From NCBI GenBank assembly GCA_963805085.1, contig CAWDTA010000003.1:128001-192000 (forward strand): DNA of 64,000 nucleotides, in the 5' to 3' direction. The notes beneath the pieces were generated by a model that was given only the letters and a program-made list of their open reading frames with translations, made no database searches and was not told the origin of the DNA. A program made the position numbers and the translations under genes. Origin of the DNA: an uncultured Veillonellaceae bacterium. Lineage in GTDB: Bacteria; Bacillota; Negativicutes; JARBTT01. The stretch's first letter is position 1, and each line of letters begins with the position of its first letter. Shown piece after piece: positions 1 through 64,000 of this stretch.

Positions 1-1025
1 TATGTAATAAAAAATTAGCCGAAAGTGAGCTATCGGTATGTGGGATCATTAATAATTCCAATGTAGACGTCATTGGGACAACAGATGATCCAGCGGATGA
101 TTTAAAGTGGCACAAGAAAATTAAAGCCGAAAGTTCTTGCAAGGCGAAAGTAATTCCATCTTTCCGTCCAGACAAAGCAATGCGAATTGAAAAAAAGGAA
201 TTTAAAGAGTATATCAGTAAACTTGCTGCTGTAAGTGGCGTGAAGATTACTTCAGTAGATACTTTATTTCAAGCATTAGCAAGTCGGATTGATTACTTTA
301 ATGAACTTGGTTGCCGCGCTTCTGATCATGCATTAGAATATGTATTTTACCGTGATAGTAGTAAAGAAGAACTTGAACAAATTTTCCAAGATGCATTAAA
401 GGATAAGGTACTTTCTAGCGAAGCTGTGGAAGCTTATAAAACGGCATTGCTTGTATTTGTAGGAAAACAATACAAAAAATACAATTGGGTAATGCAACTT
501 CACTATAGTGCATTACGTGATGGTAATACGAATGAATATCTTGCACAGGGCCCAGATACTGGGTTTGACAGTATCGCATCGTATAACTGTGGTGAAGGAA
601 TCGTACGCTTTTTGGACGCACTCAACAAAACTGGCGAATTACCTAAGACCGTGCTTTATTCTTTGAATCCTAATGATAATGCAATGCTAGGTAGTATTTT
701 AGGGGATTTCCAAGGACCAGAAGTTACTGGGAAAATCCAACATGGTAGTGCTTGGTGGTTTAATGACACCAAAAAAGGGATGGAAGAGCAACTTACGAGT
801 CTAGCAAATCTGTCAGTATTAGGAAATTTTATTGGCATGTTGACAGATTCACGGAGTTTTCTTTCTTATACACGTCATGAATATTTCAGAAGAATTTTAT
901 GTAATTTGATTGGTACTTGGGTAGAGAATGGTGAGTATCCAAATGATATCGAACAACTAGGAAAGATAGTACAAGATATTTCCTACTATAATGCTTTGAA
1001 ATATTTTAATCTTGACGAACAATAA
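1..1025 (+). CDS. uxaC: Glucuronate/uronate isomerase, 5' end outside the window
   Basis: The frame is open from base 3 (...VIGTTDDPADDL...), upstream of the tracked Met at 180. Motifs MQLHY, GPDTGFDSI, GSAWWFND and GMLTDSRSFLSYTRHEYFRR are present. Confidence 0.96.
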   Translation, partial: CNKKLAESELSVCGIINNSNVDVIGTTDDPADDLKWHKKIKAESSCKAKVIPSFRPDKAMRIEKKEFKEYISKLAAVSGVKITSVDTLFQALASRIDYFNELGCRASDHALEYVFYRDSSKEELEQIFQDALKDKVLSSEAVEAYKTALLVFVGKQYKKYNWVMQLHYSALRDGNTNEYLAQGPDTGFDSIASYNCGEGIVRFLDALNKTGELPKTVLYSLNPNDNAMLGSILGDFQGPEVTGKIQHGSAWWFNDTKKGMEEQLTSLANLSVLGNFIGMLTDSRSFLSYTRHEYFRRILCNLIGTWVENGEYPNDIEQLGKIVQDISYYNALKYFNLDEQ

Positions 1026-1073
1026 ACGTAAAGCAATTTCTAAACTATTTTAAGAATAGTGAGGTAAATAAAC

Positions 1074-2390
1074 ATGGTTTTTGAACAACGAGTTAGCCAA
1101 ATTTTAGATCGTATTGTTTCCCTTACATTTCCAAATCACCAGTTTTTATTAACGGATTATGGTGCCATAGGTGATGGGCTAACAGATTGTACAGCCGCCT
1201 TTAGGAAAGCGATGGATATGGCCAATCGATTTGGCGGTGGCCGTATCCTCGTTCCGGAGGGAACCTATTTGACAGGCCCAATTCATTTTAAAAGCAATAT
1301 CAATTTGCACATCGACAAGAATGCTATTATTAAGTTCAGTCAAGACTTGACGAAATATTTGCCAATGGTACTCAATCGTTTTGAGGGGGTGGAGCTGTAT
1401 AACTATTCTCCACTGATTTATTCTTATAATGAGGTGAATCTTGCGATTACTGGAGAAGGAACATTAGACGGCAACGGTGATAACCAACATTGGTGGCCTT
1501 GGAAAGGTAAAACAGAATTTGGTTGGCAAGCAGGTGAGCCCGAGCAAGCCTCTGATCGTGAACTGCTATTTGCGATGGCTGAAGAAAATATACCAGTGGC
1601 TGATAGAAAGTTTGGAACAGGGCATTATCTTCGCCCGAGTCTTATCCAGTTTTATCAAAGTAAGAATATTTTGATCGAAGGGATAACGGTGAAAAATTCG
1701 CCAATGTGGCAAATTGCCCCTGTACTTTGTGAAAATATTAAAATTGATCATGTAACGATCATCGGTCATGGTCCCAATACTGATGGCTTTGATCCTGATT
1801 CTTGTAACAATGTATTAATTGAACATTGTTATTTTGATAATGGGGATGATTGTATTGCGATTAAATCCGGCAGAAATGCTGATGGCAGGCGTATTAATAC
1901 ACCCTGTAAAAATATTGTCATTCGTAATAATTATATGAAAGATGGTCATGGTGGGATTACGATTGGCAGCGAAATTTCGGGTAGTGTTTATAATGTTTTC
2001 GCGGATCATAATGTGATGGACAGTCCAAATTTAGATCGGGCTCTACGATTTAAAACCAACTCAGTACGTGGTGGCGTCGTTGAAAATATTTTCTTTAGAA
2101 ATACGATTGTAAAGAGTATTGGAAAAGAAATCTTGATTATCGATATGGATTATGAAGAAGGTGATACTGGTGATTTTACACCGGTTGTTCGCAATATTGT
2201 TGTAGAAAATCTTGAAAGTTATGGTGGCGAAACAGGCTTTTTATTAAGTGCTTATGATCGTACGCCAATTACAAATATAAAATTGATTAATTGCACATTA
2301 CATGATGTTGAAACGCCGTGTATCTTAAAAAATGTAGAAAATTTGGTTTGCGAAAATGTCAATATTAATGGAAAAACATTTACTGCATAG
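1074..2390 (+). CDS. GH28 polygalacturonase (probably cytoplasmic exo-type; no signal peptide seen)
   Basis: GH28 motifs NTDG, GDDCIAIKSG, GHGG and RFKT; GAGG RBS upstream. Confidence 0.92.
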   Translation: MVFEQRVSQILDRIVSLTFPNHQFLLTDYGAIGDGLTDCTAAFRKAMDMANRFGGGRILVPEGTYLTGPIHFKSNINLHIDKNAIIKFSQDLTKYLPMVLNRFEGVELYNYSPLIYSYNEVNLAITGEGTLDGNGDNQHWWPWKGKTEFGWQAGEPEQASDRELLFAMAEENIPVADRKFGTGHYLRPSLIQFYQSKNILIEGITVKNSPMWQIAPVLCENIKIDHVTIIGHGPNTDGFDPDSCNNVLIEHCYFDNGDDCIAIKSGRNADGRRINTPCKNIVIRNNYMKDGHGGITIGSEISGSVYNVFADHNVMDSPNLDRALRFKTNSVRGGVVENIFFRNTIVKSIGKEILIIDMDYEEGDTGDFTPVVRNIVVENLESYGGETGFLLSAYDRTPITNIKLINCTLHDVETPCILKNVENLVCENVNINGKTFTA

Positions 2391-2487
2391 GTAAACTATA
2401 AATTTCCTTTAAATAATTTAAATATTCTAAAAAGACAAAATACTTAAATTGTTGACCAGACAAAAAAATGTAAAGCAGGTAATACAT

Positions 2488-3129
2488 ATGAATGAGTTCC
2501 AAGAGTGGAAGAATGTATGCAAAGCGAAGCAAATTGTTGAAGTTTTAAACCAAAGACATTTTAAAGCAAGCTATGTGGCTACGAGGAAAGAGGCTAAAGA
2601 AAAGCTGATTGGAATGCTAGAAGAGGGGGCAAGTGTTGCGATCGGTGGATCAACTACGTTAAGTGATATGGGGATGGTCGAGGTTTTACGCAATGGAAAT
2701 TACAAGTTTTTTGATCGCTATCAGAGGCTTCCGTTTGATCCTGATATCGTAGACATTCATCGTCAATCGCTTACAGCGGATTACTTGATCACCGGAACTA
2801 ACGCGATTACGAAACAGGGTGAATTGGTCAATACCGATTGCACAGGAAACCGTGTGGCGCCGATGATTTTTGGTCCGAAAAATGTCATCATTGTCGCAGG
2901 GGTGAACAAGATTGTCGATACCTTGGATGATGCGTTTAAACGAATTAGAGAAATCGCACCGATGAATTCAAAGCGCATCAAACATGAAACGCCTTGCGTG
3001 GAAACTGGATTTTGTGTCGACTGTGATTGTAAAAAACGAATTTGTAATTTTACAACGATTATTCATAATGGTATCAAATTTGAAGGAAGAATCAAAATTA
3101 TTATTGTAGCTGAAGAGCTAGGATATTGA
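2488..3129 (+). CDS. LUD-domain (lactate utilization C-like) protein with a Cys-rich C-terminus
   Basis: Motifs GGSTTL, GTNAIT, GNRVAPMIFGP and TPCVETGFCVDC...RIC. ATG at 2488 is preferred over TTG at 2449. Confidence 0.8.
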   Translation: MNEFQEWKNVCKAKQIVEVLNQRHFKASYVATRKEAKEKLIGMLEEGASVAIGGSTTLSDMGMVEVLRNGNYKFFDRYQRLPFDPDIVDIHRQSLTADYLITGTNAITKQGELVNTDCTGNRVAPMIFGPKNVIIVAGVNKIVDTLDDAFKRIREIAPMNSKRIKHETPCVETGFCVDCDCKKRICNFTTIIHNGIKFEGRIKIIIVAEELGY

Positions 3130-3154
3130 TTAAATTTTAAATAAGAGGTGGATT

Positions 3155-4236
3155 ATGACTAGTTATGCTAAATGGATGACGGATTCGGTCATCGACAGAA
3201 AAACAAATTTAACAGATCACTGGGGCTATGAGTATGGTTTAACTTTAGATGGAATTGCGAAAGTTTGGCAGCAAACAGGTGCGAAAGAGTATTTTGAGTA
3301 TGTTGTAAAAACAATGGATAATTTTATCGGTGAAGATGGTAGTATCAAAGGCTATGCACTCGAAGAATACAATATTGATCATCTCAATAACGGTAAAATA
3401 TTGCTGACTTTATACAAAGCAACAGGCAGAGAAAAGTATAAAAAAGCGCTAGATCATCTGCGTAAACAAATTGAATCGCATCCACGTACAAGTGAAGGGG
3501 TTTTTTGGCATAAAGATATTTATCCAAATCAAATTTGGCTTGATGGCCTGTATATGGGCGCAACTTTTTATGCGCAATATGTAAAAGAATTTGGTGATGC
3601 AGTAGAATTTGATGATATCGCTAGACAATTTGTGATTTGCGAAAAACATCTCAAAGATGCTGCAACAGGTCTTTTATATCATGCTTGGGATGAAAAGAAA
3701 GAGCAAAATTGGGCAGATAAAGCAACCGGTTTATCACCACATTTTTGGGGTAGATCTATGGGATGGTATGTAATGGCACTTGTTGATACCTTGGAAGTTT
3801 TCCCAGAAGATAATGCGCATCACCATGCATTGGTGGAAATCTTAAATCGTACAATAGCAGCTTTACTTAAAGTACAAGATACAGAAAGTCATGTATGGTA
3901 TCAAATACTAGATCAAGGGACGAGAAAAGGTAATTATTTAGAATCATCAGGGTCATCCATGATTGTATATGCTTTATTAAAAGGTGTCAGAAAAGGATAT
4001 CTACCAGACACTTTAAAAGAAACAGCTAAAGAGGCGTATCAAGGGTTGGTGGCAGAATTTATTTTAGAAACAAAAGAGCATCTTATCAATTTAAACAAAG
4101 TTTGTTATGTAGCAGGATTGGGGGGGAAGATAACCGCGATGGAACATTCGCTTATTATATCAGTGAACCAATTGTTAGTAACGAACCAAAAGGTTTGGGA
4201 CCATTCATCCTCGCGTCTGTAGAAAATGAATTTTGA
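3155..4236 (+). CDS. GH105 unsaturated rhamnogalacturonyl hydrolase (YteR-like), frameshifted at a G7 run near 4120-4126
   Basis: Motifs WHK..YPNQIWLDGLYM, FWGRSMGW and VAGLGG. The conserved tail RDGTFAYYISEPIVSNEPKGLGPFILA lies in a different frame and ends at TGA 4234-4236. Confidence 0.88.
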
Positions 4237-4265
4237 TCATTAAAAATTATGAGGAGGCCTCTATT

Positions 4266-5780
4266 GTGGCTAGAAAAGTAACGCTTAAAAATATTATTGG
4301 TTATGCTTCCGTAAACTTTTTAGGGCAGGGTTCTCAACTTTTGATATCTGCTTGGCTCATGTATTTCTATACGACAATGTGTAATTTAAATGCAATTGAG
4401 GCAAGTTTGATTTTTACAATGGCGCGGCTTCTAGATGCGATTGGTAATCCAGTGATGGGTTTTATTACTGATAACTTCTTAAAGACACGACTTGGCAGAA
4501 GATTCGGTAGAAGGAAATTCTTTATATTGATTGGGATTCCAACGATTACGATTGTCTTTCCATTGCTTTGGGTTTCAGGACAATCCTTCACCTATTATTT
4601 CATTATGAATTTATTATATGAAGCAATTTTCACCATGGTTATTGTCTCTAGTTCAACATTACCTGCTGAAATGACGCAAGATGCTGGTGATAAAGCGAAA
4701 TTAACTGGGGCAAAGCAATATTGCGGTACGATTGCTAGCACAATTGCTGCTTTTATTCCAGGTCGTTTATTTATGATGTATGGAAAAGATTCTCCCGATG
4801 CATTTCTTTATACAGGTGCTATTTACGCAGTCATGATGGGGATTTCTTTAGTAGTTGTTTACGTATTCACCTTCGAACGGGATCAAAAAGACGTTCATTA
4901 TGAAAGTGAGATCAAGAGTGTTTGGCATATTCTACCTAGAATTTGTGCAGATGTTGTTTCTAGTATGCGTGTTCGCACGTTTAGACTTCATTGTGTACTG
5001 ATGTGTATCGGTGGTATTTTTAAAAATTTAACAACCGGTGTATTTACGTACTTTGTTATCTTTGTTTTATTGCAAGATCCAATCGTTACTTCGAATATTT
5101 CTGGTATTACAACATTCGCTTCTTCTATTGCATTGATGTTATTCATCATGTCTTGCTATAAATATGGCGGGCCTACCACCTATAAAATTTCTACAGTTAT
5201 TGTATTTATTTCTCTTTTTGGTTACTATGCATTGACAGTGAATCAGCCGGTCAATATGGTTGTCATTTTGACGATATGTGCAGTTGCTAATATGGTCGGT
5301 AGAGCTGGTATTGACTATGTACCAGTATTTCAATTGGCCTTTATGGCCGATGTTGATGAAGCAATCACTGGGCAAAGAAGAGAAGGGTTATTCACCGGGG
5401 TTAATTCGCTATTATCAAAAGTGGCAACGGCTATTGAAGCAGCAGTACTTGGTGCAGGGTTGCAAATGTTTGCCTTCCAGCCAGGTGTGACAGTACAACC
5501 AGAATCGGCAATTTTCGGGATTACTTTGATTACCGTTGGTGCTCCATTTATCCTACTTAGTATTACTTGGATTGCTTGTACTAGACTAAAATTAACAAAA
5601 GAAAGACATAAAATCTTGGTAGATGAAGTAAACCGTTTGAGAGCTGGCGGTTCGATGGAGGATGCTACTCAAGAAGCAAAAGTAGTATTTAAAGAATTGA
5701 CCGGCTGGGAATATAAAGAATGCTGGGGAAAAAGTAAAAAAATTTGTCATGAAGTAGATGAAGTTAGAATTGCTCATTAA
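4266..5780 (+). CDS. MFS glycoside-pentoside-hexuronide transporter (oligogalacturonide TogT-like)
   Basis: About 12 hydrophobic helices; motifs RLLDAIGNPVMGFITD, FGRRK and DVDEAITGQRREG; GAGGAGG RBS before GTG 4266. Confidence 0.85.
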   Translation: MARKVTLKNIIGYASVNFLGQGSQLLISAWLMYFYTTMCNLNAIEASLIFTMARLLDAIGNPVMGFITDNFLKTRLGRRFGRRKFFILIGIPTITIVFPLLWVSGQSFTYYFIMNLLYEAIFTMVIVSSSTLPAEMTQDAGDKAKLTGAKQYCGTIASTIAAFIPGRLFMMYGKDSPDAFLYTGAIYAVMMGISLVVVYVFTFERDQKDVHYESEIKSVWHILPRICADVVSSMRVRTFRLHCVLMCIGGIFKNLTTGVFTYFVIFVLLQDPIVTSNISGITTFASSIALMLFIMSCYKYGGPTTYKISTVIVFISLFGYYALTVNQPVNMVVILTICAVANMVGRAGIDYVPVFQLAFMADVDEAITGQRREGLFTGVNSLLSKVATAIEAAVLGAGLQMFAFQPGVTVQPESAIFGITLITVGAPFILLSITWIACTRLKLTKERHKILVDEVNRLRAGGSMEDATQEAKVVFKELTGWEYKECWGKSKKICHEVDEVRIAH

Positions 5781-5795
5781 TAAACAGTTCAATAA

Positions 5796-5824
5796 TTGCA
5801 ATTCATTAAGAAAAGTTATATAAT
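5796..5824 (+). promoter_or_regulatory. sigmaA promoter TTGCAA-N17-TATAAT
   Basis: Near-consensus hexamers with exact 17-bp spacing, upstream of the small ORF at 5855. Confidence 0.75.
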
Positions 5825-5854
5825 ATGGACAATAGCATCCAGGGGGGTGAGTCC

Positions 5855-5980
5855 ATGGGGAAAATTTCTCCAAAGAGTAGTTATAAAAATATGATTAAGG
5901 CAAATAAGACGGATACTTTCTTTGCAAATCGTCAAGCGAATAAAGTTATCAAGTCAGCAAATAAGCCAAAGGTAAAATAA
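5855..5980 (+). CDS. 41-aa lysine-rich small protein (MGKISPKSSYKNMIKANKTDTFFANRQANKVIKSANKPKVK)
   Basis: Has its own promoter, an SD-like AGGGGGGTGA just upstream of the ATG and a downstream terminator. Too short to appear in the ORF track. Confidence 0.65.
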   Translation: MGKISPKSSYKNMIKANKTDTFFANRQANKVIKSANKPKVK

Positions 5981-6017
5981 AAAAAATAATCATAAATATC
6001 AGTTCGGTATTAGCAAG

Positions 6018-6068
6018 AAAGCTGCCTATGACTAAAAAAGTGAAACTTTTTTAGTCATAGGCAGCTTT
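6018..6068. terminator. 23-bp perfect inverted repeat, probable bidirectional intrinsic terminator
   Basis: AAAGCTGCCTATGACTAAAAAAG-TGAAA-CTTTTTTAGTCATAGGCAGCTTT between convergent genes. Confidence 0.8.
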
Positions 6069-6098
6069 TGTTTATAGTAACATAAGTATGTTTTGATT

Positions 6099-6130
6099 CG
6101 ATCTGCCTGTGCAAAAACTTAGGCAGATCG
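6099..6130 (-). terminator. Hairpin just downstream of the MCP stop codon
   Basis: CGATCTGCCT...AGGCAGATCG, a 10-bp stem. Confidence 0.5.
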
Positions 6131-6135
6131 TTAGT

Positions 6136-8106
6136 TTAAACCTTAAATTTACTAGCCGCAATTTGTAATTCTTGGGCAAGTTTTGCTAAGGATTGGCTAG
6201 AGGTGGATAATTCGTGCATAGAAGCAGATTGTTCTTCTGTTGCAGCCGATACCGTTTCCGTTTCAGCTGTAGTCAATTTGCTTACTTTATCGATTTCTTC
6301 GACAGCAGTCACGATATCTTTGTTACTCACATTGATATATTCAATTGCTTTGTAAGCAGCAGTAAATTGCTGATTTACTTCGGAGATCATCGTGTTGATT
6401 TCCTCAAATACTTTACCAGCTTCATTCACGACTTCTGCTCCTAATTTAACTTCTGAGGTACCATTATGCATGGATTCCACGGCTTTGGCAGTTTCCACAC
6501 GGATTTTTGAAATCAAATCTGAAATATGTTTCGCTGCGATTTGTGATTGTTCAGCGAGCTTTCTTACTTCTTCCGCAACTACCGCAAAGCCACGTCCTTG
6601 TTCACCGGCACGGGCTGCTTCAATTGCTGCATTGAGTGCTAATAAATTGGTTTGTCCAGCTATGGCAGAAATCGTATCCACGATTTGTCCAATTTCATTG
6701 GAACGTGCGCCCAAATCTTCGACGACTTTGGCTGATGAGCCAACGGTTTCTTCTACACTATTCATTTGGTGAATCGCTCTTTGAATGATTTTATTGCCAT
6801 CACTCGCTTTTTGTGCAGAAGTGTTTGCTTTTTCTGTACCACGATTGGTTGTATCAATTAAGTGCGCAATATTACTAGACATTTTATTTACCGATGCAGT
6901 TGTTTGGTCGATTGAGTTTAATTGCTGGTTAGAACCATTGGCTACTTCGGTAATGGAAACGGCAATTTGGTGGGAAGCTTGGGCAGATTGCTCAGCACTG
7001 GCTGTAAATTGCTGACTTGCTGCAGCCAATTGCTCAGCAGAGATACTGACCTGTTTGATTAATTCGCGTAAATTACTGCGCATATCATATAAGGATTTTG
7101 CTAATTGTCCAATTTCATCATTGCCGTTAATAGCTTTTGGCTTATCAGTGAAATCACCAGAAGATAACTCTTCGGAAAGTGATTTCATTTTATTTAGTGA
7201 GGTCGTGATATTTAAGGTTAACCAAACAATAATACCGCCTAAGATTAAGATAACCAAAATGCCAATAAGCAGGGAAACCAAGCGCATATTGCTGATACCT
7301 TCATAAAGTTCAGCAGAAGGCGTAACAGAACACATTGACCAACCTGTTGTGCCGATTGGGGTAGCGTTATAAATCATATCTTTTCCATCGCTAGAAATTA
7401 CCATAGCAGTTTCTTTATCAGCTTTTACTTTTTCAAAGAAAAGAGCAAGGCTGCCATTTTTTATCTTAGCAAGGTTCTCATCTGGTTTAAATTCAGGATG
7501 TTTAATCAAAGCACCATTCGCATCAACGATGAAACTAAAACCAGTTTTAGCCGTTGTCATTTTATCAACCGCATTGAAAAGTTTTGTCAAATCTAATTCA
7601 ATGGCGATAACGCCGACTTTTTGACCATTCGTAGAAACGGCATGTCCCATATTTACCATGAGTCCACCGGAATTTGCATCTACATAGATATCCGAGTAAA
7701 CAAGATCGTTTGCAGCGCTGCCTTTTAGATACCAAGCTCTCGTTCTAGCATCATAATCAGGTTTAGGGATCCAATTGTCTGTATCCATATAACGTTTATC
7801 ATTAAACGCTACCATAATATTTTTAATCTCAGGATTCGATTGTTTGGCTGCTTGAATGCGAGCGCGGATTTCTGGCTCTGTCATACTAATAGATAAACTA
7901 GAAGCCAATTCATTGGCAACCCCTTCTTGACGAACCAATGTTTGATTTATTTTTGCACTATAAACGTTTAAAGTAGACTTATTGGCGCTTTCAATTTGGT
8001 TTTCTAAGGCTGATTTTGCTGTAAAATAAGAATAAAAACTCAAGGCACCGATTAAAAAGATAACAGGTATTAGTAAAAAAGTTAACATTTTTGTGCGTAG
8101 TCTCAT
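6136..8106 (-). CDS. Methyl-accepting chemotaxis protein (dCache-HAMP-signalling domain)
   Basis: Two TM segments; YDARTRAWY dCache motif; [38 protein letters not shown]. Confidence 0.96.
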
Positions 8107-8286
8107 GGAATCACTTCCTCATATGTAATATTTAAGTTCAAATTCTATTTTACAATTTTTTCAGTCAAAAAACATAAAAAAACAAACGAATCCAAAAAGT
8201 ATATTGTATATTGTTGAATTTTGTTGCACATGATACAATCAATAGATGAGAGATAACGAATAAAAACCAGCTGGGAAGGACACAAT

Positions 8287-8790
8287 ATGACGAAACAAAG
8301 ACAAATTGAGGAAATGCCAGATATCACTTTATTAGGACAAAAAGGTGTTGCCTATCAGTATGAATATCAACCGCAGGTATTGGAAACTTTCGATAATCAA
8401 CACCAAGGAAACGACTATTGGGTAAAATTTAACTGTCCAGAGTTTACGAGTCTTTGTCCGATGACAGGACAACCAGATTTTGCAACAATTTTTATTAGCT
8501 ACATTCCAACGATAAAAATGGTAGAAAGTAAATCCCTTAAATTATATTTAGTAAGTTTTAGAAATCATGGCGATTTCCATGAAGATGTTGTCAATATTAT
8601 CATGAAAGATTTAATTAAGTTGATGGATCCTAAGTATATTGAAGTCTTAGGAAAGTTTTTGCCACGTGGTGGTATTTCTATTGATCCATATTGTAACTAT
8701 GGTAAAGTCGGTACAAAATATGAGCAATTGGCTTGGGAGCGTTTAAAGCAACACGATTTATTTGGTATGGATAAGGTTGACAATCGTTAG
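8287..8790 (+). CDS. queF: NADPH-dependent preQ0 (7-cyano-7-deazaguanine) reductase
   Basis: [29 protein letters not shown] and PRGGI motifs. Confidence 0.96.
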
Positions 8791-8859
8791 AAAATAGTCG
8801 ACATTTATTGTGTTGCTATTAGAATATAATTTGGGAAAAAATTAACTTTATTTCGGATA

Positions 8860-8896
8860 TTGACAGTGATGATAAAGAGTAGTATGCTACATACAG
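8860..8896 (+). promoter_or_regulatory. sigmaA promoter (TTGACA-N17-TATGCT) with a palindromic operator overlapping the -10 box
   Basis: TTGACA at 8860-8865 and TATGCT at 8883-8888, inside TAGTATGCTACATACAG (GTATG-CTA-CATAC). Confidence 0.7.
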
Positions 8897-8936
8897 AAAT
8901 AAAAATAAACGCAAAAATATCGAGGTTGAAGAAAAT

Positions 8937-9608
8937 ATGGTGGAAACCATTTTACAGAGAGTATCTTTAAAAGATCAAGTTTATCAGTATTTGAAAAAAG
9001 CGATCATTAATGGTGAGCTGAAAACTGGTGAAATATATTCTGAACAAATGTTTGCCACACAATTAAACATTTCAAGAACACCTGTAAGAGAGGCTGTACT
9101 TCAATTACGACATGAAAATATGCTGGAGATTTACAATAATCGCGGCATTATGGTAAAACCATTGCTGTTTGAAGATGTCAAAAAAATTATTGAGGCAAGG
9201 GTGGCCATTGAAGGATATAGTGTCAGACATTTGACTAAGAATATTCATACGCCAGAAGCACAAGAAGTGGTAATCTTATTAAGCACTTGTTTGAAGTTAG
9301 CGACTGAAGCGGTAAATGATCAGGATTGCTATTATGATTTTATGCAAGCAGATATTGATTTTCATGGATTAATCGTTGATTTTACGAAAAATGATTATTT
9401 TATCAATACCATTCATATGCTAAGATCAAGAATTGAAAAGGCAACCGTTGGTTCCTTGAAACAAGGTGAACGAATGAAGATTGCAATAAAAGAACATGAA
9501 GAGCTATTTGAGATTATAAAAAGTGGCGATGACTATGGTGCATATTTATCATTTGAGAAACATATGCAAAATACCATAGAAGTGATGAAACATTGTAATT
9601 TAGACTAA
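8937..9608 (+). CDS. GntR-family (FCD) transcriptional regulator
   Basis: wHTH motif ISRTPVREA; FCD motifs DIDFH and EHEEL. Confidence 0.93.
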   Translation: MVETILQRVSLKDQVYQYLKKAIINGELKTGEIYSEQMFATQLNISRTPVREAVLQLRHENMLEIYNNRGIMVKPLLFEDVKKIIEARVAIEGYSVRHLTKNIHTPEAQEVVILLSTCLKLATEAVNDQDCYYDFMQADIDFHGLIVDFTKNDYFINTIHMLRSRIEKATVGSLKQGERMKIAIKEHEELFEIIKSGDDYGAYLSFEKHMQNTIEVMKHCNLD

Positions 9609-9660
9609 AAAATAAAATTTTGTAGTTTATCTAAAGGTGTTTCATTTTTTTAGGATACAG

Positions 9661-9677
9661 TAGTGTGCTACATGCAG
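9661..9677. promoter_or_regulatory. Operator copy 2, TAGTGTGCTACATGCAG
   Basis: Matches the copies at 8880 and 9769. Confidence 0.65.
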
Positions 9678-9768
9678 GTAATCATAACCTATAGGATTAG
9701 ATAGTAAAATAATAAATAATTTTCAATCGAGTAAATGCTAGGCGATAAGCTTTATTTTTTAAATTAAC

Positions 9769-9792
9769 TAGTGTGCTACACACGGTATGCTA
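9769..9792. promoter_or_regulatory. Operator copy 3, TAGTGTGCTACACACGG, plus adjacent half-site GTATGCTA
   Basis: GTGTG-CTA-CACAC palindrome upstream of the acid-sugar operon. Confidence 0.65.
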
Positions 9793-9930
9793 ACAGATCA
9801 GCTTATTGCTTTCATGAATGTATAATAAAACAGTGGACAGGATATTATCTGAATATTTATAAAATACGAGGTATTCTGTTTACATGTTTGTTATATACAA
9901 TATTTTATAATTTATGAGGGGGTTTTTACA

Positions 9931-10830
9931 TTGTTAAAAGTTGGTTTTGTTGGATTAGGAATTATGGGTAGACCTATGGCATTAAATTTGCTAAAAGCTG
10001 GTATTGATACAACTGTGTATGATATCAATGCAAAAGCAGTTGAAGTATTGGTAGAGGCTGGTGCAAAAGCAGCAAGCTCGCCAAAAGAACTTGCTGCTGG
10101 TAGCGATGTTGTTATTACAATTGTACCAAATTCTGCAATTGTTAAATCTTTGTTAGAAGCTGAAGATGGCATTTTAGCTGGCGTAAAGCCTGGTACAATC
10201 ATTGTTGATATGAGTTCTGTGTCACCTGTAGCTTCTAAAGAGTTTGCAACAGCTGCTGCAAAACATGAGTGTCCATTCCTTGATTCACCTGTAAGTGGTG
10301 GAGAACCTGGTGCAATCAATGCAACACTTGCGTATATGATTGGTGGCGACGAAGCTGTTGTTGAAAAAATGAAAGACGTTTTCTTGGCAATGGGTAAATC
10401 AATCACTGTTGTAGGTGGCAATGGTAGCGGTTCAGTTGCAAAATTAGCGAACCAAATTATCGTTAACTTAAACATTGCAGCAGTATCAGAAGCACTTGTT
10501 CTTGCAGCAAAAGCTGGTGCTGATCCAGAAAAAGTTTACCAAGCAATCCGCGGTGGTCTTGCTGGTAGCGTTGTACTAGATGCAAAAGCACCAATGATGG
10601 TAGCGCGTAACTTTAAAGCAGGTGGAACGCTTGCAATTAACTTAAAAGATATAACAAATGTTATGGATACTGCTCAAAGTCTAGATGTTCCATTGATTCT
10701 TACTAGCCAATTAAAACAAATCATGCACAGCTTAAAAGCGGATGGTCATATCATGGACGACCATGGCGGAATTGTTCAATTCTACGAAAAATTAGCTGGC
10801 GTAGAAGTAAGAGCTGGCGGCATTAAATAA
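9931..10830 (+). CDS. garR: NAD(P)-dependent beta-hydroxyacid dehydrogenase (2-hydroxy-3-oxopropionate reductase GarR/LtnD family)
   Basis: GFVGLGIMGRPMA, DSPVSGG, KLANQ and LDAKAPMM motifs; TTG start with RBS. The true substrate is uncertain. Confidence 0.7.
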   Translation: MLKVGFVGLGIMGRPMALNLLKAGIDTTVYDINAKAVEVLVEAGAKAASSPKELAAGSDVVITIVPNSAIVKSLLEAEDGILAGVKPGTIIVDMSSVSPVASKEFATAAAKHECPFLDSPVSGGEPGAINATLAYMIGGDEAVVEKMKDVFLAMGKSITVVGGNGSGSVAKLANQIIVNLNIAAVSEALVLAAKAGADPEKVYQAIRGGLAGSVVLDAKAPMMVARNFKAGGTLAINLKDITNVMDTAQSLDVPLILTSQLKQIMHSLKADGHIMDDHGGIVQFYEKLAGVEVRAGGIK

Positions 10831-10896
10831 TTTTTGAGATATAGATTACGCATAAAAATATGGATTACCCCAAACGCAAAGATATTTATTACTAAC

Positions 10897-10943
10897 TTGA
10901 AAGAAGTAGAAGATTTTTAAGCCTTATTTTCTACTTCTTTCAA
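10897..10943. other. Intercistronic stem-loop without a U-tail
   Basis: TTGAAAGAAGTAGAAGAT...ATTTTCTACTTCTTTCAA. Confidence 0.5.
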
Positions 10944-10984
10944 AAAAATTATAAAATGCAATATGAGCAGAGGAGTAAAAGAGA

Positions 10985-12409
10985 ATGGCAAAAGTATTAA
11001 AGACAAAAGCATTTGAAATGATTCAAGATATCGCTGAAAAAATGGTGGATGAAAAATTAGCTGAGGCGTTAAAAACTTTTAACAAAAAGATTGTTGTCCT
11101 AGACGATGATCCAACAGGGGTACAAACGGTACATGATATCTCCGTATATACAGATTGGTCAGAAGAAAGTATTGCAGCAGGATTTGCTGAATCTAACGCA
11201 ATGTTTTTTATACTAACAAATTCCAGAGCTTTCTCAGCCGAAGAAACAAAACAAGCACATATAGAAATGGCAAATCGTATTGCTATAGAAGCAAAAAAAA
11301 CAGGCAAAGAATTTATGATTATTAGCCGTAGTGATTCTACTCTTCGTGGACACTTTCCATTAGAAACACAAACATTAAAAGTAGCAGTGGAAGCAAATTC
11401 TGGAACGAAAATTGATGGCGAAGTATTGATGCCAATTTTTAAAGAAGGCGGACGTTTCACAATTGGTAACGTTCATTATGTACAAGAGGGTGAGTTTTTA
11501 ACACCAGCTGGTGAAACAGAATTTGCCAATGATAAAACCTTTAGGTACAAGTCATCGAACTTAACTGAATATGTGGAAGAAAAAACAAAAGGTGAGTATA
11601 AAGCAGCTGATACGACTTGTATTTCATTAGAAAGTATTAGAAGTTTTGATATAGATGGTATTACAAAGCAATTATTACAAGTGAAGGAGTTCAATAAAGT
11701 AGTAGTCAATGCCGTTGATTATGTAGACGTTAAAGTATTTTCAATTGCACTTATTGAATCGATGGCGCAAGGTAAAAACTTCATGTTTAGAACAGCAGCC
11801 GCTTTTACAAAAGTAATTGGTGGCGTGAGCAATAAAGGCTTACTGCAAAAATCAGAACTTGTTGCAAAAGATAATAAAAATGGTGGTCTTGTGATTGTCG
11901 GTTCTCACGTAAAGAAAACGACAGAGCAATTAGCAGAACTACAAAAATGTGATTATGTAAAATTCATCGAATTCAATCACATGTTGGTACTTGAACCACA
12001 AAAATTGTCAGAAGAATTAAATCTTATTATAAGTACAACGGAAGAATGTATCAAAAATGGTCAAACTGTAACCGTATTTACTGGTCGTGAAAGATTAGAT
12101 GTTGGTAACCAAGAAGAATCTTTGAAAGTATCCGTTAAAATTTCTGAAGCAATTACGAGTATAGTATCAAGACTTGGCGTTAAACCAAGCTTCTTAATCG
12201 CAAAAGGCGGTATTACTTCTAGTGATGTTGGTACAAAAGGTCTTGCTGTTAAAAAAGCCAATGTTATGGGACAAGTAAAACCTGGTATTCCAGTATGGCA
12301 AACAGGTGCAGAAAGTAAATTCCCTAATTTACCATACATTATTTTCCCGGGAAATGTTGGCACTGTAACTACACTTCGTGAAGTTGTTGATATGTTAAAC
12401 GACAAATAA
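10985..12409 (+). CDS. Four-carbon acid sugar kinase family protein (DUF1537, SBD_N/NBD_C)
   Basis: VVLDDDPTGVQTVH, SRSDSTLRGH, VGSHV, KGGITSSD and IFPGNVG motifs. Confidence 0.9.
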   Translation: MAKVLKTKAFEMIQDIAEKMVDEKLAEALKTFNKKIVVLDDDPTGVQTVHDISVYTDWSEESIAAGFAESNAMFFILTNSRAFSAEETKQAHIEMANRIAIEAKKTGKEFMIISRSDSTLRGHFPLETQTLKVAVEANSGTKIDGEVLMPIFKEGGRFTIGNVHYVQEGEFLTPAGETEFANDKTFRYKSSNLTEYVEEKTKGEYKAADTTCISLESIRSFDIDGITKQLLQVKEFNKVVVNAVDYVDVKVFSIALIESMAQGKNFMFRTAAAFTKVIGGVSNKGLLQKSELVAKDNKNGGLVIVGSHVKKTTEQLAELQKCDYVKFIEFNHMLVLEPQKLSEELNLIISTTEECIKNGQTVTVFTGRERLDVGNQEESLKVSVKISEAITSIVSRLGVKPSFLIAKGGITSSDVGTKGLAVKKANVMGQVKPGIPVWQTGAESKFPNLPYIIFPGNVGTVTTLREVVDMLNDK

Positions 12410-12426
12410 GAAAGCAGGAAGAAACG

Positions 12427-13275
12427 ATGCTTGTTAATCTTAAAACAATTTTAAAATACACAGAAGAGCAAGAGCGTGCAATTGGGGCATTTAATGTTTA
12501 TAATTTAGAATCTATACTTGCTGTTGCCCAGGCATCACAAGAATTGAATCAACCGGTGATTCTTTCATTTGGGGAAGGCTATTTAAGCCATGCTCCAATC
12601 GAAGTCATCGCAACGATTGTACGAAAAATTTGTGCTGCTAGTGATATTCCAGTTGTACTTCATCTAGACCATGCCAAAGAGTTTTCTACAGTTATGCGCG
12701 CAATTCGTTGTGGTTTTACTTCGGTTATGTATGATGGTTCATATCTTCCATTAGAGCAAAATATTGCGAATACAAAGAAAATTATTGAAATCGCACAAGT
12801 AGTAGGGGTAAGTGTCGAAGGTGAACTTGGCTACATGAACAATGAAGATGGTAGTTGTGAACCGGGCTTTGAAATGGAAAAAGGTTATACGAGTGTAAGT
12901 GCGGCGGTGCAATATGCTAGCGGTACAGGGATTGATGCACTCGCAGTTGCCATTGGTAATGCCCATGGCATTTATAAAGGAATTCCTGAACTCGATTTTG
13001 ATCGACTAGGAGAAATTAGTGCAGCAATCAGTGTACCAGTGGTACTACATGGTTGCTCCGGTATTCCTGATGCGGCGATCAAAAAGGCAGTTTCTTTAGG
13101 CGTTCGTAAAATTAATGTAAATACAGAAATCTCAACAGGAGCGATTCGGGCAGCAAGAGAATTCTTAGAAAATCATACGGAAAAGAATACACGCTTTGAA
13201 ACAATGCTAAAAGCGAGCCGTCAGACAATGTGTGAAACAGTAAAAAATTATATTAATATGCTTGGTGAAAAGTAG
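12427..13275 (+). CDS. Class II (metal-dependent) ketose-bisphosphate aldolase
   Basis: HLDH, SVMYDGS, VEGELG, AIGNAHG, VLHG and KINVNTE motifs. Confidence 0.9.
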   Translation: MLVNLKTILKYTEEQERAIGAFNVYNLESILAVAQASQELNQPVILSFGEGYLSHAPIEVIATIVRKICAASDIPVVLHLDHAKEFSTVMRAIRCGFTSVMYDGSYLPLEQNIANTKKIIEIAQVVGVSVEGELGYMNNEDGSCEPGFEMEKGYTSVSAAVQYASGTGIDALAVAIGNAHGIYKGIPELDFDRLGEISAAISVPVVLHGCSGIPDAAIKKAVSLGVRKINVNTEISTGAIRAAREFLENHTEKNTRFETMLKASRQTMCETVKNYINMLGEK

Positions 13276-13314
13276 CGAGAAGAGAATTTAGACAATATAA
13301 GGGGGAGAAGTTAA

Positions 13315-14655
13315 GTGGACACTACTACATTTTTAGTAATGACGTTATTCTTAGCAATCGCATTAGTCGTTTTCCTTATCATGAAAGTTCGGTTACATGC
13401 ATTTATTAGTTTGATTATCGCGTGTATGTTTGTTGGAATTATGACAGGTATGCCTCTAGTTAAAATTTGTGCTTCCATTGAAGCTGGTATGGGGGGGACG
13501 CTGGGGTTCCTAGCGACTGTTCTCGGTCTAGGTAGTATCTTAGGCAAAATGCTTGAAACTTCAGGAGGCGCTGAACGCCTTGCAAGAACACTCATCAATG
13601 CACTTGGTAAAGAACGTGCAAGTTGGGCAATGATGGTTGTAGGTTTTATTACTGGGATTCCAGTATTTTTCCAAGTTGGTTTCGTACTATTAATTCCACT
13701 TGTTATCAGTGTTGCTAGAGCGACGGGGATGTCTATCGTAGCAATTGGTATTCCAATGGGGGTATCGCTTCAAATCGTTCACTGTATGTTACCACCACAT
13801 CCAGCGGCTATGGCAATTGCACAGTCTTTAAATGCTGACATTGGTAAAGTAATTATGCTTGGTATGCTTGTTTGTATCCCAGCAGCAGTTATTGGTGGTC
13901 CTATTTGGTCGAAATTTATCAAAGGTAATATCGAAGTAAATTTACCTGCACTTAATAAACCAGAAGAAGAACGTGTCTCCGATGATAAGTTACCTGGTTT
14001 CCTGATCACGTTATTTACGGTATTATTACCAATGATTATCATGGTTGCAAAAACCATCTTTGATTTAAGTGCTTTAAAAACTTCAGGTATGGCACCATTG
14101 GTAAATTTTATCGGTAATCCGATTACTGCACTTCTTATTTCTGCTTTCTTTGCGTATTGGTCACTTGGTCTTGCTCGTGGCATTGATATGAAACAAATCT
14201 TAAAATTTACGGATGAATCCTTTGGTCCAGTTGCTGGTATCTTACTTGTTATCGGTGCAGGTGGTGCATTTAACCGTGTATTACTTGATAGTGGACTTGG
14301 TGTAGAGCTTGGTAAAGTTCTTGCAAGCCTTCCTTTAAGCCCGCTTGTACTTGCTTGGCTTGTTGCTGCAATTATGCGTTTTGCTGTTGGTTCAGCAACC
14401 GTTGCAATGATGACAGCAGTTGGTATTGTAACCCCAGTTTTGGCGCAACATCCTGGTCTTGATCCAGCAATCGTTGCAATTGCTGTTGGTTCTGGCGCAA
14501 TCTGCTTCTCCCATGTTACAGATTCTGGATTCTGGATTGTTAAAGAATATTTCGGCTTGACTGTTGTTGGCGCATTGAAATCTTATACGCTAGCAACTTG
14601 TGTAGCATCTGTTGTAGCAATTAGCATGACTTTGTTGATATCAACAGTTTTATAA
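13315..14655 (+). CDS. GntP/DsdX-family H+ symporter for sugar acids
   Basis: GKMLETSGGAE, PPHPAA, GAGGAF, GSATVA and SHVTDSGFW motifs. Confidence 0.92.
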   Translation: MDTTTFLVMTLFLAIALVVFLIMKVRLHAFISLIIACMFVGIMTGMPLVKICASIEAGMGGTLGFLATVLGLGSILGKMLETSGGAERLARTLINALGKERASWAMMVVGFITGIPVFFQVGFVLLIPLVISVARATGMSIVAIGIPMGVSLQIVHCMLPPHPAAMAIAQSLNADIGKVIMLGMLVCIPAAVIGGPIWSKFIKGNIEVNLPALNKPEEERVSDDKLPGFLITLFTVLLPMIIMVAKTIFDLSALKTSGMAPLVNFIGNPITALLISAFFAYWSLGLARGIDMKQILKFTDESFGPVAGILLVIGAGGAFNRVLLDSGLGVELGKVLASLPLSPLVLAWLVAAIMRFAVGSATVAMMTAVGIVTPVLAQHPGLDPAIVAIAVGSGAICFSHVTDSGFWIVKEYFGLTVVGALKSYTLATCVASVVAISMTLLISTVL

Positions 14656-14677
14656 ACAATCGTGTTGATAAGTTGAC

Positions 14678-14721
14678 ACAAAAACACCCGCATCCATATA
14701 TCGGATAGCGGGTGTTTTTGT
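14678..14721 (+). terminator. Intrinsic terminator of the acid-sugar operon
   Basis: ACAAAAACACCCGC...GCGGGTGTTTTTGT. Confidence 0.8.
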
Positions 14722-14879
14722 ATTGATTATTATCTTATTAATCGTTATCTTTAGCAAATATTTTGTTTTTTGTCTCAAATGATGCAAAGAAAGCTCTAAG
14801 ATAAAAAATAAAAGTTTTTTTATTTTTCATCTTAGAGTATAATATAGGTATTATATTGGACTGGGAACGGAGCGTATGT

Positions 14880-15440
14880 ATGAACGAATTATTAAGAAAT
14901 GGTTTAATGAGGCGCAATTCACGTAATTTTGATACGAAACAAATTAGCGATAGTGAATTAACTGATATTATTGAAGCTGGTAAGTTTGTATCGAATATGA
15001 TTAATAATCAAGAATGGAACTTTACTATAATTCAAAATGTAGAAATTTTAAATAAAATTAACGAACTTTGCAGTAAATTGTTTTTCCAAAATGGCAAAGA
15101 AAAGTTGGAACTATTATATAATGAAGAAAATTTAAATTTCTTGTTTAATGCGCCGACGTTAATTATTATTTCAGGTAAAACTGATGATGAAGAAACACAA
15201 AATGCAGCACATGCAACTTTTGGTAATATGATGCTTGTAGCAGATAAAATGGGAATTGGTGCTTGTTGGAACTATTCTTTAAAATGTATGTTTGATACAG
15301 AAGAAGGTAAGATGCTAGCAGCGGAACTCGGTATTAAAAATGGCTATGTACCAATGAGTGTTGGCGTATTTGGCTATAAGACAACTCGTTCGGCGATTCA
15401 TTCCTTAGCAAAAGAAAATCTTGTACAAATCATAAAATAA
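14880..15440 (+). CDS. Nitroreductase-family flavoprotein (divergent)
   Basis: RRNSRNF, NQEWNF, NAPTLIII and NMMLVA..MGIGACW motifs. Confidence 0.8.
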   Translation: MNELLRNGLMRRNSRNFDTKQISDSELTDIIEAGKFVSNMINNQEWNFTIIQNVEILNKINELCSKLFFQNGKEKLELLYNEENLNFLFNAPTLIIISGKTDDEETQNAAHATFGNMMLVADKMGIGACWNYSLKCMFDTEEGKMLAAELGIKNGYVPMSVGVFGYKTTRSAIHSLAKENLVQIIK

Positions 15441-15449
15441 ATGAAAATT

Positions 15450-15492
15450 AATAAAACCTCACGTAACTAGATATAGTTCGTGAGGTTTTATT
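15450..15492. terminator. Bidirectional terminator between the nitroreductase and ribB
   Basis: AATAAAACCTCACG...CGTGAGGTTTTATT. Confidence 0.8.
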
Positions 15493-15508
15493 GCTTTATG
15501 TTAGATAT

Positions 15509-16153
15509 CTATTTACCGGTTGCTTTTCTATACTCAATGATATCGTTGATACTAACAAGTGTCATATCATGTTCTTTTGCATACGCAACAAGACCTGGAA
15601 GCCTAGTCATGGTTCCATCAGGATTTGTGATTTCACAAAGAACACCATAAGGTTTTAGTCCTGCCATACGGGCAATGTCAACACTTGCTTCTGTATGACC
15701 ATCGCGAACCAGTACGCCGCCATCTTTCGCGCGAAGTGGGAAAACATGGCCTGGTCGATTTAAATCACTTGGTTTTGCACCGTCAGCAATGGCTGCTTTA
15801 ATTGTAGTTGTACGATCGGCGGCGGATACGCCTGTGGTAACCCCAACTGCGGCTTCAATAGTTACCGTAAAGCCGGTGCCATAAGCACTGGTGTTATTTT
15901 CCACCATCATAGGAAGACCAAGTTCTTCTAATTTACGTTCTGGCAGGCAAAGACAAACGATTCCGCTACAATCGCGGATTAGCTGTGCGGTCTGTTCCAC
16001 GGTTAAATGCTGCGCTGCAAAGATAATATCGCCTTCGTTTTCACGATTTTCATCGTCGACAACAATAACTCCTTTGCCGACTTTGAAAGCTTCGATTGCT
16101 TGTTCTACACGCTTGATTGGGGTGCCAAATTGAGTTAATAAACTTTGATTCAT
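15509..16153 (-). CDS. ribB: 3,4-dihydroxy-2-butanone 4-phosphate synthase
   Basis: [32 protein letters not shown] and CEI motifs. Confidence 0.97.
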
Positions 16154-16239
16154 GGTAGAATTCCTCCAAAAATTTAATTGAACTTACCAGAATCAGGACG
16201 CGAAAAACAGACGAGCCAAAATATTTGGTTACTGCTTTA

Positions 16240-16376
16240 CTCTCTTTCATCCAGACTATCACTGTCGGTACTGGCATTGCACCAGTTCTGCTGACTTTCT
16301 TAAAAAAGAAACGCTTGCGGACTCTCTATTACTAGAATACCGCCGGTAGGGAATCACACCCCGCCCTGAGAATAAG
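16240..16376 (-). ncRNA. FMN riboswitch (RFN element)
   Basis: Minus strand reads CTCAGGGCGGGGTGTGATTCCCTACCGGCGGT...AGTCCGC...CAGAACTGGTGCAATGCCAGTACCGACAGT..AGTCTGGATGAAAGAG, upstream of ribB. Confidence 0.96.
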
Positions 16377-16587
16377 TTGCTAATTCATATGATACTACTA
16401 GAATGAATATTGTCAAGCAAGCAAGGAAATATGTAGAAAAAATAGTTGCTAAATACGAAGCAAGTTATTTATAATTAGGATTGTATTTGTTATGGGGAAT
16501 TTTCTATGCAAGGATGATTTTGCCTAGGCGTAAAAGGGGATTGATGATCTATAGCGAATTTAGTAATTAATTTAGAGGAGGTAGATT

Positions 16588-17487
16588 ATGAAAGTTATGA
16601 AAAAGATCATGTCGGTTGTGTTATTTGTAGTCTCAATCAGTATAGCAGCTTTTTCAAGTACTGTATCTGCAGCTGCAAGCGTAACGGAGGTTGATGCAAC
16701 ACAAAACATGAAAGCTGTATATGAAAAAATGTTAGCACTAGAAAATTATCATGCTGATATTGCAATTAATATTCAAACTTCATTAATGAATGTTACAGTA
16801 AATAATAGCAGTGATATTGAAGTCAATCCGATGCGGTATAAAAATGATTTGCAATTTGCGATGATGGACACGGCACATCGTTCGGTAAAAAGTAATATGA
16901 CACAGTATTTGGAGCAAGTCGATAATCAACTAATCAGTTATACAGAAACGGATGGCAAATGGGTCAAACAAACTTTGCCGTACATAAATAAAAAAAATGT
17001 TCCTGCTGACGATGTGGCGACCTGTATGAAGTTAATAAAAAAAGCAGTAGTTTCTGGCGAAACTGATACGGAGAAAGTAATGACGGTGACAATGGATAAT
17101 AAGGTTTTAAAAGAAATGACCATGGATATTTTAAAACAAAGTGGTAAAGAATATAAAGATTATATAGCTTTTACCGAAACCCTCTTTAATTCATTGGGTG
17201 AGATCAACTATATCATCAATGTTGATAAAACCACAAACATGGTAACGCATTTAAAAGCTGATTTATCTGATGCAACGCAAAAAAGTGTTTTAGCAATACT
17301 TAATCAATCAGCAATTCCTGAGAAAGAAAAAGCGCAGTTAAAAAGCTTATTTAGTAATGCGAAAGTCACGATGGATTGTGATTATTCAAACTTTAATCAA
17401 GTGAGTCCTATTGAAATTCCTCAAGAAGTGAAAGAAAATGCGGTAGAGCAAACGGAGAATCAACCGATTGTTCCGAGCACTATATAA
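16588..17487 (+). CDS. Secreted/periplasmic protein, DUF6612-like
   Basis: N-terminal signal peptide, beta-rich body, DGKWVK and C-terminal YSNFNQVSPIEIPQEV. Confidence 0.6.
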   Translation: MKVMKKIMSVVLFVVSISIAAFSSTVSAAASVTEVDATQNMKAVYEKMLALENYHADIAINIQTSLMNVTVNNSSDIEVNPMRYKNDLQFAMMDTAHRSVKSNMTQYLEQVDNQLISYTETDGKWVKQTLPYINKKNVPADDVATCMKLIKKAVVSGETDTEKVMTVTMDNKVLKEMTMDILKQSGKEYKDYIAFTETLFNSLGEINYIINVDKTTNMVTHLKADLSDATQKSVLAILNQSAIPEKEKAQLKSLFSNAKVTMDCDYSNFNQVSPIEIPQEVKENAVEQTENQPIVPSTI

Positions 17488-17489
17488 AT

Positions 17490-17528
17490 CTAGAGGGGCG
17501 GGAGTTTCTCTCCCAGCTCTATTTTTTC
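17490..17528 (+). terminator. Intrinsic terminator
   Basis: TAGAGGGGCGGGAG...CTCCCAGCTCTA followed by T6. Confidence 0.6.
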
Positions 17529-17559
17529 GAGTAGCTTTGTACTAAAAATGTACAGGGGC

Positions 17560-17715
17560 TTGCATTTTGGGGCTATAAATGCTATATTTATTCTAATAAA
17601 TGTTACAATTAAATGTAATTTTATAAAAAAGTGAACTGATTTTGTTCACATGAGCGAAGAGGCTTATCTAAGTAGTATTATAATTCAATACTGTTTAGAT
17701 GAGCTTCTTATTTTA
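17560..17715 (+). promoter_or_regulatory. PII gene promoter (TTGCAT-N17-TATATT, extended -10) and leader attenuator with candidate ANTAR hairpins
   Basis: A 23-bp stem (17657-17709) with four G:U pairs is followed by a T-rich tract. A small AGC-GAAGAG-GCT hairpin overlaps its 5' arm. Confidence 0.6.
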
Positions 17716-17799
17716 TTTATGGCAGAATAGGGTAACCTTTGCCTAATATAGAGGCTAAGATGTCAATGAAAAGATCAATCATTTAGGAGGAGTTTTCTT

Positions 17800-18159
17800 A
17801 TGTGCAAAATTACTAAAGTGGATATTGTAACTCGCCCAGAAAAACTAGAAGATTTAAAAGAAGCAATGAATGTAATTGGCGTTACTGGTATGACAGTAAG
17901 TCATGTGTATGGCTGTGGCTTGTCGAAAGGTCATAAAGAGGTTTATCGTGGCAAAGCGGTAGAAGTGACTCTTAACCCGAAAATAAAAGTGGAAATTGTT
18001 ATTTGTGAGGTTCCAGTAGAAGTAGTATTGGAAGCAGCAAAAAAAGCCTGCTGCACTGGCAATATTGGCGATGGTAAAATTTTTGTTTACGATGTAGAAA
18101 ATGCGGTGAAAATCCGTACTGGTGAACAAGGCAAAGCAGCAATCGTTGATAATCACTAA
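17800..18159 (+). CDS. glnB: PII nitrogen regulatory protein (GlnB/GlnK)
   Basis: GVTGMTVS, EVYRG T-loop, GNIGDGKIFV and IRTGE motifs. Confidence 0.9.
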   Translation: MCKITKVDIVTRPEKLEDLKEAMNVIGVTGMTVSHVYGCGLSKGHKEVYRGKAVEVTLNPKIKVEIVICEVPVEVVLEAAKKACCTGNIGDGKIFVYDVENAVKIRTGEQGKAAIVDNH

Positions 18160-18193
18160 AAGAGTTCCCGTATAAAGTTGAATAGACGAGACA

Positions 18194-18236
18194 AAAGGCT
18201 CATTTCTATGATTGTTTATCGTAGAAATGAGCCTTT
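18194..18236. terminator. Bidirectional terminator between the PII gene and recQ
   Basis: AAAGGCTCATTTCTATGAT-TGTTT-ATCGTAGAAATGAGCCTTT. Confidence 0.75.
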
Positions 18237-18255
18237 ACTTGCATTTGTGCTTGTA

Positions 18256-20370
18256 TTATTTTGTAAAATGTTTGGCAATCACTGCCTTGATGGTATCATA
18301 ACCGATTTCCTCTGGGAGTGCTTCTTTGATCGGTCGCAGCAAAGACGTGCCAAGCTCATGGATGACAGCGATAATTTGTTCTTCTTGCTCGGCGGGAATC
18401 AGACGATTCCAATCCACGGTATGCCCTTCTTCGCCAGCTTTAACGAGATGATTTTGAATCGTTAATGGTTTTAAATCTCGTGTTTTGGCAATTTCGTCTA
18501 AGGAGAAACCATCGTTAAACATTTGTAATGTTATTAAGTGTGTCGGTGTTTTATCTGATTTTTTTATGGGGACATCTACAGGGGGTGTCAAAGAACTTGG
18601 TGAGGCTGGGGCATAGTCTTTTAAGGCAGCTAAAAATTTCTCGCCATATTTATCTAGTTTGACTTCACCAACCCCTTTTATTTGGCGCATTTGCGATATT
18701 GTGGTTGGTAGATGTACGGACATGTCGCGTAGTGTACTGTCGGCAAAGATCAGATAAGGTGGAATACCTTCTTGTTCAGCCAGACTTTTGCGTAGTTTGC
18801 GTAAAGCACTAAAGACGTCATCGTCAGCTTCAGCCTTATGGGTTTTGACTATTTTTTGCCATACAGTTGCTTCGTTTTTTAGTACCGCAAAAGCGGTTTC
18901 GGTTAATTGAACCACAGGATATTCACTTTCTGTTAGTGTTAAATACTGCGTGGCGGTAAGTCTTTGGATCAGTGCTTTAATATCATTAACACTACGATTC
19001 GAAAATAGACCATAAGTTGGCAATTGATCAAATTCAAATTGTAATACTTTTTTATTTTTAGAACCTTTGAGAACATCGGCAATCATTGTTACACCAAAGC
19101 GTTCGTGCAAGCGATAGACACAGGAAAAAACTTTTTGGGCATCAATTGTGATATCGACGAGTTCGCTATCATCTTTACAGTTGATACAGTTCGCGCAATT
19201 TTCAGGCGTGGTGGTTTCACCAAAATATTGAATGATATATTGACGGAGACAGTTTGGGGTATGGCAGTAATCGACGATCGATTGCAATTTGCCGAGTTCA
19301 TGCTGTTTGCGCTCTGGATTTTCTACCGATTTGTCAATTAAGAATTTTTGTAGCATGATATCTTGGGAACTAAATAGTAAGATACATTCACCAGGTTCGC
19401 CATCACGACCACTACGACCAGCTTCTTGATAATATGCTTCCATATTCCTTGGCATGTTATAATGAATCACATAGCGGACGTTTGATTTATCGATTCCCAT
19501 ACCAAAAGCATTGGTAGCGACCATGACTTGAATGTTATCATACAGAAAACGTTCTTGTTCATTTGACCGTTCATCATCGCGAAGTCCTGCGTGATAATGG
19601 CCTGCTTGATAGCCTTTGTTTACGAGTGTTTCATATAAGGAGTCTACTTCTTTACGGGTAGAAGCATAGATAATACCCGCTTGATCTGCGTGATCTTTGA
19701 TATAATTTAAGACGAATTTCTGCTTGTTTTCACCACGAAGAATGCTAAAATATAAATTTGGACGGTCAAAGCCAGTAACATAACTATTGGGATGGTAAAG
19801 ACCGAGTAAGGTGATGATATCGCTTTTTACCTCTGGTGTTGCTGTAGCGGTAAAAACGCCAATCAGTGGCCGCTTTGGCAGTGAATTGATAAAGGGATAG
19901 ATTGCTTGGTAGCTTGGTCTAAAATCATGGCCCCATTGAGACAAGCAATGCGCTTCATCAATTGCAACCATGCTAACCGTCGTTTTTGCTAAAATAGCTT
20001 GAAACGTGTCCGTAGATAAACGTTCTGGTGCAACATAGATGAGCTTATAACGATTGTCACCGATATCGTAAAGGCGGCGACTTAATTCCGCGGCCGTGAG
20101 AGAACTATTGATATACGTGGAGGGAATGCCCTGATTGACTAAGGCATCTACTTGGTCTTTCATTAAAGAAATGAGTGGTGAAATAACGAGTGTAATGCCA
20201 GGAAAGAGCAGGGCAGGAATTTGAAAACAAACCGATTTTCCGGCACCTGTTGGCATAATGGCAACGGTGTCATTGCCTTCGAGTAAGCTGGAGATGATTT
20301 CTTTTTGTCCCGGGCGAAATTCATCGTAGCCGTAGAAACGTTTTAAGAGCTGGAGTGCTTTATCTAACAT
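18256..20370 (-). CDS. recQ: ATP-dependent DNA helicase RecQ (RQC, HRDC, C-terminal HTH)
   Basis: MPTGAGKS, DEAHCLSQWGHDFRP, ATNAFGMGIDK and YYQEAGRSGRDG motifs. Confidence 0.96.
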   Translation of the reverse strand: MLDKALQLLKRFYGYDEFRPGQKEIISSLLEGNDTVAIMPTGAGKSVCFQIPALLFPGITLVISPLISLMKDQVDALVNQGIPSTYINSSLTAAELSRRLYDIGDNRYKLIYVAPERLSTDTFQAILAKTTVSMVAIDEAHCLSQWGHDFRPSYQAIYPFINSLPKRPLIGVFTATATPEVKSDIITLLGLYHPNSYVTGFDRPNLYFSILRGENKQKFVLNYIKDHADQAGIIYASTRKEVDSLYETLVNKGYQAGHYHAGLRDDERSNEQERFLYDNIQVMVATNAFGMGIDKSNVRYVIHYNMPRNMEAYYQEAGRSGRDGEPGECILLFSSQDIMLQKFLIDKSVENPERKQHELGKLQSIVDYCHTPNCLRQYIIQYFGETTTPENCANCINCKDDSELVDITIDAQKVFSCVYRLHERFGVTMIADVLKGSKNKKVLQFEFDQLPTYGLFSNRSVNDIKALIQRLTATQYLTLTESEYPVVQLTETAFAVLKNEATVWQKIVKTHKAEADDDVFSALRKLRKSLAEQEGIPPYLIFADSTLRDMSVHLPTTISQMRQIKGVGEVKLDKYGEKFLAALKDYAPASPSSLTPPVDVPIKKSDKTPTHLITLQMFNDGFSLDEIAKTRDLKPLTIQNHLVKAGEEGHTVDWNRLIPAEQEEQIIAVIHELGTSLLRPIKEALPEEIGYDTIKAVIAKHFTK

Positions 20371-20664
20371 TGTTTTTATAAACCTACCTTTATTTTGAAT
20401 CGCGCATATTTATTATATTACTTTTTACGTTTGATTTACTTATTTCAACAAAAATAGGGTAGATACCTTTATATTTTTAGTTTTCTATTTGGTAGTTACA
20501 GTGTAAAATAAGTACTGTTAGCAATCCTTGTAAAATAAATTACTGAATTGAGGGCTTTGGGTGTTACCAGATAAAACCTTATATAAACAAAGTGTTTTCA
20601 AAGAAATCAACTTTACAATGAAGTAGTCAATCTATTGTAGAAAGAACAAAGGAGTGTGCGCTAG

Positions 20665-21936
20665 ATGAAAAAGGAATGCTTAATTAAAATGATGGCAATC
20701 ATGACAGGTTGTTTATTATTTAATGCGACGGTTGGGTATTGTGCAGATTTATCGCTAGATCAAGCGGTTGATATGGCGCTTAGCAATAATTACGATATCA
20801 AAATTGCCCAGAAAGATAAAGAAACAGCGGATGCGGAATTAGAAGAAGCAAAGGGAGCAAACCGCCTCTCTCTAACCGCAAGCAGCAGCTTAGGAATCTC
20901 AGATACAAACAATCTGGGGACTTCTCGTTCCAACAGCAATGAAATATCTATGAGTATGCCACTTTATACTGGTGGCAAAAACGAGCTCAAAATCGATAGG
21001 GCGAAAGATGAAATTACGGCAAAAGAATTGAATTTTGCACGCACCAAGGAAACTACGGTGTTATCGACCATCTCAGATTATTATGATATTCTCGAAGCGC
21101 AAAAAGTGGTTGCTGTTGATAAGGAAACAGTGGACAATTATCAAGATCATTTAAACAATGTACATCAATTATATGCGGCAGGAAGCATTGCGAAATCTGA
21201 TGTACTCAGCACGGAAGTGCAGCTGGTGGATGCGCAGCAAACATTGGTAAAAGATCAAAATACGTATGATGTTGCGGTAAGTACCTTGAAAAATATAATC
21301 AAACTTAAAGATGAAGCGCCTTTAAATTTAGTGGATGATGCACAATATCAAACATTTGATGAGGCTTTACTTGATTGTATTAAGTATGCAAAAGAAAATC
21401 GTAAAGATTTGAGGCAATATCAAGTCCTTATCGCGCAGGCGGAAAAAGATGTTGGAATTGCTAAAAGTGGCAAGAAACCAACAGTCAATTTATCTGTTAG
21501 TAACAGTTGGGATAAGCAGGTATTGCCAAGTGATGACAATCATTCATTAACTGCGGGCGTTTCGGCAAGCTGGAATCTATTTGATAGCAATGTAACGAAT
21601 TCTAGTATAAAACAAGCTGAAATTGCAGTGGAACAAGCGAAATTGAATTTTGATAAAGAAGCGGACTCGATTGAATTAGATGTTCGTACAAATTATTTAG
21701 GCATGCGAGAAGCAGAAAAACGTTTTAATAGTACACAAGTAGCAATCAATAAAGCCGAAGAAGATTATTTCATTGCTAAAGAAAAATATAGAGCAGGCGA
21801 AGGGCTTATGCTTGACATTATTGATGCCCAACTAGCCTTAACGACTGCAAAAACAAATTATATTAAAGCACAATATGATTATGCAACTTATAAGGCCAAA
21901 TTAGAAAATGTAATGGGCATAAGTAAAGGAGAATAA
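20665..21936 (+). CDS. TolC-family outer membrane efflux protein
   Basis: Signal peptide, two OEP repeats (PLYTGG / WNLFDS); first gene of a tripartite efflux operon. Confidence 0.88.
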   Translation: MKKECLIKMMAIMTGCLLFNATVGYCADLSLDQAVDMALSNNYDIKIAQKDKETADAELEEAKGANRLSLTASSSLGISDTNNLGTSRSNSNEISMSMPLYTGGKNELKIDRAKDEITAKELNFARTKETTVLSTISDYYDILEAQKVVAVDKETVDNYQDHLNNVHQLYAAGSIAKSDVLSTEVQLVDAQQTLVKDQNTYDVAVSTLKNIIKLKDEAPLNLVDDAQYQTFDEALLDCIKYAKENRKDLRQYQVLIAQAEKDVGIAKSGKKPTVNLSVSNSWDKQVLPSDDNHSLTAGVSASWNLFDSNVTNSSIKQAEIAVEQAKLNFDKEADSIELDVRTNYLGMREAEKRFNSTQVAINKAEEDYFIAKEKYRAGEGLMLDIIDAQLALTTAKTNYIKAQYDYATYKAKLENVMGISKGE

Positions 21937-21938
21937 GT

Positions 21939-23036
21939 ATGCAAGCAAAAAAAATAAAATGGATCATCGTTTTTGTAGTAATTGCGGCATGTATTGGTGG
22001 CGGTGGTTATTACTACTATAATACTAAAAAAGTAGCATCCACTGCGGTTACGCAGACTGCGATAGTTGAACGTGGTAAAATTACCTCATCGGTATCAGCA
22101 AGTGGTACGATTAAACCAGTGAATTCAGTAGAAATCAGTTCTAAAGTTACTGCTCGTTTAAAACAAGTAATGTTCAAACAAAATGACATAGTAAAAGCAG
22201 GACAAACGGTAGCGACTTTAGATAGTACGACTCTGCAGACAACCCTTGATCAATCAAAATATAAAGTAACAAATACAGAAGCAAAATATAAAAGGCTTCA
22301 ATATTTAAATTCTATTGGTGCCAAATCTGACTCTGATTTAGAAGATGCATTACTAAACTATCAAACGGCAATTTCCACTTGTGAAGGGGATCAAGCTAAT
22401 GTAAATGATACGATTATTGTTTCACCAATGGATGGTGTTGTTATCGGTGAGCCTAAAACAGTTGGAACCATGGTTACTGCTGGTGTAACTTCACCAACGG
22501 TTATCATGACGGTTGCTGATATGTCGAACAAACAAATTAATGCTAAAGTCGATGAAACTGATATTGGTAAAGTAAAAGTTGGTCAAAAAGCAACTTTTAC
22601 AGTTGATGCATATTCAGGTAAAACTTTTACAGCAACAGTATCTAACATTTCACAAACAGACGTAGGCAGTACTTGGTCGGACAGCACATCTACTACAACG
22701 GTTATTTATTATAGTGTAACCCTTGATATTGATGATCCGGAAAACCTGCTAAAACCAGCGATGACGGCTCGGGTAAATATCAATATTGCCGAAAAAAATG
22801 ACGCTCTTATGGTTCCTCTTTCGGCTTTGAAAACGAATAATGGCGGTCAATATGTTGTAGTTGTAAATCCAGACGGTAAAACTGAAAATAGAAATGTGAC
22901 AGTTGGCTTGTCTAGTGATGATAAGGTAGAAATTATCGATGGTCTTTCTGAAGGCGATAAATTGTCTATTTCTTATACAAAGTCAACTTCTAGTAGTTTA
23001 TCATCAAAACAACAGGGTGGTCCACCACCAATGTAG
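21939..23036 (+). CDS. Membrane fusion protein (MacA-like periplasmic adaptor)
   Basis: N-terminal TM; [28 protein letters not shown] and LKPAMTA motifs. Confidence 0.9.
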
Positions 23037-23052
23037 AAAGGAGAATATAGTA

Positions 23053-23760
23053 ATGACAATTCGTCTTTCTAATATTAAAAAGATCTATCACATCGGCGAT
23101 TCAACCGTAGCGGCATTGGATGGTTTGGATTTGCATATTAAAAAAGGGCAGTTTGCTGCCATTATGGGGCCGTCTGGCTCGGGTAAATCAACCTTGATGA
23201 ATATCTTAGGGTGTTTGGATCGACCAACCATTGGTTCCTATATCCTCGATGGCGAAGAAGTTGCACAGCTAAGTGATGATAATCTAGCGATTACACGCAA
23301 TAAAAAAATTGGCTTCGTATTTCAAAACTTTAACTTATTATCGAGAATTACGGCCTTAGAAAATGTAGCGTTACCACTGACCTATGCGGGAGTAAATAAA
23401 AAGACAAGAATAGAAAGAGCGACGGCACTACTCTCGGCTGTAGGGCTAGAGAGTAGAAAGGATCATTTGCCGAACGAACTATCAGGTGGTCAACGGCAGA
23501 GAGTTGCCATTGCTCGTGCACTGGTGAATGATCCAAGAATTATTATGGCCGATGAACCGACCGGTAATCTTGATACGAAATCAAGCATTGAGATTATGGG
23601 GTTATTTCAACAATTGCATAAAGAAGGAAAGACAATTATTCTTGTAACCCATGAACCAGATATCGCAGTGTATGCCGAGCGTCAATTGATGGTACGCGAC
23701 GGAAAGTTAGTACGCGATACGATGGGTGGCGAGCCAGAGGAGGTCGTAGAAAATGTTTAG
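23053..23760 (+). CDS. MacB/LolD-type ABC ATPase
   Basis: [24 protein letters not shown] and ADEPTGNLD motifs; AAGGAG RBS before ATG 23053. Confidence 0.93.
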
Positions 23761-24970
23761 AGAGAGTGTTAATATCGCTTTATCGGCATTGGTCTCCAAT
23801 AAAATGAGGTCTATTTTGACGATGCTTGGTATTATCATTGGCGTTGGAGCAGTAATTGCTATGGTTTCAATTGGAATGGGTGTACGTGATCAAGTACAGA
23901 CTTCCATTTCAAGTCTTGGTAGCAATATGCTGATTGTGTCACCTAGTTCTGCTTCTACTAAAGGAGGGCTGCGCTCCAAGGCTGGTACTAATATTACGCT
24001 GAAGTTAAGTGATGCAGAGGCAATTAAAGAAGATATCAAAAATATTGATTATGTATCACCAACAGTAAATAGTCAATATCAAGTAGTTTTTGGCAATCAA
24101 AACTGGAATACGGGTGTTTATGGTGTAACACCGGAATATATGGCGATTCGTACATTAAGTGTTGGCAGTGGTGTTTTTATTACGACCCAGGATATGAATT
24201 CTCGTAATCGTGTGGCCGTTATTGGATCTACTGTTGCGGTAAATTTATTTAACGAAGCCAATCCAATCGGAAAAAATATTCGTATTAATAACACGCCTTA
24301 TCAAGTTATCGGTGTACTTGATAGTAAAGGTCAATCTACCATGGGGCAAGATCAGGATGACGTGGTGATTATTCCTTTAACAACGGCGCAGGAAAGATTA
24401 ATTGGTGTTACCTATGTGCAATCAATTAATGTGCAGGTATCAACTGCTGAGGCAATGGATCAGGTTCAAGATGAAATTACAACGCTATTGCGTCAGCGTC
24501 ATAAAATTACTGGTACTAAAGAAGATGATTTTAATGTGCGTAATTTAACGAGTGTCATGGAAATGATGACACAAACAACGACGATGATTACTTTGTTACT
24601 TGGTAGTATTGCGGCGATTTCCCTATTGGTTGGCGGTATCGGTATTATGAATATTATGATGGTATCGGTTACCGAACGTACCCGTGAAATTGGCATTCGC
24701 AAAGCCTTAGGTGCGACCTATAATAACATTATGATGCAATTTTTAATTGAGTCCATTGTTATTGGGGTTATTGGTGGTTTCATTGGGATTATACTTGGTT
24801 GTGTTGCTGCAATTCTTATCGCTAAATTTGGTGGGTTCAATACGGTAATAACTGCCGCGCCAATTATAGTATCATTCGGTTTCTCTGTAGGGATTGGTTT
24901 GTTCTTTGGTATCTATCCTGCAAGAAAAGCAGCACTGTTAGATCCTATCGATGCATTACGGTATGAATAA
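23753..24970 (+). CDS. MacB-type ABC permease
   Basis: [40 protein letters not shown] and [15 protein letters not shown] motifs. Confidence 0.93.
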
Positions 24971-25005
24971 ATTTAGATAAAATAAGGGGCTGTCGCATTA
25001 AGAGT

Positions 25006-25032
25006 TGAACTGCAGCCTGTCAAGTAGACAAA
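25006..25032. mobile_element. Isolated IS3-family-like terminal inverted repeat
   Basis: TGAACTGCAGCCTGTCAAGTAGACA resembles Firmicute IS3/IS150 ends (TGAACTGCACCC...AGACA). No transposase follows it. Confidence 0.5.
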
Positions 25033-25264
25033 ATAATAAAAAGTTTTTGGAAAGGTCAAGAAAAAATAGACATAAAGGGTAGCCCATATAATTTTGTGTA
25101 AATTGATTTTCCAAACAAATAAGATTTATAAGATAATGTATAGTCTGTAACTAAAAAACATAGCTCTAAAATACCGAGGCCACTGAAAAACTTACGTTTT
25201 TCGGCAAGCGTAGATTTAAACCGTGTACTTTTTTGAAAAAATCAAATAAATTGCTAAAAAGACG

Positions 25265-25860
25265 GGCTCTTTGTCAATAGTTGTGGTTTCAACTTTTCGG
25301 TAGGATTTATCCTACCGAAATTTTATGTACAAATCTCTGTATTAAATCGCTTAGTCCTGCGTTGACATCTCTGTGGATTATTTAATAAATAAATGATTCT
25401 TCTTTTGGAATTATCTAAGTTTCTAAAACTATAACAAATTCGCTTTAAATTCTTTATCGTTGTATTACATCCCTCAGTAAGTCCATTGCTATAACCCGTT
25501 GCAATACTATGGATTATTTCCTTTTTCCAAGTAATAGTCGTCTTTAAAACTCGTTTAAATGATGGCAGGTTTTGTTTTTCTACCGTTAGTTGAACTAGTT
25601 TTAATAGTTTTATAAATTCGTTACTGTCCTTGCTATCCATTAAGTTAAAATAGGCTTCTTTCATTGCGTATGCTGCTGTAAGGTCATCTGAATAATTCAG
25701 CATAATTTGCAATGCTTCTCTGTCATCATCTTTTTTTAGATTGTTTTCTCTGCATAATAACAGATATCTAGAATGTTTAAAATACTTTCGTTGCTCTGGT
25801 GGCAGTTTTGTCTGCAACTGTTTGCGAACGTCATCTAGAGCGTCGTTTGCCAAACGTGCC
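25265..25860 (-). mobile_element. ISL3-family insertion sequence remnant (right end plus 3' part of the transposase)
   Basis: GGCTCTTTGTCAA terminal repeat at 25265, adjacent to a transposase fragment. The left end is absent. Confidence 0.8.
25323..25853 (-). pseudogene. 5'-truncated ISL3 transposase
   Basis: Only the C-terminal 176 aa remain, including YSNGLTEGCNTTIKNLKRICYSFRN. Confidence 0.82.
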
Positions 25861-26241
25861 TATTTAGCCCCTTAACCAAGTTGGAGTCCTGTCGTCAAAG
25901 ACCCGCGTACCCGAGTAACCCAATGATTACATTTTTTTCAATAATTAATATAAAAAGGTGTATAAATTTTTTTATTTCATTTACAATTTATAAATCATAT
26001 GTTATTATATGACATATAATGATAATTTATTCCTGACGATGCAATTTATGTATTTTGGGGAATAAAAAAGTTTGGTTTGTTACAATTAGGATATTTTTTG
26101 AATTATAAAAGATTTTTATGTTCTTTGTAACAAATGAAAATCTTTGGGGGATAGAAGAAAATCTCTCTTAAGCAAGACTACTTATGCTAGTATAAAAGAT
26201 AGAATATGAAATTTTGAAAAATATAATAGTATAGGTGAATT

Positions 26242-26913
26242 ATGAATAACTACCAAATGTATCAATTATATCTAAAATCAGGATTTTTCAAAAATTATTG
26301 TTATATAATTTTTGATACAGCAACCAATCAAGCAGTTGTTATTGACCCTGCGTGGGATTTGAAATCTATTGAGTCAGTGTTAAGAAAAGTAAATGCAGAT
26401 TTAACTGCAATTCTATTGACTCATTCTCATTTCGATCATGTTAATCTTGTAAATCCGTTAGTGGAAAGATATAATCCCCAAGTAATAATGTCAGTGAGGG
26501 AAATAAATTATTATAAATTCAGATGCAATAATTTAACTTCTGTGGAAAATGGGGATATTTTTAGTGTAGGTAAGACTGATATAAAGTGTCTTTTAACTCC
26601 GGGGCACACGGCAGGAGGTACATGTTTTCTTTTAAAAAATCATCTATTTACTGGAGATACAATATTTACTGAAGGATGTGGAATCTGTACTTCATATGGT
26701 GGAAGTCCAGTAGACATGTTTAATAGTATTCAAATGATAAAGAATACTATATCTTCTGAGATTCTTGTTTATCCGGCGCACTCGTTTGGTATAGAGCCAG
26801 GGCATACTATAGATTATCTTTTCAAACAAAACATTTATTTCCAAATTAATAATCTGGAAAATTTCATAGCATTTAGAATGCGTAAAAATCAAAAAATGTT
26901 TAATTTTAATTAA
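26242..26913 (+). CDS. Metallo-beta-lactamase-fold hydrolase, PksB/BaeB-like
   Basis: NYCYII, IDPAW, THSHFDH, TPGHTAG and FTGDTIF.EGCG motifs; first gene of the trans-AT cluster. Confidence 0.82.
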   Translation: MNNYQMYQLYLKSGFFKNYCYIIFDTATNQAVVIDPAWDLKSIESVLRKVNADLTAILLTHSHFDHVNLVNPLVERYNPQVIMSVREINYYKFRCNNLTSVENGDIFSVGKTDIKCLLTPGHTAGGTCFLLKNHLFTGDTIFTEGCGICTSYGGSPVDMFNSIQMIKNTISSEILVYPAHSFGIEPGHTIDYLFKQNIYFQINNLENFIAFRMRKNQKMFNFN

Positions 26914-27059
26914 TAGATTTTGATTTATAGGTATTAACTTACGAAATAATTTGAATAAAACACTTAGAACAAACTTACCTATTGGTAAGTTTAAGATATT
27001 AATAAGAAAAAACTCCTTAAAAATATTAATTTCGGAGGCGTATTAATATTAAGGGGAGT

Positions 27060-27120
27060 GCAATAACGAGGTGATCTGGAGATTCTTTTGAGTCTTCTGA
27101 TTGCCTCGTTATGCTTTTTT
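27060..27120 (+). terminator. Strong intrinsic terminator inside the cluster, between the MBL and PPTase genes
   Basis: GCAATAACGAGGTGATC...GATTGCCTCGTTATGC followed by T6. Confidence 0.7.
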
Positions 27121-27476
27121 ATGGTTTTATTTTTGAAGAGAGTATATCAAGATATAGATTTATATTACAGAAATTAATGGGCTAGAAAAGGAGGAAGTGT
27201 GTTGGAGATGATAATAAGCAGAGATTATAGTTGATTTAATAAATATAAGTAGGCAGTAATATTAAATTTGAGTTTAAATAATCATTGTATGAATTTATGT
27301 AAAATGATTATTTAATAACTTTTTTCATTAGAAGGAGTGCTTGAATTTCTGCCATTACGAGTTCAATGCAATGGAGTGAGATGACCTTAAATAGTAGGCT
27401 GGTGTCAAACATATTTTTCTTGTTGATCCTATTGATTGGATAGTTCCAAATTTTAATTAGGTTAGGTTGGTGTATA

Positions 27477-28256
27477 GTGATAAATTATTTACCGCAAATA
27501 ATTGTCGATGACTTACTTTTCAAAGAAAAAGAAAATACTTTTAAGGGAGGTATATGCATATGTAATTTTAGCAATTGGTCGCATTACCATGAGGTGATAA
27601 ATTATTTACATCCAAAGGAAAAAGAGTATTATGATCGATTGAATATTGATAATAGAAAGAAAAGCTACCTCATAGGTAGGTATGCAGCAAAGAGAGCTAT
27701 TTCATTTTTTACTGGTGAGAATAATTATGAAAGTATATTAATACAATGGGGAATATTTAATCAACCGGTTGTAATAAATAAAAATTTACATAATACTCAG
27801 ACAAGTATAACTCATTCTGGAAATTATGGAGCAGCAGTTGTATTTCCAGAGAGTTTACCTATTGGGATAGACATAGAGAAAATTGATCCTAGAAAAAATT
27901 TTTTACTTGAAAAACAAATTACTTCAAATGAAGGAGAGTTAATAAATAGTTTTTTATATCCTCATGATACAAAACTTACAATATTATGGACTGTCAAAGA
28001 AGCATTGTCTAAAGTGATTAAAAGTGGTCTAACAGCAACGCTTGATATATTTGAAGTAAACAAAATAGAATTGAAACAAAATTATGTAGTCAATTATTTT
28101 ACGCACTTTTATCAGTATTGTGCAATTTCATTTGAATTAGACGATCGTTATATCTGTTCTATTACATATCCTAAAAATGTAGAATTGTTTATAAACATTG
28201 CAAGTTTGCAAGAACATTTTTGCCGGCTACTCCGTTCAGAAGAAATTAACTTGTAG
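27477..28256 (+). CDS. Sfp-type 4'-phosphopantetheinyl transferase
   Basis: SYLIGRYAAK, SITHSG, GIDIE and WTVKEALSK motifs. Confidence 0.9.
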   Translation: MINYLPQIIVDDLLFKEKENTFKGGICICNFSNWSHYHEVINYLHPKEKEYYDRLNIDNRKKSYLIGRYAAKRAISFFTGENNYESILIQWGIFNQPVVINKNLHNTQTSITHSGNYGAAVVFPESLPIGIDIEKIDPRKNFLLEKQITSNEGELINSFLYPHDTKLTILWTVKEALSKVIKSGLTATLDIFEVNKIELKQNYVVNYFTHFYQYCAISFELDDRYICSITYPKNVELFINIASLQEHFCRLLRSEEINL

Positions 28257-28390
28257 TTTAGATGCTTTAAATAGTACTGAATTTTCAAGTTTATTTTTTT
28301 GCACAGGGTAGTCAAATTATTATCATCTTAAGTTGAAAAATGAGTTGATTATTTCTAGGCCTTGAATAGATCGAAAGGAATGATTTTACC

Positions 28391-28666
28391 ATGGACAAAA
28401 AAATAGTCTTTATGTTTTCAGGACAAGGTTCGCAGTTTTACAATATGGGAAAAAGTCTCTATATTCATGACCAAAAATTTCGGGATACAATTCGCAATTT
28501 AAATGATATTATATATAAATTTATAGGTGTCTCGGTATTAGATGAGCTATATGGTGAAGATAAAAAAAGTAGTGGAAAATGTAAAGAAAGTAAAAGCATT
28601 ATTTTCAAAATATCAAGGAAGAGGCTAATGTTAAATTGGCAGCATGCTTTATCGACAGGGACATAG
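28391..28666 (+). pseudogene. Truncated PksD/BaeD-like acyltransferase/acyl hydrolase (only the first ~60 aa are homologous)
   Basis: VFMFSGQGSQFYNMGK N-terminal motif and a good RBS; the ORF ends before any GHSxG motif. Confidence 0.8.
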
Positions 28667-28787
28667 AAAATCCAACCTTATAGTGAAGCGTACTTTTTTC
28701 AAAGTGTCCTAAAGCTCATAATTGCAATGAAGTGGATTTTTCTCATTACCTCTTAATTTAATATATGGAAAGTGGAGGAAAAAGTTT

Positions 28788-31700
28788 ATGGCTAAAGATA
28801 TAATTAATAAACAATTAAATATTTCTAAAGATTCTGAATTAAATAAAAAATCAAAAGAACAAATAATGGCCTCTACGATTGACAACAAAGAATACGATAA
28901 AAAGGAAGTTGGTGGAATCAATAGTGAAAAGGAAATGCATCAAATAAATAATGAATGCATAAAAAATAAAGATATTGCCATTATCGGGATAGCATGTCGT
29001 TTTCCCGGAGCTGAAAATTATGGACAATTTTGGGAAAATATTAAACGAGGACTATCGAATATTCAGGAAATTCCCCAAAATCGTTGGGACTGGCAAGCGT
29101 TATGGGGAGATCCCCAAATTGAAATAAATAAGAGTAACAGTAAATGGGGTGGATTCATTAAGAATGTTGATACCTTTGATGCGAGCTTTTTCGGATTTTC
29201 TCCTCGAGAATCAGAAGTGATGGATCCGCAGCAAAGGATCATGCTGGAACTAGCTTGGTCTTGCTTGGAGGATGGGGGGGTTCGTCCTTCTGATGTATCA
29301 GGAAAAAAAGTCGGTGTTTATTTAGGTGTTTTTTCTTCTGACTATAAAGAATTGCAAGAAAGAGAATTTCGCGCAATTGAAATGTATCATTCTATAGGAA
29401 CTGCTACTGCAGTAGTCGCCAATCGCATTTCTCATTATTTCAATTTTAAAGGCCCGAGCATTCCTATTGATACGGCTTGTTCCAGTGCTCTTAGTGCTAT
29501 TCATGCAGCTATTAACTCTTTACGCTCGGGAGAATGCAGCATGGCGTTAGTGGGAGGTATTAATCTATTATTGACGCCAACTCGCTATATTTCATACTCA
29601 AAAACCGGTATGTTGTCGCCTACGGGATCATGTAAAACCTTCGATGAAAGTGCCGATGGCTATGTACGAGGTGAAGGTGCAGGGCTCATCTTGGTTAAGC
29701 CTTTAGAACAAGCGATTAAGGATGGAGATTCTATCTATGGAATTCTGAAGGGAAGTGCTATTAACCATAACGGGAAAACTCATACTTTAACTTATCCCAA
29801 TCCCGAAGCCCAAGCGGATGTGATTATTGAAGCGTGTAAGCAGGCAAGGGTTACTCCTGAAAGTATCAGCTATATTGAGACTCACGGAACAGGGACTCCC
29901 AAAGGGGATCCCCTTGAGTTTCAGGGACTATTAAAGGCATTTGAAAGCCTTTCTTCACAAGGAAAGCAAAGTTTGAAAAGAAACTATTGCGGTTTGGGGG
30001 CTGTAAAAACCAATATAGGTCATCTTGAATCTGCGGCCGGAATTGCCGGGGTAATCAAAGTGTTATTATCCATGAAGTATAAACAGTTACCTGGGCTTCA
30101 GAATTTCAAACGGTTAAATCATCGCATTGCTGTGGAAAATAGTCCGTTTTATTTTATTGATCGGTTACAAGCATGGAAACCATTAAAAGATGTAAACAAT
30201 AAAGCTTATCCTAGACGAGCTGGAGTAAGTTCTTTTGGATTTGGGGGTACGAATGCCCATGTGATTCTTGAAGAAGCGCCGGTTATCGCAAAGCATTCCA
30301 ACATAAAAGTCCCCTATTACTTAATTTGTTTATCCGCTAAAACTAAAGAAGCATTGCGGCGTAAGGAAGAAGACCTGCTATATTGGTTAGAAGAGGAAGG
30401 AATAAAACATAAACTTATTGAGATTAGTGCGACGTTATTGATGGGGAGAGAGCATTTTGCAATAAGATCTGCTTTTGTCGTAAGAGATGTGCAAGAACTC
30501 CAAAAGAGATTAAAGCAAGTTCTCGAAAAAGGAGAAGCTGAAGGATATTATATAGAAGGTAATATAAAAAAAGGAGAACAAATGAGTCCTCTCTTGGTAG
30601 AGCTAGGTAAGACGATTGTCAAAGAGTTACAGGCAAATAAATTGAAGGACGAGCAGGAATATGGTCAAAAACTCATGGCGTTGGCGGAACTGTATACAAG
30701 TGGGCATAATCTGGATTGGCAGATGATTTTACCTAAAGGAAAGATAAGCCGCATCAGTTTGCCGACCTATCCTTTTGCCAGAGAGCGTTATTGGATATCT
30801 GATAGCGATGAAGAAAGTTACAGCAAAATAATAAGCTCTGGTAAGCTTACTTCCATTCATCCGCTATTGCATCAAAACACCTCAGATCTTTTCGAACAGA
30901 GGTTCAGTTCTAGTTTTACTGGAGAAGAGTCTTTCCTTGCAGATTATGTCGTGAAAGGGCAACGAATATTACCTAGAGTAGCTTACTTGGAAATGGCTCG
31001 GGCGGCAATTGGAAAGGCAGCAGGATCTTTAGAAGAAAATCAAATAGGGTTGCGATTCAAAAACGTGGTTTGGGCCAGACCTATTGCCATAGGAAAGCAG
31101 TCAATGCAAGTACATATTGGAATCTATCCCGAAGAGAATGGAGAAATAGCCTATGAAATATATAGCGAGCCACAAAAAGACAATGCAGAGCCTGTAATAC
31201 ACAGCCAAGGCAGTGTGGCGCTATGTGCTGTTACAGAAAGTTCAACCTTGGATTTGCATTCCTTGCGGGTGCAGTGCAGCCAAGGCATTTTTTCATCCAG
31301 TCAATGCTATGAAGTTTTTAGGACGGTGGGGCTTGACTATGGTCCTGGATATCAGGGGATTGAACAGGTATATGTAGGACAGGAACAGGTACTGGCTAAG
31401 CTGACTTTACCTGCGACTGTCTCCGATACGAAAGACCAATTTATTCTGCATCCAAGTCTAATGGATGCGGCCTTACAAGCATCTTTAATGATAAGTGCCA
31501 GTGACGTTAAACTAGCTCTGCCATTTGCATTGCAAGAACTTAAAATATTCGAAAAATGTACTTCCACCATGTGGGCGCTGATTCGCTACAGTGAAGGCAG
31601 TAAAGCTAAAGACAAGATGAAGAAAATTGATATTGATCTATGTGACGAGCAAGGGCGCGTTTGTGTACGGATGAAAGGTCTTTCCTCCAGAGTGTTGGAA

Positions 31701-34700
31701 GGAAAAGTGGATTCAGTAACAGATACAGAAGCGATTGGAACGCTGATGCTTCAACCTAGTTGGCAAGAAAAAATTGTTGATTCGGAAGCAACAATGCCAG
31801 AGTATGACCGACATCTAGTGATGTTATGTGAGTCACATGACATTTCTCAAGAAGACATTGAAAATCAAATAAATGGAGTACGCTGTCTCACCTTACATGC
31901 AGAACAGGAAGGCATAGAATCACGATTTAACAACTATGCCGTTCAAGCCTTTGAGCAAATCAAAAATATTCTTAAAGATAAGCATATGGGCAAAGTGTTG
32001 GTTCAAATTATCGTTATCAATCAAGGAGAGCAACAACTTTTCGCTGGACTTTCAGGACTGCTGAAAACAGCCCAACTAGAAAATCCAAAACTCATAGGAC
32101 AGTTAATTGAAATGGAACCAGGGAAAAAGATAGAAGAAATCATAGAAAAACTGAAGGAGAACAGCAGGAGCCCAATTGATAATCATATTCGTTACCAGGA
32201 AAATAAACGCTGCGTTGCCAGTTGGAACAAAGTGGATGTTTCCAAAGAAGCAGTAAAGATCCCCTGGAAAGACCAGGGGGTCTATTTAATTACTGGCGGT
32301 GCTGGCGGACTGGGACTTATATTTGCCAAAGAGATTGCACATAAAGTCAAAGATGCGACGCTAATCCTTACAGGTCGAACTTCACTTAAAAAAGACAAGC
32401 AAGCTAAACTTAAGGAATTGGAAGAGTTGGGCGCCAAAATCGTATACAAGCAAGTAGATATGACGCAAAAAGAAGCGGTTGCTGATTTAATTGAAAGTAT
32501 CAGGAAGGACTTTAAAAATCTTAACGGTATCATCCATAGTGCGGGCGTGATTAGAGACAACTTCATTATAAAAAAGACTAAGGAAGAAGTGCAAGCGGTT
32601 CTAGCTCCTAAAGTCACGGGATTGGTGAATTTGGATGAAGCTAGCAAGGAGTTAAACCTCGACTTTTTTGTGTTCTTTTCCTCAACAACAGGAGCATTAG
32701 GCAATCTGGGACAGGCAGACTATGCTACTGCTAATGCTTTTATGGATGTGTATGCTAGGTATAGAAGCAACTTGGTAGCATCAAAGCAGCGCCATGGCCA
32801 AACTTTGTCAATCAACTGGCCGCTGTGGCAAGAAGGCGGGATGAGCGTCGATGAAGAAACTGAAAAAACAATGAGGCAAAATACAGGTATGATTGCCATG
32901 GAAAAATCAATTGGCATTTGGGCATTTTATCAAGGAGTAGCTTTAGGCAAGGCGCAATTAATGGTACTTGAAGGCGATCTGTCACAAATGCAGGCATATC
33001 TATTAGATATTTCACCAAAAGTTCATAAATATACAGAGGAGGCATCTACTCTCCATGTGGAGCAATGGCAATTGCGAGAAAAAACCTTATATCAACTCAA
33101 GGTTCTATTTGGAGAAGTCACTAAAGTAAGTGTTAACAAACTTGATCCTGAAGAGCCTTTGGAAAGCTACGGGATAAATTCAATTATGATTATCCAGCTT
33201 AATCAAAAACTTGACGGTATTTTTGGAGAATTGTCAAAAACTTTATTCTATGAATACCAAACATTGAACGCGCTGGCAGAATATTTTACGGCAGAATATC
33301 CACAGAAATGTCTGCAGTGGACCGGACTTGGAGAGCAGGTTCAGCCAATACAGGATAAGTCAACAATATCAATGTCCGTTGGTGAATTTCCTGTACTGAC
33401 ATCATTGAAAAAAGATAAAACGCTAACTCGTGATTTTATGGAGCTAACTCCCAATAATAGCGTCTATGAACCGATTGCCATCATTGGCATGAGTGGGCGC
33501 TATCCAAAAGCAAAAACATTAAAAGAGTATTGGGATATTTTAAAAACAGGCCAAGATTGTATTAGCGAAATTCCTCAAGAGCGTTGGTCAATGGAAGGAT
33601 TTTATCATTCGGATTTCCAAGAAGCTGTGGCACAAGGAAAAAGCTATAGCAAATGGGGTGGTTTTGTAGAAGAATTTGCCGATTTTGATCCGCTATTCTT
33701 TAATATTTCCCCTCTAGAAGCGATCAGTATGGATCCTCAAGAACGATTGTTCATTGAAGCTTGTTGGGCAGTGCTAGAGGATGCAGGATACACCAAAGAG
33801 CAACTTGGAGAACAATATGATAGGCGAGTTGGTGTTTTTGCAGGGATTACCAAAACAGGTTTTGAGTTATATGGCCCCGATTTGTGGAAACAAGGCGAAC
33901 AAGTTTATCCTTCTACTTCATTTGGATCGGTTGCGAATAGAATTTCCTATCTGCTTAATTTGCAAGGTCCTAGTATGCCGATTGATACGATGTGTTCGTC
34001 CTCGTTAACAGCCATTCATGAGGCATGTGAACATCTTTACCGTGGAGAATGTGAAATGGCGATTGCGGGTGGAGTGAATTTGTACCTGCATCCTTCAAGC
34101 TATATCAGACTTTGCAATAATCATATGTTATCTGTAGATGGAAAATGCAAAAGCTTTGGTCAAGGAGGTAACGGATTTGTACCTGGAGAAGGAGTGGGCA
34201 CTGTTTTACTGAAACGGTTATCGCAGGCGATTGCAGATGGTGATCATATTTATGCTGTAATTCGAGGGACAAGTATTAACCACGGCGGAAAAACGAATGG
34301 ATATACAGTACCTAATCCAATCGCCCAAGGCGATCTCATTCGAACGGCGTTGGATAAAGCCGGAATTGATGCTCGGGCCGTCAGTTATATAGAAGCACAT
34401 GGAACAGGGACAGCACTTGGCGATCCGATTGAAATCACAGGATTAAGCCAAGCATTCCAAAAGGATACCCAGGAAACAGGATTTTGTGCAATTGGTTCCG
34501 CAAAATCAAATATTGGACATTTGGAAGCAGCAGCAGGAATTGCAGGAGTTACCAAAATCGTGCTGCAAATGAAAAATCAAGAGATTGTTCCCAGCCTGCA
34601 TGCTACGGAATTGAATCCCAATATTAATTTTGGAAAAACTCCTTTTGTAGTTCAGAGGGAACTGGCAGAATGGAAACGACCGGTGGTTGAGATTAACGGA

Positions 34701-37700
34701 GAAAGCAAGGAATATCCAAGAATTGCTGGTATTTCATCTTTTGGTGCTGGTGGATCAAACGCGCACATCGTATTAGAAGAATACATTCCAAAGAATCAAG
34801 AACGTCGTTTAACTGCAATCACACCACAAGACCCAGCTATTATCGTACTGTCGGCAAAGAATGAAGAACGGCTCCAAGTGCAGGTACAGCAATTGTTGTC
34901 CGTGATTCAGGAACAGAAATTTGGGGATAGTGAATTGATCGATATGGCCTACACGCTGCAAGTAGGACGTGAAGCCATGGAAGAACGTTTGGCCATGATC
35001 GTAGGATCGGTCAAAGAACTGGCAGAAAAACTGCAGGGCTTTGTAGAAGGAAAGGATGATATTAAAGATTTGTACCGGGGCCAGGTTAAACGTGATAAAG
35101 AGGACTTTATTATTACTATGGCTATGGATGAAGAAATGCAGGAAACAATTCAAAAGTGGATTCAACAAAAAAAATATGCAAAACTTCTGGAACTTTGGGT
35201 CAAGGGTTTCAAGTTTAATTGGAACGAGCTCTATGCTGATACAAAACCTCACCGTGTTAGCCTGCCTACGTATCCTTTTGCCAGGGAACGTTATTGGTTG
35301 CCTGAAATTTATCTTGCCAAACCTGCTGGTAGCTTGACAACAAACTCAATAATGCACCCACTATTGCATCAAAATACATCCGACCTTTCTGAACAGCGGT
35401 TTACCTCCACTTTTACTGGTCAGGAGTTTTTCTTGGCTGACCATATCGTGAAAGGACAGCGGATCTTGCCCGGAGTGGCCTATCTAGAAATGGCTCGAGT
35501 CGCCGTACAGCAGGCATCTGCAGTCTTTCAAGAAGAAAAGGCTCAGATAAAGCTCCAGAATATCGTCTGGACACGTCCTATTACCGTAGGGGAAAAACCA
35601 GTCCAGGTACACATCGGACTCTATCCTGAGGAGACTGGCCAGATCGCCTATGAGATTTATAGCCAACCAGATGAGGCCAGCGCTGAATCAATAGTGCACA
35701 GCCAAGGCATTGCCGTATTGGGCACTGTCCTAGATACTCCCACTCTGGATTTATCTGCCTTGCAGGCCGAGTGTAGCAAAATTGCTCCTGCTGCGAATCA
35801 GCTTTACGAGGCCTTTAAGACGATGGGGATTGACTACGGTCCCGCCCACCAGGGTATCGAACAGTTGTACATAGGGCAAAATCAGGTTTTGGCTAGAATC
35901 ACCCTGCCGTCATCTGTCGCCAATACCAAGAATCAGTTCGTCCTGCACCCTAGTCTGATGGATGCCGCCCTTCAGTCTTCCAGCTGCTTGATTACGGACA
36001 AAATGCCATCCGACAAAACTTCACTCAAGCCAATCTTGCCTTTTGCCTTAGACGAACTTGAAATCTTTGGCAGTTGCACTTCCTCCATGTGGGTACATAT
36101 ACGACCGAATGTCGGAAGTATAGCAGGGGACAAGCTTCAGAAGTTGGACATCGATATTTGCAACGACCAGGGGAATATTTGCGTGCGCATGAAGGCGTTC
36201 ACATTTAGAATGTTGGAAGGCGAACTGGATGCCTCAGGAACAGCAATGCCCCGAGGTTTGCTGTTGCTCCAACCCGGCTGGAGTGAACAAACAGTTGCTG
36301 ATGTAGACTTAGCCACTGATTACGCTCAACACTTGGTGATCCTCTGCGAGCAGGATGATATCTCTCCTGAAAGCATAAGTGCTCGAATGAATAAGGTGCG
36401 CTGTCTGGCTCTCCAATCTTCGCAGCTAGAAATAGAGGAGCGTTTCGCAATGTATGCTATTCAGGTATTTGGGGAAATCCAAGGCATCCTCAAGGATAAG
36501 GCCAAAGGTCAAGTTCTGATTCAGTTAGTGGTTTCCAGATCAAGCGAGCAACAATTCTGTTCTGCCCTCTGGGCTCTTTTAAAAACGGCACAGCTTGAGA
36601 ATCCAAAACTCATAGGACAGTTAATTGAAATGGAATCAGGGAAAAAGATGGAAGAAATCATAGGAAAACTGAACGAGAACAGCAGAACCCCAATTGACAA
36701 TCATATTCGCTATCAGGAAAATAAACGCTATGTTGCCAGTTGGAACAAAGTGGATGTTTCCAAAGAAACAGTAAAGATCCCATGGAAAGACCAGGGAGTC
36801 TATTTAATTACTGGCGGTGCTGGTGGACTGGGACTTATATTTGCCAAAGAGATTGTGCATAAAGTCAAAGATGCGACGCTGATCCTTACAGGTCGAACTC
36901 CACTTGATGCAGATAAACATGCTAAATTTAATAAATTGGAAGATTTGGGTGCTCGAATCATATACAAGCAAGTCGATGTGACACAAAAGGAGGCTGTCGC
37001 TAACTTAATTCAAAGCATTAAGAAGGACTTTGGAAATCTAAATGGCATCATTCACGGTGCGGGAGTGATTCGCGACAATTTCTTTATAAAAAAGACGAAG
37101 GAAGAACTGCAAGCAGTTCTGGCGCCCAAAGTCAACGGAGTGGTGAATTTGGATGAAGCCAGCAGGAAGTTGTCACTCGACTTCTTCATTATCTTTTCCT
37201 CAATAGCAGGAAGTATAGGAAACATTGGTCAGGCTGATTACGCAGCTGCTAATGCTTTTATGGACATCTATGCTAAGTACCGTAATGATCTGGTGGTGTC
37301 GAAACAACGGCAGGGACAAACCTTGTCAATCAATTGGCCGTTGTGGAAAGAGGGCGGTATGCATGTCGATGCAACCACCGAAAAGACGTTGAAGCAGAGT
37401 ACGGGGATGACTGCTATGCAGACGGCAAGCGGCATTCAGGCTTTGTATCAAAGTTTATACTCCGGCAAGGATCAGGTCATGGTAATAGAGGGAGATCTCA
37501 AGCGGTTGCAGGCAGTGTTCCTGAGACAACCAGACGGTATAGAAACTGTAAAATTATCTCTTAATATCAAAAAAAATAAAGCAATTCCATCCATTGGAGA
37601 AGACATGCTCAGGGAGAAAGCGGAACATTACTTCAAAAAGTTACTTTCTTTCGTTTTTAAGATGCCTGTTAATAGAATTGAAGCAACTGCTCCACTTGAA

Positions 37701-39992
37701 CAATATGGTATAGATTCAGTCATGGTTATACAACTGACCAATCAATTAGAAAAAACATTTGGTTCATTGTCAAAAACGTTGTTTTTTGAATACCAATCCA
37801 TTCAAGAGTTAACTGGATATTTTCTTGAAGCCTATCGGGATCAACTGATAGAATTATTGGGAATTGAGGGAAAAGTAGCAGCAACTAACGAGAATTTCAA
37901 AGATTCTATAACTATGGCAGAACCATTAGAGCCAACCATCAGCACTCAAAAGCGCTCGCGCTTTGTATCACTACGTAATCAAAGCCCACAAGAAAAATCA
38001 GGGGATTTTGACATTGCCATTATAGGTGTGTCTGGACGTTATCCGGGGGCCAAAAATATTCAGGAGTTTTGGAAGAACCTGCAGGCTGGTAAGGATTGCA
38101 TAACCGAAATACCCAATGACCGCTGGGATCACAGTCTATATTTTGATGAAGATAAGAACAAGCCGGGTAAGACTTATAGTAAGTGGGGAGGATTCCTCGA
38201 TGGTGTTGATCAATTTGATACTCTTTTCTTTAATATTTCACCGCGGGAAGCAGAAATGATGGATCCTCAGGAGCGTTTGTTCTTAGAATGTGTCTATGAA
38301 ACATTAGAGGATGCGGGATATACCCGAGAATCATTAGGTTTATGTCAAGATTTTGGCTTAGATGGGAATGTAGGGGTCTTTGTAGGCGTTATGTATGAAG
38401 AATACCAACTCTATGGGGCTCAGGCACAATCCAAAGGCAGACCGATTAGTATCCCGGGAAATCCTGCAATGATCGCCAATCGAGTGTCATATTTTTGCAA
38501 TTTCCATGGCCCTAGTATGGCTGTGGACACCATGTGCTCTTCCTCATTGACGGCAATCCATTTGGCATGTCAAAGCCTACAACGGAGCGGATGTGAGCTT
38601 GCAATTGCGGGTGGTGTCAATGTCTCCATTCATCCTAACAAATATTTAGTGCTCGGGCAGGGTAGATTTGTGTCCAGTAAGGGGCGGTGTGAAAGTTTTG
38701 GGCAAGGTGGTGACGGATATGTACCGGGAGAAGGCGTAGGAGCGGTATTATTAAAACCGTTGTCTAAAGCCATTACTGATGGGGATCACATATATGGGAT
38801 TATCAAAGCAACCGCACTTAATCATGGCGGAAAAACCAACGGGTATACAGTACCAAATCCTAACGCGCAGGCTAGTGTTATCGGCCGGGCTTTAAAGGAT
38901 GCTCGTATCAATCCAAGGATGATCAGTTACATTGAGGCCCATGGCACTGGGACTTCATTAGGAGATCCAATTGAAATCGCAGGTTTAATGAAAACCTTTC
39001 AGGAATATACCAAGGAAAAACAGTTTTGTGCCATTGGTTCGGCGAAATCGAATATTGGGCATTGTGAGAGTGCGGCAGGCATTGCTGGATTAACAAAAAT
39101 ACTATTGCAGCTCAAATATCGTCAATTAGTACCGTCGCTCCATTCCGAGGTTCTCAATTCCAATATTGACTTCACTAATAGTCCTTTTGTTGTTCAGCAA
39201 GAACTTGCAGAATGGAAAAGGCCGATGATTGAGGTTAATGGAATAACTAAGGAATGTTCAAGAATCGCTGGTATTTCGTCCTTTGGTGCTGGAGGATCCA
39301 ATGCCCATGTAGTGATTGAAGAATATATTTCTCAAGCCTTTGAAAAAGCTCAAATTACGACTACGTCTCAAAATTCTGCAGTTATTGTATTGTCGGCCAA
39401 GAGTGAAGCTCAACTCCAGGAACAAGCAAAGAGATTATTGGTTGCTATCAAAGATCAGCAATTCTCAGAAGGGAGTTTAGCTGACATAGCTTATACACTT
39501 CAAGTAGGGCGTGAAGCGATGGACGAACGATTGGGATTAATTGTAGGATCAATTAAAGATCTTGAAGAAAAACTAAAGAGCTTTATAGAAGCCCAAGATG
39601 GTGTTATGGATCTGTACCAAGGGCAGGTTAAACGTAATAGAGAGGCATTAGCTATTTTTGCTGCGGATGATGAAATGACAAAAATAGTCGAAGCTTGGAT
39701 GAACAAAAGAAATTATGGGAAAGTTTTGGATCTTTGGGTTAAAGGTTTGACTGTTGATTGGAACAAACTCTATGGTGACCAAAAACCTCTTCGCATAAGC
39801 TTACCTACATATCCCTTTGCCAAAGAACGCTATTGGATTCCAGAATATAAAGAACCAATAGAGACCAAGCCTTTGTTTGTCCAAAGCAATATTCAATTTA
39901 ATGATGCTTTTTATGATCAAATTTTGGATGAAATAATGAATGATACTATTAGTGTTGATGTTGCTGTTCAGAAAACAAAAAAACATAGATAG
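28788..39992 (+). CDS. trans-AT PKS 1: KS-DH0-KR-ACP-KS-DH-KR-ACP-KS
   Basis: Three KS domains (DTACSS/DTMCSS, HGTGT, NIGH) and no AT GHSxG. DH1 reads YVVKGQRILPR and DH2 reads HIVKGQRILPG. Two KRs with GGAGGLG and Y..AN; ACPs GINSI and GIDSV. Confidence 0.95.
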   Translation: MAKDIINKQLNISKDSELNKKSKEQIMASTIDNKEYDKKEVGGINSEKEMHQINNECIKNKDIAIIGIACRFPGAENYGQFWENIKRGLSNIQEIPQNRWDWQALWGDPQIEINKSNSKWGGFIKNVDTFDASFFGFSPRESEVMDPQQRIMLELAWSCLEDGGVRPSDVSGKKVGVYLGVFSSDYKELQEREFRAIEMYHSIGTATAVVANRISHYFNFKGPSIPIDTACSSALSAIHAAINSLRSGECSMALVGGINLLLTPTRYISYSKTGMLSPTGSCKTFDESADGYVRGEGAGLILVKPLEQAIKDGDSIYGILKGSAINHNGKTHTLTYPNPEAQADVIIEACKQARVTPESISYIETHGTGTPKGDPLEFQGLLKAFESLSSQGKQSLKRNYCGLGAVKTNIGHLESAAGIAGVIKVLLSMKYKQLPGLQNFKRLNHRIAVENSPFYFIDRLQAWKPLKDVNNKAYPRRAGVSSFGFGGTNAHVILEEAPVIAKHSNIKVPYYLICLSAKTKEALRRKEEDLLYWLEEEGIKHKLIEISATLLMGREHFAIRSAFVVRDVQELQKRLKQVLEKGEAEGYYIEGNIKKGEQMSPLLVELGKTIVKELQANKLKDEQEYGQKLMALAELYTSGHNLDWQMILPKGKISRISLPTYPFARERYWISDSDEESYSKIISSGKLTSIHPLLHQNTSDLFEQRFSSSFTGEESFLADYVVKGQRILPRVAYLEMARAAIGKAAGSLEENQIGLRFKNVVWARPIAIGKQSMQVHIGIYPEENGEIAYEIYSEPQKDNAEPVIHSQGSVALCAVTESSTLDLHSLRVQCSQGIFSSSQCYEVFRTVGLDYGPGYQGIEQVYVGQEQVLAKLTLPATVSDTKDQFILHPSLMDAALQASLMISASDVKLALPFALQELKIFEKCTSTMWALIRYSEGSKAKDKMKKIDIDLCDEQGRVCVRMKGLSSRVLEGKVDSVTDTEAIGTLMLQPSWQEKIVDSEATMPEYDRHLVMLCESHDISQEDIENQINGVRCLTLHAEQEGIESRFNNYAVQAFEQIKNILKDKHMGKVLVQIIVINQGEQQLFAGLSGLLKTAQLENPKLIGQLIEMEPGKKIEEIIEKLKENSRSPIDNHIRYQENKRCVASWNKVDVSKEAVKIPWKDQGVYLITGGAGGLGLIFAKEIAHKVKDATLILTGRTSLKKDKQAKLKELEELGAKIVYKQVDMTQKEAVADLIESIRKDFKNLNGIIHSAGVIRDNFIIKKTKEEVQAVLAPKVTGLVNLDEASKELNLDFFVFFSSTTGALGNLGQADYATANAFMDVYARYRSNLVASKQRHGQTLSINWPLWQEGGMSVDEETEKTMRQNTGMIAMEKSIGIWAFYQGVALGKAQLMVLEGDLSQMQAYLLDISPKVHKYTEEASTLHVEQWQLREKTLYQLKVLFGEVTKVSVNKLDPEEPLESYGINSIMIIQLNQKLDGIFGELSKTLFYEYQTLNALAEYFTAEYPQKCLQWTGLGEQVQPIQDKSTISMSVGEFPVLTSLKKDKTLTRDFMELTPNNSVYEPIAIIGMSGRYPKAKTLKEYWDILKTGQDCISEIPQERWSMEGFYHSDFQEAVAQGKSYSKWGGFVEEFADFDPLFFNISPLEAISMDPQERLFIEACWAVLEDAGYTKEQLGEQYDRRVGVFAGITKTGFELYGPDLWKQGEQVYPSTSFGSVANRISYLLNLQGPSMPIDTMCSSSLTAIHEACEHLYRGECEMAIAGGVNLYLHPSSYIRLCNNHMLSVDGKCKSFGQGGNGFVPGEGVGTVLLKRLSQAIADGDHIYAVIRGTSINHGGKTNGYTVPNPIAQGDLIRTALDKAGIDARAVSYIEAHGTGTALGDPIEITGLSQAFQKDTQETGFCAIGSAKSNIGHLEAAAGIAGVTKIVLQMKNQEIVPSLHATELNPNINFGKTPFVVQRELAEWKRPVVEINGESKEYPRIAGISSFGAGGSNAHIVLEEYIPKNQERRLTAITPQDPAIIVLSAKNEERLQVQVQQLLSVIQEQKFGDSELIDMAYTLQVGREAMEERLAMIVGSVKELAEKLQGFVEGKDDIKDLYRGQVKRDKEDFIITMAMDEEMQETIQKWIQQKKYAKLLELWVKGFKFNWNELYADTKPHRVSLPTYPFARERYWLPEIYLAKPAGSLTTNSIMHPLLHQNTSDLSEQRFTSTFTGQEFFLADHIVKGQRILPGVAYLEMARVAVQQASAVFQEEKAQIKLQNIVWTRPITVGEKPVQVHIGLYPEETGQIAYEIYSQPDEASAESIVHSQGIAVLGTVLDTPTLDLSALQAECSKIAPAANQLYEAFKTMGIDYGPAHQGIEQLYIGQNQVLARITLPSSVANTKNQFVLHPSLMDAALQSSSCLITDKMPSDKTSLKPILPFALDELEIFGSCTSSMWVHIRPNVGSIAGDKLQKLDIDICNDQGNICVRMKAFTFRMLEGELDASGTAMPRGLLLLQPGWSEQTVADVDLATDYAQHLVILCEQDDISPESISARMNKVRCLALQSSQLEIEERFAMYAIQVFGEIQGILKDKAKGQVLIQLVVSRSSEQQFCSALWALLKTAQLENPKLIGQLIEMESGKKMEEIIGKLNENSRTPIDNHIRYQENKRYVASWNKVDVSKETVKIPWKDQGVYLITGGAGGLGLIFAKEIVHKVKDATLILTGRTPLDADKHAKFNKLEDLGARIIYKQVDVTQKEAVANLIQSIKKDFGNLNGIIHGAGVIRDNFFIKKTKEELQAVLAPKVNGVVNLDEASRKLSLDFFIIFSSIAGSIGNIGQADYAAANAFMDIYAKYRNDLVVSKQRQGQTLSINWPLWKEGGMHVDATTEKTLKQSTGMTAMQTASGIQALYQSLYSGKDQVMVIEGDLKRLQAVFLRQPDGIETVKLSLNIKKNKAIPSIGEDMLREKAEHYFKKLLSFVFKMPVNRIEATAPLEQYGIDSVMVIQLTNQLEKTFGSLSKTLFFEYQSIQELTGYFLEAYRDQLIELLGIEGKVAATNENFKDSITMAEPLEPTISTQKRSRFVSLRNQSPQEKSGDFDIAIIGVSGRYPGAKNIQEFWKNLQAGKDCITEIPNDRWDHSLYFDEDKNKPGKTYSKWGGFLDGVDQFDTLFFNISPREAEMMDPQERLFLECVYETLEDAGYTRESLGLCQDFGLDGNVGVFVGVMYEEYQLYGAQAQSKGRPISIPGNPAMIANRVSYFCNFHGPSMAVDTMCSSSLTAIHLACQSLQRSGCELAIAGGVNVSIHPNKYLVLGQGRFVSSKGRCESFGQGGDGYVPGEGVGAVLLKPLSKAITDGDHIYGIIKATALNHGGKTNGYTVPNPNAQASVIGRALKDARINPRMISYIEAHGTGTSLGDPIEIAGLMKTFQEYTKEKQFCAIGSAKSNIGHCESAAGIAGLTKILLQLKYRQLVPSLHSEVLNSNIDFTNSPFVVQQELAEWKRPMIEVNGITKECSRIAGISSFGAGGSNAHVVIEEYISQAFEKAQITTTSQNSAVIVLSAKSEAQLQEQAKRLLVAIKDQQFSEGSLADIAYTLQVGREAMDERLGLIVGSIKDLEEKLKSFIEAQDGVMDLYQGQVKRNREALAIFAADDEMTKIVEAWMNKRNYGKVLDLWVKGLTVDWNKLYGDQKPLRISLPTYPFAKERYWIPEYKEPIETKPLFVQSNIQFNDAFYDQILDEIMNDTISVDVAVQKTKKHR
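31370..32520 (+). repeat. Near-identical copy of the DH(C-terminal)-KR segment at about 40630-41780 (offset 9259) and, from about 31520, at 45294 onward
   Basis: Identical peptide stretch and duplicated antisense ORFs (31352 vs 40611; 32282 vs 41544 and 46059). Confidence 0.9.
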
Positions 39993-40005
39993 GAGAGGAG
40001 AAAAT

Positions 40006-43000
40006 ATGAAGGATTTTCTAGAATATATTTTTTGTGAGGTAAAAAACAAGCGATTAGCAAAAACGGACGCAAAAGATCTTATACGTCAATTTCAAACTAA
40101 TAGTAAATCTTGCTTTCTTCATCCAATGCTACAGCAAAACACTTCCGATTTCTCTGAACAACGATTTAGTTCTATTTTTACGGGTGAAGAATTTTTTCTA
40201 ACCGACCATGTTGTAAAGGGGCAGCGTATCTTACCGGGAGTGGCCTATCTAGAGATGGCCAGAGCAGCAGTGGAGCAGGCGGCGGGGGTAGGAGAAGAAA
40301 GGCGTGTCGGAATTCGATTTAAAAATCTGGTTTGGACAAAGCCTATTGCCATAGGGAAGCAGCCAATGCAAATCCATATTGGAATTCACCCCGATGATAA
40401 TGGAGAAATAGCCTACGAAATATATAGTGAACCACAAAAAGAAAATACAGAGCCTATAATACACAGTCAAGGCAGTGCGGCATTATGTGCTGTTACAGAA
40501 GGTTTAACCTTGGATTTGCTTTCCTTGCGGACTCAGTGCAACCAAGGCATTTTTTCATCCAGTCAATGTTATGAAGTTTTTAGAGCGGTGGGGCTTGACT
40601 ATGGTCCTAGTCACCAGGGGATTGAACAGATATATGTAGGACAGGAACAGGTACTGGCTAAGCTGACTTTACCTGCGACTGTCTCCGATACGAAAGACCA
40701 ATTTATTCTGCATCCAAGTCTAATGGATGCGGCCTTACAAGCATCTTTAATGATAAGTGCCAGTGACGTTAAACTAGCTCTGCCATTTGCATTGCAAGAA
40801 CTTAAAATATTCGAAAAATGTACTTCCACCATGTGGGCGCTGATTCGCTACAGTGAAGGCAGTAAAGCTAAAGACAAGATGAAGAAAATTGATATTGATC
40901 TATGTGACGAGCAAGGGCGCGTTTGTGTACGGATGAAAGGTCTTTCCTCCAGAGTGTTGGAAGGAAAAGTGGATTCAGTAACAGATACAGAAGCGATTGG
41001 AACGCTGATGCTTCAACCTAGTTGGCAAGAAAAAATTGTTGATTCGGAAGCAACAATGCCAGAGTATGACCGACATCTAGTGATGTTATGTGAGTCACAT
41101 GACATTTCTCAAGAAGACATTGAAAATCAAATAAATGGAGTACGCTGTCTCACCTTACATGCAGAACAGGAAGGCATAGAATCACGATTTAACAACTATG
41201 CCGTTCAAGCCTTTGAGCAAATCAAAAATATTCTTAAAGATAAGCATATGGGCAAAGTGTTGGTTCAAATTATCGTTATCAATCAAGGAGAGCAACAACT
41301 TTTCGCTGGACTTTCAGGACTGCTGAAAACAGCCCAACTAGAAAATCCAAAACTCATAGGACAGTTAATTGAAATGGAACCAGGGAAAAAGATAGAAGAA
41401 ATCATAGAAAAACTGAAGGAGAACAGCAGGAGCCCAATTGATAATCATATTCGTTACCAGGAAAATAAACGCTGCGTTGCCAGTTGGAACAAAGTGGATG
41501 TTTCCAAAGAAGCAGTAAAGATCCCCTGGAAAGACCAGGGGGTCTATTTAATTACTGGCGGCGCTGGCGGACTGGGACTTATATTTGCCAAAGAGATTGC
41601 ACATAAAGTCAAAGATGCGACGCTAATCCTTACAGGTCGAACTTCACTTAAAAAAGACAAGCAAGCTAAACTTAAGGAATTGGAAGAGTTGGGCGCCAAA
41701 ATCGTATACAAGCAAGTAGATATGACGCAAAAAGAAGCGGTTGTTGATTTAATTGAAAGTATAAGGAAGGACTTTAAAAATCTTAATGGCATCATCCATA
41801 GTGCAGGAGTGATTAAAGACAACTTTATTCTTAAAAAGACTAAGGAAGAACTGCAAGCAGTTTTGGCTCCTAAAGTCACTGGATTGGTGAATCTGGATCA
41901 GGCGAGCCGGGAGTTAAACCTTGATTTTTTTGTTCTCTTCTCTTCAACAACAGGAGCTATGGGGAATCCAGGTCAGGTCGACTATGCAACAGCCAATGCT
42001 TTCATGGACGTCTATGCCAAATTCCGTCATGATCTGGTCAACTCAGGCCAGCGTTATGGACAAACACTATCAATTAATTGGCCGCTTTGGCAAGAAGGCA
42101 GTATGAGAGTTGACACAAAGACTGAAAAAATGATGAAGGAAAACACTGGCATGATTCCTATGAGGACTGATGTTGGTATTCAGGCACTCTATCAAGGCTT
42201 AGCTTCCGGTAAGTCCCAGGTACTGGTAGCAGAAGGTAATCTTAAACAACTTGAGGTAACTTTATTAGAAGCACAACAATTCAATAAAGAAACACCTTCT
42301 CACAGTGAAAAAAATAAAGCAGTACCAGAAATTGATCAAGATTGGTTAAAAGAGAAAGCGGAAAACTACTTTAAAAAGCTGCTTTCAACTATCATCAAGC
42401 TTCCGGCTGAGCGTATTGAGATAGATGCTCCAATGGAAAATTACGGAATAGACTCAGTCATGATCATGCAACTCATCAATCAATTAGAAAAAGTATTTGG
42501 CTCCTTGTCCAAGACGCTGTTCTTTGAATACCAAAATATCAAGGAACTAACTGGATACTTCCTTGAATCTCATCGTGATCGGTTGACAGAATTATTGGGA
42601 ATAGAGGGGAAGGAAGTGGCGAATGCAGTTTCCAGCGAGTTTATTACTGAGGTAGAGGATGAAAAGCCAGCTATCAGTAGAAGGAAACATTCTCGTTTTG
42701 CATCTATGCACATAGATGCCCAGCTGGAAAAAGAAAAAGAAGCCAAGGATATCGCTATTATTGGCTTGTCTGGACGCTACCCTGGTGCGAGAACTGTTCA
42801 AGAGTTTTGGCAAAACCTCAAAAACGGCAAGGATTGTATCACCGAGATTCCCAAAGATCGCTGGGATTACACCTTATATTTTGATGAAAATAAGGATATA
42901 CCTGGGAAAATATATAGTAAATGGGGAGGATTCTTGGAAGGAGTGGATCAGTTCGATCCTCTATTTTTCAACATTTCGCCTCGTGAGGCAGAATTTATGG

Positions 43001-46000
43001 ATCCTCAAGAACGATTGTTTCTGCAATGTGTCTATGAAACTTTAGAAGATGCTGGCTATACTAGGGAAGTCCTTGGATCGTATCGAAACTTCGGACTAGA
43101 AGGAAACGTTGGGGTATATGTGGGAGTAATGTACGAGGAGTACCAACTCTACGGTGCGCAGGAACAAAGTCAGGGACGGCCGACCGCTCTTAGCGGCAGC
43201 CCATCCTCAATTGCCAACCGTATCTCTTATTTCTGCAATTTCCATGGTCCTAGTATGGCTCTAGACACCATGTGTTCCTCCTCTTTAACTGCAATCCATT
43301 TAGCCTGTCAGAGTCTGCAAAAGGGTGGATGTGAACTGGCAATCGCTGGTGGTGTTAACGTATCCGTCCATCCAAATAAATATCTATTGCTCAGCCAAAA
43401 TAAGTTTGTATCCAGTAAAGGGCGTTGCGAAAGCTTTGGTCAAGGAGGTGACGGTTATGTGCCAGGAGAAGGCGTGGGGGCAGTACTTTTAAAGCCATTA
43501 TCAAAAGCCGTTGCCGATGGGGATCATATCTACGGCATCATTAAAGCGACTGCTATCAATCACGGTGGAAAGACCAACGGTTATACGGTTCCTAACCCCA
43601 ATGCCCAAGCAAGCGTCATTGATGCAGCGTTGAAAGAAGCTGGACTAAACCCTCGACTGATCAGCTATGTAGAAGCGCATGGCACTGGAACCTCTCTGGG
43701 AGACCCGATTGAGATAACCGGTTTGACGAAAGCTTTCCAGGAATATACGAAAGACAAGCAGTATTGTGCCATTGGATCAGCCAAATCGAACATCGGACAC
43801 TGCGAAAGCGCTGCCGGTATTGCTGCGTTAACTAAAGTATTATTACAGATCAAGCATTGTCAGCTGGTACCATCTTTGCATTCCAAGACGATAAACACAA
43901 ACATTGATTTTTCCAGCACTCCGTTTATAGTTCAGCAGGAACTCGAGGAGTGGAAACGGCCACTGATTGAGATAAACGGACAGAGCCAGGAATATCCTAG
44001 GATTGCTGGTATTTCCTCCTTTGGCGCCGGAGGTGCTAATGCTCACGTGGTGATCGAAGAGTATATTCCAGATCAAGCAAGAACCTTGATTACGGTTACT
44101 CAAGAAAAACCGGCGATGATTGTGCTGTCCGCTAAGAGCGAAGAATGTTTGAAGGAAAGATCACAGCAGTTATTGAGTGCTATTCAAACCCAACAGTTCT
44201 CTGATACTGATTTAGTTGACATTGCCTACACTCTCCAAGTTGGAAGGGAAGTTATGGATGAACGTCTGGCGATAACTGCAGTGTCCATTCGGGAACTTGA
44301 GGAGAAACTGCAAGGCTATCTAGATGGCAAGGAAAATATAGATGACTTCTATCGAGGACAGGTTAAGCGTAATAAGGAGACGTTGGCTGTATTTACAGCG
44401 GATGAAGAATTGCAGCAAGCGATTGGTAAATGGATACAACGTGGGAAGTATGCCAAACTCCTTAATTTATGGGTTAAAGGGTTGTTCTTTGATTGGAATG
44501 AGCTTTATTCTGGCACTAAGCCACAACGTATTTCTTTGCCTACGTATCCTTTTACTAAAGAACGTTATTGGGTACCTGAAATTGAGACGAAGAGAAGCTC
44601 AATTTCAGCAATAACAGCCTTCGGTCATCCACTTTTGCATCAGAACACCTCTGATCTTGCTGAACAGAGATTTACCTCAATATTTACCGGACAGGAGTTC
44701 TTCCTAGCCGATCATCTGGTGAAAGGCCACAATGTCCTGCCCGGAGTGACTCATCTGGAGATGGCTAGGGCTGCCGTACAGCAAGCGGCTGGAGACCTGC
44801 AAGAGGAAAAGATCCAGATCCAGCTTCAGAACATCGTCTGGATACGTCCCGTTATCGTAGAGGAAAAACCAGTCAAGATACACATCGGACTCTACCCTGA
44901 GGAGAGAGGCCAGATTGCTTATGAAATCTACAGTCAGCCAGATCAGGTCAACGTCGACCCAATAGTGTATAGCCAGGGTATTGCCCTGTTGAACACTGCC
45001 CAAGATGCCCCAGTTCTAGAATTAAGAGACTTACAGGCGGATTGTAACCAGAGCGTTCTCTCTGTTTCTAAGCTCTATGAGACCTTCAAGGAGATGGGAA
45101 TTGATTATGGGCCTGCTCAACAAGGAATCGAGCAGTTGTACACAGGCCAAAATCAAGTTTTGGCTAGACTTAAGCTGCCAACATCAATTACAGCCACACA
45201 GGGGCAGTTCGTACTGCACCCCAGTATGATGGACGCGGCTCTCCAGGCCTCCATCGGTTTGCTGATGGATACAACACTGCCTAACAAGCCAATTCTGCCA
45301 TTTGCATTGCAAGAACTTAAAATATTCGAAAAATGTACTTCCACCATGTGGGCGCTGATTCGTTACAGTGAAGGCAGTAAAGCTAAAGACAAGATGAAGA
45401 AAATTGATATTGATCTATGTGACGAGCAAGGGCGCGTTTGTGTACGGATGAAAGGTCTTTCCTCCAGAGTGTTGGAAGGAAAAGTGGATTCAGTAACAGA
45501 TACAGAAGCGATTGGAACGCTGATGCTTCAACCTAGTTGGCAAGAAAAAATTGTTGATTCGGAAGCAACAATGCCAGAGTATGACCGACATCTAGTGATG
45601 TTATGTGAGTCACATGACATTTCTCAAGAAGACATTGAAAATCAAATAAATGGAGTACGCTGTCTCACCTTACATGCAGAACAGGAAGGCATAGAATCAC
45701 GATTTAACAACTATGCCGTTCAAGCCTTTGAGCAAATCAAAAATATTCTTAAAGATAAGCATATGGGCAAAGTGTTGGTTCAAATTATCGTTATCAATCA
45801 AGGAGAGCAACAACTTTTCGCTGGACTTTCAGGACTGCTGAAAACAGCCCAACTAGAAAATCCAAAACTCATAGGACAGTTAATTGAAATGGAACCAGGG
45901 AAAAAGATAGAAGAAATCATAGAAAAACTGAAGGAGAACAGCAGGAGCCCAATTGATAATCATATTCGTTACCAGGAAAATAAACGCTGCGTTGCCAGTT

Positions 46001-49000
46001 GGAACAAAGTGGATGTTTCCAAAGAAGCAGTAAAGATCCCCTGGAAAGACCAGGGGGTCTATTTAATTACTGGCGGCGCTGGCGGACTGGGACTTATATT
46101 TGCCAAAGAGATTGCACATAAAGTCAAAGATGCGACGCTAATCCTTACAGGTCGAACTTCACTTAAAAAAGACAAGCAAGCTAAACTTAAGGAATTGGAA
46201 GAGTTGGGCGCCAAAATCGTATACAAGCAAGTAGATATGACGCAAAAAGAAGCGGTTGTTGATTTAATTGAAAGTATAAGGAAGGACTTTAAAAATCTTA
46301 ATGGCATCATCCATAGTGCAGGAGTGATTAAAGACAACTTTATTCTTAAAAAGACTAAGGAAGAACTGCAAGCAGTTTTGGCTCCTAAAGTCACTGGATT
46401 GGTGAATCTGGATCAGGCGAGCCGGGAGTTAAACCTTGATTTTTTTGTTCTCTTCTCTTCAACAACAGGAGCTATGGGGAATCCAGGTCAGGTCGACTAT
46501 GCAACAGCCAATGCTTTCATGGACGTCTATGCCAAATTCCGTCATGATCTGGTCAACTCAGGCCAGCGTTATGGACAAACACTATCAATTAATTGGCCGC
46601 TTTGGCAAGAAGGCAGTATGAGAGTTGACACAAAGACTGAAAAAATGATGAAGGAAAACACTGGCATGATTCCTATGAGGACTGATGTTGGTATTCAGGC
46701 ACTCTATCAAGGCTTAGCTTCCGGTAAGTCCCAGGTACTGGTAGCAGAAGGTAATCTTAAACAACTTGAGGTAACTTTATTAGAAGCACAACAATTCAAT
46801 AAAGAAACACCTTCTCACAGTGAAAAAAATAAAGCAGTACCAGAAATTGATCAAGATTGGTTAAAAGAGAAAGCGGAAAACTACTTTAAAAAGCTGCTTT
46901 CAACTATCATCAAGCTTCCGGCTGAGCGTATTGAGATAGATGCTCCAATGGAAAATTACGGAATAGACTCAGTCATGATCATGCAACTCATCAATCAATT
47001 AGAAAAAGTATTTGGCTCCTTGTCCAAGACGCTGTTCTTTGAATACCAAAATATCAAGGAACTAACTGGATACTTCCTTGAATCTCATCGTGATCGGTTG
47101 ACAGAATTATTGGGAATAGAGGGGAAGGAAGTGGCGAATGCAGTTTCCAGCGAGTTTATTACTGAGGTAGAGGATGAAAAGCCAGCTATCAGTAGAAGGA
47201 AACATTCTCGTTTTGCATCTATGCACATAGATGCCCAGCTGGAAAAAGAAAAAGAAGCCAAGGATATCGCTATTATTGGCTTGTCTGGACGCTACCCTGG
47301 TGCGAGAACTGTTCAAGAGTTTTGGCAAAACCTCAAAAACGGCAAGGATTGTATCACCGAGATTCCCAAAGATCGCTGGGATTACACCTTATATTTTGAT
47401 GAAAATAAGGATATACCTGGGAAAATATATAGTAAATGGGGAGGATTCTTGGAAGGAGTGGATCAGTTCGATCCTCTATTTTTCAACATTTCGCCTCGTG
47501 AGGCAGAATTTATGGATCCTCAAGAACGATTGTTTCTGCAATGTGTCTATGAAACTTTAGAAGATGCTGGCTATACTAGGGAAGTCCTTGGATCGTATCG
47601 AAACTTCGGACTAGAAGGAAACGTTGGGGTATATGTGGGAGTAATGTACGAGGAGTACCAACTCTACGGTGCGCAGGAACAAAGTCAGGGACGGCCGACC
47701 GCTCTTAGCGGCAGCCCATCCTCAATTGCCAACCGTATCTCTTATTTCTGCAATTTCCATGGTCCTAGTATGGCTCTAGACACCATGTGTTCCTCCTCTT
47801 TAACTGCAATCCATTTAGCCTGTCAGAGTCTGCAAAAGGGTGGATGTGAACTGGCAATCGCTGGTGGTGTTAACGTATCCGTCCATCCAAATAAATATCT
47901 ATTGCTCAGCCAAAATAAGTTTGTATCCAGTAAAGGGCGTTGCGAAAGCTTTGGTCAAGGAGGTGACGGTTATGTGCCAGGAGAAGGCGTGGGGGCAGTA
48001 CTTTTAAAGCCATTATCAAAAGCCGTTGCCGATGGGGATCATATCTACGGCATCATTAAAGCGACTGCTATCAATCACGGTGGAAAGACCAACGGTTATA
48101 CGGTTCCTAACCCCAATGCCCAAGCAAGCGTCATTGATGCAGCGTTGAAAGAAGCTGGACTAAACCCTCGACTGATCAGCTATGTAGAAGCGCATGGCAC
48201 TGGAACCTCTCTGGGAGACCCGATTGAGATAACCGGTTTGACGAAAGCTTTCCAGGAATATACGAAAGACAAGCAGTATTGTGCCATTGGATCAGCCAAA
48301 TCGAACATCGGACACTGCGAAAGCGCTGCCGGTATTGCTGCGTTAACTAAAGTATTATTACAGATCAAGCATTGTCAGCTGGTACCATCTTTGCATTCCA
48401 AGACGATAAACACAAACATTGATTTTTCCAGCACTCCGTTTATAGTTCAGCAGGAACTCGAGGAGTGGAAACGGCCACTGATTGAGATAAACGGACAGAG
48501 CCAGGAATATCCTAGGATTGCTGGTATTTCCTCCTTTGGCGCCGGAGGTGCTAATGCTCACGTGGTGATCGAAGAGTATATTCCAGATCAAGCAAGAACC
48601 TTGATTACGGTTACTCAAGAAAAACCGGCGATGATTGTGCTGTCCGCTAAGAGCGAAGAATGTTTGAAGGAAAGATCACAGCAGTTATTGAGTGCTATTC
48701 AAACCCAACAGTTCTCTGATACTGATTTAGTTGACATTGCCTACACTCTCCAAGTTGGAAGGGAAGTTATGGATGAACGTCTGGCGATAACTGCAGTGTC
48801 CATTCGGGAACTTGAGGAGAAACTGCAAGGCTATCTAGATGGCAAGGAAAATATAGATGACTTCTATCGAGGACAGGTTAAGCGTAATAAGGAGACGTTG
48901 GCTGTATTTACAGCGGATGAAGAATTGCAGCAAGCGATTGGTAAATGGATACAACGTGGGAAGTATGCCAAACTCCTTAATTTATGGGTTAAAGGGTTGT

Positions 49001-52000
49001 CCTTTGATTGGAATGAGCTTTATTCTGGCACTAAGCCACAACGTATTTCTTTGCCTACGTATCCTTTTACTAAAGAACGTTATTGGGTACCTGAAATAAA
49101 AGATGCTAGTAATAGAAATTTAGCCCAAATTGAAAGCAGCCATTCTGAAAAAACTGAAAAATTTATACTTACCAAAGAATGGTGTGAAAAAAACATAGAT
49201 GCTAAAGAGGATGTACATGCAGGATTAATAGTTGTTTTGGGAACATCGGCAACGACAGACCTTGCTCAGGTATTGTTTGAAGCTACAGAAACAACACAAG
49301 TGGTTTCTGTTATTCATGGTGAAACCCATTCGCCTGAAGAAATATCTACCGATTTTTATTCCTCCTCAGCAGGTGAATCACTATATCAACAGATTAAGGA
49401 CATACAAAATGGTAATAAATTACTCGGGGTCATCGATATCACAGCTTATGATGGTGCATACGAACAGTCTACAACTGTAGAATCTGGGAAAATAACTTTC
49501 TTGCAAAAAATGATTGAGAATGATAGGAGTGAGGGCTACCGACTTTTACAGGTGACGCATAAGCTACATGCCTTCCAATTAGCAAAAACAACACTGCAAG
49601 GAGCTCGCATGGCAGGTTTGTATCGTATGTTAGGCGCTGAGTATAAGCAAATTCAGACCATAACCATGGATAGTGATTGTTTAATTCAAGATCATGAAAC
49701 ACTGGTAAAACAAATTCAAGCCGAGTTTTTGTATACAGATAAAGAGAATTTTACCGAATTTTGTTATCGGAACAATCAACGTTATCAACCATACTTGAAT
49801 CTAGCACAGACGAATGACGAGATTCAAGAGAAGCTTCAAATGCCAGCGAGCTACGGTGAGAATGACGTTATTTTAATTACTGGCGGAGCGCAGGGGATTG
49901 GTGCCTCAATTGCGAAGCATCTTGTTTCTCATGGAGCTAAAAATCTTGTTATCATGGGAAGAGAAGCTCTGCCAGAACCCTCTGAATGGAGCAACATTCT
50001 CATCAATAAAGAAAAAACTGGGATGGAAGAAAAAATCAAACGCTTACAATTCCTAATTGATCGCGGAGCAAAAGTTCGTTATTACAGTATTCCCTTAACC
50101 GATGAGAAGGGAATCAAAGCTATAGCGCAAAATATTCGCCATGATCTTGGACCTATCACCGGAGTGTTCCACTGTGCCGGATTAGTAAGTAAGAACCCGG
50201 CCTTCTTTAAAAAGCAATTACAAGATTTCGTAGCAGTCTGTGAGCCGAAGATGAAAGGGTTGGTAGCCCTGCATAGGGCACTTGTCGAAGAACCCTTGAA
50301 ATTTTTTATTTTGTTTTCATCGATATCAAGTATCGTGCCAACGTTAGCAACTGGGCAAAGTGATTATGCCGCGGCCAATGCTTACATGGATTATTATGCG
50401 CTGAATCAAGCTGGAGAGGGAAAGCATTATTTTAAATCCATTCAATGGCCGGCTTGGGGTGAAACAGGAATGGCAACGAGAGGAATGCGTACCCCCGCTT
50501 ATGTAGAGACAGGTCTCGTATCCCTGACTACAAATGATGGATTGGCGTTCTTGGAGATCATCATGAAGACTACGCCGTATATTGTTAGCCTGCCTTGCGT
50601 GGTGGTTCCGAGTGAGTTTACATCTAAATACTTATTGAAAAGCCTACAGGGTGAAAAAGAATCCAGACAGGCATCAAGACGAAAAATCGAGATGATGCCG
50701 GAAGCATCGGTGGATTTACGAATGTTGATTATACAGTGGTTAAAACAAGTTTTTAGTACAGAATTAAAATTAAAACTTGCGCAATTGGATAATGATAAAC
50801 CATTTTATGAATATGGGGTTGAATCTATTATGTTGGTGCAATTGACGCAAATATTGAGTGAAGGAGTTGGACAAACGCTGGATCCTGCATTGCTCTTGCA
50901 ACATAGTACGATAAGCGCACTGGCGGATTATTTCATGGCCAATAATGCGGAAAACTTACAAAAAACTTTTAAACTTGAAACAATTATGGCTACTGAATTT
51001 TCTCCTACAGATGGTAGTTGTTCAATAAACAATACGTTATCCCCATCACTAAACGCAGCATCTCAGTCTAGCAGTAAATCTATATCTATAAGGCAACCGA
51101 TAGGTACTAACCAGCTGGAAAAATTGGTAGAAGACATTGCTGTAGTGGGGCTATCGTGTCGGTTTCCAGATTCACCGACCAAAGAGAAATATTGGGATTT
51201 ATTGACAAAAGGAGTGACTGCAATCCGGTCGGTACCAAAACAGCGTTGGATTCCTAGAGAGAATCGTCAGGATTATGGCGGATGGATAGAGGATGTTGAG
51301 CTGTTTGATCCAAATTTCTTTAATATCAATGAGCAAGATGCAGCAATTATGGATCCGCAAGCACGAATAATTCTGGAAGAAAGCCTTCGGGCAATTTATG
51401 ATGCAGGCTATGAACACAAACAATTGTCGGGGCAAAAGATCGGAGTTTATATTGGCGGGCGTTCACAGCCCAATATGAATTTAAATGCCGTTTTAAAGGC
51501 CCCCAACCCTATTTTAGGAATGGGGCAAAACTATTTGGCAACAAATATTTCTCGATGTTTTAATTTTAAGGGGCCAAGCCTCGTAGTTGATACTGCTTGC
51601 TCATCAGGAATAACTGGCATGATGTTTGCTTGCGATTCCCTGAGAGAAGGAAGGATTGATATGGGATTGGTTGGTGCGGTAAATGTATTGGTGAGTCCTT
51701 ATGCCCACGACCTATTTGCTGCTCGCAATATTTTAAGTAAGAGCGGTGAATTTCATATCTTCGACCAGCGATCTGATGGAGAAGTGCTGGGTGAAGGCGC
51801 CGGAGTTGTATTACTAAAACGGCTTCGCGACGCCGTCAAAGACGGGAATCATATATACGGTGTTATCAAGGCTATTGCAGAAAACAATGACGGGCAAACG
51901 CTTGGCCCTGGATCACCAAATATGAATGCTCAGAAACAAGTAATGCAAGATGCACTGACCTTAAGCGGAAAACAACCGACCGATATCGGGTACATTGAGA

Positions 52001-52563
52001 TAAATGGGGGAGGATCTCCTGTGGTTGATTCCATTGAAATCAAAGCCTTGTCCGATGTTTATAATCTTGGCAATCAAGCATTATCATCATGCGTTATTGG
52101 GTCTGTCAAGCCTAATATCGGACATCTGTTATTGACGTCAGGCTTGGCGGGATTCATCCGTTGTGTGCTAAGCGTGTATCATAAACAGATTCCACCATTT
52201 TTATCTGCTTTAGATCCATTTAATTATTATGATTTTTCCTCATCACGAATTGAATTTAACAGAAAAACAATCGATTGGAGGGTAGATCCGGGAAAGAAGC
52301 GTTTGGCAGCGCAGAACTCTTTCCCAGACGGAGGTACCAATTGTCATCTTTTAATCGAAGAGTTTGTGCCTGATGGGATCTATCAGCAACAGTATTTTTC
52401 GAGGAAAATTCCAAAGATGACGAAAAAACGCTTTCCTTTACCTCAATCATCGTTGATGGAACCTTCTTTAATTATTGCAGAATCAAGTGAAAAACAAACA
52501 GATAAGAAGAGAAAACAACATAATTGTGGGGCAATACCAAGCTTATGGGGGGAAATATCGTGA
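40006..52563 (+). CDS. trans-AT PKS 2: DH-KR-ACP-KS-DH-KR-ACP-KS-KR-ACP-KS0
   Basis: GAGGAG RBS before ATG 40006. DH motifs HVVKG and HLVKG; third KR reads HCAGLVSKN; ACPs GIDSV, GIDSV and GVESI. The last KS has INGGGS in place of HGTGT. Confidence 0.95.
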   Translation: MKDFLEYIFCEVKNKRLAKTDAKDLIRQFQTNSKSCFLHPMLQQNTSDFSEQRFSSIFTGEEFFLTDHVVKGQRILPGVAYLEMARAAVEQAAGVGEERRVGIRFKNLVWTKPIAIGKQPMQIHIGIHPDDNGEIAYEIYSEPQKENTEPIIHSQGSAALCAVTEGLTLDLLSLRTQCNQGIFSSSQCYEVFRAVGLDYGPSHQGIEQIYVGQEQVLAKLTLPATVSDTKDQFILHPSLMDAALQASLMISASDVKLALPFALQELKIFEKCTSTMWALIRYSEGSKAKDKMKKIDIDLCDEQGRVCVRMKGLSSRVLEGKVDSVTDTEAIGTLMLQPSWQEKIVDSEATMPEYDRHLVMLCESHDISQEDIENQINGVRCLTLHAEQEGIESRFNNYAVQAFEQIKNILKDKHMGKVLVQIIVINQGEQQLFAGLSGLLKTAQLENPKLIGQLIEMEPGKKIEEIIEKLKENSRSPIDNHIRYQENKRCVASWNKVDVSKEAVKIPWKDQGVYLITGGAGGLGLIFAKEIAHKVKDATLILTGRTSLKKDKQAKLKELEELGAKIVYKQVDMTQKEAVVDLIESIRKDFKNLNGIIHSAGVIKDNFILKKTKEELQAVLAPKVTGLVNLDQASRELNLDFFVLFSSTTGAMGNPGQVDYATANAFMDVYAKFRHDLVNSGQRYGQTLSINWPLWQEGSMRVDTKTEKMMKENTGMIPMRTDVGIQALYQGLASGKSQVLVAEGNLKQLEVTLLEAQQFNKETPSHSEKNKAVPEIDQDWLKEKAENYFKKLLSTIIKLPAERIEIDAPMENYGIDSVMIMQLINQLEKVFGSLSKTLFFEYQNIKELTGYFLESHRDRLTELLGIEGKEVANAVSSEFITEVEDEKPAISRRKHSRFASMHIDAQLEKEKEAKDIAIIGLSGRYPGARTVQEFWQNLKNGKDCITEIPKDRWDYTLYFDENKDIPGKIYSKWGGFLEGVDQFDPLFFNISPREAEFMDPQERLFLQCVYETLEDAGYTREVLGSYRNFGLEGNVGVYVGVMYEEYQLYGAQEQSQGRPTALSGSPSSIANRISYFCNFHGPSMALDTMCSSSLTAIHLACQSLQKGGCELAIAGGVNVSVHPNKYLLLSQNKFVSSKGRCESFGQGGDGYVPGEGVGAVLLKPLSKAVADGDHIYGIIKATAINHGGKTNGYTVPNPNAQASVIDAALKEAGLNPRLISYVEAHGTGTSLGDPIEITGLTKAFQEYTKDKQYCAIGSAKSNIGHCESAAGIAALTKVLLQIKHCQLVPSLHSKTINTNIDFSSTPFIVQQELEEWKRPLIEINGQSQEYPRIAGISSFGAGGANAHVVIEEYIPDQARTLITVTQEKPAMIVLSAKSEECLKERSQQLLSAIQTQQFSDTDLVDIAYTLQVGREVMDERLAITAVSIRELEEKLQGYLDGKENIDDFYRGQVKRNKETLAVFTADEELQQAIGKWIQRGKYAKLLNLWVKGLFFDWNELYSGTKPQRISLPTYPFTKERYWVPEIETKRSSISAITAFGHPLLHQNTSDLAEQRFTSIFTGQEFFLADHLVKGHNVLPGVTHLEMARAAVQQAAGDLQEEKIQIQLQNIVWIRPVIVEEKPVKIHIGLYPEERGQIAYEIYSQPDQVNVDPIVYSQGIALLNTAQDAPVLELRDLQADCNQSVLSVSKLYETFKEMGIDYGPAQQGIEQLYTGQNQVLARLKLPTSITATQGQFVLHPSMMDAALQASIGLLMDTTLPNKPILPFALQELKIFEKCTSTMWALIRYSEGSKAKDKMKKIDIDLCDEQGRVCVRMKGLSSRVLEGKVDSVTDTEAIGTLMLQPSWQEKIVDSEATMPEYDRHLVMLCESHDISQEDIENQINGVRCLTLHAEQEGIESRFNNYAVQAFEQIKNILKDKHMGKVLVQIIVINQGEQQLFAGLSGLLKTAQLENPKLIGQLIEMEPGKKIEEIIEKLKENSRSPIDNHIRYQENKRCVASWNKVDVSKEAVKIPWKDQGVYLITGGAGGLGLIFAKEIAHKVKDATLILTGRTSLKKDKQAKLKELEELGAKIVYKQVDMTQKEAVVDLIESIRKDFKNLNGIIHSAGVIKDNFILKKTKEELQAVLAPKVTGLVNLDQASRELNLDFFVLFSSTTGAMGNPGQVDYATANAFMDVYAKFRHDLVNSGQRYGQTLSINWPLWQEGSMRVDTKTEKMMKENTGMIPMRTDVGIQALYQGLASGKSQVLVAEGNLKQLEVTLLEAQQFNKETPSHSEKNKAVPEIDQDWLKEKAENYFKKLLSTIIKLPAERIEIDAPMENYGIDSVMIMQLINQLEKVFGSLSKTLFFEYQNIKELTGYFLESHRDRLTELLGIEGKEVANAVSSEFITEVEDEKPAISRRKHSRFASMHIDAQLEKEKEAKDIAIIGLSGRYPGARTVQEFWQNLKNGKDCITEIPKDRWDYTLYFDENKDIPGKIYSKWGGFLEGVDQFDPLFFNISPREAEFMDPQERLFLQCVYETLEDAGYTREVLGSYRNFGLEGNVGVYVGVMYEEYQLYGAQEQSQGRPTALSGSPSSIANRISYFCNFHGPSMALDTMCSSSLTAIHLACQSLQKGGCELAIAGGVNVSVHPNKYLLLSQNKFVSSKGRCESFGQGGDGYVPGEGVGAVLLKPLSKAVADGDHIYGIIKATAINHGGKTNGYTVPNPNAQASVIDAALKEAGLNPRLISYVEAHGTGTSLGDPIEITGLTKAFQEYTKDKQYCAIGSAKSNIGHCESAAGIAALTKVLLQIKHCQLVPSLHSKTINTNIDFSSTPFIVQQELEEWKRPLIEINGQSQEYPRIAGISSFGAGGANAHVVIEEYIPDQARTLITVTQEKPAMIVLSAKSEECLKERSQQLLSAIQTQQFSDTDLVDIAYTLQVGREVMDERLAITAVSIRELEEKLQGYLDGKENIDDFYRGQVKRNKETLAVFTADEELQQAIGKWIQRGKYAKLLNLWVKGLSFDWNELYSGTKPQRISLPTYPFTKERYWVPEIKDASNRNLAQIESSHSEKTEKFILTKEWCEKNIDAKEDVHAGLIVVLGTSATTDLAQVLFEATETTQVVSVIHGETHSPEEISTDFYSSSAGESLYQQIKDIQNGNKLLGVIDITAYDGAYEQSTTVESGKITFLQKMIENDRSEGYRLLQVTHKLHAFQLAKTTLQGARMAGLYRMLGAEYKQIQTITMDSDCLIQDHETLVKQIQAEFLYTDKENFTEFCYRNNQRYQPYLNLAQTNDEIQEKLQMPASYGENDVILITGGAQGIGASIAKHLVSHGAKNLVIMGREALPEPSEWSNILINKEKTGMEEKIKRLQFLIDRGAKVRYYSIPLTDEKGIKAIAQNIRHDLGPITGVFHCAGLVSKNPAFFKKQLQDFVAVCEPKMKGLVALHRALVEEPLKFFILFSSISSIVPTLATGQSDYAAANAYMDYYALNQAGEGKHYFKSIQWPAWGETGMATRGMRTPAYVETGLVSLTTNDGLAFLEIIMKTTPYIVSLPCVVVPSEFTSKYLLKSLQGEKESRQASRRKIEMMPEASVDLRMLIIQWLKQVFSTELKLKLAQLDNDKPFYEYGVESIMLVQLTQILSEGVGQTLDPALLLQHSTISALADYFMANNAENLQKTFKLETIMATEFSPTDGSCSINNTLSPSLNAASQSSSKSISIRQPIGTNQLEKLVEDIAVVGLSCRFPDSPTKEKYWDLLTKGVTAIRSVPKQRWIPRENRQDYGGWIEDVELFDPNFFNINEQDAAIMDPQARIILEESLRAIYDAGYEHKQLSGQKIGVYIGGRSQPNMNLNAVLKAPNPILGMGQNYLATNISRCFNFKGPSLVVDTACSSGITGMMFACDSLREGRIDMGLVGAVNVLVSPYAHDLFAARNILSKSGEFHIFDQRSDGEVLGEGAGVVLLKRLRDAVKDGNHIYGVIKAIAENNDGQTLGPGSPNMNAQKQVMQDALTLSGKQPTDIGYIEINGGGSPVVDSIEIKALSDVYNLGNQALSSCVIGSVKPNIGHLLLTSGLAGFIRCVLSVYHKQIPPFLSALDPFNYYDFSSSRIEFNRKTIDWRVDPGKKRLAAQNSFPDGGTNCHLLIEEFVPDGIYQQQYFSRKIPKMTKKRFPLPQSSLMEPSLIIAESSEKQTDKKRKQHNCGAIPSLWGEIS
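40779..44582 (+). repeat. Direct repeat copy 1 (about 3.8 kb, DH C-terminus-KR-ACP-KS)
   Basis: Matches 45294-49097 at offset 4515; I spotted only two substitutions by eye. Confidence 0.95.
45294..49097 (+). repeat. Direct repeat copy 2 (about 3.8 kb)
   Basis: The same set of shadow ORFs recurs at +4515 (for example 42716 vs 47231 and 43843 vs 48358). Confidence 0.95.
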
Positions 52564-55500
52564 AATATAGTTTAACAATAACCACAGAGCATCCGATAGT
52601 CAAAGGTCACATGGTTTATGAGGAAAATTTGCTGCCGGGATTGGCCTATATTGATATGCTGTATCATTTGGCGCAAGATAGCGTGGGACTAGATTATAGG
52701 AAGCATTGCTTGAAGCGTTTGACTATTTACACTCCCTTAATCGTGAGAGAAAATCGTCCAGTAAAGCTCGAAATTCTGTTTGATAGGGTATCAGATTATT
52801 GGAAAATTGCAGTTGAGGGGACGGAAACAGACGAGCATGGCGGTCCATTACCGAAAAAATTGTACATCACGGCTGAATTACATGAAGAAACAATACGATT
52901 TGAAGAACAAATAGATATTGAAGCCATAAAACATGCAGCTATGCAGTGCGTGGATATGGAAACGGTGTATGCAAAAGCCAGAAAACTAGGATTGGTTCAC
53001 CAGGGGATGATTAAGGCCAGAGGAAATATCTTTCTGACAGACTTCGGGTGTTTAATTGAAGTTAAAGTGGATGAGGCTTATCACGATGAAGAACCAAAAG
53101 TGCTTTTTCATCCCACCCTCATTGATGGTGCTGCAATGGCAACGGGGATTTTAGAAGGTAAAGACGATAAAGGAAACAATGAAGACCTATACATTCCATT
53201 GTTTTATGAATCATTTATCTCAATAGAACCCCTGCATACCCATTGTTATGCCAGGGTAAAGTCGTCTTCGTTCCGTAGGGTTAATGATGTTTGTACAACA
53301 GATATTGCGTTTTTTAACAAAGCGGGAAAACAGGTTGCGCAGCTAAATGGAATAACTGCAAAACGGATACGTTTTAAGGAACAGATTAACCCGGATTTGA
53401 AAAAAGAAACTGTTTTATCTGCTGTTCAAGGACATTCTGTTTCTGATGAGCCTTATCAATATCAAATCGAGACAACCTCAACGTACATCGAAAGTCTCTT
53501 ACGGAAGATATTTTCTAGGCACCTCAATCAGCCGGCATCTAAGATTGACATAAATTCAGGTTTCTATGAATTTGGTCTAGAATCATCCCAATTAATGGCT
53601 ATAGTGAATGATATTGAAAAATCCTTTAGCTTATCTTTAAGTCCAACTTTGTTGTTTGAAAATAGTAATATTAGAGAATTAGTAGATTGCTTAAAAGTAA
53701 AAAAGAGAGAAAGTGGCTATGGTGCGCATGTTGAATTTGAACCTGTTGAAAAAATGGACGGCGAGTTTGGTTCGTTCGAAGAAAGTAGGAGAGTAACAGA
53801 AAAGGGAAAAGCTGTTCAAGACATTGCCATCATCGGCCTTTCAGGGCGCTACCCTGGGGCGAACAATGTTCAGGAATTTTGGCAAAATCTAAAAGACGGC
53901 AGAGATTCTATTACTGAGATTCCCAAAGATCGCTGGGATCACAGCCTGTACTTCGACGAGGATAAAAGCAAGCAAGGAAAAACATATTGTAAGTGGGGAG
54001 GATTTTTAGAAGGTGTGGATCAATTTGATCCTCTATTCTTCAATATTTCACCGCGAGATGCAGAGATGATGGATCCTATGAACCGTCTTTTTCTGGAAAC
54101 TGTTTGGAATCTACTTGAAAACACAGGATATACACAAGAAATCCTGGAACGCCAATATCAGTCCAGTGTTGGGGTTTACGTCGGCGCAATGTATCAACAA
54201 TATCATTATTTTAATTCAGATCGTATTACAGAATCGGCGATTTCTGTATCTTCCTATAGTTCTATTGCTAATCGTATTTCTTACTTTTTTAACCTACATG
54301 GCCCTAGTGTGGCTGTCGATACTGCGTGTTCTTCTTCGGCCGTTGCTATTCACATGGCCTGCGAAAGTTTGATAAATGGAGAGTGTCAGGTAGCCATTGC
54401 TGGGGGCGTAAATCTTTCCATTCATCCTAATAAATACATAGGCTTAAGCCGGATGCAATTACTTGGTAGCCATCCAAATAGTAGAAGCTTCGGAAATGGG
54501 GATGGATTTCTTCCCGCTGAAGGCGTGGGCGCGGTATTGTTAAAGCCACTCGCTAAAGCAATCAGGGATGGGGATTCCATCTTAGCCGTAATTAAATCGA
54601 CAGCGATCAATCACGGAGGGCGTACTAATGCATTTTGCGTGCCTAATCCTAATGCGCAAGCGCAACTATTCGAAGACAATTTTAAAAAATCCGGGATTGA
54701 TCCCCGGACGATCAGTTATGTTGAAGCCGCTGCCAGTGGAACGGTTTTAGGAGATCCAGTCGAAATCACTGCATTGAATAAAACTTTTAAGAAATTTACA
54801 AACGACCAGCAGTTTTGTGCAATTGGATCGGTCAAATCCAATATTGGGCACGCTGAAGCAGCTTCGGGAATCTCCCAACTTACGAAAGTGATTTTACAGT
54901 TACAACATCGACAAATGGTTCCGACGATCAAAGCGGAACCCCTGAATTCCAATATAAGTTTTGATAACACCCCGTTTTATTTGCAGCGAGAACTTCAGGA
55001 TTGGAAACGCCCTGTGGTAAAAATTGATGGATATGAACAAGAGTTTCCACGACGTGCCACGGTAAGTTCCTTTGGGGCAGGGGGATCAAATGCGCATTTA
55101 ATTATCGAAGAATATGTCCCATTACAAGAAGAATCGCATTATACCCCTTGTTCTTCAAGTACACCTCAGATTGTGGTATTTTCGGCTAAAAACCAGGACC
55201 AATTAGTAGCAGTTGTTGAGCAAATGCTTGATTTTATTGAACTTCAAAAGGATTTTTCCTTACCCGAGCTTGCTTATACGCTTCAAATAGGGCGAGAAGC
55301 GATGGAATCTCGATTAGCAATGATTGTCTGTAATCAAGAAGAGCTAATCCGGGGTATGAAGGAGTATCTCAGCAATAAGGCTGAAGTTTGCATACCTACT
55401 TTTATAGGAGATCAGGAAGGTAATCATTCGAAGTTTATAAGCCTTATAAATCTGCTTTCAGGGAAGGCAGAGCAAGCTGTTTTGCAAGTGTTTTTGGCAG

Positions 55501-56132
55501 AACAGGATTTTGAGAAAATTGCTCTTTATTGGACACAAGGCGGTAAAATTCCTTGGAAATTGTTACATGAAGATCAAAAAGTCCGCAAGATACTTTTGCC
55601 TACCTATCCTTTTGCTCGAGAACACTATTGGATCTCAGAGCAAGGAGAGGAAGATTATCAATCAACTGCTATTCAACCCGCTGTAGGCGGCGAACAGAAG
55701 ATAACCGTTGATCTTAGTAATCCAACACAGAAAAATATTCAGGATTATATTGTGCATTTTTTATCGCAGCAACTGCATCTTGCGCAGGAACAAATCAATG
55801 TAAATAAAAATCTCCAAGACTATGGTGTGGATTCAATTATTGTAATGAAAATTATGCGTGAGTTTGAAGTACGCTTTAAACTCAAAATTACAGGACGAGA
55901 AATGCTGGAACATCAAACAATTAATGCTATGTCGTCTCATCTCACTTTAAAATTAGAAGCGTTGAGTAACCAAGATATTGCTGCAATCAATGTTTTACAC
56001 ACGGAATTTCAGCCGATGGAGTTACTAGCATCACCCGTTGATGAACCAGAAATCGAAGCTTTGGAAAAATTTAAACAAGGGACACTAACTCTTGAGGAAA
56101 TAGAGAGCTTATTAGATAAAGGAGTGATATAG
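52560..56132 (+). CDS. trans-AT PKS 3: DH-ACP-KS0-ACP
   Basis: GTG start overlaps the PKS2 TGA (GTGA). DH reads HMVYEENLLPGLAYID; ACPs GLESS and GVDSI; the KS has EAAASGT in place of EAHGTGT. Confidence 0.93.
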   Translation: MKYSLTITTEHPIVKGHMVYEENLLPGLAYIDMLYHLAQDSVGLDYRKHCLKRLTIYTPLIVRENRPVKLEILFDRVSDYWKIAVEGTETDEHGGPLPKKLYITAELHEETIRFEEQIDIEAIKHAAMQCVDMETVYAKARKLGLVHQGMIKARGNIFLTDFGCLIEVKVDEAYHDEEPKVLFHPTLIDGAAMATGILEGKDDKGNNEDLYIPLFYESFISIEPLHTHCYARVKSSSFRRVNDVCTTDIAFFNKAGKQVAQLNGITAKRIRFKEQINPDLKKETVLSAVQGHSVSDEPYQYQIETTSTYIESLLRKIFSRHLNQPASKIDINSGFYEFGLESSQLMAIVNDIEKSFSLSLSPTLLFENSNIRELVDCLKVKKRESGYGAHVEFEPVEKMDGEFGSFEESRRVTEKGKAVQDIAIIGLSGRYPGANNVQEFWQNLKDGRDSITEIPKDRWDHSLYFDEDKSKQGKTYCKWGGFLEGVDQFDPLFFNISPRDAEMMDPMNRLFLETVWNLLENTGYTQEILERQYQSSVGVYVGAMYQQYHYFNSDRITESAISVSSYSSIANRISYFFNLHGPSVAVDTACSSSAVAIHMACESLINGECQVAIAGGVNLSIHPNKYIGLSRMQLLGSHPNSRSFGNGDGFLPAEGVGAVLLKPLAKAIRDGDSILAVIKSTAINHGGRTNAFCVPNPNAQAQLFEDNFKKSGIDPRTISYVEAAASGTVLGDPVEITALNKTFKKFTNDQQFCAIGSVKSNIGHAEAASGISQLTKVILQLQHRQMVPTIKAEPLNSNISFDNTPFYLQRELQDWKRPVVKIDGYEQEFPRRATVSSFGAGGSNAHLIIEEYVPLQEESHYTPCSSSTPQIVVFSAKNQDQLVAVVEQMLDFIELQKDFSLPELAYTLQIGREAMESRLAMIVCNQEELIRGMKEYLSNKAEVCIPTFIGDQEGNHSKFISLINLLSGKAEQAVLQVFLAEQDFEKIALYWTQGGKIPWKLLHEDQKVRKILLPTYPFAREHYWISEQGEEDYQSTAIQPAVGGEQKITVDLSNPTQKNIQDYIVHFLSQQLHLAQEQINVNKNLQDYGVDSIIVMKIMREFEVRFKLKITGREMLEHQTINAMSSHLTLKLEALSNQDIAAINVLHTEFQPMELLASPVDEPEIEALEKFKQGTLTLEEIESLLDKGVI

Positions 56133-57797
56133 TATGACGCGAAAAGAACTTCTCATCGCATATAAAGAAGGTAAGCTATCGACAGCTGAATTACAGGAAC
56201 AACTTCATGTGCTCAAAGAGCAATCTAACAAGAATCCTCTTTCCGAAGGCCAAAAAGGCTTGTGGATGTTGCAAAAAGTTTCACCTGAAATGAGTGCTTA
56301 TAATATTCCTTTATGCTTCCGTATTGATCAGAAACTGGATATCGAGAAGTTCAAGCAAGCCTGTAGTTTTATTCTGCAGAAGTATCCCATTCTTACAAGT
56401 GTATTTGGTGAAGATGATGGGATTCCTTACCAAATGATTCAGCCATCACAGCCGCTTGGCTGGCAGCAAGAAGATATTTCGACGCTTGAAGCTGACAAAA
56501 TTCTCCCGTATCTCAGGGAAAAAGCCAAAGAACCATTTTCACTCGAACGCGGCTCTTTAATGCGGATTCAGCTTTTGTCACGGTCTGAACAAGAACACAT
56601 TGTACTCATTGTCATTCACCATATTGTCTTTGATGGCACTTCTTCCTTGATTTTAGTTAAATCTCTACTAGAAGCATATCGAGACCTTGGTGATGGGAAG
56701 GGGGTGGAAGCAAAACCTTTCTCGACAAGCTTCAATGACTTTGTCGAATGGGAACAAGCAATGCTATCAAGTGCGGAAGGCGAAGCGCATCGTGATTACT
56801 GGAGAAAGCAATTATCTGGAACCTTACCAATATTGGAACTTCCTACAGATCGGCCTCGTCTTTCCTCACAAGGCTCAGAAGGCAAAACCTATACAAGCTT
56901 GCTTTCGCCTGAATTGACGAAACAAATAAAAACCTTTGCGCAAACCCAGAATATGAATTTGTCTATTATTTTATTAGGCATTTATAAAGTATTGCTGTAT
57001 CGCTATACAGATCTAGAGGATATTATCGTAGGAATGCCGACATTAGGACGTCCAGAAGAAAGATTTGACTCACAGATCGGCTATTTTGTGAACATGTTGC
57101 CGGTACGAAGTCAGATAAGGGATGAGCAATGCTTTTCTAAATTTATCAAAGAATTACAGCTAAATGTGATTGACGGATTGGATCATGCAGTGTATCCATT
57201 TCCCGCTATAGTCAGGGAATTAAATGTATCCCGCGAGACGAATTCGCCTGTTTTTCAAACAGCTTTTATTTACCAGAATTTTCTCCAATCAACAAGTTTA
57301 AAAACAACCGATGGTCAGGGGCAAAATTCGCTTCACATAGAGTTTATGGAGGATATTCATCAGGAAGGAGAGTTTGAGTTTGCGTTAGAAATTTTTGATA
57401 TGGACGACCATTTTACTTTAAATATCAAATATGATCCTGCTTTATATGATCATTCGACGATTAAACGAATGCTGGGGCACTATGTTAATTTAGCCGAAGA
57501 AGTTGTGAACGATCCAAACTTGCCCCTAGGAGAATATTCTTTAATATCAAGAGAGGAGCAAGCTACGATACTTAGTGACTGGAATGCGACTCAGGCGGAT
57601 TATCCAAAGGATCATACCATCCATCAACTTTTTGAAGAACAAGTAGAGAGAGCACCGGATAATACAGCAGTGGTATTTGAAGAAAGCAGCCTTACCTACA
57701 GACAGCTAAATAATAAAGCCAACCAACTTGCGAGAGTACTGCGAGAAAAAGGTGTGACACCCAATAGTATAGTTGCCATAATGGTAGAGCGATCTTT
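56121..57797 (+). repeat. Direct repeat copy 1 (RBS, docking region, C domain and A N-terminus)
   Basis: Matches 59657-61333 at offset 3536; four amino-acid differences seen. Confidence 0.95.
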
Positions 57798-59478
57798 CAC
57801 GATGGTTATCGCTATCTTGGGAATCTTAAAAGCGGGCGGGGCATATTTGCCAATCGACCCTGAATATCCGGAAGATAGAATCAAGTTTATGCTGGAAGAT
57901 AGCCAGGCAGAAATCTTATTAACTCAGAGCCATCTAAAAGAAAAGAATGAATTTGACCTAGAAGTAATCGACTTGGATAACGAAGCCGTATATACCGTCG
58001 CAGATACTAATGTGGAGATTGTCAATCAGCCAAATGACTTGGCGTATGTAATCTATACATCGGGCTCTACTGGTAAACCGAAGGGAGCCATGATTGAGCA
58101 TAAAAATGTAGTACGGTTGATGTTTAATGACAAAATGCAGTTTGATTTCAGTCAAGCCGATGTGTGGACTATGTTTCATTCCTATTGTTTTGACTTTTCC
58201 GTATGGGAAATGTATGGTGCTTTATTATACGGAGGAAAGTTAATCATTGTGTCTAAGATGATGTCTCGAGACACTAGAGAATATTTATTGCTTTTAAAGC
58301 GGGAAAAGGTAACAGTATTAAACCAAACTCCCACCGCATTTTATAACTTAATTGCTGAAGAAATAAAATGTTCGGATCGGCAACTCAACATAAGGTATGT
58401 AATATTTGGCGGTGAGGCGTTAAAGCCGGGGAAATTAAAAGATTGGAACATAAAATATCCCAAGACTGAATTAATCAACATGTATGGAATAACGGAGACA
58501 ACCGTTCATGTAACTTATAAAAAGATAACTCAGTACGAAATAAGTTTAAATATCAGTAATATCGGGAGACCCATACCAACATTAACAACCTATATCATGA
58601 GCAAAAATATGAAGTTACAACCGATAGGAGTTATAGGAGAGTTATGTGTCGGAGGAGATGGATTAGGACGGGGTTATATAAAACGCCCCGAATTGACAAC
58701 CAAAAAGTTTATTCAAAGTCCATACTGCTCCAAGGAAATAATTTATAAATCTGGAGATTTGGCTCGGTATTTACCAAATGGTGAACTTGAATATTTAGGT
58801 CGAATCGACCATCAAGTCAAGATCAGAGGGTTCAGAATTGAATTGGGAGAGATCGAAAGTCGGTTATTAAAGCACGAAACAATTAAAGAAACGATAGTGG
58901 TAGACAAAGAGGATGATTACGGAAATAAATACCTATGCGCGTATATTGTCGGCGATAGGGAGCTTAACGTGAACGAATTACGAAATTACCTGTTGCAAGA
59001 GCTGCCGGAGTATATGATTCCCTCATATTTTATCCCATTAGAAAAAATACCGCTAACATCGAATAGCAAAGTAGATAGAAAAATGTTGCCTGATCCAGAT
59101 GGCAGCATGATCACTGGTGAAGAATACGAAGCTCCAAGAAATGAGATAGAAAAAAGACTTGCACAAATATGGCAGGAAGTATTGGAAGTTAAAAATATCG
59201 GCATAAATGATAATTTCTTTGCCTTAGGCGGAGACTCAATAAAAGCAATTCAAGTGTTAACGAGGCTTCAGAGTTTTAAACTGAAATTGGACGCCAAAAC
59301 TTTATTGACGAAGCCTGTAATAAAAGAATTGAGTAAATATGTAATACGTATTGAGCAGTATATAACAAACGAAGAAGTACAAATTACATCAAGCGATACT
59401 ATTGCCCAAAGAATTGGCTTAGAAGAGTTTGACAAAATATTAAAGGAATATCAATCTAATTTAGATGAAAAAATTTAG
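56134..59478 (+). CDS. Single-module NRPS C-A-PCP, A domain predicted to activate Thr
   Basis: C motif HHIVFDG. A pocket FDFSVWE / NQTP / IFGGE / NMYGITETTVH gives the DFWNIGMV Thr code. PCP motif GGDSI. Confidence 0.93.
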   Translation: MTRKELLIAYKEGKLSTAELQEQLHVLKEQSNKNPLSEGQKGLWMLQKVSPEMSAYNIPLCFRIDQKLDIEKFKQACSFILQKYPILTSVFGEDDGIPYQMIQPSQPLGWQQEDISTLEADKILPYLREKAKEPFSLERGSLMRIQLLSRSEQEHIVLIVIHHIVFDGTSSLILVKSLLEAYRDLGDGKGVEAKPFSTSFNDFVEWEQAMLSSAEGEAHRDYWRKQLSGTLPILELPTDRPRLSSQGSEGKTYTSLLSPELTKQIKTFAQTQNMNLSIILLGIYKVLLYRYTDLEDIIVGMPTLGRPEERFDSQIGYFVNMLPVRSQIRDEQCFSKFIKELQLNVIDGLDHAVYPFPAIVRELNVSRETNSPVFQTAFIYQNFLQSTSLKTTDGQGQNSLHIEFMEDIHQEGEFEFALEIFDMDDHFTLNIKYDPALYDHSTIKRMLGHYVNLAEEVVNDPNLPLGEYSLISREEQATILSDWNATQADYPKDHTIHQLFEEQVERAPDNTAVVFEESSLTYRQLNNKANQLARVLREKGVTPNSIVAIMVERSFTMVIAILGILKAGGAYLPIDPEYPEDRIKFMLEDSQAEILLTQSHLKEKNEFDLEVIDLDNEAVYTVADTNVEIVNQPNDLAYVIYTSGSTGKPKGAMIEHKNVVRLMFNDKMQFDFSQADVWTMFHSYCFDFSVWEMYGALLYGGKLIIVSKMMSRDTREYLLLLKREKVTVLNQTPTAFYNLIAEEIKCSDRQLNIRYVIFGGEALKPGKLKDWNIKYPKTELINMYGITETTVHVTYKKITQYEISLNISNIGRPIPTLTTYIMSKNMKLQPIGVIGELCVGGDGLGRGYIKRPELTTKKFIQSPYCSKEIIYKSGDLARYLPNGELEYLGRIDHQVKIRGFRIELGEIESRLLKHETIKETIVVDKEDDYGNKYLCAYIVGDRELNVNELRNYLLQELPEYMIPSYFIPLEKIPLTSNSKVDRKMLPDPDGSMITGEEYEAPRNEIEKRLAQIWQEVLEVKNIGINDNFFALGGDSIKAIQVLTRLQSFKLKLDAKTLLTKPVIKELSKYVIRIEQYITNEEVQITSSDTIAQRIGLEEFDKILKEYQSNLDEKI

Positions 59479-59494
59479 TGGGAGGATGATCAAG

Positions 59495-59545
59495 TTGGAT
59501 AAAAATAATATTAAAGATGTCCCCTATATAGCAGGTGTATTATAG
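59495..59545 (+). pseudogene. Decayed copy of the 5' end of the downstream NRPS gene at 63045
   Basis: GGGAGGATGATCAAGTTGGATAAAAATAATATTAAAGAT is identical to 63030-63068, followed by degenerate TCCCCTAT..AGCAGG and an early TAG. Confidence 0.8.
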
Positions 59546-59656
59546 TATTAACTCAAAATAATGAGTTTAACAGGAGTGATAAGAACGTTTAACTGATTGA
59601 CTCAATTCGATTAACTAATTACTGAGTTCAATATTTGAACTTAAATATATTTATAG

Positions 59657-61333
59657 GGAGTGATATAGTATGACGCGAAAAGAACTTCTCATCGCATATA
59701 AAGAAGGTAAGCTATCGACAGCTGAATTACAGGAACAACTTCATGTGCTCAAAGAGCAATCTAACAAGAATCCTCTTTCCGAAGGCCAAAAAGGCTTGTG
59801 GATGTTGCAAAAAGTTTCACCTGAAATGAGTGCTTATAATATTCCTTTATGCTTCCGTATTGATCAGAAACTGGATATCGAGAAGTTCAAGCAAGCCTGT
59901 AGTTTTATTCTGCAGAAGTATCCCATTCTTACAAGTGTATTTGGTGAAGATGATGGGGTTCCTTACCAAATGATTCAGCCATCACAGCCGCTTGGCTGGC
60001 AGCAAGAAGATATTTCGACGCTTGAAGCTGACAAAATTCTCCCGTATCTCAGGGAAAAAGCCAAAGAACCATTTTCACTCGAACGCGGCTCTTTAATGCG
60101 GATTCAGCTTTTGTCACGGTCCGAGCAAGAACACATTGTACTCATTGTCATTCACCATATTGTCTTTGATGGCACTTCCTCCTTGATTTTAGTTAAATCT
60201 CTACTAGAAGCATATCGAGACCTTGGTGATGGGAAGGGGGTGGAAGCAAAACCTTTCTCGACAAGCTTCAATGACTTTGTCGAATGGGAACAAGCAATGC
60301 TATCAAGTGCGGAAGGCGAAGCGCATCGTGATTACTGGAGAAAGCAATTATCTGGAACCTTACCAATATTGGAACTTCCTACAGATCGGCCTCGTCTTTC
60401 CTCACAAGGCTCAGAAGGCAAAACCTATACAAGCTTGCTTTCGCCTGAATTGACGAAACAAATAAAAACCTTTGCACAAACCCAGAATATGAATTTGTCT
60501 ATTATTTTATTAGGCATTTATAAAGTATTGCTGTATCGCTATACAGATCTAGAGGATGTTATCGTAGGAATGCCGACATTAGGACGTCCAGAAGAAAGAT
60601 TTGACTCACAGATCGGCTATTTTGTGAACATGTTGCCGGTACGAAGTCAGATAAGGGATGAGCAATGCTTTTCTAAATTTATCAAAGAATTACAGCTAAA
60701 TGTGATTGACGGATTGGATCATGCAGTGTATCCATTTCCCGTTATAGTCCGGGAATTAAATGTATCCCGCGAGACGAATTCACCTGTTTTTCAAACAGCT
60801 TTTATTTACCAAAATTTTCTCCAATCAACAAGTTTAAAAACAACCGATGGTCAGGGGCAAAATTCGCTTCACATAGAGTTTATGGAGGATATTCATCAGG
60901 AAGGAGAGTTTGAGTTTGCGTTAGAAATTTTTGATATGGACGACCATTTTACTTTAAATATCAAATATGATCCTGCTTTATATGATCATTCGACGATTAA
61001 ACGAATGCTGGGGCACTATGTTAATTTAGCCGAAGAAGTTGTGAACGATCCAAACTTGCCCCTAGGAGAATATTCTTTAATATCAAGAGAGGAGCAAACT
61101 ACGATACTTAGTGACTGGAATGCGACTCAGGCGGATTATCCAAAGGATCATACCATCCATCAACTTTTTGAAGAACAAGTAGAGAGAGCACCGGATAATA
61201 CAGCAGTGGTATTTGAAGAAAGCAGCCTTACCTACAGACAGCTAAATAATAAAGCCAACCAACTTGCGAGAGTACTGCGAGAAAAAGGTGTGACACCCAA
61301 TAGTATAGTCGCCATAATGGTAGAGCGATCTTT
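59657..61333 (+). repeat. Direct repeat copy 2 (RBS, docking region, C domain and A N-terminus)
   Basis: Identity with copy 1 ends abruptly after GTAGAGCGATCTTT (VERS). Confidence 0.95.
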
Positions 61334-63017
61334 AGAAATGATCATAGGGATTATGGGCATTGTCAAGGCAGGGGGCGCATATTTGCCGATAAGTCCTGAC
61401 AATCCGGAAGAGCGAATAACATATATGTTGAAAGATAGCGAAGCAAAAATTGTGCTCACGCAAAATCGTTTTATTCATAAAGCTCATTTTGATGGTTTAA
61501 CGATAGATTTAGAAGGAAACGGCCTATATGTAGGAAAGAAAGGAAACCTGAAAAAAGTAAATTCACCTAGAGATATCGCATATGTAATATATACATCTGG
61601 TTCAACTGGCAAACCAAAGGGAGTGTTGATAGAACATCGTTCACTAATAAATAGACTAAATTGGATGCAGAAAAGTTATTCCATCGGAGAAAGCGATACG
61701 ATATTGCAAAAGACACCATATACCTTTGATGTATCGGTGTGGGAACTATTCTGGTGGTCTTTACAGGGGTCAAGGGTATGCTTTTTAAAACCGGGGGATG
61801 AAAAGGATCCTAGTAAAATTGTGGATGAAATAGAGAAAAACAATATAACAACTATGCATTTTGTACCTTCCATGCTAAATGCATTTTTGGAATATATGGA
61901 AGCATGCATAGACGTAAAAAGGCTTTCAAGTTTGAGACAGGTATTTGCAAGTGGAGAAGCCCTTTCCTTGCAACAAGTAAAACGCTTTAACAAATTACTT
62001 AAAGAAAGGAACAATACCAAGCTGTTCAATTTATATGGACCAACGGAAGCGACGATTGATGTATCCTATTTCGACTGTTCATCAGGAGAAGCGTTACATA
62101 TTATACCTATTGGCAAGGCAATAGACAATACTAGGCTTTATGTGCTGGATAAGAACAGAAGGCTGCAACCTGTGGGAATAACAGGAGAATTATATATAGC
62201 TGGGGATGGACTGGCAAGAGGATATCTAAACAGACCGGAGCTAACGACAGAAAAGTTTGTGCCTGATCCCTTTGTACCTGGAGAGAGAATGTATTTAACG
62301 GGCGACCTTGCAAGATGGCTGCCTGATGGGAATATAGAATATTTGGGAAGAATAGACCATCAGGTAAAAATTAGAGGTTTGAGAATCGAGTTGGGTGAAA
62401 TTGAAAACCGGCTCCAAAGCCATGCAGCAATAAAAGAAGCGGTAGTAGTAATAAAAGAAGGAAAAGAAGGAAGTAAATATCTTTGCGGATATATTACTGC
62501 CCAAGAAAAGCTTGACATCGGTGAGATAAAAAATTATCTGTCTAAGGAATTGCCAGAGTATATGGTCCCTAACTATATTATCCAGCTAAAAAGAATACCA
62601 CTTATATCTAGCGGTAAAGTAGATAGAAAAATGCTACCAGAGCCGGATGGCAGCATAATAGCAGATACGAAATATGAAGCACCCAGAAATGATGTAGAAA
62701 AAATACTTATTGAAATATGGCAAGAAGTGTTAGAAATTAAAAATATAGGCATAAATAATGATTTCTTTGCTTTAGGAGGAGATTCTATAAAAGCGATACA
62801 AGTGTTAGCGAGGCTCCAGAGATTTAAGTTGAAATTGGACGCCAAAACTTTATTGACGAATCCTGTAATAAAGGAATTGAGTAAATATGTAATACATGTC
62901 GAGCCTTGCATAAGAAAAGAAAAAGTACAAATTGCAATAAGCGATACTATTGCCAAAAGAATTGACCAAGATGAGTTCGACAAAATATTAAAGGAATATC
63001 AAGATAATTTAGCATGA
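59670..63017 (+). CDS. Single-module NRPS C-A-PCP, A domain predicted to activate Ser
   Basis: C motif HHIVFDG. A pocket FDVSVWE / HFVPSML / FASGE / NLYGPTEATID gives the DVWHFSLI Ser code. PCP motif GGDSI. Confidence 0.93.
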   Translation: MTRKELLIAYKEGKLSTAELQEQLHVLKEQSNKNPLSEGQKGLWMLQKVSPEMSAYNIPLCFRIDQKLDIEKFKQACSFILQKYPILTSVFGEDDGVPYQMIQPSQPLGWQQEDISTLEADKILPYLREKAKEPFSLERGSLMRIQLLSRSEQEHIVLIVIHHIVFDGTSSLILVKSLLEAYRDLGDGKGVEAKPFSTSFNDFVEWEQAMLSSAEGEAHRDYWRKQLSGTLPILELPTDRPRLSSQGSEGKTYTSLLSPELTKQIKTFAQTQNMNLSIILLGIYKVLLYRYTDLEDVIVGMPTLGRPEERFDSQIGYFVNMLPVRSQIRDEQCFSKFIKELQLNVIDGLDHAVYPFPVIVRELNVSRETNSPVFQTAFIYQNFLQSTSLKTTDGQGQNSLHIEFMEDIHQEGEFEFALEIFDMDDHFTLNIKYDPALYDHSTIKRMLGHYVNLAEEVVNDPNLPLGEYSLISREEQTTILSDWNATQADYPKDHTIHQLFEEQVERAPDNTAVVFEESSLTYRQLNNKANQLARVLREKGVTPNSIVAIMVERSLEMIIGIMGIVKAGGAYLPISPDNPEERITYMLKDSEAKIVLTQNRFIHKAHFDGLTIDLEGNGLYVGKKGNLKKVNSPRDIAYVIYTSGSTGKPKGVLIEHRSLINRLNWMQKSYSIGESDTILQKTPYTFDVSVWELFWWSLQGSRVCFLKPGDEKDPSKIVDEIEKNNITTMHFVPSMLNAFLEYMEACIDVKRLSSLRQVFASGEALSLQQVKRFNKLLKERNNTKLFNLYGPTEATIDVSYFDCSSGEALHIIPIGKAIDNTRLYVLDKNRRLQPVGITGELYIAGDGLARGYLNRPELTTEKFVPDPFVPGERMYLTGDLARWLPDGNIEYLGRIDHQVKIRGLRIELGEIENRLQSHAAIKEAVVVIKEGKEGSKYLCGYITAQEKLDIGEIKNYLSKELPEYMVPNYIIQLKRIPLISSGKVDRKMLPEPDGSIIADTKYEAPRNDVEKILIEIWQEVLEIKNIGINNDFFALGGDSIKAIQVLARLQRFKLKLDAKTLLTNPVIKELSKYVIHVEPCIRKEKVQIAISDTIAKRIDQDEFDKILKEYQDNLA

Positions 63018-63044
63018 AAAAAAATAAAAGGGAGGATGATCAAG

Positions 63045-64000
63045 TTGGATAAAAATAATATTAAAGATATTTATCCTTTGTCCCCTATGCAGCAGGGTAT
63101 GTTGTTCCATGCTATAGTAGATGAAAACTCAAGGTCATATTTTCAACAAATAACCGTTACATTGGATGGAGATATAGACATAGGGGTATTTGAAGAAAGC
63201 TTTAATAATGTTATTAAAAAATATGATATTTTAAAAACCATGTTTATTTATAAAAGCGTTAAGGAGCCGGTACAGCTGGTTTTGAAGGATAGAAAAGCAA
63301 AAATTCATTTTGAAGATATATCAAAAATAGACGACAACGAGAAAATAGAATATATAGCGACATTTATGCAGAAAGATAAAGAAAGAGGTTTTAACTTATC
63401 AAAAGATATTCTTATTAGAATGGCAATATTTAAGAATGATGAAAAAATCCATAAATTAATATTAAGCTCTCAGCACATCATTATGGATGGTTGGTCTCTA
63501 GGGTTAGTATTAAATGCGATTTTTGAAAACTACATTAAGTTACAAAACAAACAACCTTTAAACATGCACGAAATAGCGCATTATAGTGACTTTATTAAAT
63601 GGCTTGAGCAACAAGATAAAGATGCAGGATTGCTGTATTGGCATAATTATTTGGCAGGATATGAACAAAAGGCAGAGATTCCATGTTGTACTGACAGAAT
63701 TAATGAAGGCAAAAGGTATATCCTGGGGCAAACAATATTCTCCATAAATAAATCCTTAACGAATAAACTTAACAGGCTGGCAAAAAAGAAGGGAATAACA
63801 TTAAATACAATATTCCAGATAGCATGGGGAATACTGCTCCAGAAATATAATTATACAGAAGATGTAGTTTTTGGTACGGTAGTGTCAGGAAGACCGCCGG
63901 AAATTGAAGGAATAGAAAGTATGGTGGGAATGCTTATGAACACCATACCAGTAAGGATGAATTTCGAACATAGTCGTACCTTCAATGAAATAATAAAACC
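63045..64000 (+). CDS. NRPS, 3' end outside the window; N-terminal DCL-type condensation domain
   Basis: GGAGG RBS and TTG start; the frame stays open to the window end. Motifs IYPLSPMQQGMLFH, SQHIIMDGWS, AWGILLQKY and DVVFGTVVSGRP. Confidence 0.9.
   Translation, partial: MDKNNIKDIYPLSPMQQGMLFHAIVDENSRSYFQQITVTLDGDIDIGVFEESFNNVIKKYDILKTMFIYKSVKEPVQLVLKDRKAKIHFEDISKIDDNEKIEYIATFMQKDKERGFNLSKDILIRMAIFKNDEKIHKLILSSQHIIMDGWSLGLVLNAIFENYIKLQNKQPLNMHEIAHYSDFIKWLEQQDKDAGLLYWHNYLAGYEQKAEIPCCTDRINEGKRYILGQTIFSINKSLTNKLNRLAKKKGITLNTIFQIAWGILLQKYNYTEDVVFGTVVSGRPPEIEGIESMVGMLMNTIPVRMNFEHSRTFNEIIK

What the first reader, a model, noticed from the sequence alone, without database searches (positions are those of the whole stretch)
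56121..63017. Twin NRPS genes with the same docking and C domains but swapped A cores (Thr vs Ser): a likely parallel, branched assembly line
Seen: the two genes are near-identical over 1677 bp (RBS, N-terminal docking region, whole PKS-accepting C domain, A1 motif). They diverge abruptly at VERS just before motif A2 and become similar again over the PCP and C-terminal tail. The pocket codes are DFWNIGMV (Thr) and DVWHFSLI (Ser). Both genes are followed by the same RBS and start of the next NRPS. Inference: they are interchangeable modules, each accepting the polyketide from PKS3 and delivering to the 63045 NRPS. That would give Thr/Ser (or Dhb/Dha) congeners 14 Da apart rather than a sequential Thr-Ser. 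It is a natural A-core exchange with both variants kept as separate genes.
Basis: partly seen in the sequence, partly recalled or inferred. Interest (0 to 1): 0.88.

Follow-up and report, generated by a model that had tools for sequence, protein, structure and literature searches.

The report
Twin peptide-synthetase genes with swapped cores
Two neighbouring, half-identical peptide-synthetase genes, one loading threonine and one serine, are a real and old duplicate pair that probably lets one assembly line make two product variants; a close relative has joined the two into a single enzyme that must use them one after the other.

Summary
Gene A (56134-59478) and gene B (59670-63017) are both C-A-PCP. 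They differ at 12 of 1677 nt over 56121-57797 vs 59657-61333 and diverge abruptly after VERS. The pocket codes are Thr and Ser. The RBS plus first 8 codons of the next NRPS follow both genes.

New evidence:
- The pair is not a misassembly. An independent metagenome contig (L087, about 92.6% nt identity) carries both modules in the same order.
- Evolution is concerted. The C regions are near-identical within each genome and 7.4% apart between genomes. Both A cores show dN/dS of about 0.1.
- Ser is the ancestral core, found in single-copy relatives (Pelosinus MAG, G060). The Thr-type A2-to-PCP segment resembles a single-copy Thr-type relative (P0011).
- In L087 the two modules are fused in frame into one 2215-aa protein, which implies serial Thr then Ser there.
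- In this genome each gene keeps the full upstream dock and a downstream COM-donor-like tail.

My reading is that the line here can branch (parallel about 0.5, serial about 0.3), and that the fusion in the relative is derived. The closest precedent is the bifurcated wollamide/desotamide NRPS.

Caveats: the genome is MAG-like, and a KS downstream is broken in the assembly.

The parts
52524..56132 (+). PKS3, the last trans-AT PKS subunit before the twins (DH-like, KS, two ACPs). It ends in a helix-turn-helix-like tail that is nearly invariant in four genomes.
   Evidence: Pfam. Tail alignment of G000, L087, L001 and G060.
56121..57797 (+). Repeat copy 1: RBS, N-terminal dock (residues 1-33), the whole C domain, and the A domain up to VERS.
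   Evidence: 12 mismatches in 1677 nt against 59657-61333.
56134..59478 (+). Gene A: C-A-PCP plus tail, 1114 aa, pocket code DFWNIGMVHK (Thr).
   Evidence: Ortholog M1 in L087: 93.6% nt identity in the A core, dN/dS 0.105.
57798..59253 (+). Thr-type segment (A2 motif to about mid-PCP), foreign to the gene B lineage. 89% aa identical to P0011, a single-copy Thr-type C-A-PCP-E protein.
   Evidence: No donor in the own genome (at most 49% aa).
59479..59560 (+). Decayed copy of the RBS and 5' end of the next NRPS gene. 39 nt are identical, then indels follow. It gives a 16-codon ORF.
59555..59660 (+). Copy of a dispersed element with a palindromic core. Elsewhere in the genome it sits directly upstream of the start codons of unrelated genes. 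It may be a promoter or leader for gene B.
   Evidence: No Rfam match.
59657..61333 (+). Repeat copy 2.
59670..63017 (+). Gene B: C-A-PCP plus tail, 1115 aa, pocket code DVWHFSLIDK (Ser). This is the ancestral core type.
   Evidence: The A core matches 32-47 of 42-50 residues per window to L001/G006 and 37-47 of 49-50 to G060. Ortholog M2 in L087: dN/dS 0.085.
63036..63998 (+). Start of NRPS3 (C-A(Gly)-PCP-KS-ACPs, 2180 aa). It runs on to window coordinate 69578, beyond the window.
   Evidence: The C domain is most like C domains that follow E domains.

Best explanation
A single C-A(Ser)-PCP gene of a trans-AT PKS/NRPS line had already lost its epimerisation domain. It was then duplicated in tandem, together with the RBS and 5' end of the next gene. 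One copy then received a Thr-type A2-to-PCP segment by recombination with an orthologous cluster. Since then, gene conversion has kept the dock-plus-C-domain part of the two copies nearly identical, and both A cores have stayed under purifying selection.

In this genome each copy has the complete upstream interface: an identical N-terminal dock and C domain facing PKS3. Each also has a complete downstream interface: a COM-donor-like tail facing the COM-acceptor-like N-terminus of NRPS3. The most likely working mode here is therefore a line that splits and rejoins. PKS3 hands the polyketide to either A or B, and either one hands on to NRPS3. That would give polyketide-Thr-Gly and polyketide-Ser-Gly congeners 14 Da apart. 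In a relative about 7% diverged, a deletion has fused the two genes into one bimodular protein, and that protein must work serially (Thr then Ser).

Shown: the anatomy, the age of the pair, the concerted evolution, the selection and the fusion. Inferred: which partner each protein actually serves, and the products.
For: Anatomy.

The pair is real and old. L087, an independent assembly, has both modules in the same order with the same right breakpoint. C region (1563 nt): A-B 12 differences, M1-M2 1 difference, between genomes 114-117 differences. A cores: A-M1 93.6% nt with dN/dS 0.105; B-M2 92.6% with dN/dS 0.085.

Ser is ancestral. The single-copy genes in L001/G006 and G060 carry the same Ser code. 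Thr type: P0011.

The E domain was lost before the duplication. A and B share the same junction, and their tails align with the tail after the E domain of L001 and P0011.

The split state is ancestral, because a remnant of the NRPS3 start lies after gene A.

Interfaces. The N-dock differs at 0 of 99 nt between A and B. The PKS3 tail is nearly invariant in 4 genomes. The NRPS3 C domain is most like TycB, SrfA-C and the bacitracin synthase 3 C domain that directly follows an E domain in the same chain. So the tail-to-NRPS3 junction is of the E/COM type, which differs from the twins' own N-dock (for the twins' C subtype).

Gene conversion is general in this cluster: PKS1 and PKS2 contain 100%-identical module segments.

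Precedents for parallel use: PMC9205934, PMC8402340, PMC8341276 (passages read).
Against: The fused 2215-aa ortholog in L087 shows that serial Thr then Ser is a viable configuration. If serial use already existed before the fusion, then the fusion would have been neutral, and that is the simpler history.

No product, expression or binding data exist.

The docking classes (COM donor/acceptor, four-helix-bundle-like dock) are assigned by recall and by alignment to relatives, not tested.

The identity of the two N-docks lies inside a conversion tract, so it need not be selected.

The zero-mismatch C tract in L087 may be inflated by repeat collapse in assembly.

The genome is MAG-like (83% complete, 6% contamination).

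A KS two genes downstream carries one in-frame stop and at least three frame changes in the assembly. The line may therefore be dead here, or the assembly may be locally wrong.
Confidence: 0.5

Rival explanations
1. Collinear serial use in this genome too. PKS3 passes the chain to A (Thr), A passes it to B (Ser), and B passes it to NRPS3, giving polyketide-Thr-Ser-Gly. The twin genes would then be a split bimodule, and the fusion in the relative only cements that arrangement.
For: The gene order A then B equals the module order in the fused L087 protein. The same C domain must accept both an ACP-bound polyketide and a PCP-bound polyketide-Thr in L087, so it can do so. Ser, the ancestral residue, stays next to Gly. 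There is a weak resemblance between the last helix of the PKS3 tail and the helix in gene A's tail (my reading; not scored).
Against: B's N-dock is identical to A's, so PKS3 cannot tell the two apart. A's tail keeps the core shared with B and with the single-copy relatives, where that tail faces NRPS3. The twins' N-terminus is of a different kind from the NRPS3 N-terminus. There is therefore no matched A-to-B dock.
Confidence: 0.3
2. One copy, or the whole line, is idle. The duplicate would be a neutral leftover, or the cluster is decaying in this genome.
For: A KS in the gene after NRPS3 has an in-frame stop and at least three frame changes within about 0.7 kb. A transposase fragment and an AT fragment lie just upstream of PKS1.
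Against: Both twin ORFs are intact and keep their core motifs. dN/dS is about 0.1 for both A cores since the split from L087. All other megasynthase ORFs listed are intact, up to 6396 aa. The KS lesions could be local assembly errors.
Confidence: 0.15
3. Assembly artefact: two strain alleles (Thr and Ser) were concatenated in the MAG.
For: The genome is MAG-like. Both allele types exist in nature as single-copy genes.
Against: The junction is not a simple concatenation. It holds a decayed remnant of the next gene and a dispersed element found at other loci. An independent contig (L087) carries both modules in tandem with the same breakpoint.
Confidence: 0.03

Closest known systems
Bifurcated wollamide/desotamide NRPS (WolG1/WolG2) of Streptomyces, Booth et al. 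2022, PMC9205934 (abstract and passages read)
   Same: A whole NRPS gene was duplicated and the A-domain specificity of one copy was changed by recombination. Both copies dock to the same partner, giving two congener families. The authors discuss concerted evolution as a confounder.
   Different: There the duplicates are the last subunits of a pure NRPS, and the donor of the new A segment is a second locus in the same genome. Here the twins sit mid-line in a trans-AT PKS/NRPS hybrid and would rejoin on one downstream subunit. The own genome holds no donor. A relative has fused the two copies, an outcome that the passages I read of that paper's model do not mention. No chemistry is available here.
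Anabaenopeptin synthetase AptA1/AptA2 of Anabaena sp. 90 (Rouhiainen et al. 2010, seen only through passages of the review PMC8402340)
   Same: Two separately encoded alternative NRPS proteins with different A specificity feed the same downstream NRPS. Relatives have one gene.
   Different: Those are starter bimodules and receive no upstream chain. Here the modules are internal and also share an upstream partner.
Vatiamide pathway of Moorea producens (seen through passages of the review PMC8341276)
   Same: One upstream PKS cassette interacts with several separate NRPS partners.
   Different: In that review's account, three separate NRPS partners give different products. A rejoining of the branches is not described in the passages I read. 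Here both branches would rejoin on NRPS3.
NRPS module that follows a PKS subunit in Bacillus trans-AT PKS clusters (by recall, PksN of the bacillaene synthase)
   Same: The N-dock plus C domain of the twins is 49-53% identical over residues 1-554 to loci in B. atrophaeus, B. spizizenii and others. These also start right after a large upstream ORF with a similar tail.
   Different: In the loci whose ORFs I listed (L003, L004) the module is single and part of a longer protein. The name PksN comes from recall, not from a tool.
E-domain/COM-mediated subunit junctions (TycA-TycB, SrfA-B-SrfA-C; the COM concept of Hahn and Stachelhaus is recalled)
   Same: In relatives the gene ends E domain-TPSD-tail. 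The NRPS3 C domain best matches the N-terminal C domain of TycB (9bfd_B) and SrfA-C.
   Different: In this genome, L087 and G060 the E domain is cleanly deleted while the tail is kept.

Membership tests
NRPS elongation module (C-A-PCP) | Condensation domain with an HHxxxDG motif | tested here: met
   Pfam Condensation E 2.8e-115 and 4.7e-115. HHIVFDG is present in both translations. The motif definition is recalled.
NRPS elongation module (C-A-PCP) | Adenylation domain with a complete 10-residue pocket code ending in Lys | tested here: met
   AMP-binding and AMP-binding_C. Codes DFWNIGMVHK and DVWHFSLIDK.
NRPS elongation module (C-A-PCP) | Carrier domain with the phosphopantetheine serine | tested here: met
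   PP-binding. GGDSIKA is present in both. A PPTase gene lies at 27477-28256.
Bifurcated / alternative-module assembly line (wollamide, anabaenopeptin type) | Two separately encoded paralogous modules with different A specificity at one position, where relatives have one | tested here: met
   Single copy in L001/G006 and G060. 4 of 401 genomes of the class had a match, and only G000 has two copies at one locus.
Bifurcated / alternative-module assembly line (wollamide, anabaenopeptin type) | Both paralogs carry the interface to the same upstream and the same downstream partner | tested here: inconclusive
   The sequences fit: identical N-dock and similar tails. Binding was not measured.
Bifurcated / alternative-module assembly line (wollamide, anabaenopeptin type) | Two congener series differing at that residue are produced | not testable with these tools
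   No culture, no MS. The genome is MAG-like.
Collinear bimodule (serial use) | Modules joined in one polypeptide, or by a matched dock pair between them | tested here: not met
   In this genome a stop codon and a 191-nt spacer separate them. The tail and the N-dock belong to different junction types. The feature is met in the relative L087, which has an in-frame fusion.
trans-AT PKS | PKS modules without an integrated AT, with a free-standing AT encoded nearby | tested here: met
   No Acyl_transf_1 hit in PKS1-3 or the later PKS parts, and KS-linker families are present. A 285-aa AT ORF lies at C3:256709-257548, further downstream on the same contig.
COM-type NRPS subunit junction | Donor tail directly after an E domain, and an acceptor at the N-terminus of a C domain of the type that follows E domains | tested here: inconclusive
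   The relatives L001 and P0011 have E plus tail. The NRPS3 C domain resembles TycB, SrfA-C and the post-E C domain of bacitracin synthase 3. In this genome the E domain is missing, and the COM motifs are recalled, not scored.

The most novel reading that the evidence does not exclude
This genome and L087 may be two stages of how an assembly line gains a module. First a subunit gene is duplicated with its docks, which gives a branched, rejoining line (this genome). Then one copy is re-specified by an A2-to-PCP import while gene conversion keeps the C domains identical. Finally a small deletion fuses the two copies into a serial bimodule (L087). That would be a third outcome of bifurcation. The passages I read of the wollamide paper name two outcomes: loss of the duplicate, or loss of the original.
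Probability: 0.35. Interest if true: 0.75.

Novelty: new variant of a known kind. Interest (0 to 1): 0.62.

Why it matters
If the reading holds, this is a natural pair consisting of a split twin and a fused bimodule.

- It gives exact natural recombination breakpoints (after VERS between motifs A1 and A2, and inside the PCP) that have survived selection in two lineages. This is useful for A-domain exchange designs.
- It shows one C domain sequence serving Thr and Ser acceptors. In the fused relative the same C domain also serves two kinds of donor.
- It offers a testable route from a branched line to a longer line.
- It shows repeated clean loss of an E domain with the docking tail kept.
- It comes from a class (Negativicutes) for which the held library returned no paper with both Pelosinus and trans-AT, and only one unrelated paper for Negativicutes with trans-AT.

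Tried and rejected
Reads. The look-up of sequencing runs gave 12 runs, none holding more than 0.14 of the sampled words. I laid Logan contigs of X1-X4 at likeness 90. This gave only short low-depth pieces, and none reached the junction at 59479-59669, so the split state in this genome has no read-level check. In X4, pieces covered parts of the C region, the Thr core and the Ser core, with 7-20 other letters per 152-347-letter piece. This is only a hint that an L087-like organism is present there.

Complex prediction (twin N-dock 1-60 against gene A's last 60 residues, using my own alignments A1 and A2). The result was no verdict, score 0.02, and the controls were not run. It is not used either way. 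Rows 2 and 3 of A2 begin with M, which is how the tool read their first codon.

The search for homologous proteins with lengths 'longer'. The listing was filled by large multi-module NRPSs at no more than 69% identity. It did not show the L087 protein, so it says nothing about other fused forms.

Rfam on 59300-59800 gave one chance-level hit, E 0.83.

Promoter scan of 55800-63400 found 25 sites against 25.4 expected. Terminator-like sites numbered 11 against 5.0 expected, and none lies in the spacer on the + strand.

I looked for a donor of the Thr core in the own genome. The best match was 49% aa.

Literature. There were no papers with Pelosinus plus trans-AT, and one unrelated paper for trans-AT plus Negativicutes plus polyketide. 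Supplementary files were not opened; those of PMC9205934 (dock alignments) could bear on the comparison.

I first counted 10 differences in the repeat. The exact count is 12.
Full report
1. What is there

The window is G000:C3:128001-192000. The genome has five contigs, 4.2 Mb and 37-39% G+C, and is rated 83% complete and 6% contaminated, so it is MAG-like. A Pelosinus MAG contig (L001) is identical to G006:C22 over the compared gene. G006 is labelled 'same class' as G000. Pelosinus belongs to the Negativicutes.

The finding lies in a large trans-AT PKS/NRPS cluster. In order it contains:
- efflux genes and a PPTase;
- PKS1 (28788-39992), PKS2 (39940-52563) and PKS3 (52524-56132), none with an AT domain;
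- the two NRPS genes;
- NRPS3 (63036-69578, C-A-PCP-KS-ACPs), followed by more PKS genes, an HMG-CoA-synthase-like gene and an enoyl-CoA hydratase gene, and three further megasynthases.
A free-standing AT lies further downstream on the same contig.

2. The observation

Gene A (56134-59478) and gene B (59670-63017) are both C-A-PCP.

The stretch 56121-57797 differs from 59657-61333 at 12 of 1677 positions. Identity begins 13 nt before the ATG and ends abruptly after the VERS codons. Four amino acids differ in residues 1-554.

The A cores are 53.5% identical at nt level, the A10-PCP part 77.4% and the tail 82.5%. The pocket codes are DFWNIGMVHK and DVWHFSLIDK. The next module has DILQLGMIWK. By recall of the Stachelhaus code these are Thr, Ser and Gly.

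After gene A lie 39 nt identical to the RBS, start and first eight codons of NRPS3. A decayed continuation with indels follows and closes a 16-codon ORF.

3. Not an assembly artefact

The 191-nt spacer is not a simple joint. Besides the remnant, it holds a copy of an element of about 100 nt with a palindromic core. That element occurs at three other complete sites and one partial site in the genome, each time directly upstream of the start codon of an unrelated gene.

An independent metagenome contig, L087, also carries a Thr-type module followed by a Ser-type module between orthologs of PKS3 and NRPS3. Its right-hand breakpoint of the repeat falls at the same codon.

Public reads could not be used. 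No run held more than 0.14 of the sampled words, and no contig reached the junction.

4. History

Relatives with a single gene at this position:
- L001/G006 has a 1557-aa C-A-PCP-E protein with the Ser code.
- G060, a one-contig genome of another family, has an 1108-aa C-A-PCP protein with the Ser code.
- P0011, on a contig of only 4.9 kb so that its neighbours are unknown, is a 1553-aa C-A-PCP-E protein with the Thr code.

The extra domain is an epimerisation domain. Its best solved matches are the GrsA and TycA E domains.

Gene B's A core matches L001 at 32-47 of 42-50 residues per window. Gene A's core matches P0011 at 89%. Ser is therefore the resident type, and the Thr-type A2-to-PCP segment came from a P0011-like cluster. 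The own genome holds nothing closer than 49%.

A and B share the same E-domain deletion junction, and their tails align with the tail behind the E domain of L001 and P0011. The E domain was therefore lost before the duplication. G060 lacks the E domain with a different endpoint, which suggests a separate loss.

The remnant of the NRPS3 start after gene A shows that the duplicated unit was the gene plus the intergenic region plus the start of the next gene. The pair therefore began as two genes.

5. Concerted evolution and selection

| Region | Within G000 (A-B) | Within L087 (M1-M2) | Between genomes |
|---|---|---|---|
| C region, 1563 nt | 12 differences | 1 difference | 114-117 differences (92.6% identity) |

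Orthologous pairs in the A core:
- A-M1: 93.6% identity, dS 0.25, dN/dS 0.105.
- B-M2: 92.6% identity, dS 0.30, dN/dS 0.085.

This pattern means the pair and the core exchange predate the split of the two lineages. Gene conversion then homogenised the C regions separately in each lineage, and both cores stayed functional.

One caveat applies. The zero-mismatch tract in L087 (7257-8819) could be partly due to repeat collapse in assembly. Collapse, however, itself needs near-identity.

Conversion is common in this cluster. PKS1 and PKS2 share 100%-identical segments between modules.

6. The fused relative

In L087 one ORF of 2215 aa (7156-13803) holds M1 and M2. The tail of M1 runs in frame into residue 11 of the second dock. 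The stop codon, the remnant, the spacer and ten codons are absent. M2 therefore cannot dock as a free subunit and sits behind M1's PCP. Serial Thr then Ser is the natural reading for that organism.

7. Parallel or serial here

Two junction types are involved.

The first is PKS3 to the twins. The tail is nearly invariant in G000, L087, L001 and G060. It faces a 33-residue N-terminal segment that is conserved as far as Bacillus loci. Both look like helix-turn-helix pieces. The likeness to four-helix-bundle docks is recalled, not tested.

The second is the twins to NRPS3. In relatives this junction is E domain-TPSD-tail facing a short N-terminus before LSPMQQG. The NRPS3 C domain best matches the N-terminal C domains of TycB and SrfA-C. 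It also matches the C domain that directly follows an E domain in the bacitracin synthase 3 chain (9rde_A: E at 9-473, C at 477-916). The twins' own C domain is of another subtype; its best match is TycC at 198 bits, against 109 bits for TycB.

A and B have the same N-dock, with 0 of 99 nt different, and similar tails. PKS3 therefore cannot distinguish them, and both tails fit NRPS3. There is no matched dock from A to B. This favours parallel use here, and it fits the view that a covalent fusion was needed to make the line serial in L087.

Against this, if serial use already existed, the fusion would have been neutral, which is the simpler history.

My odds are parallel 0.5, serial 0.3, idle or decaying 0.15, artefact 0.03. 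The complex prediction gave no verdict.

8. Caveat on function

The gene after NRPS3 breaks inside a KS. One in-frame stop and at least three frame changes lie within about 0.7 kb (L071:12646-13407 = G000:C3:202646-203407). All other megasynthase ORFs listed are intact. This is either a local assembly error or a recent inactivation.

9. Comparison with what is known

I read passages, not whole papers, in each case.
- Wollamide/desotamide line: gene duplication plus recombination in an A domain gives a bifurcated NRPS. That paper models two outcomes, loss of the duplicate or loss of the original (PMC9205934).
- Anabaenopeptin: two alternative starter proteins, AptA1 and AptA2 (review PMC8402340).
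- Vatiamide: one PKS cassette serves three NRPS partners (review PMC8341276).

The present case differs in four ways:
- the twins are internal to the line;
- the two branches would rejoin on one partner;
- the host line is a trans-AT PKS hybrid;
- a fused derivative exists.

I file it as a new variant of a known kind. Nothing in print on this cluster was found. This covers only the held library, and no supplements were seen.

10. Verdict

Interest is 0.62.

Noticed in passing
window 59555-59660; also G000:C3:89663-89713, C2:1965310-1965354, C2:2041203-2041247, partial C2:1382559-1382583: A dispersed element of about 100 nt with a palindromic core, followed by an AT-rich stretch and an RBS. It lies directly upstream of the start codons of unrelated genes and of gene B. 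The copy before gene B lacks about 29 nt that the C2 copies have. It has no Rfam match. It may be a portable promoter, operator or leader.
   Followed up: partly
window 59480-59518 vs 63030-63068: 39 nt (RBS, TTG start, 8 codons) are identical after gene A and before NRPS3, although the flanks on both sides have diverged or carry indels. A 16-codon ORF results. This could be chance, a small conversion patch, or a retained translation start.
   Followed up: partly
window 59230-59478 and 62770-63017; L081:12729-12911; L001:7022-8440: The E domain present in L001 and P0011 is cleanly missing in G000 (both genes), L087 and G060, while the tail is kept. G060 has a different endpoint. The NRPS3 C domain still resembles C domains that follow E domains, so the stereochemistry at this junction is unclear.
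   Followed up: partly
G000:C3:202646-203407 (L071:12646-13407; window scale 74646-75407, beyond the window): A KS in the PKS gene after NRPS3 is interrupted by one in-frame stop and at least three frame changes. Its catalytic motifs can still be read across the frames.
   Followed up: partly
window 31517-32099, 40779-41361, 45294-45876; 42727-43026, 47242-47541: Segments that are 100% identical are shared between modules of PKS1 and PKS2, at spacings of 4515 and 9262 nt. Gene conversion between modules seems general in this cluster.
   Followed up: no
window 25323-25853 (-) and 28406-28609 (+): An ISL3-family transposase fragment and a 54-position fragment of an acyltransferase domain lie just upstream of PKS1.
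   Followed up: no
window 20665-24970: Genes for an outer-membrane efflux protein, a HlyD-like adaptor and a MacB-type ABC pump lie at the head of the cluster. This is a likely export system in a diderm host.
   Followed up: no
L087:7186-7256 vs 10486-10556: In the fused relative, the leftover part of the second dock differs from the first dock at 5 of 69 nt, all non-synonymous. The next 1563 nt have no difference.
   Followed up: partly
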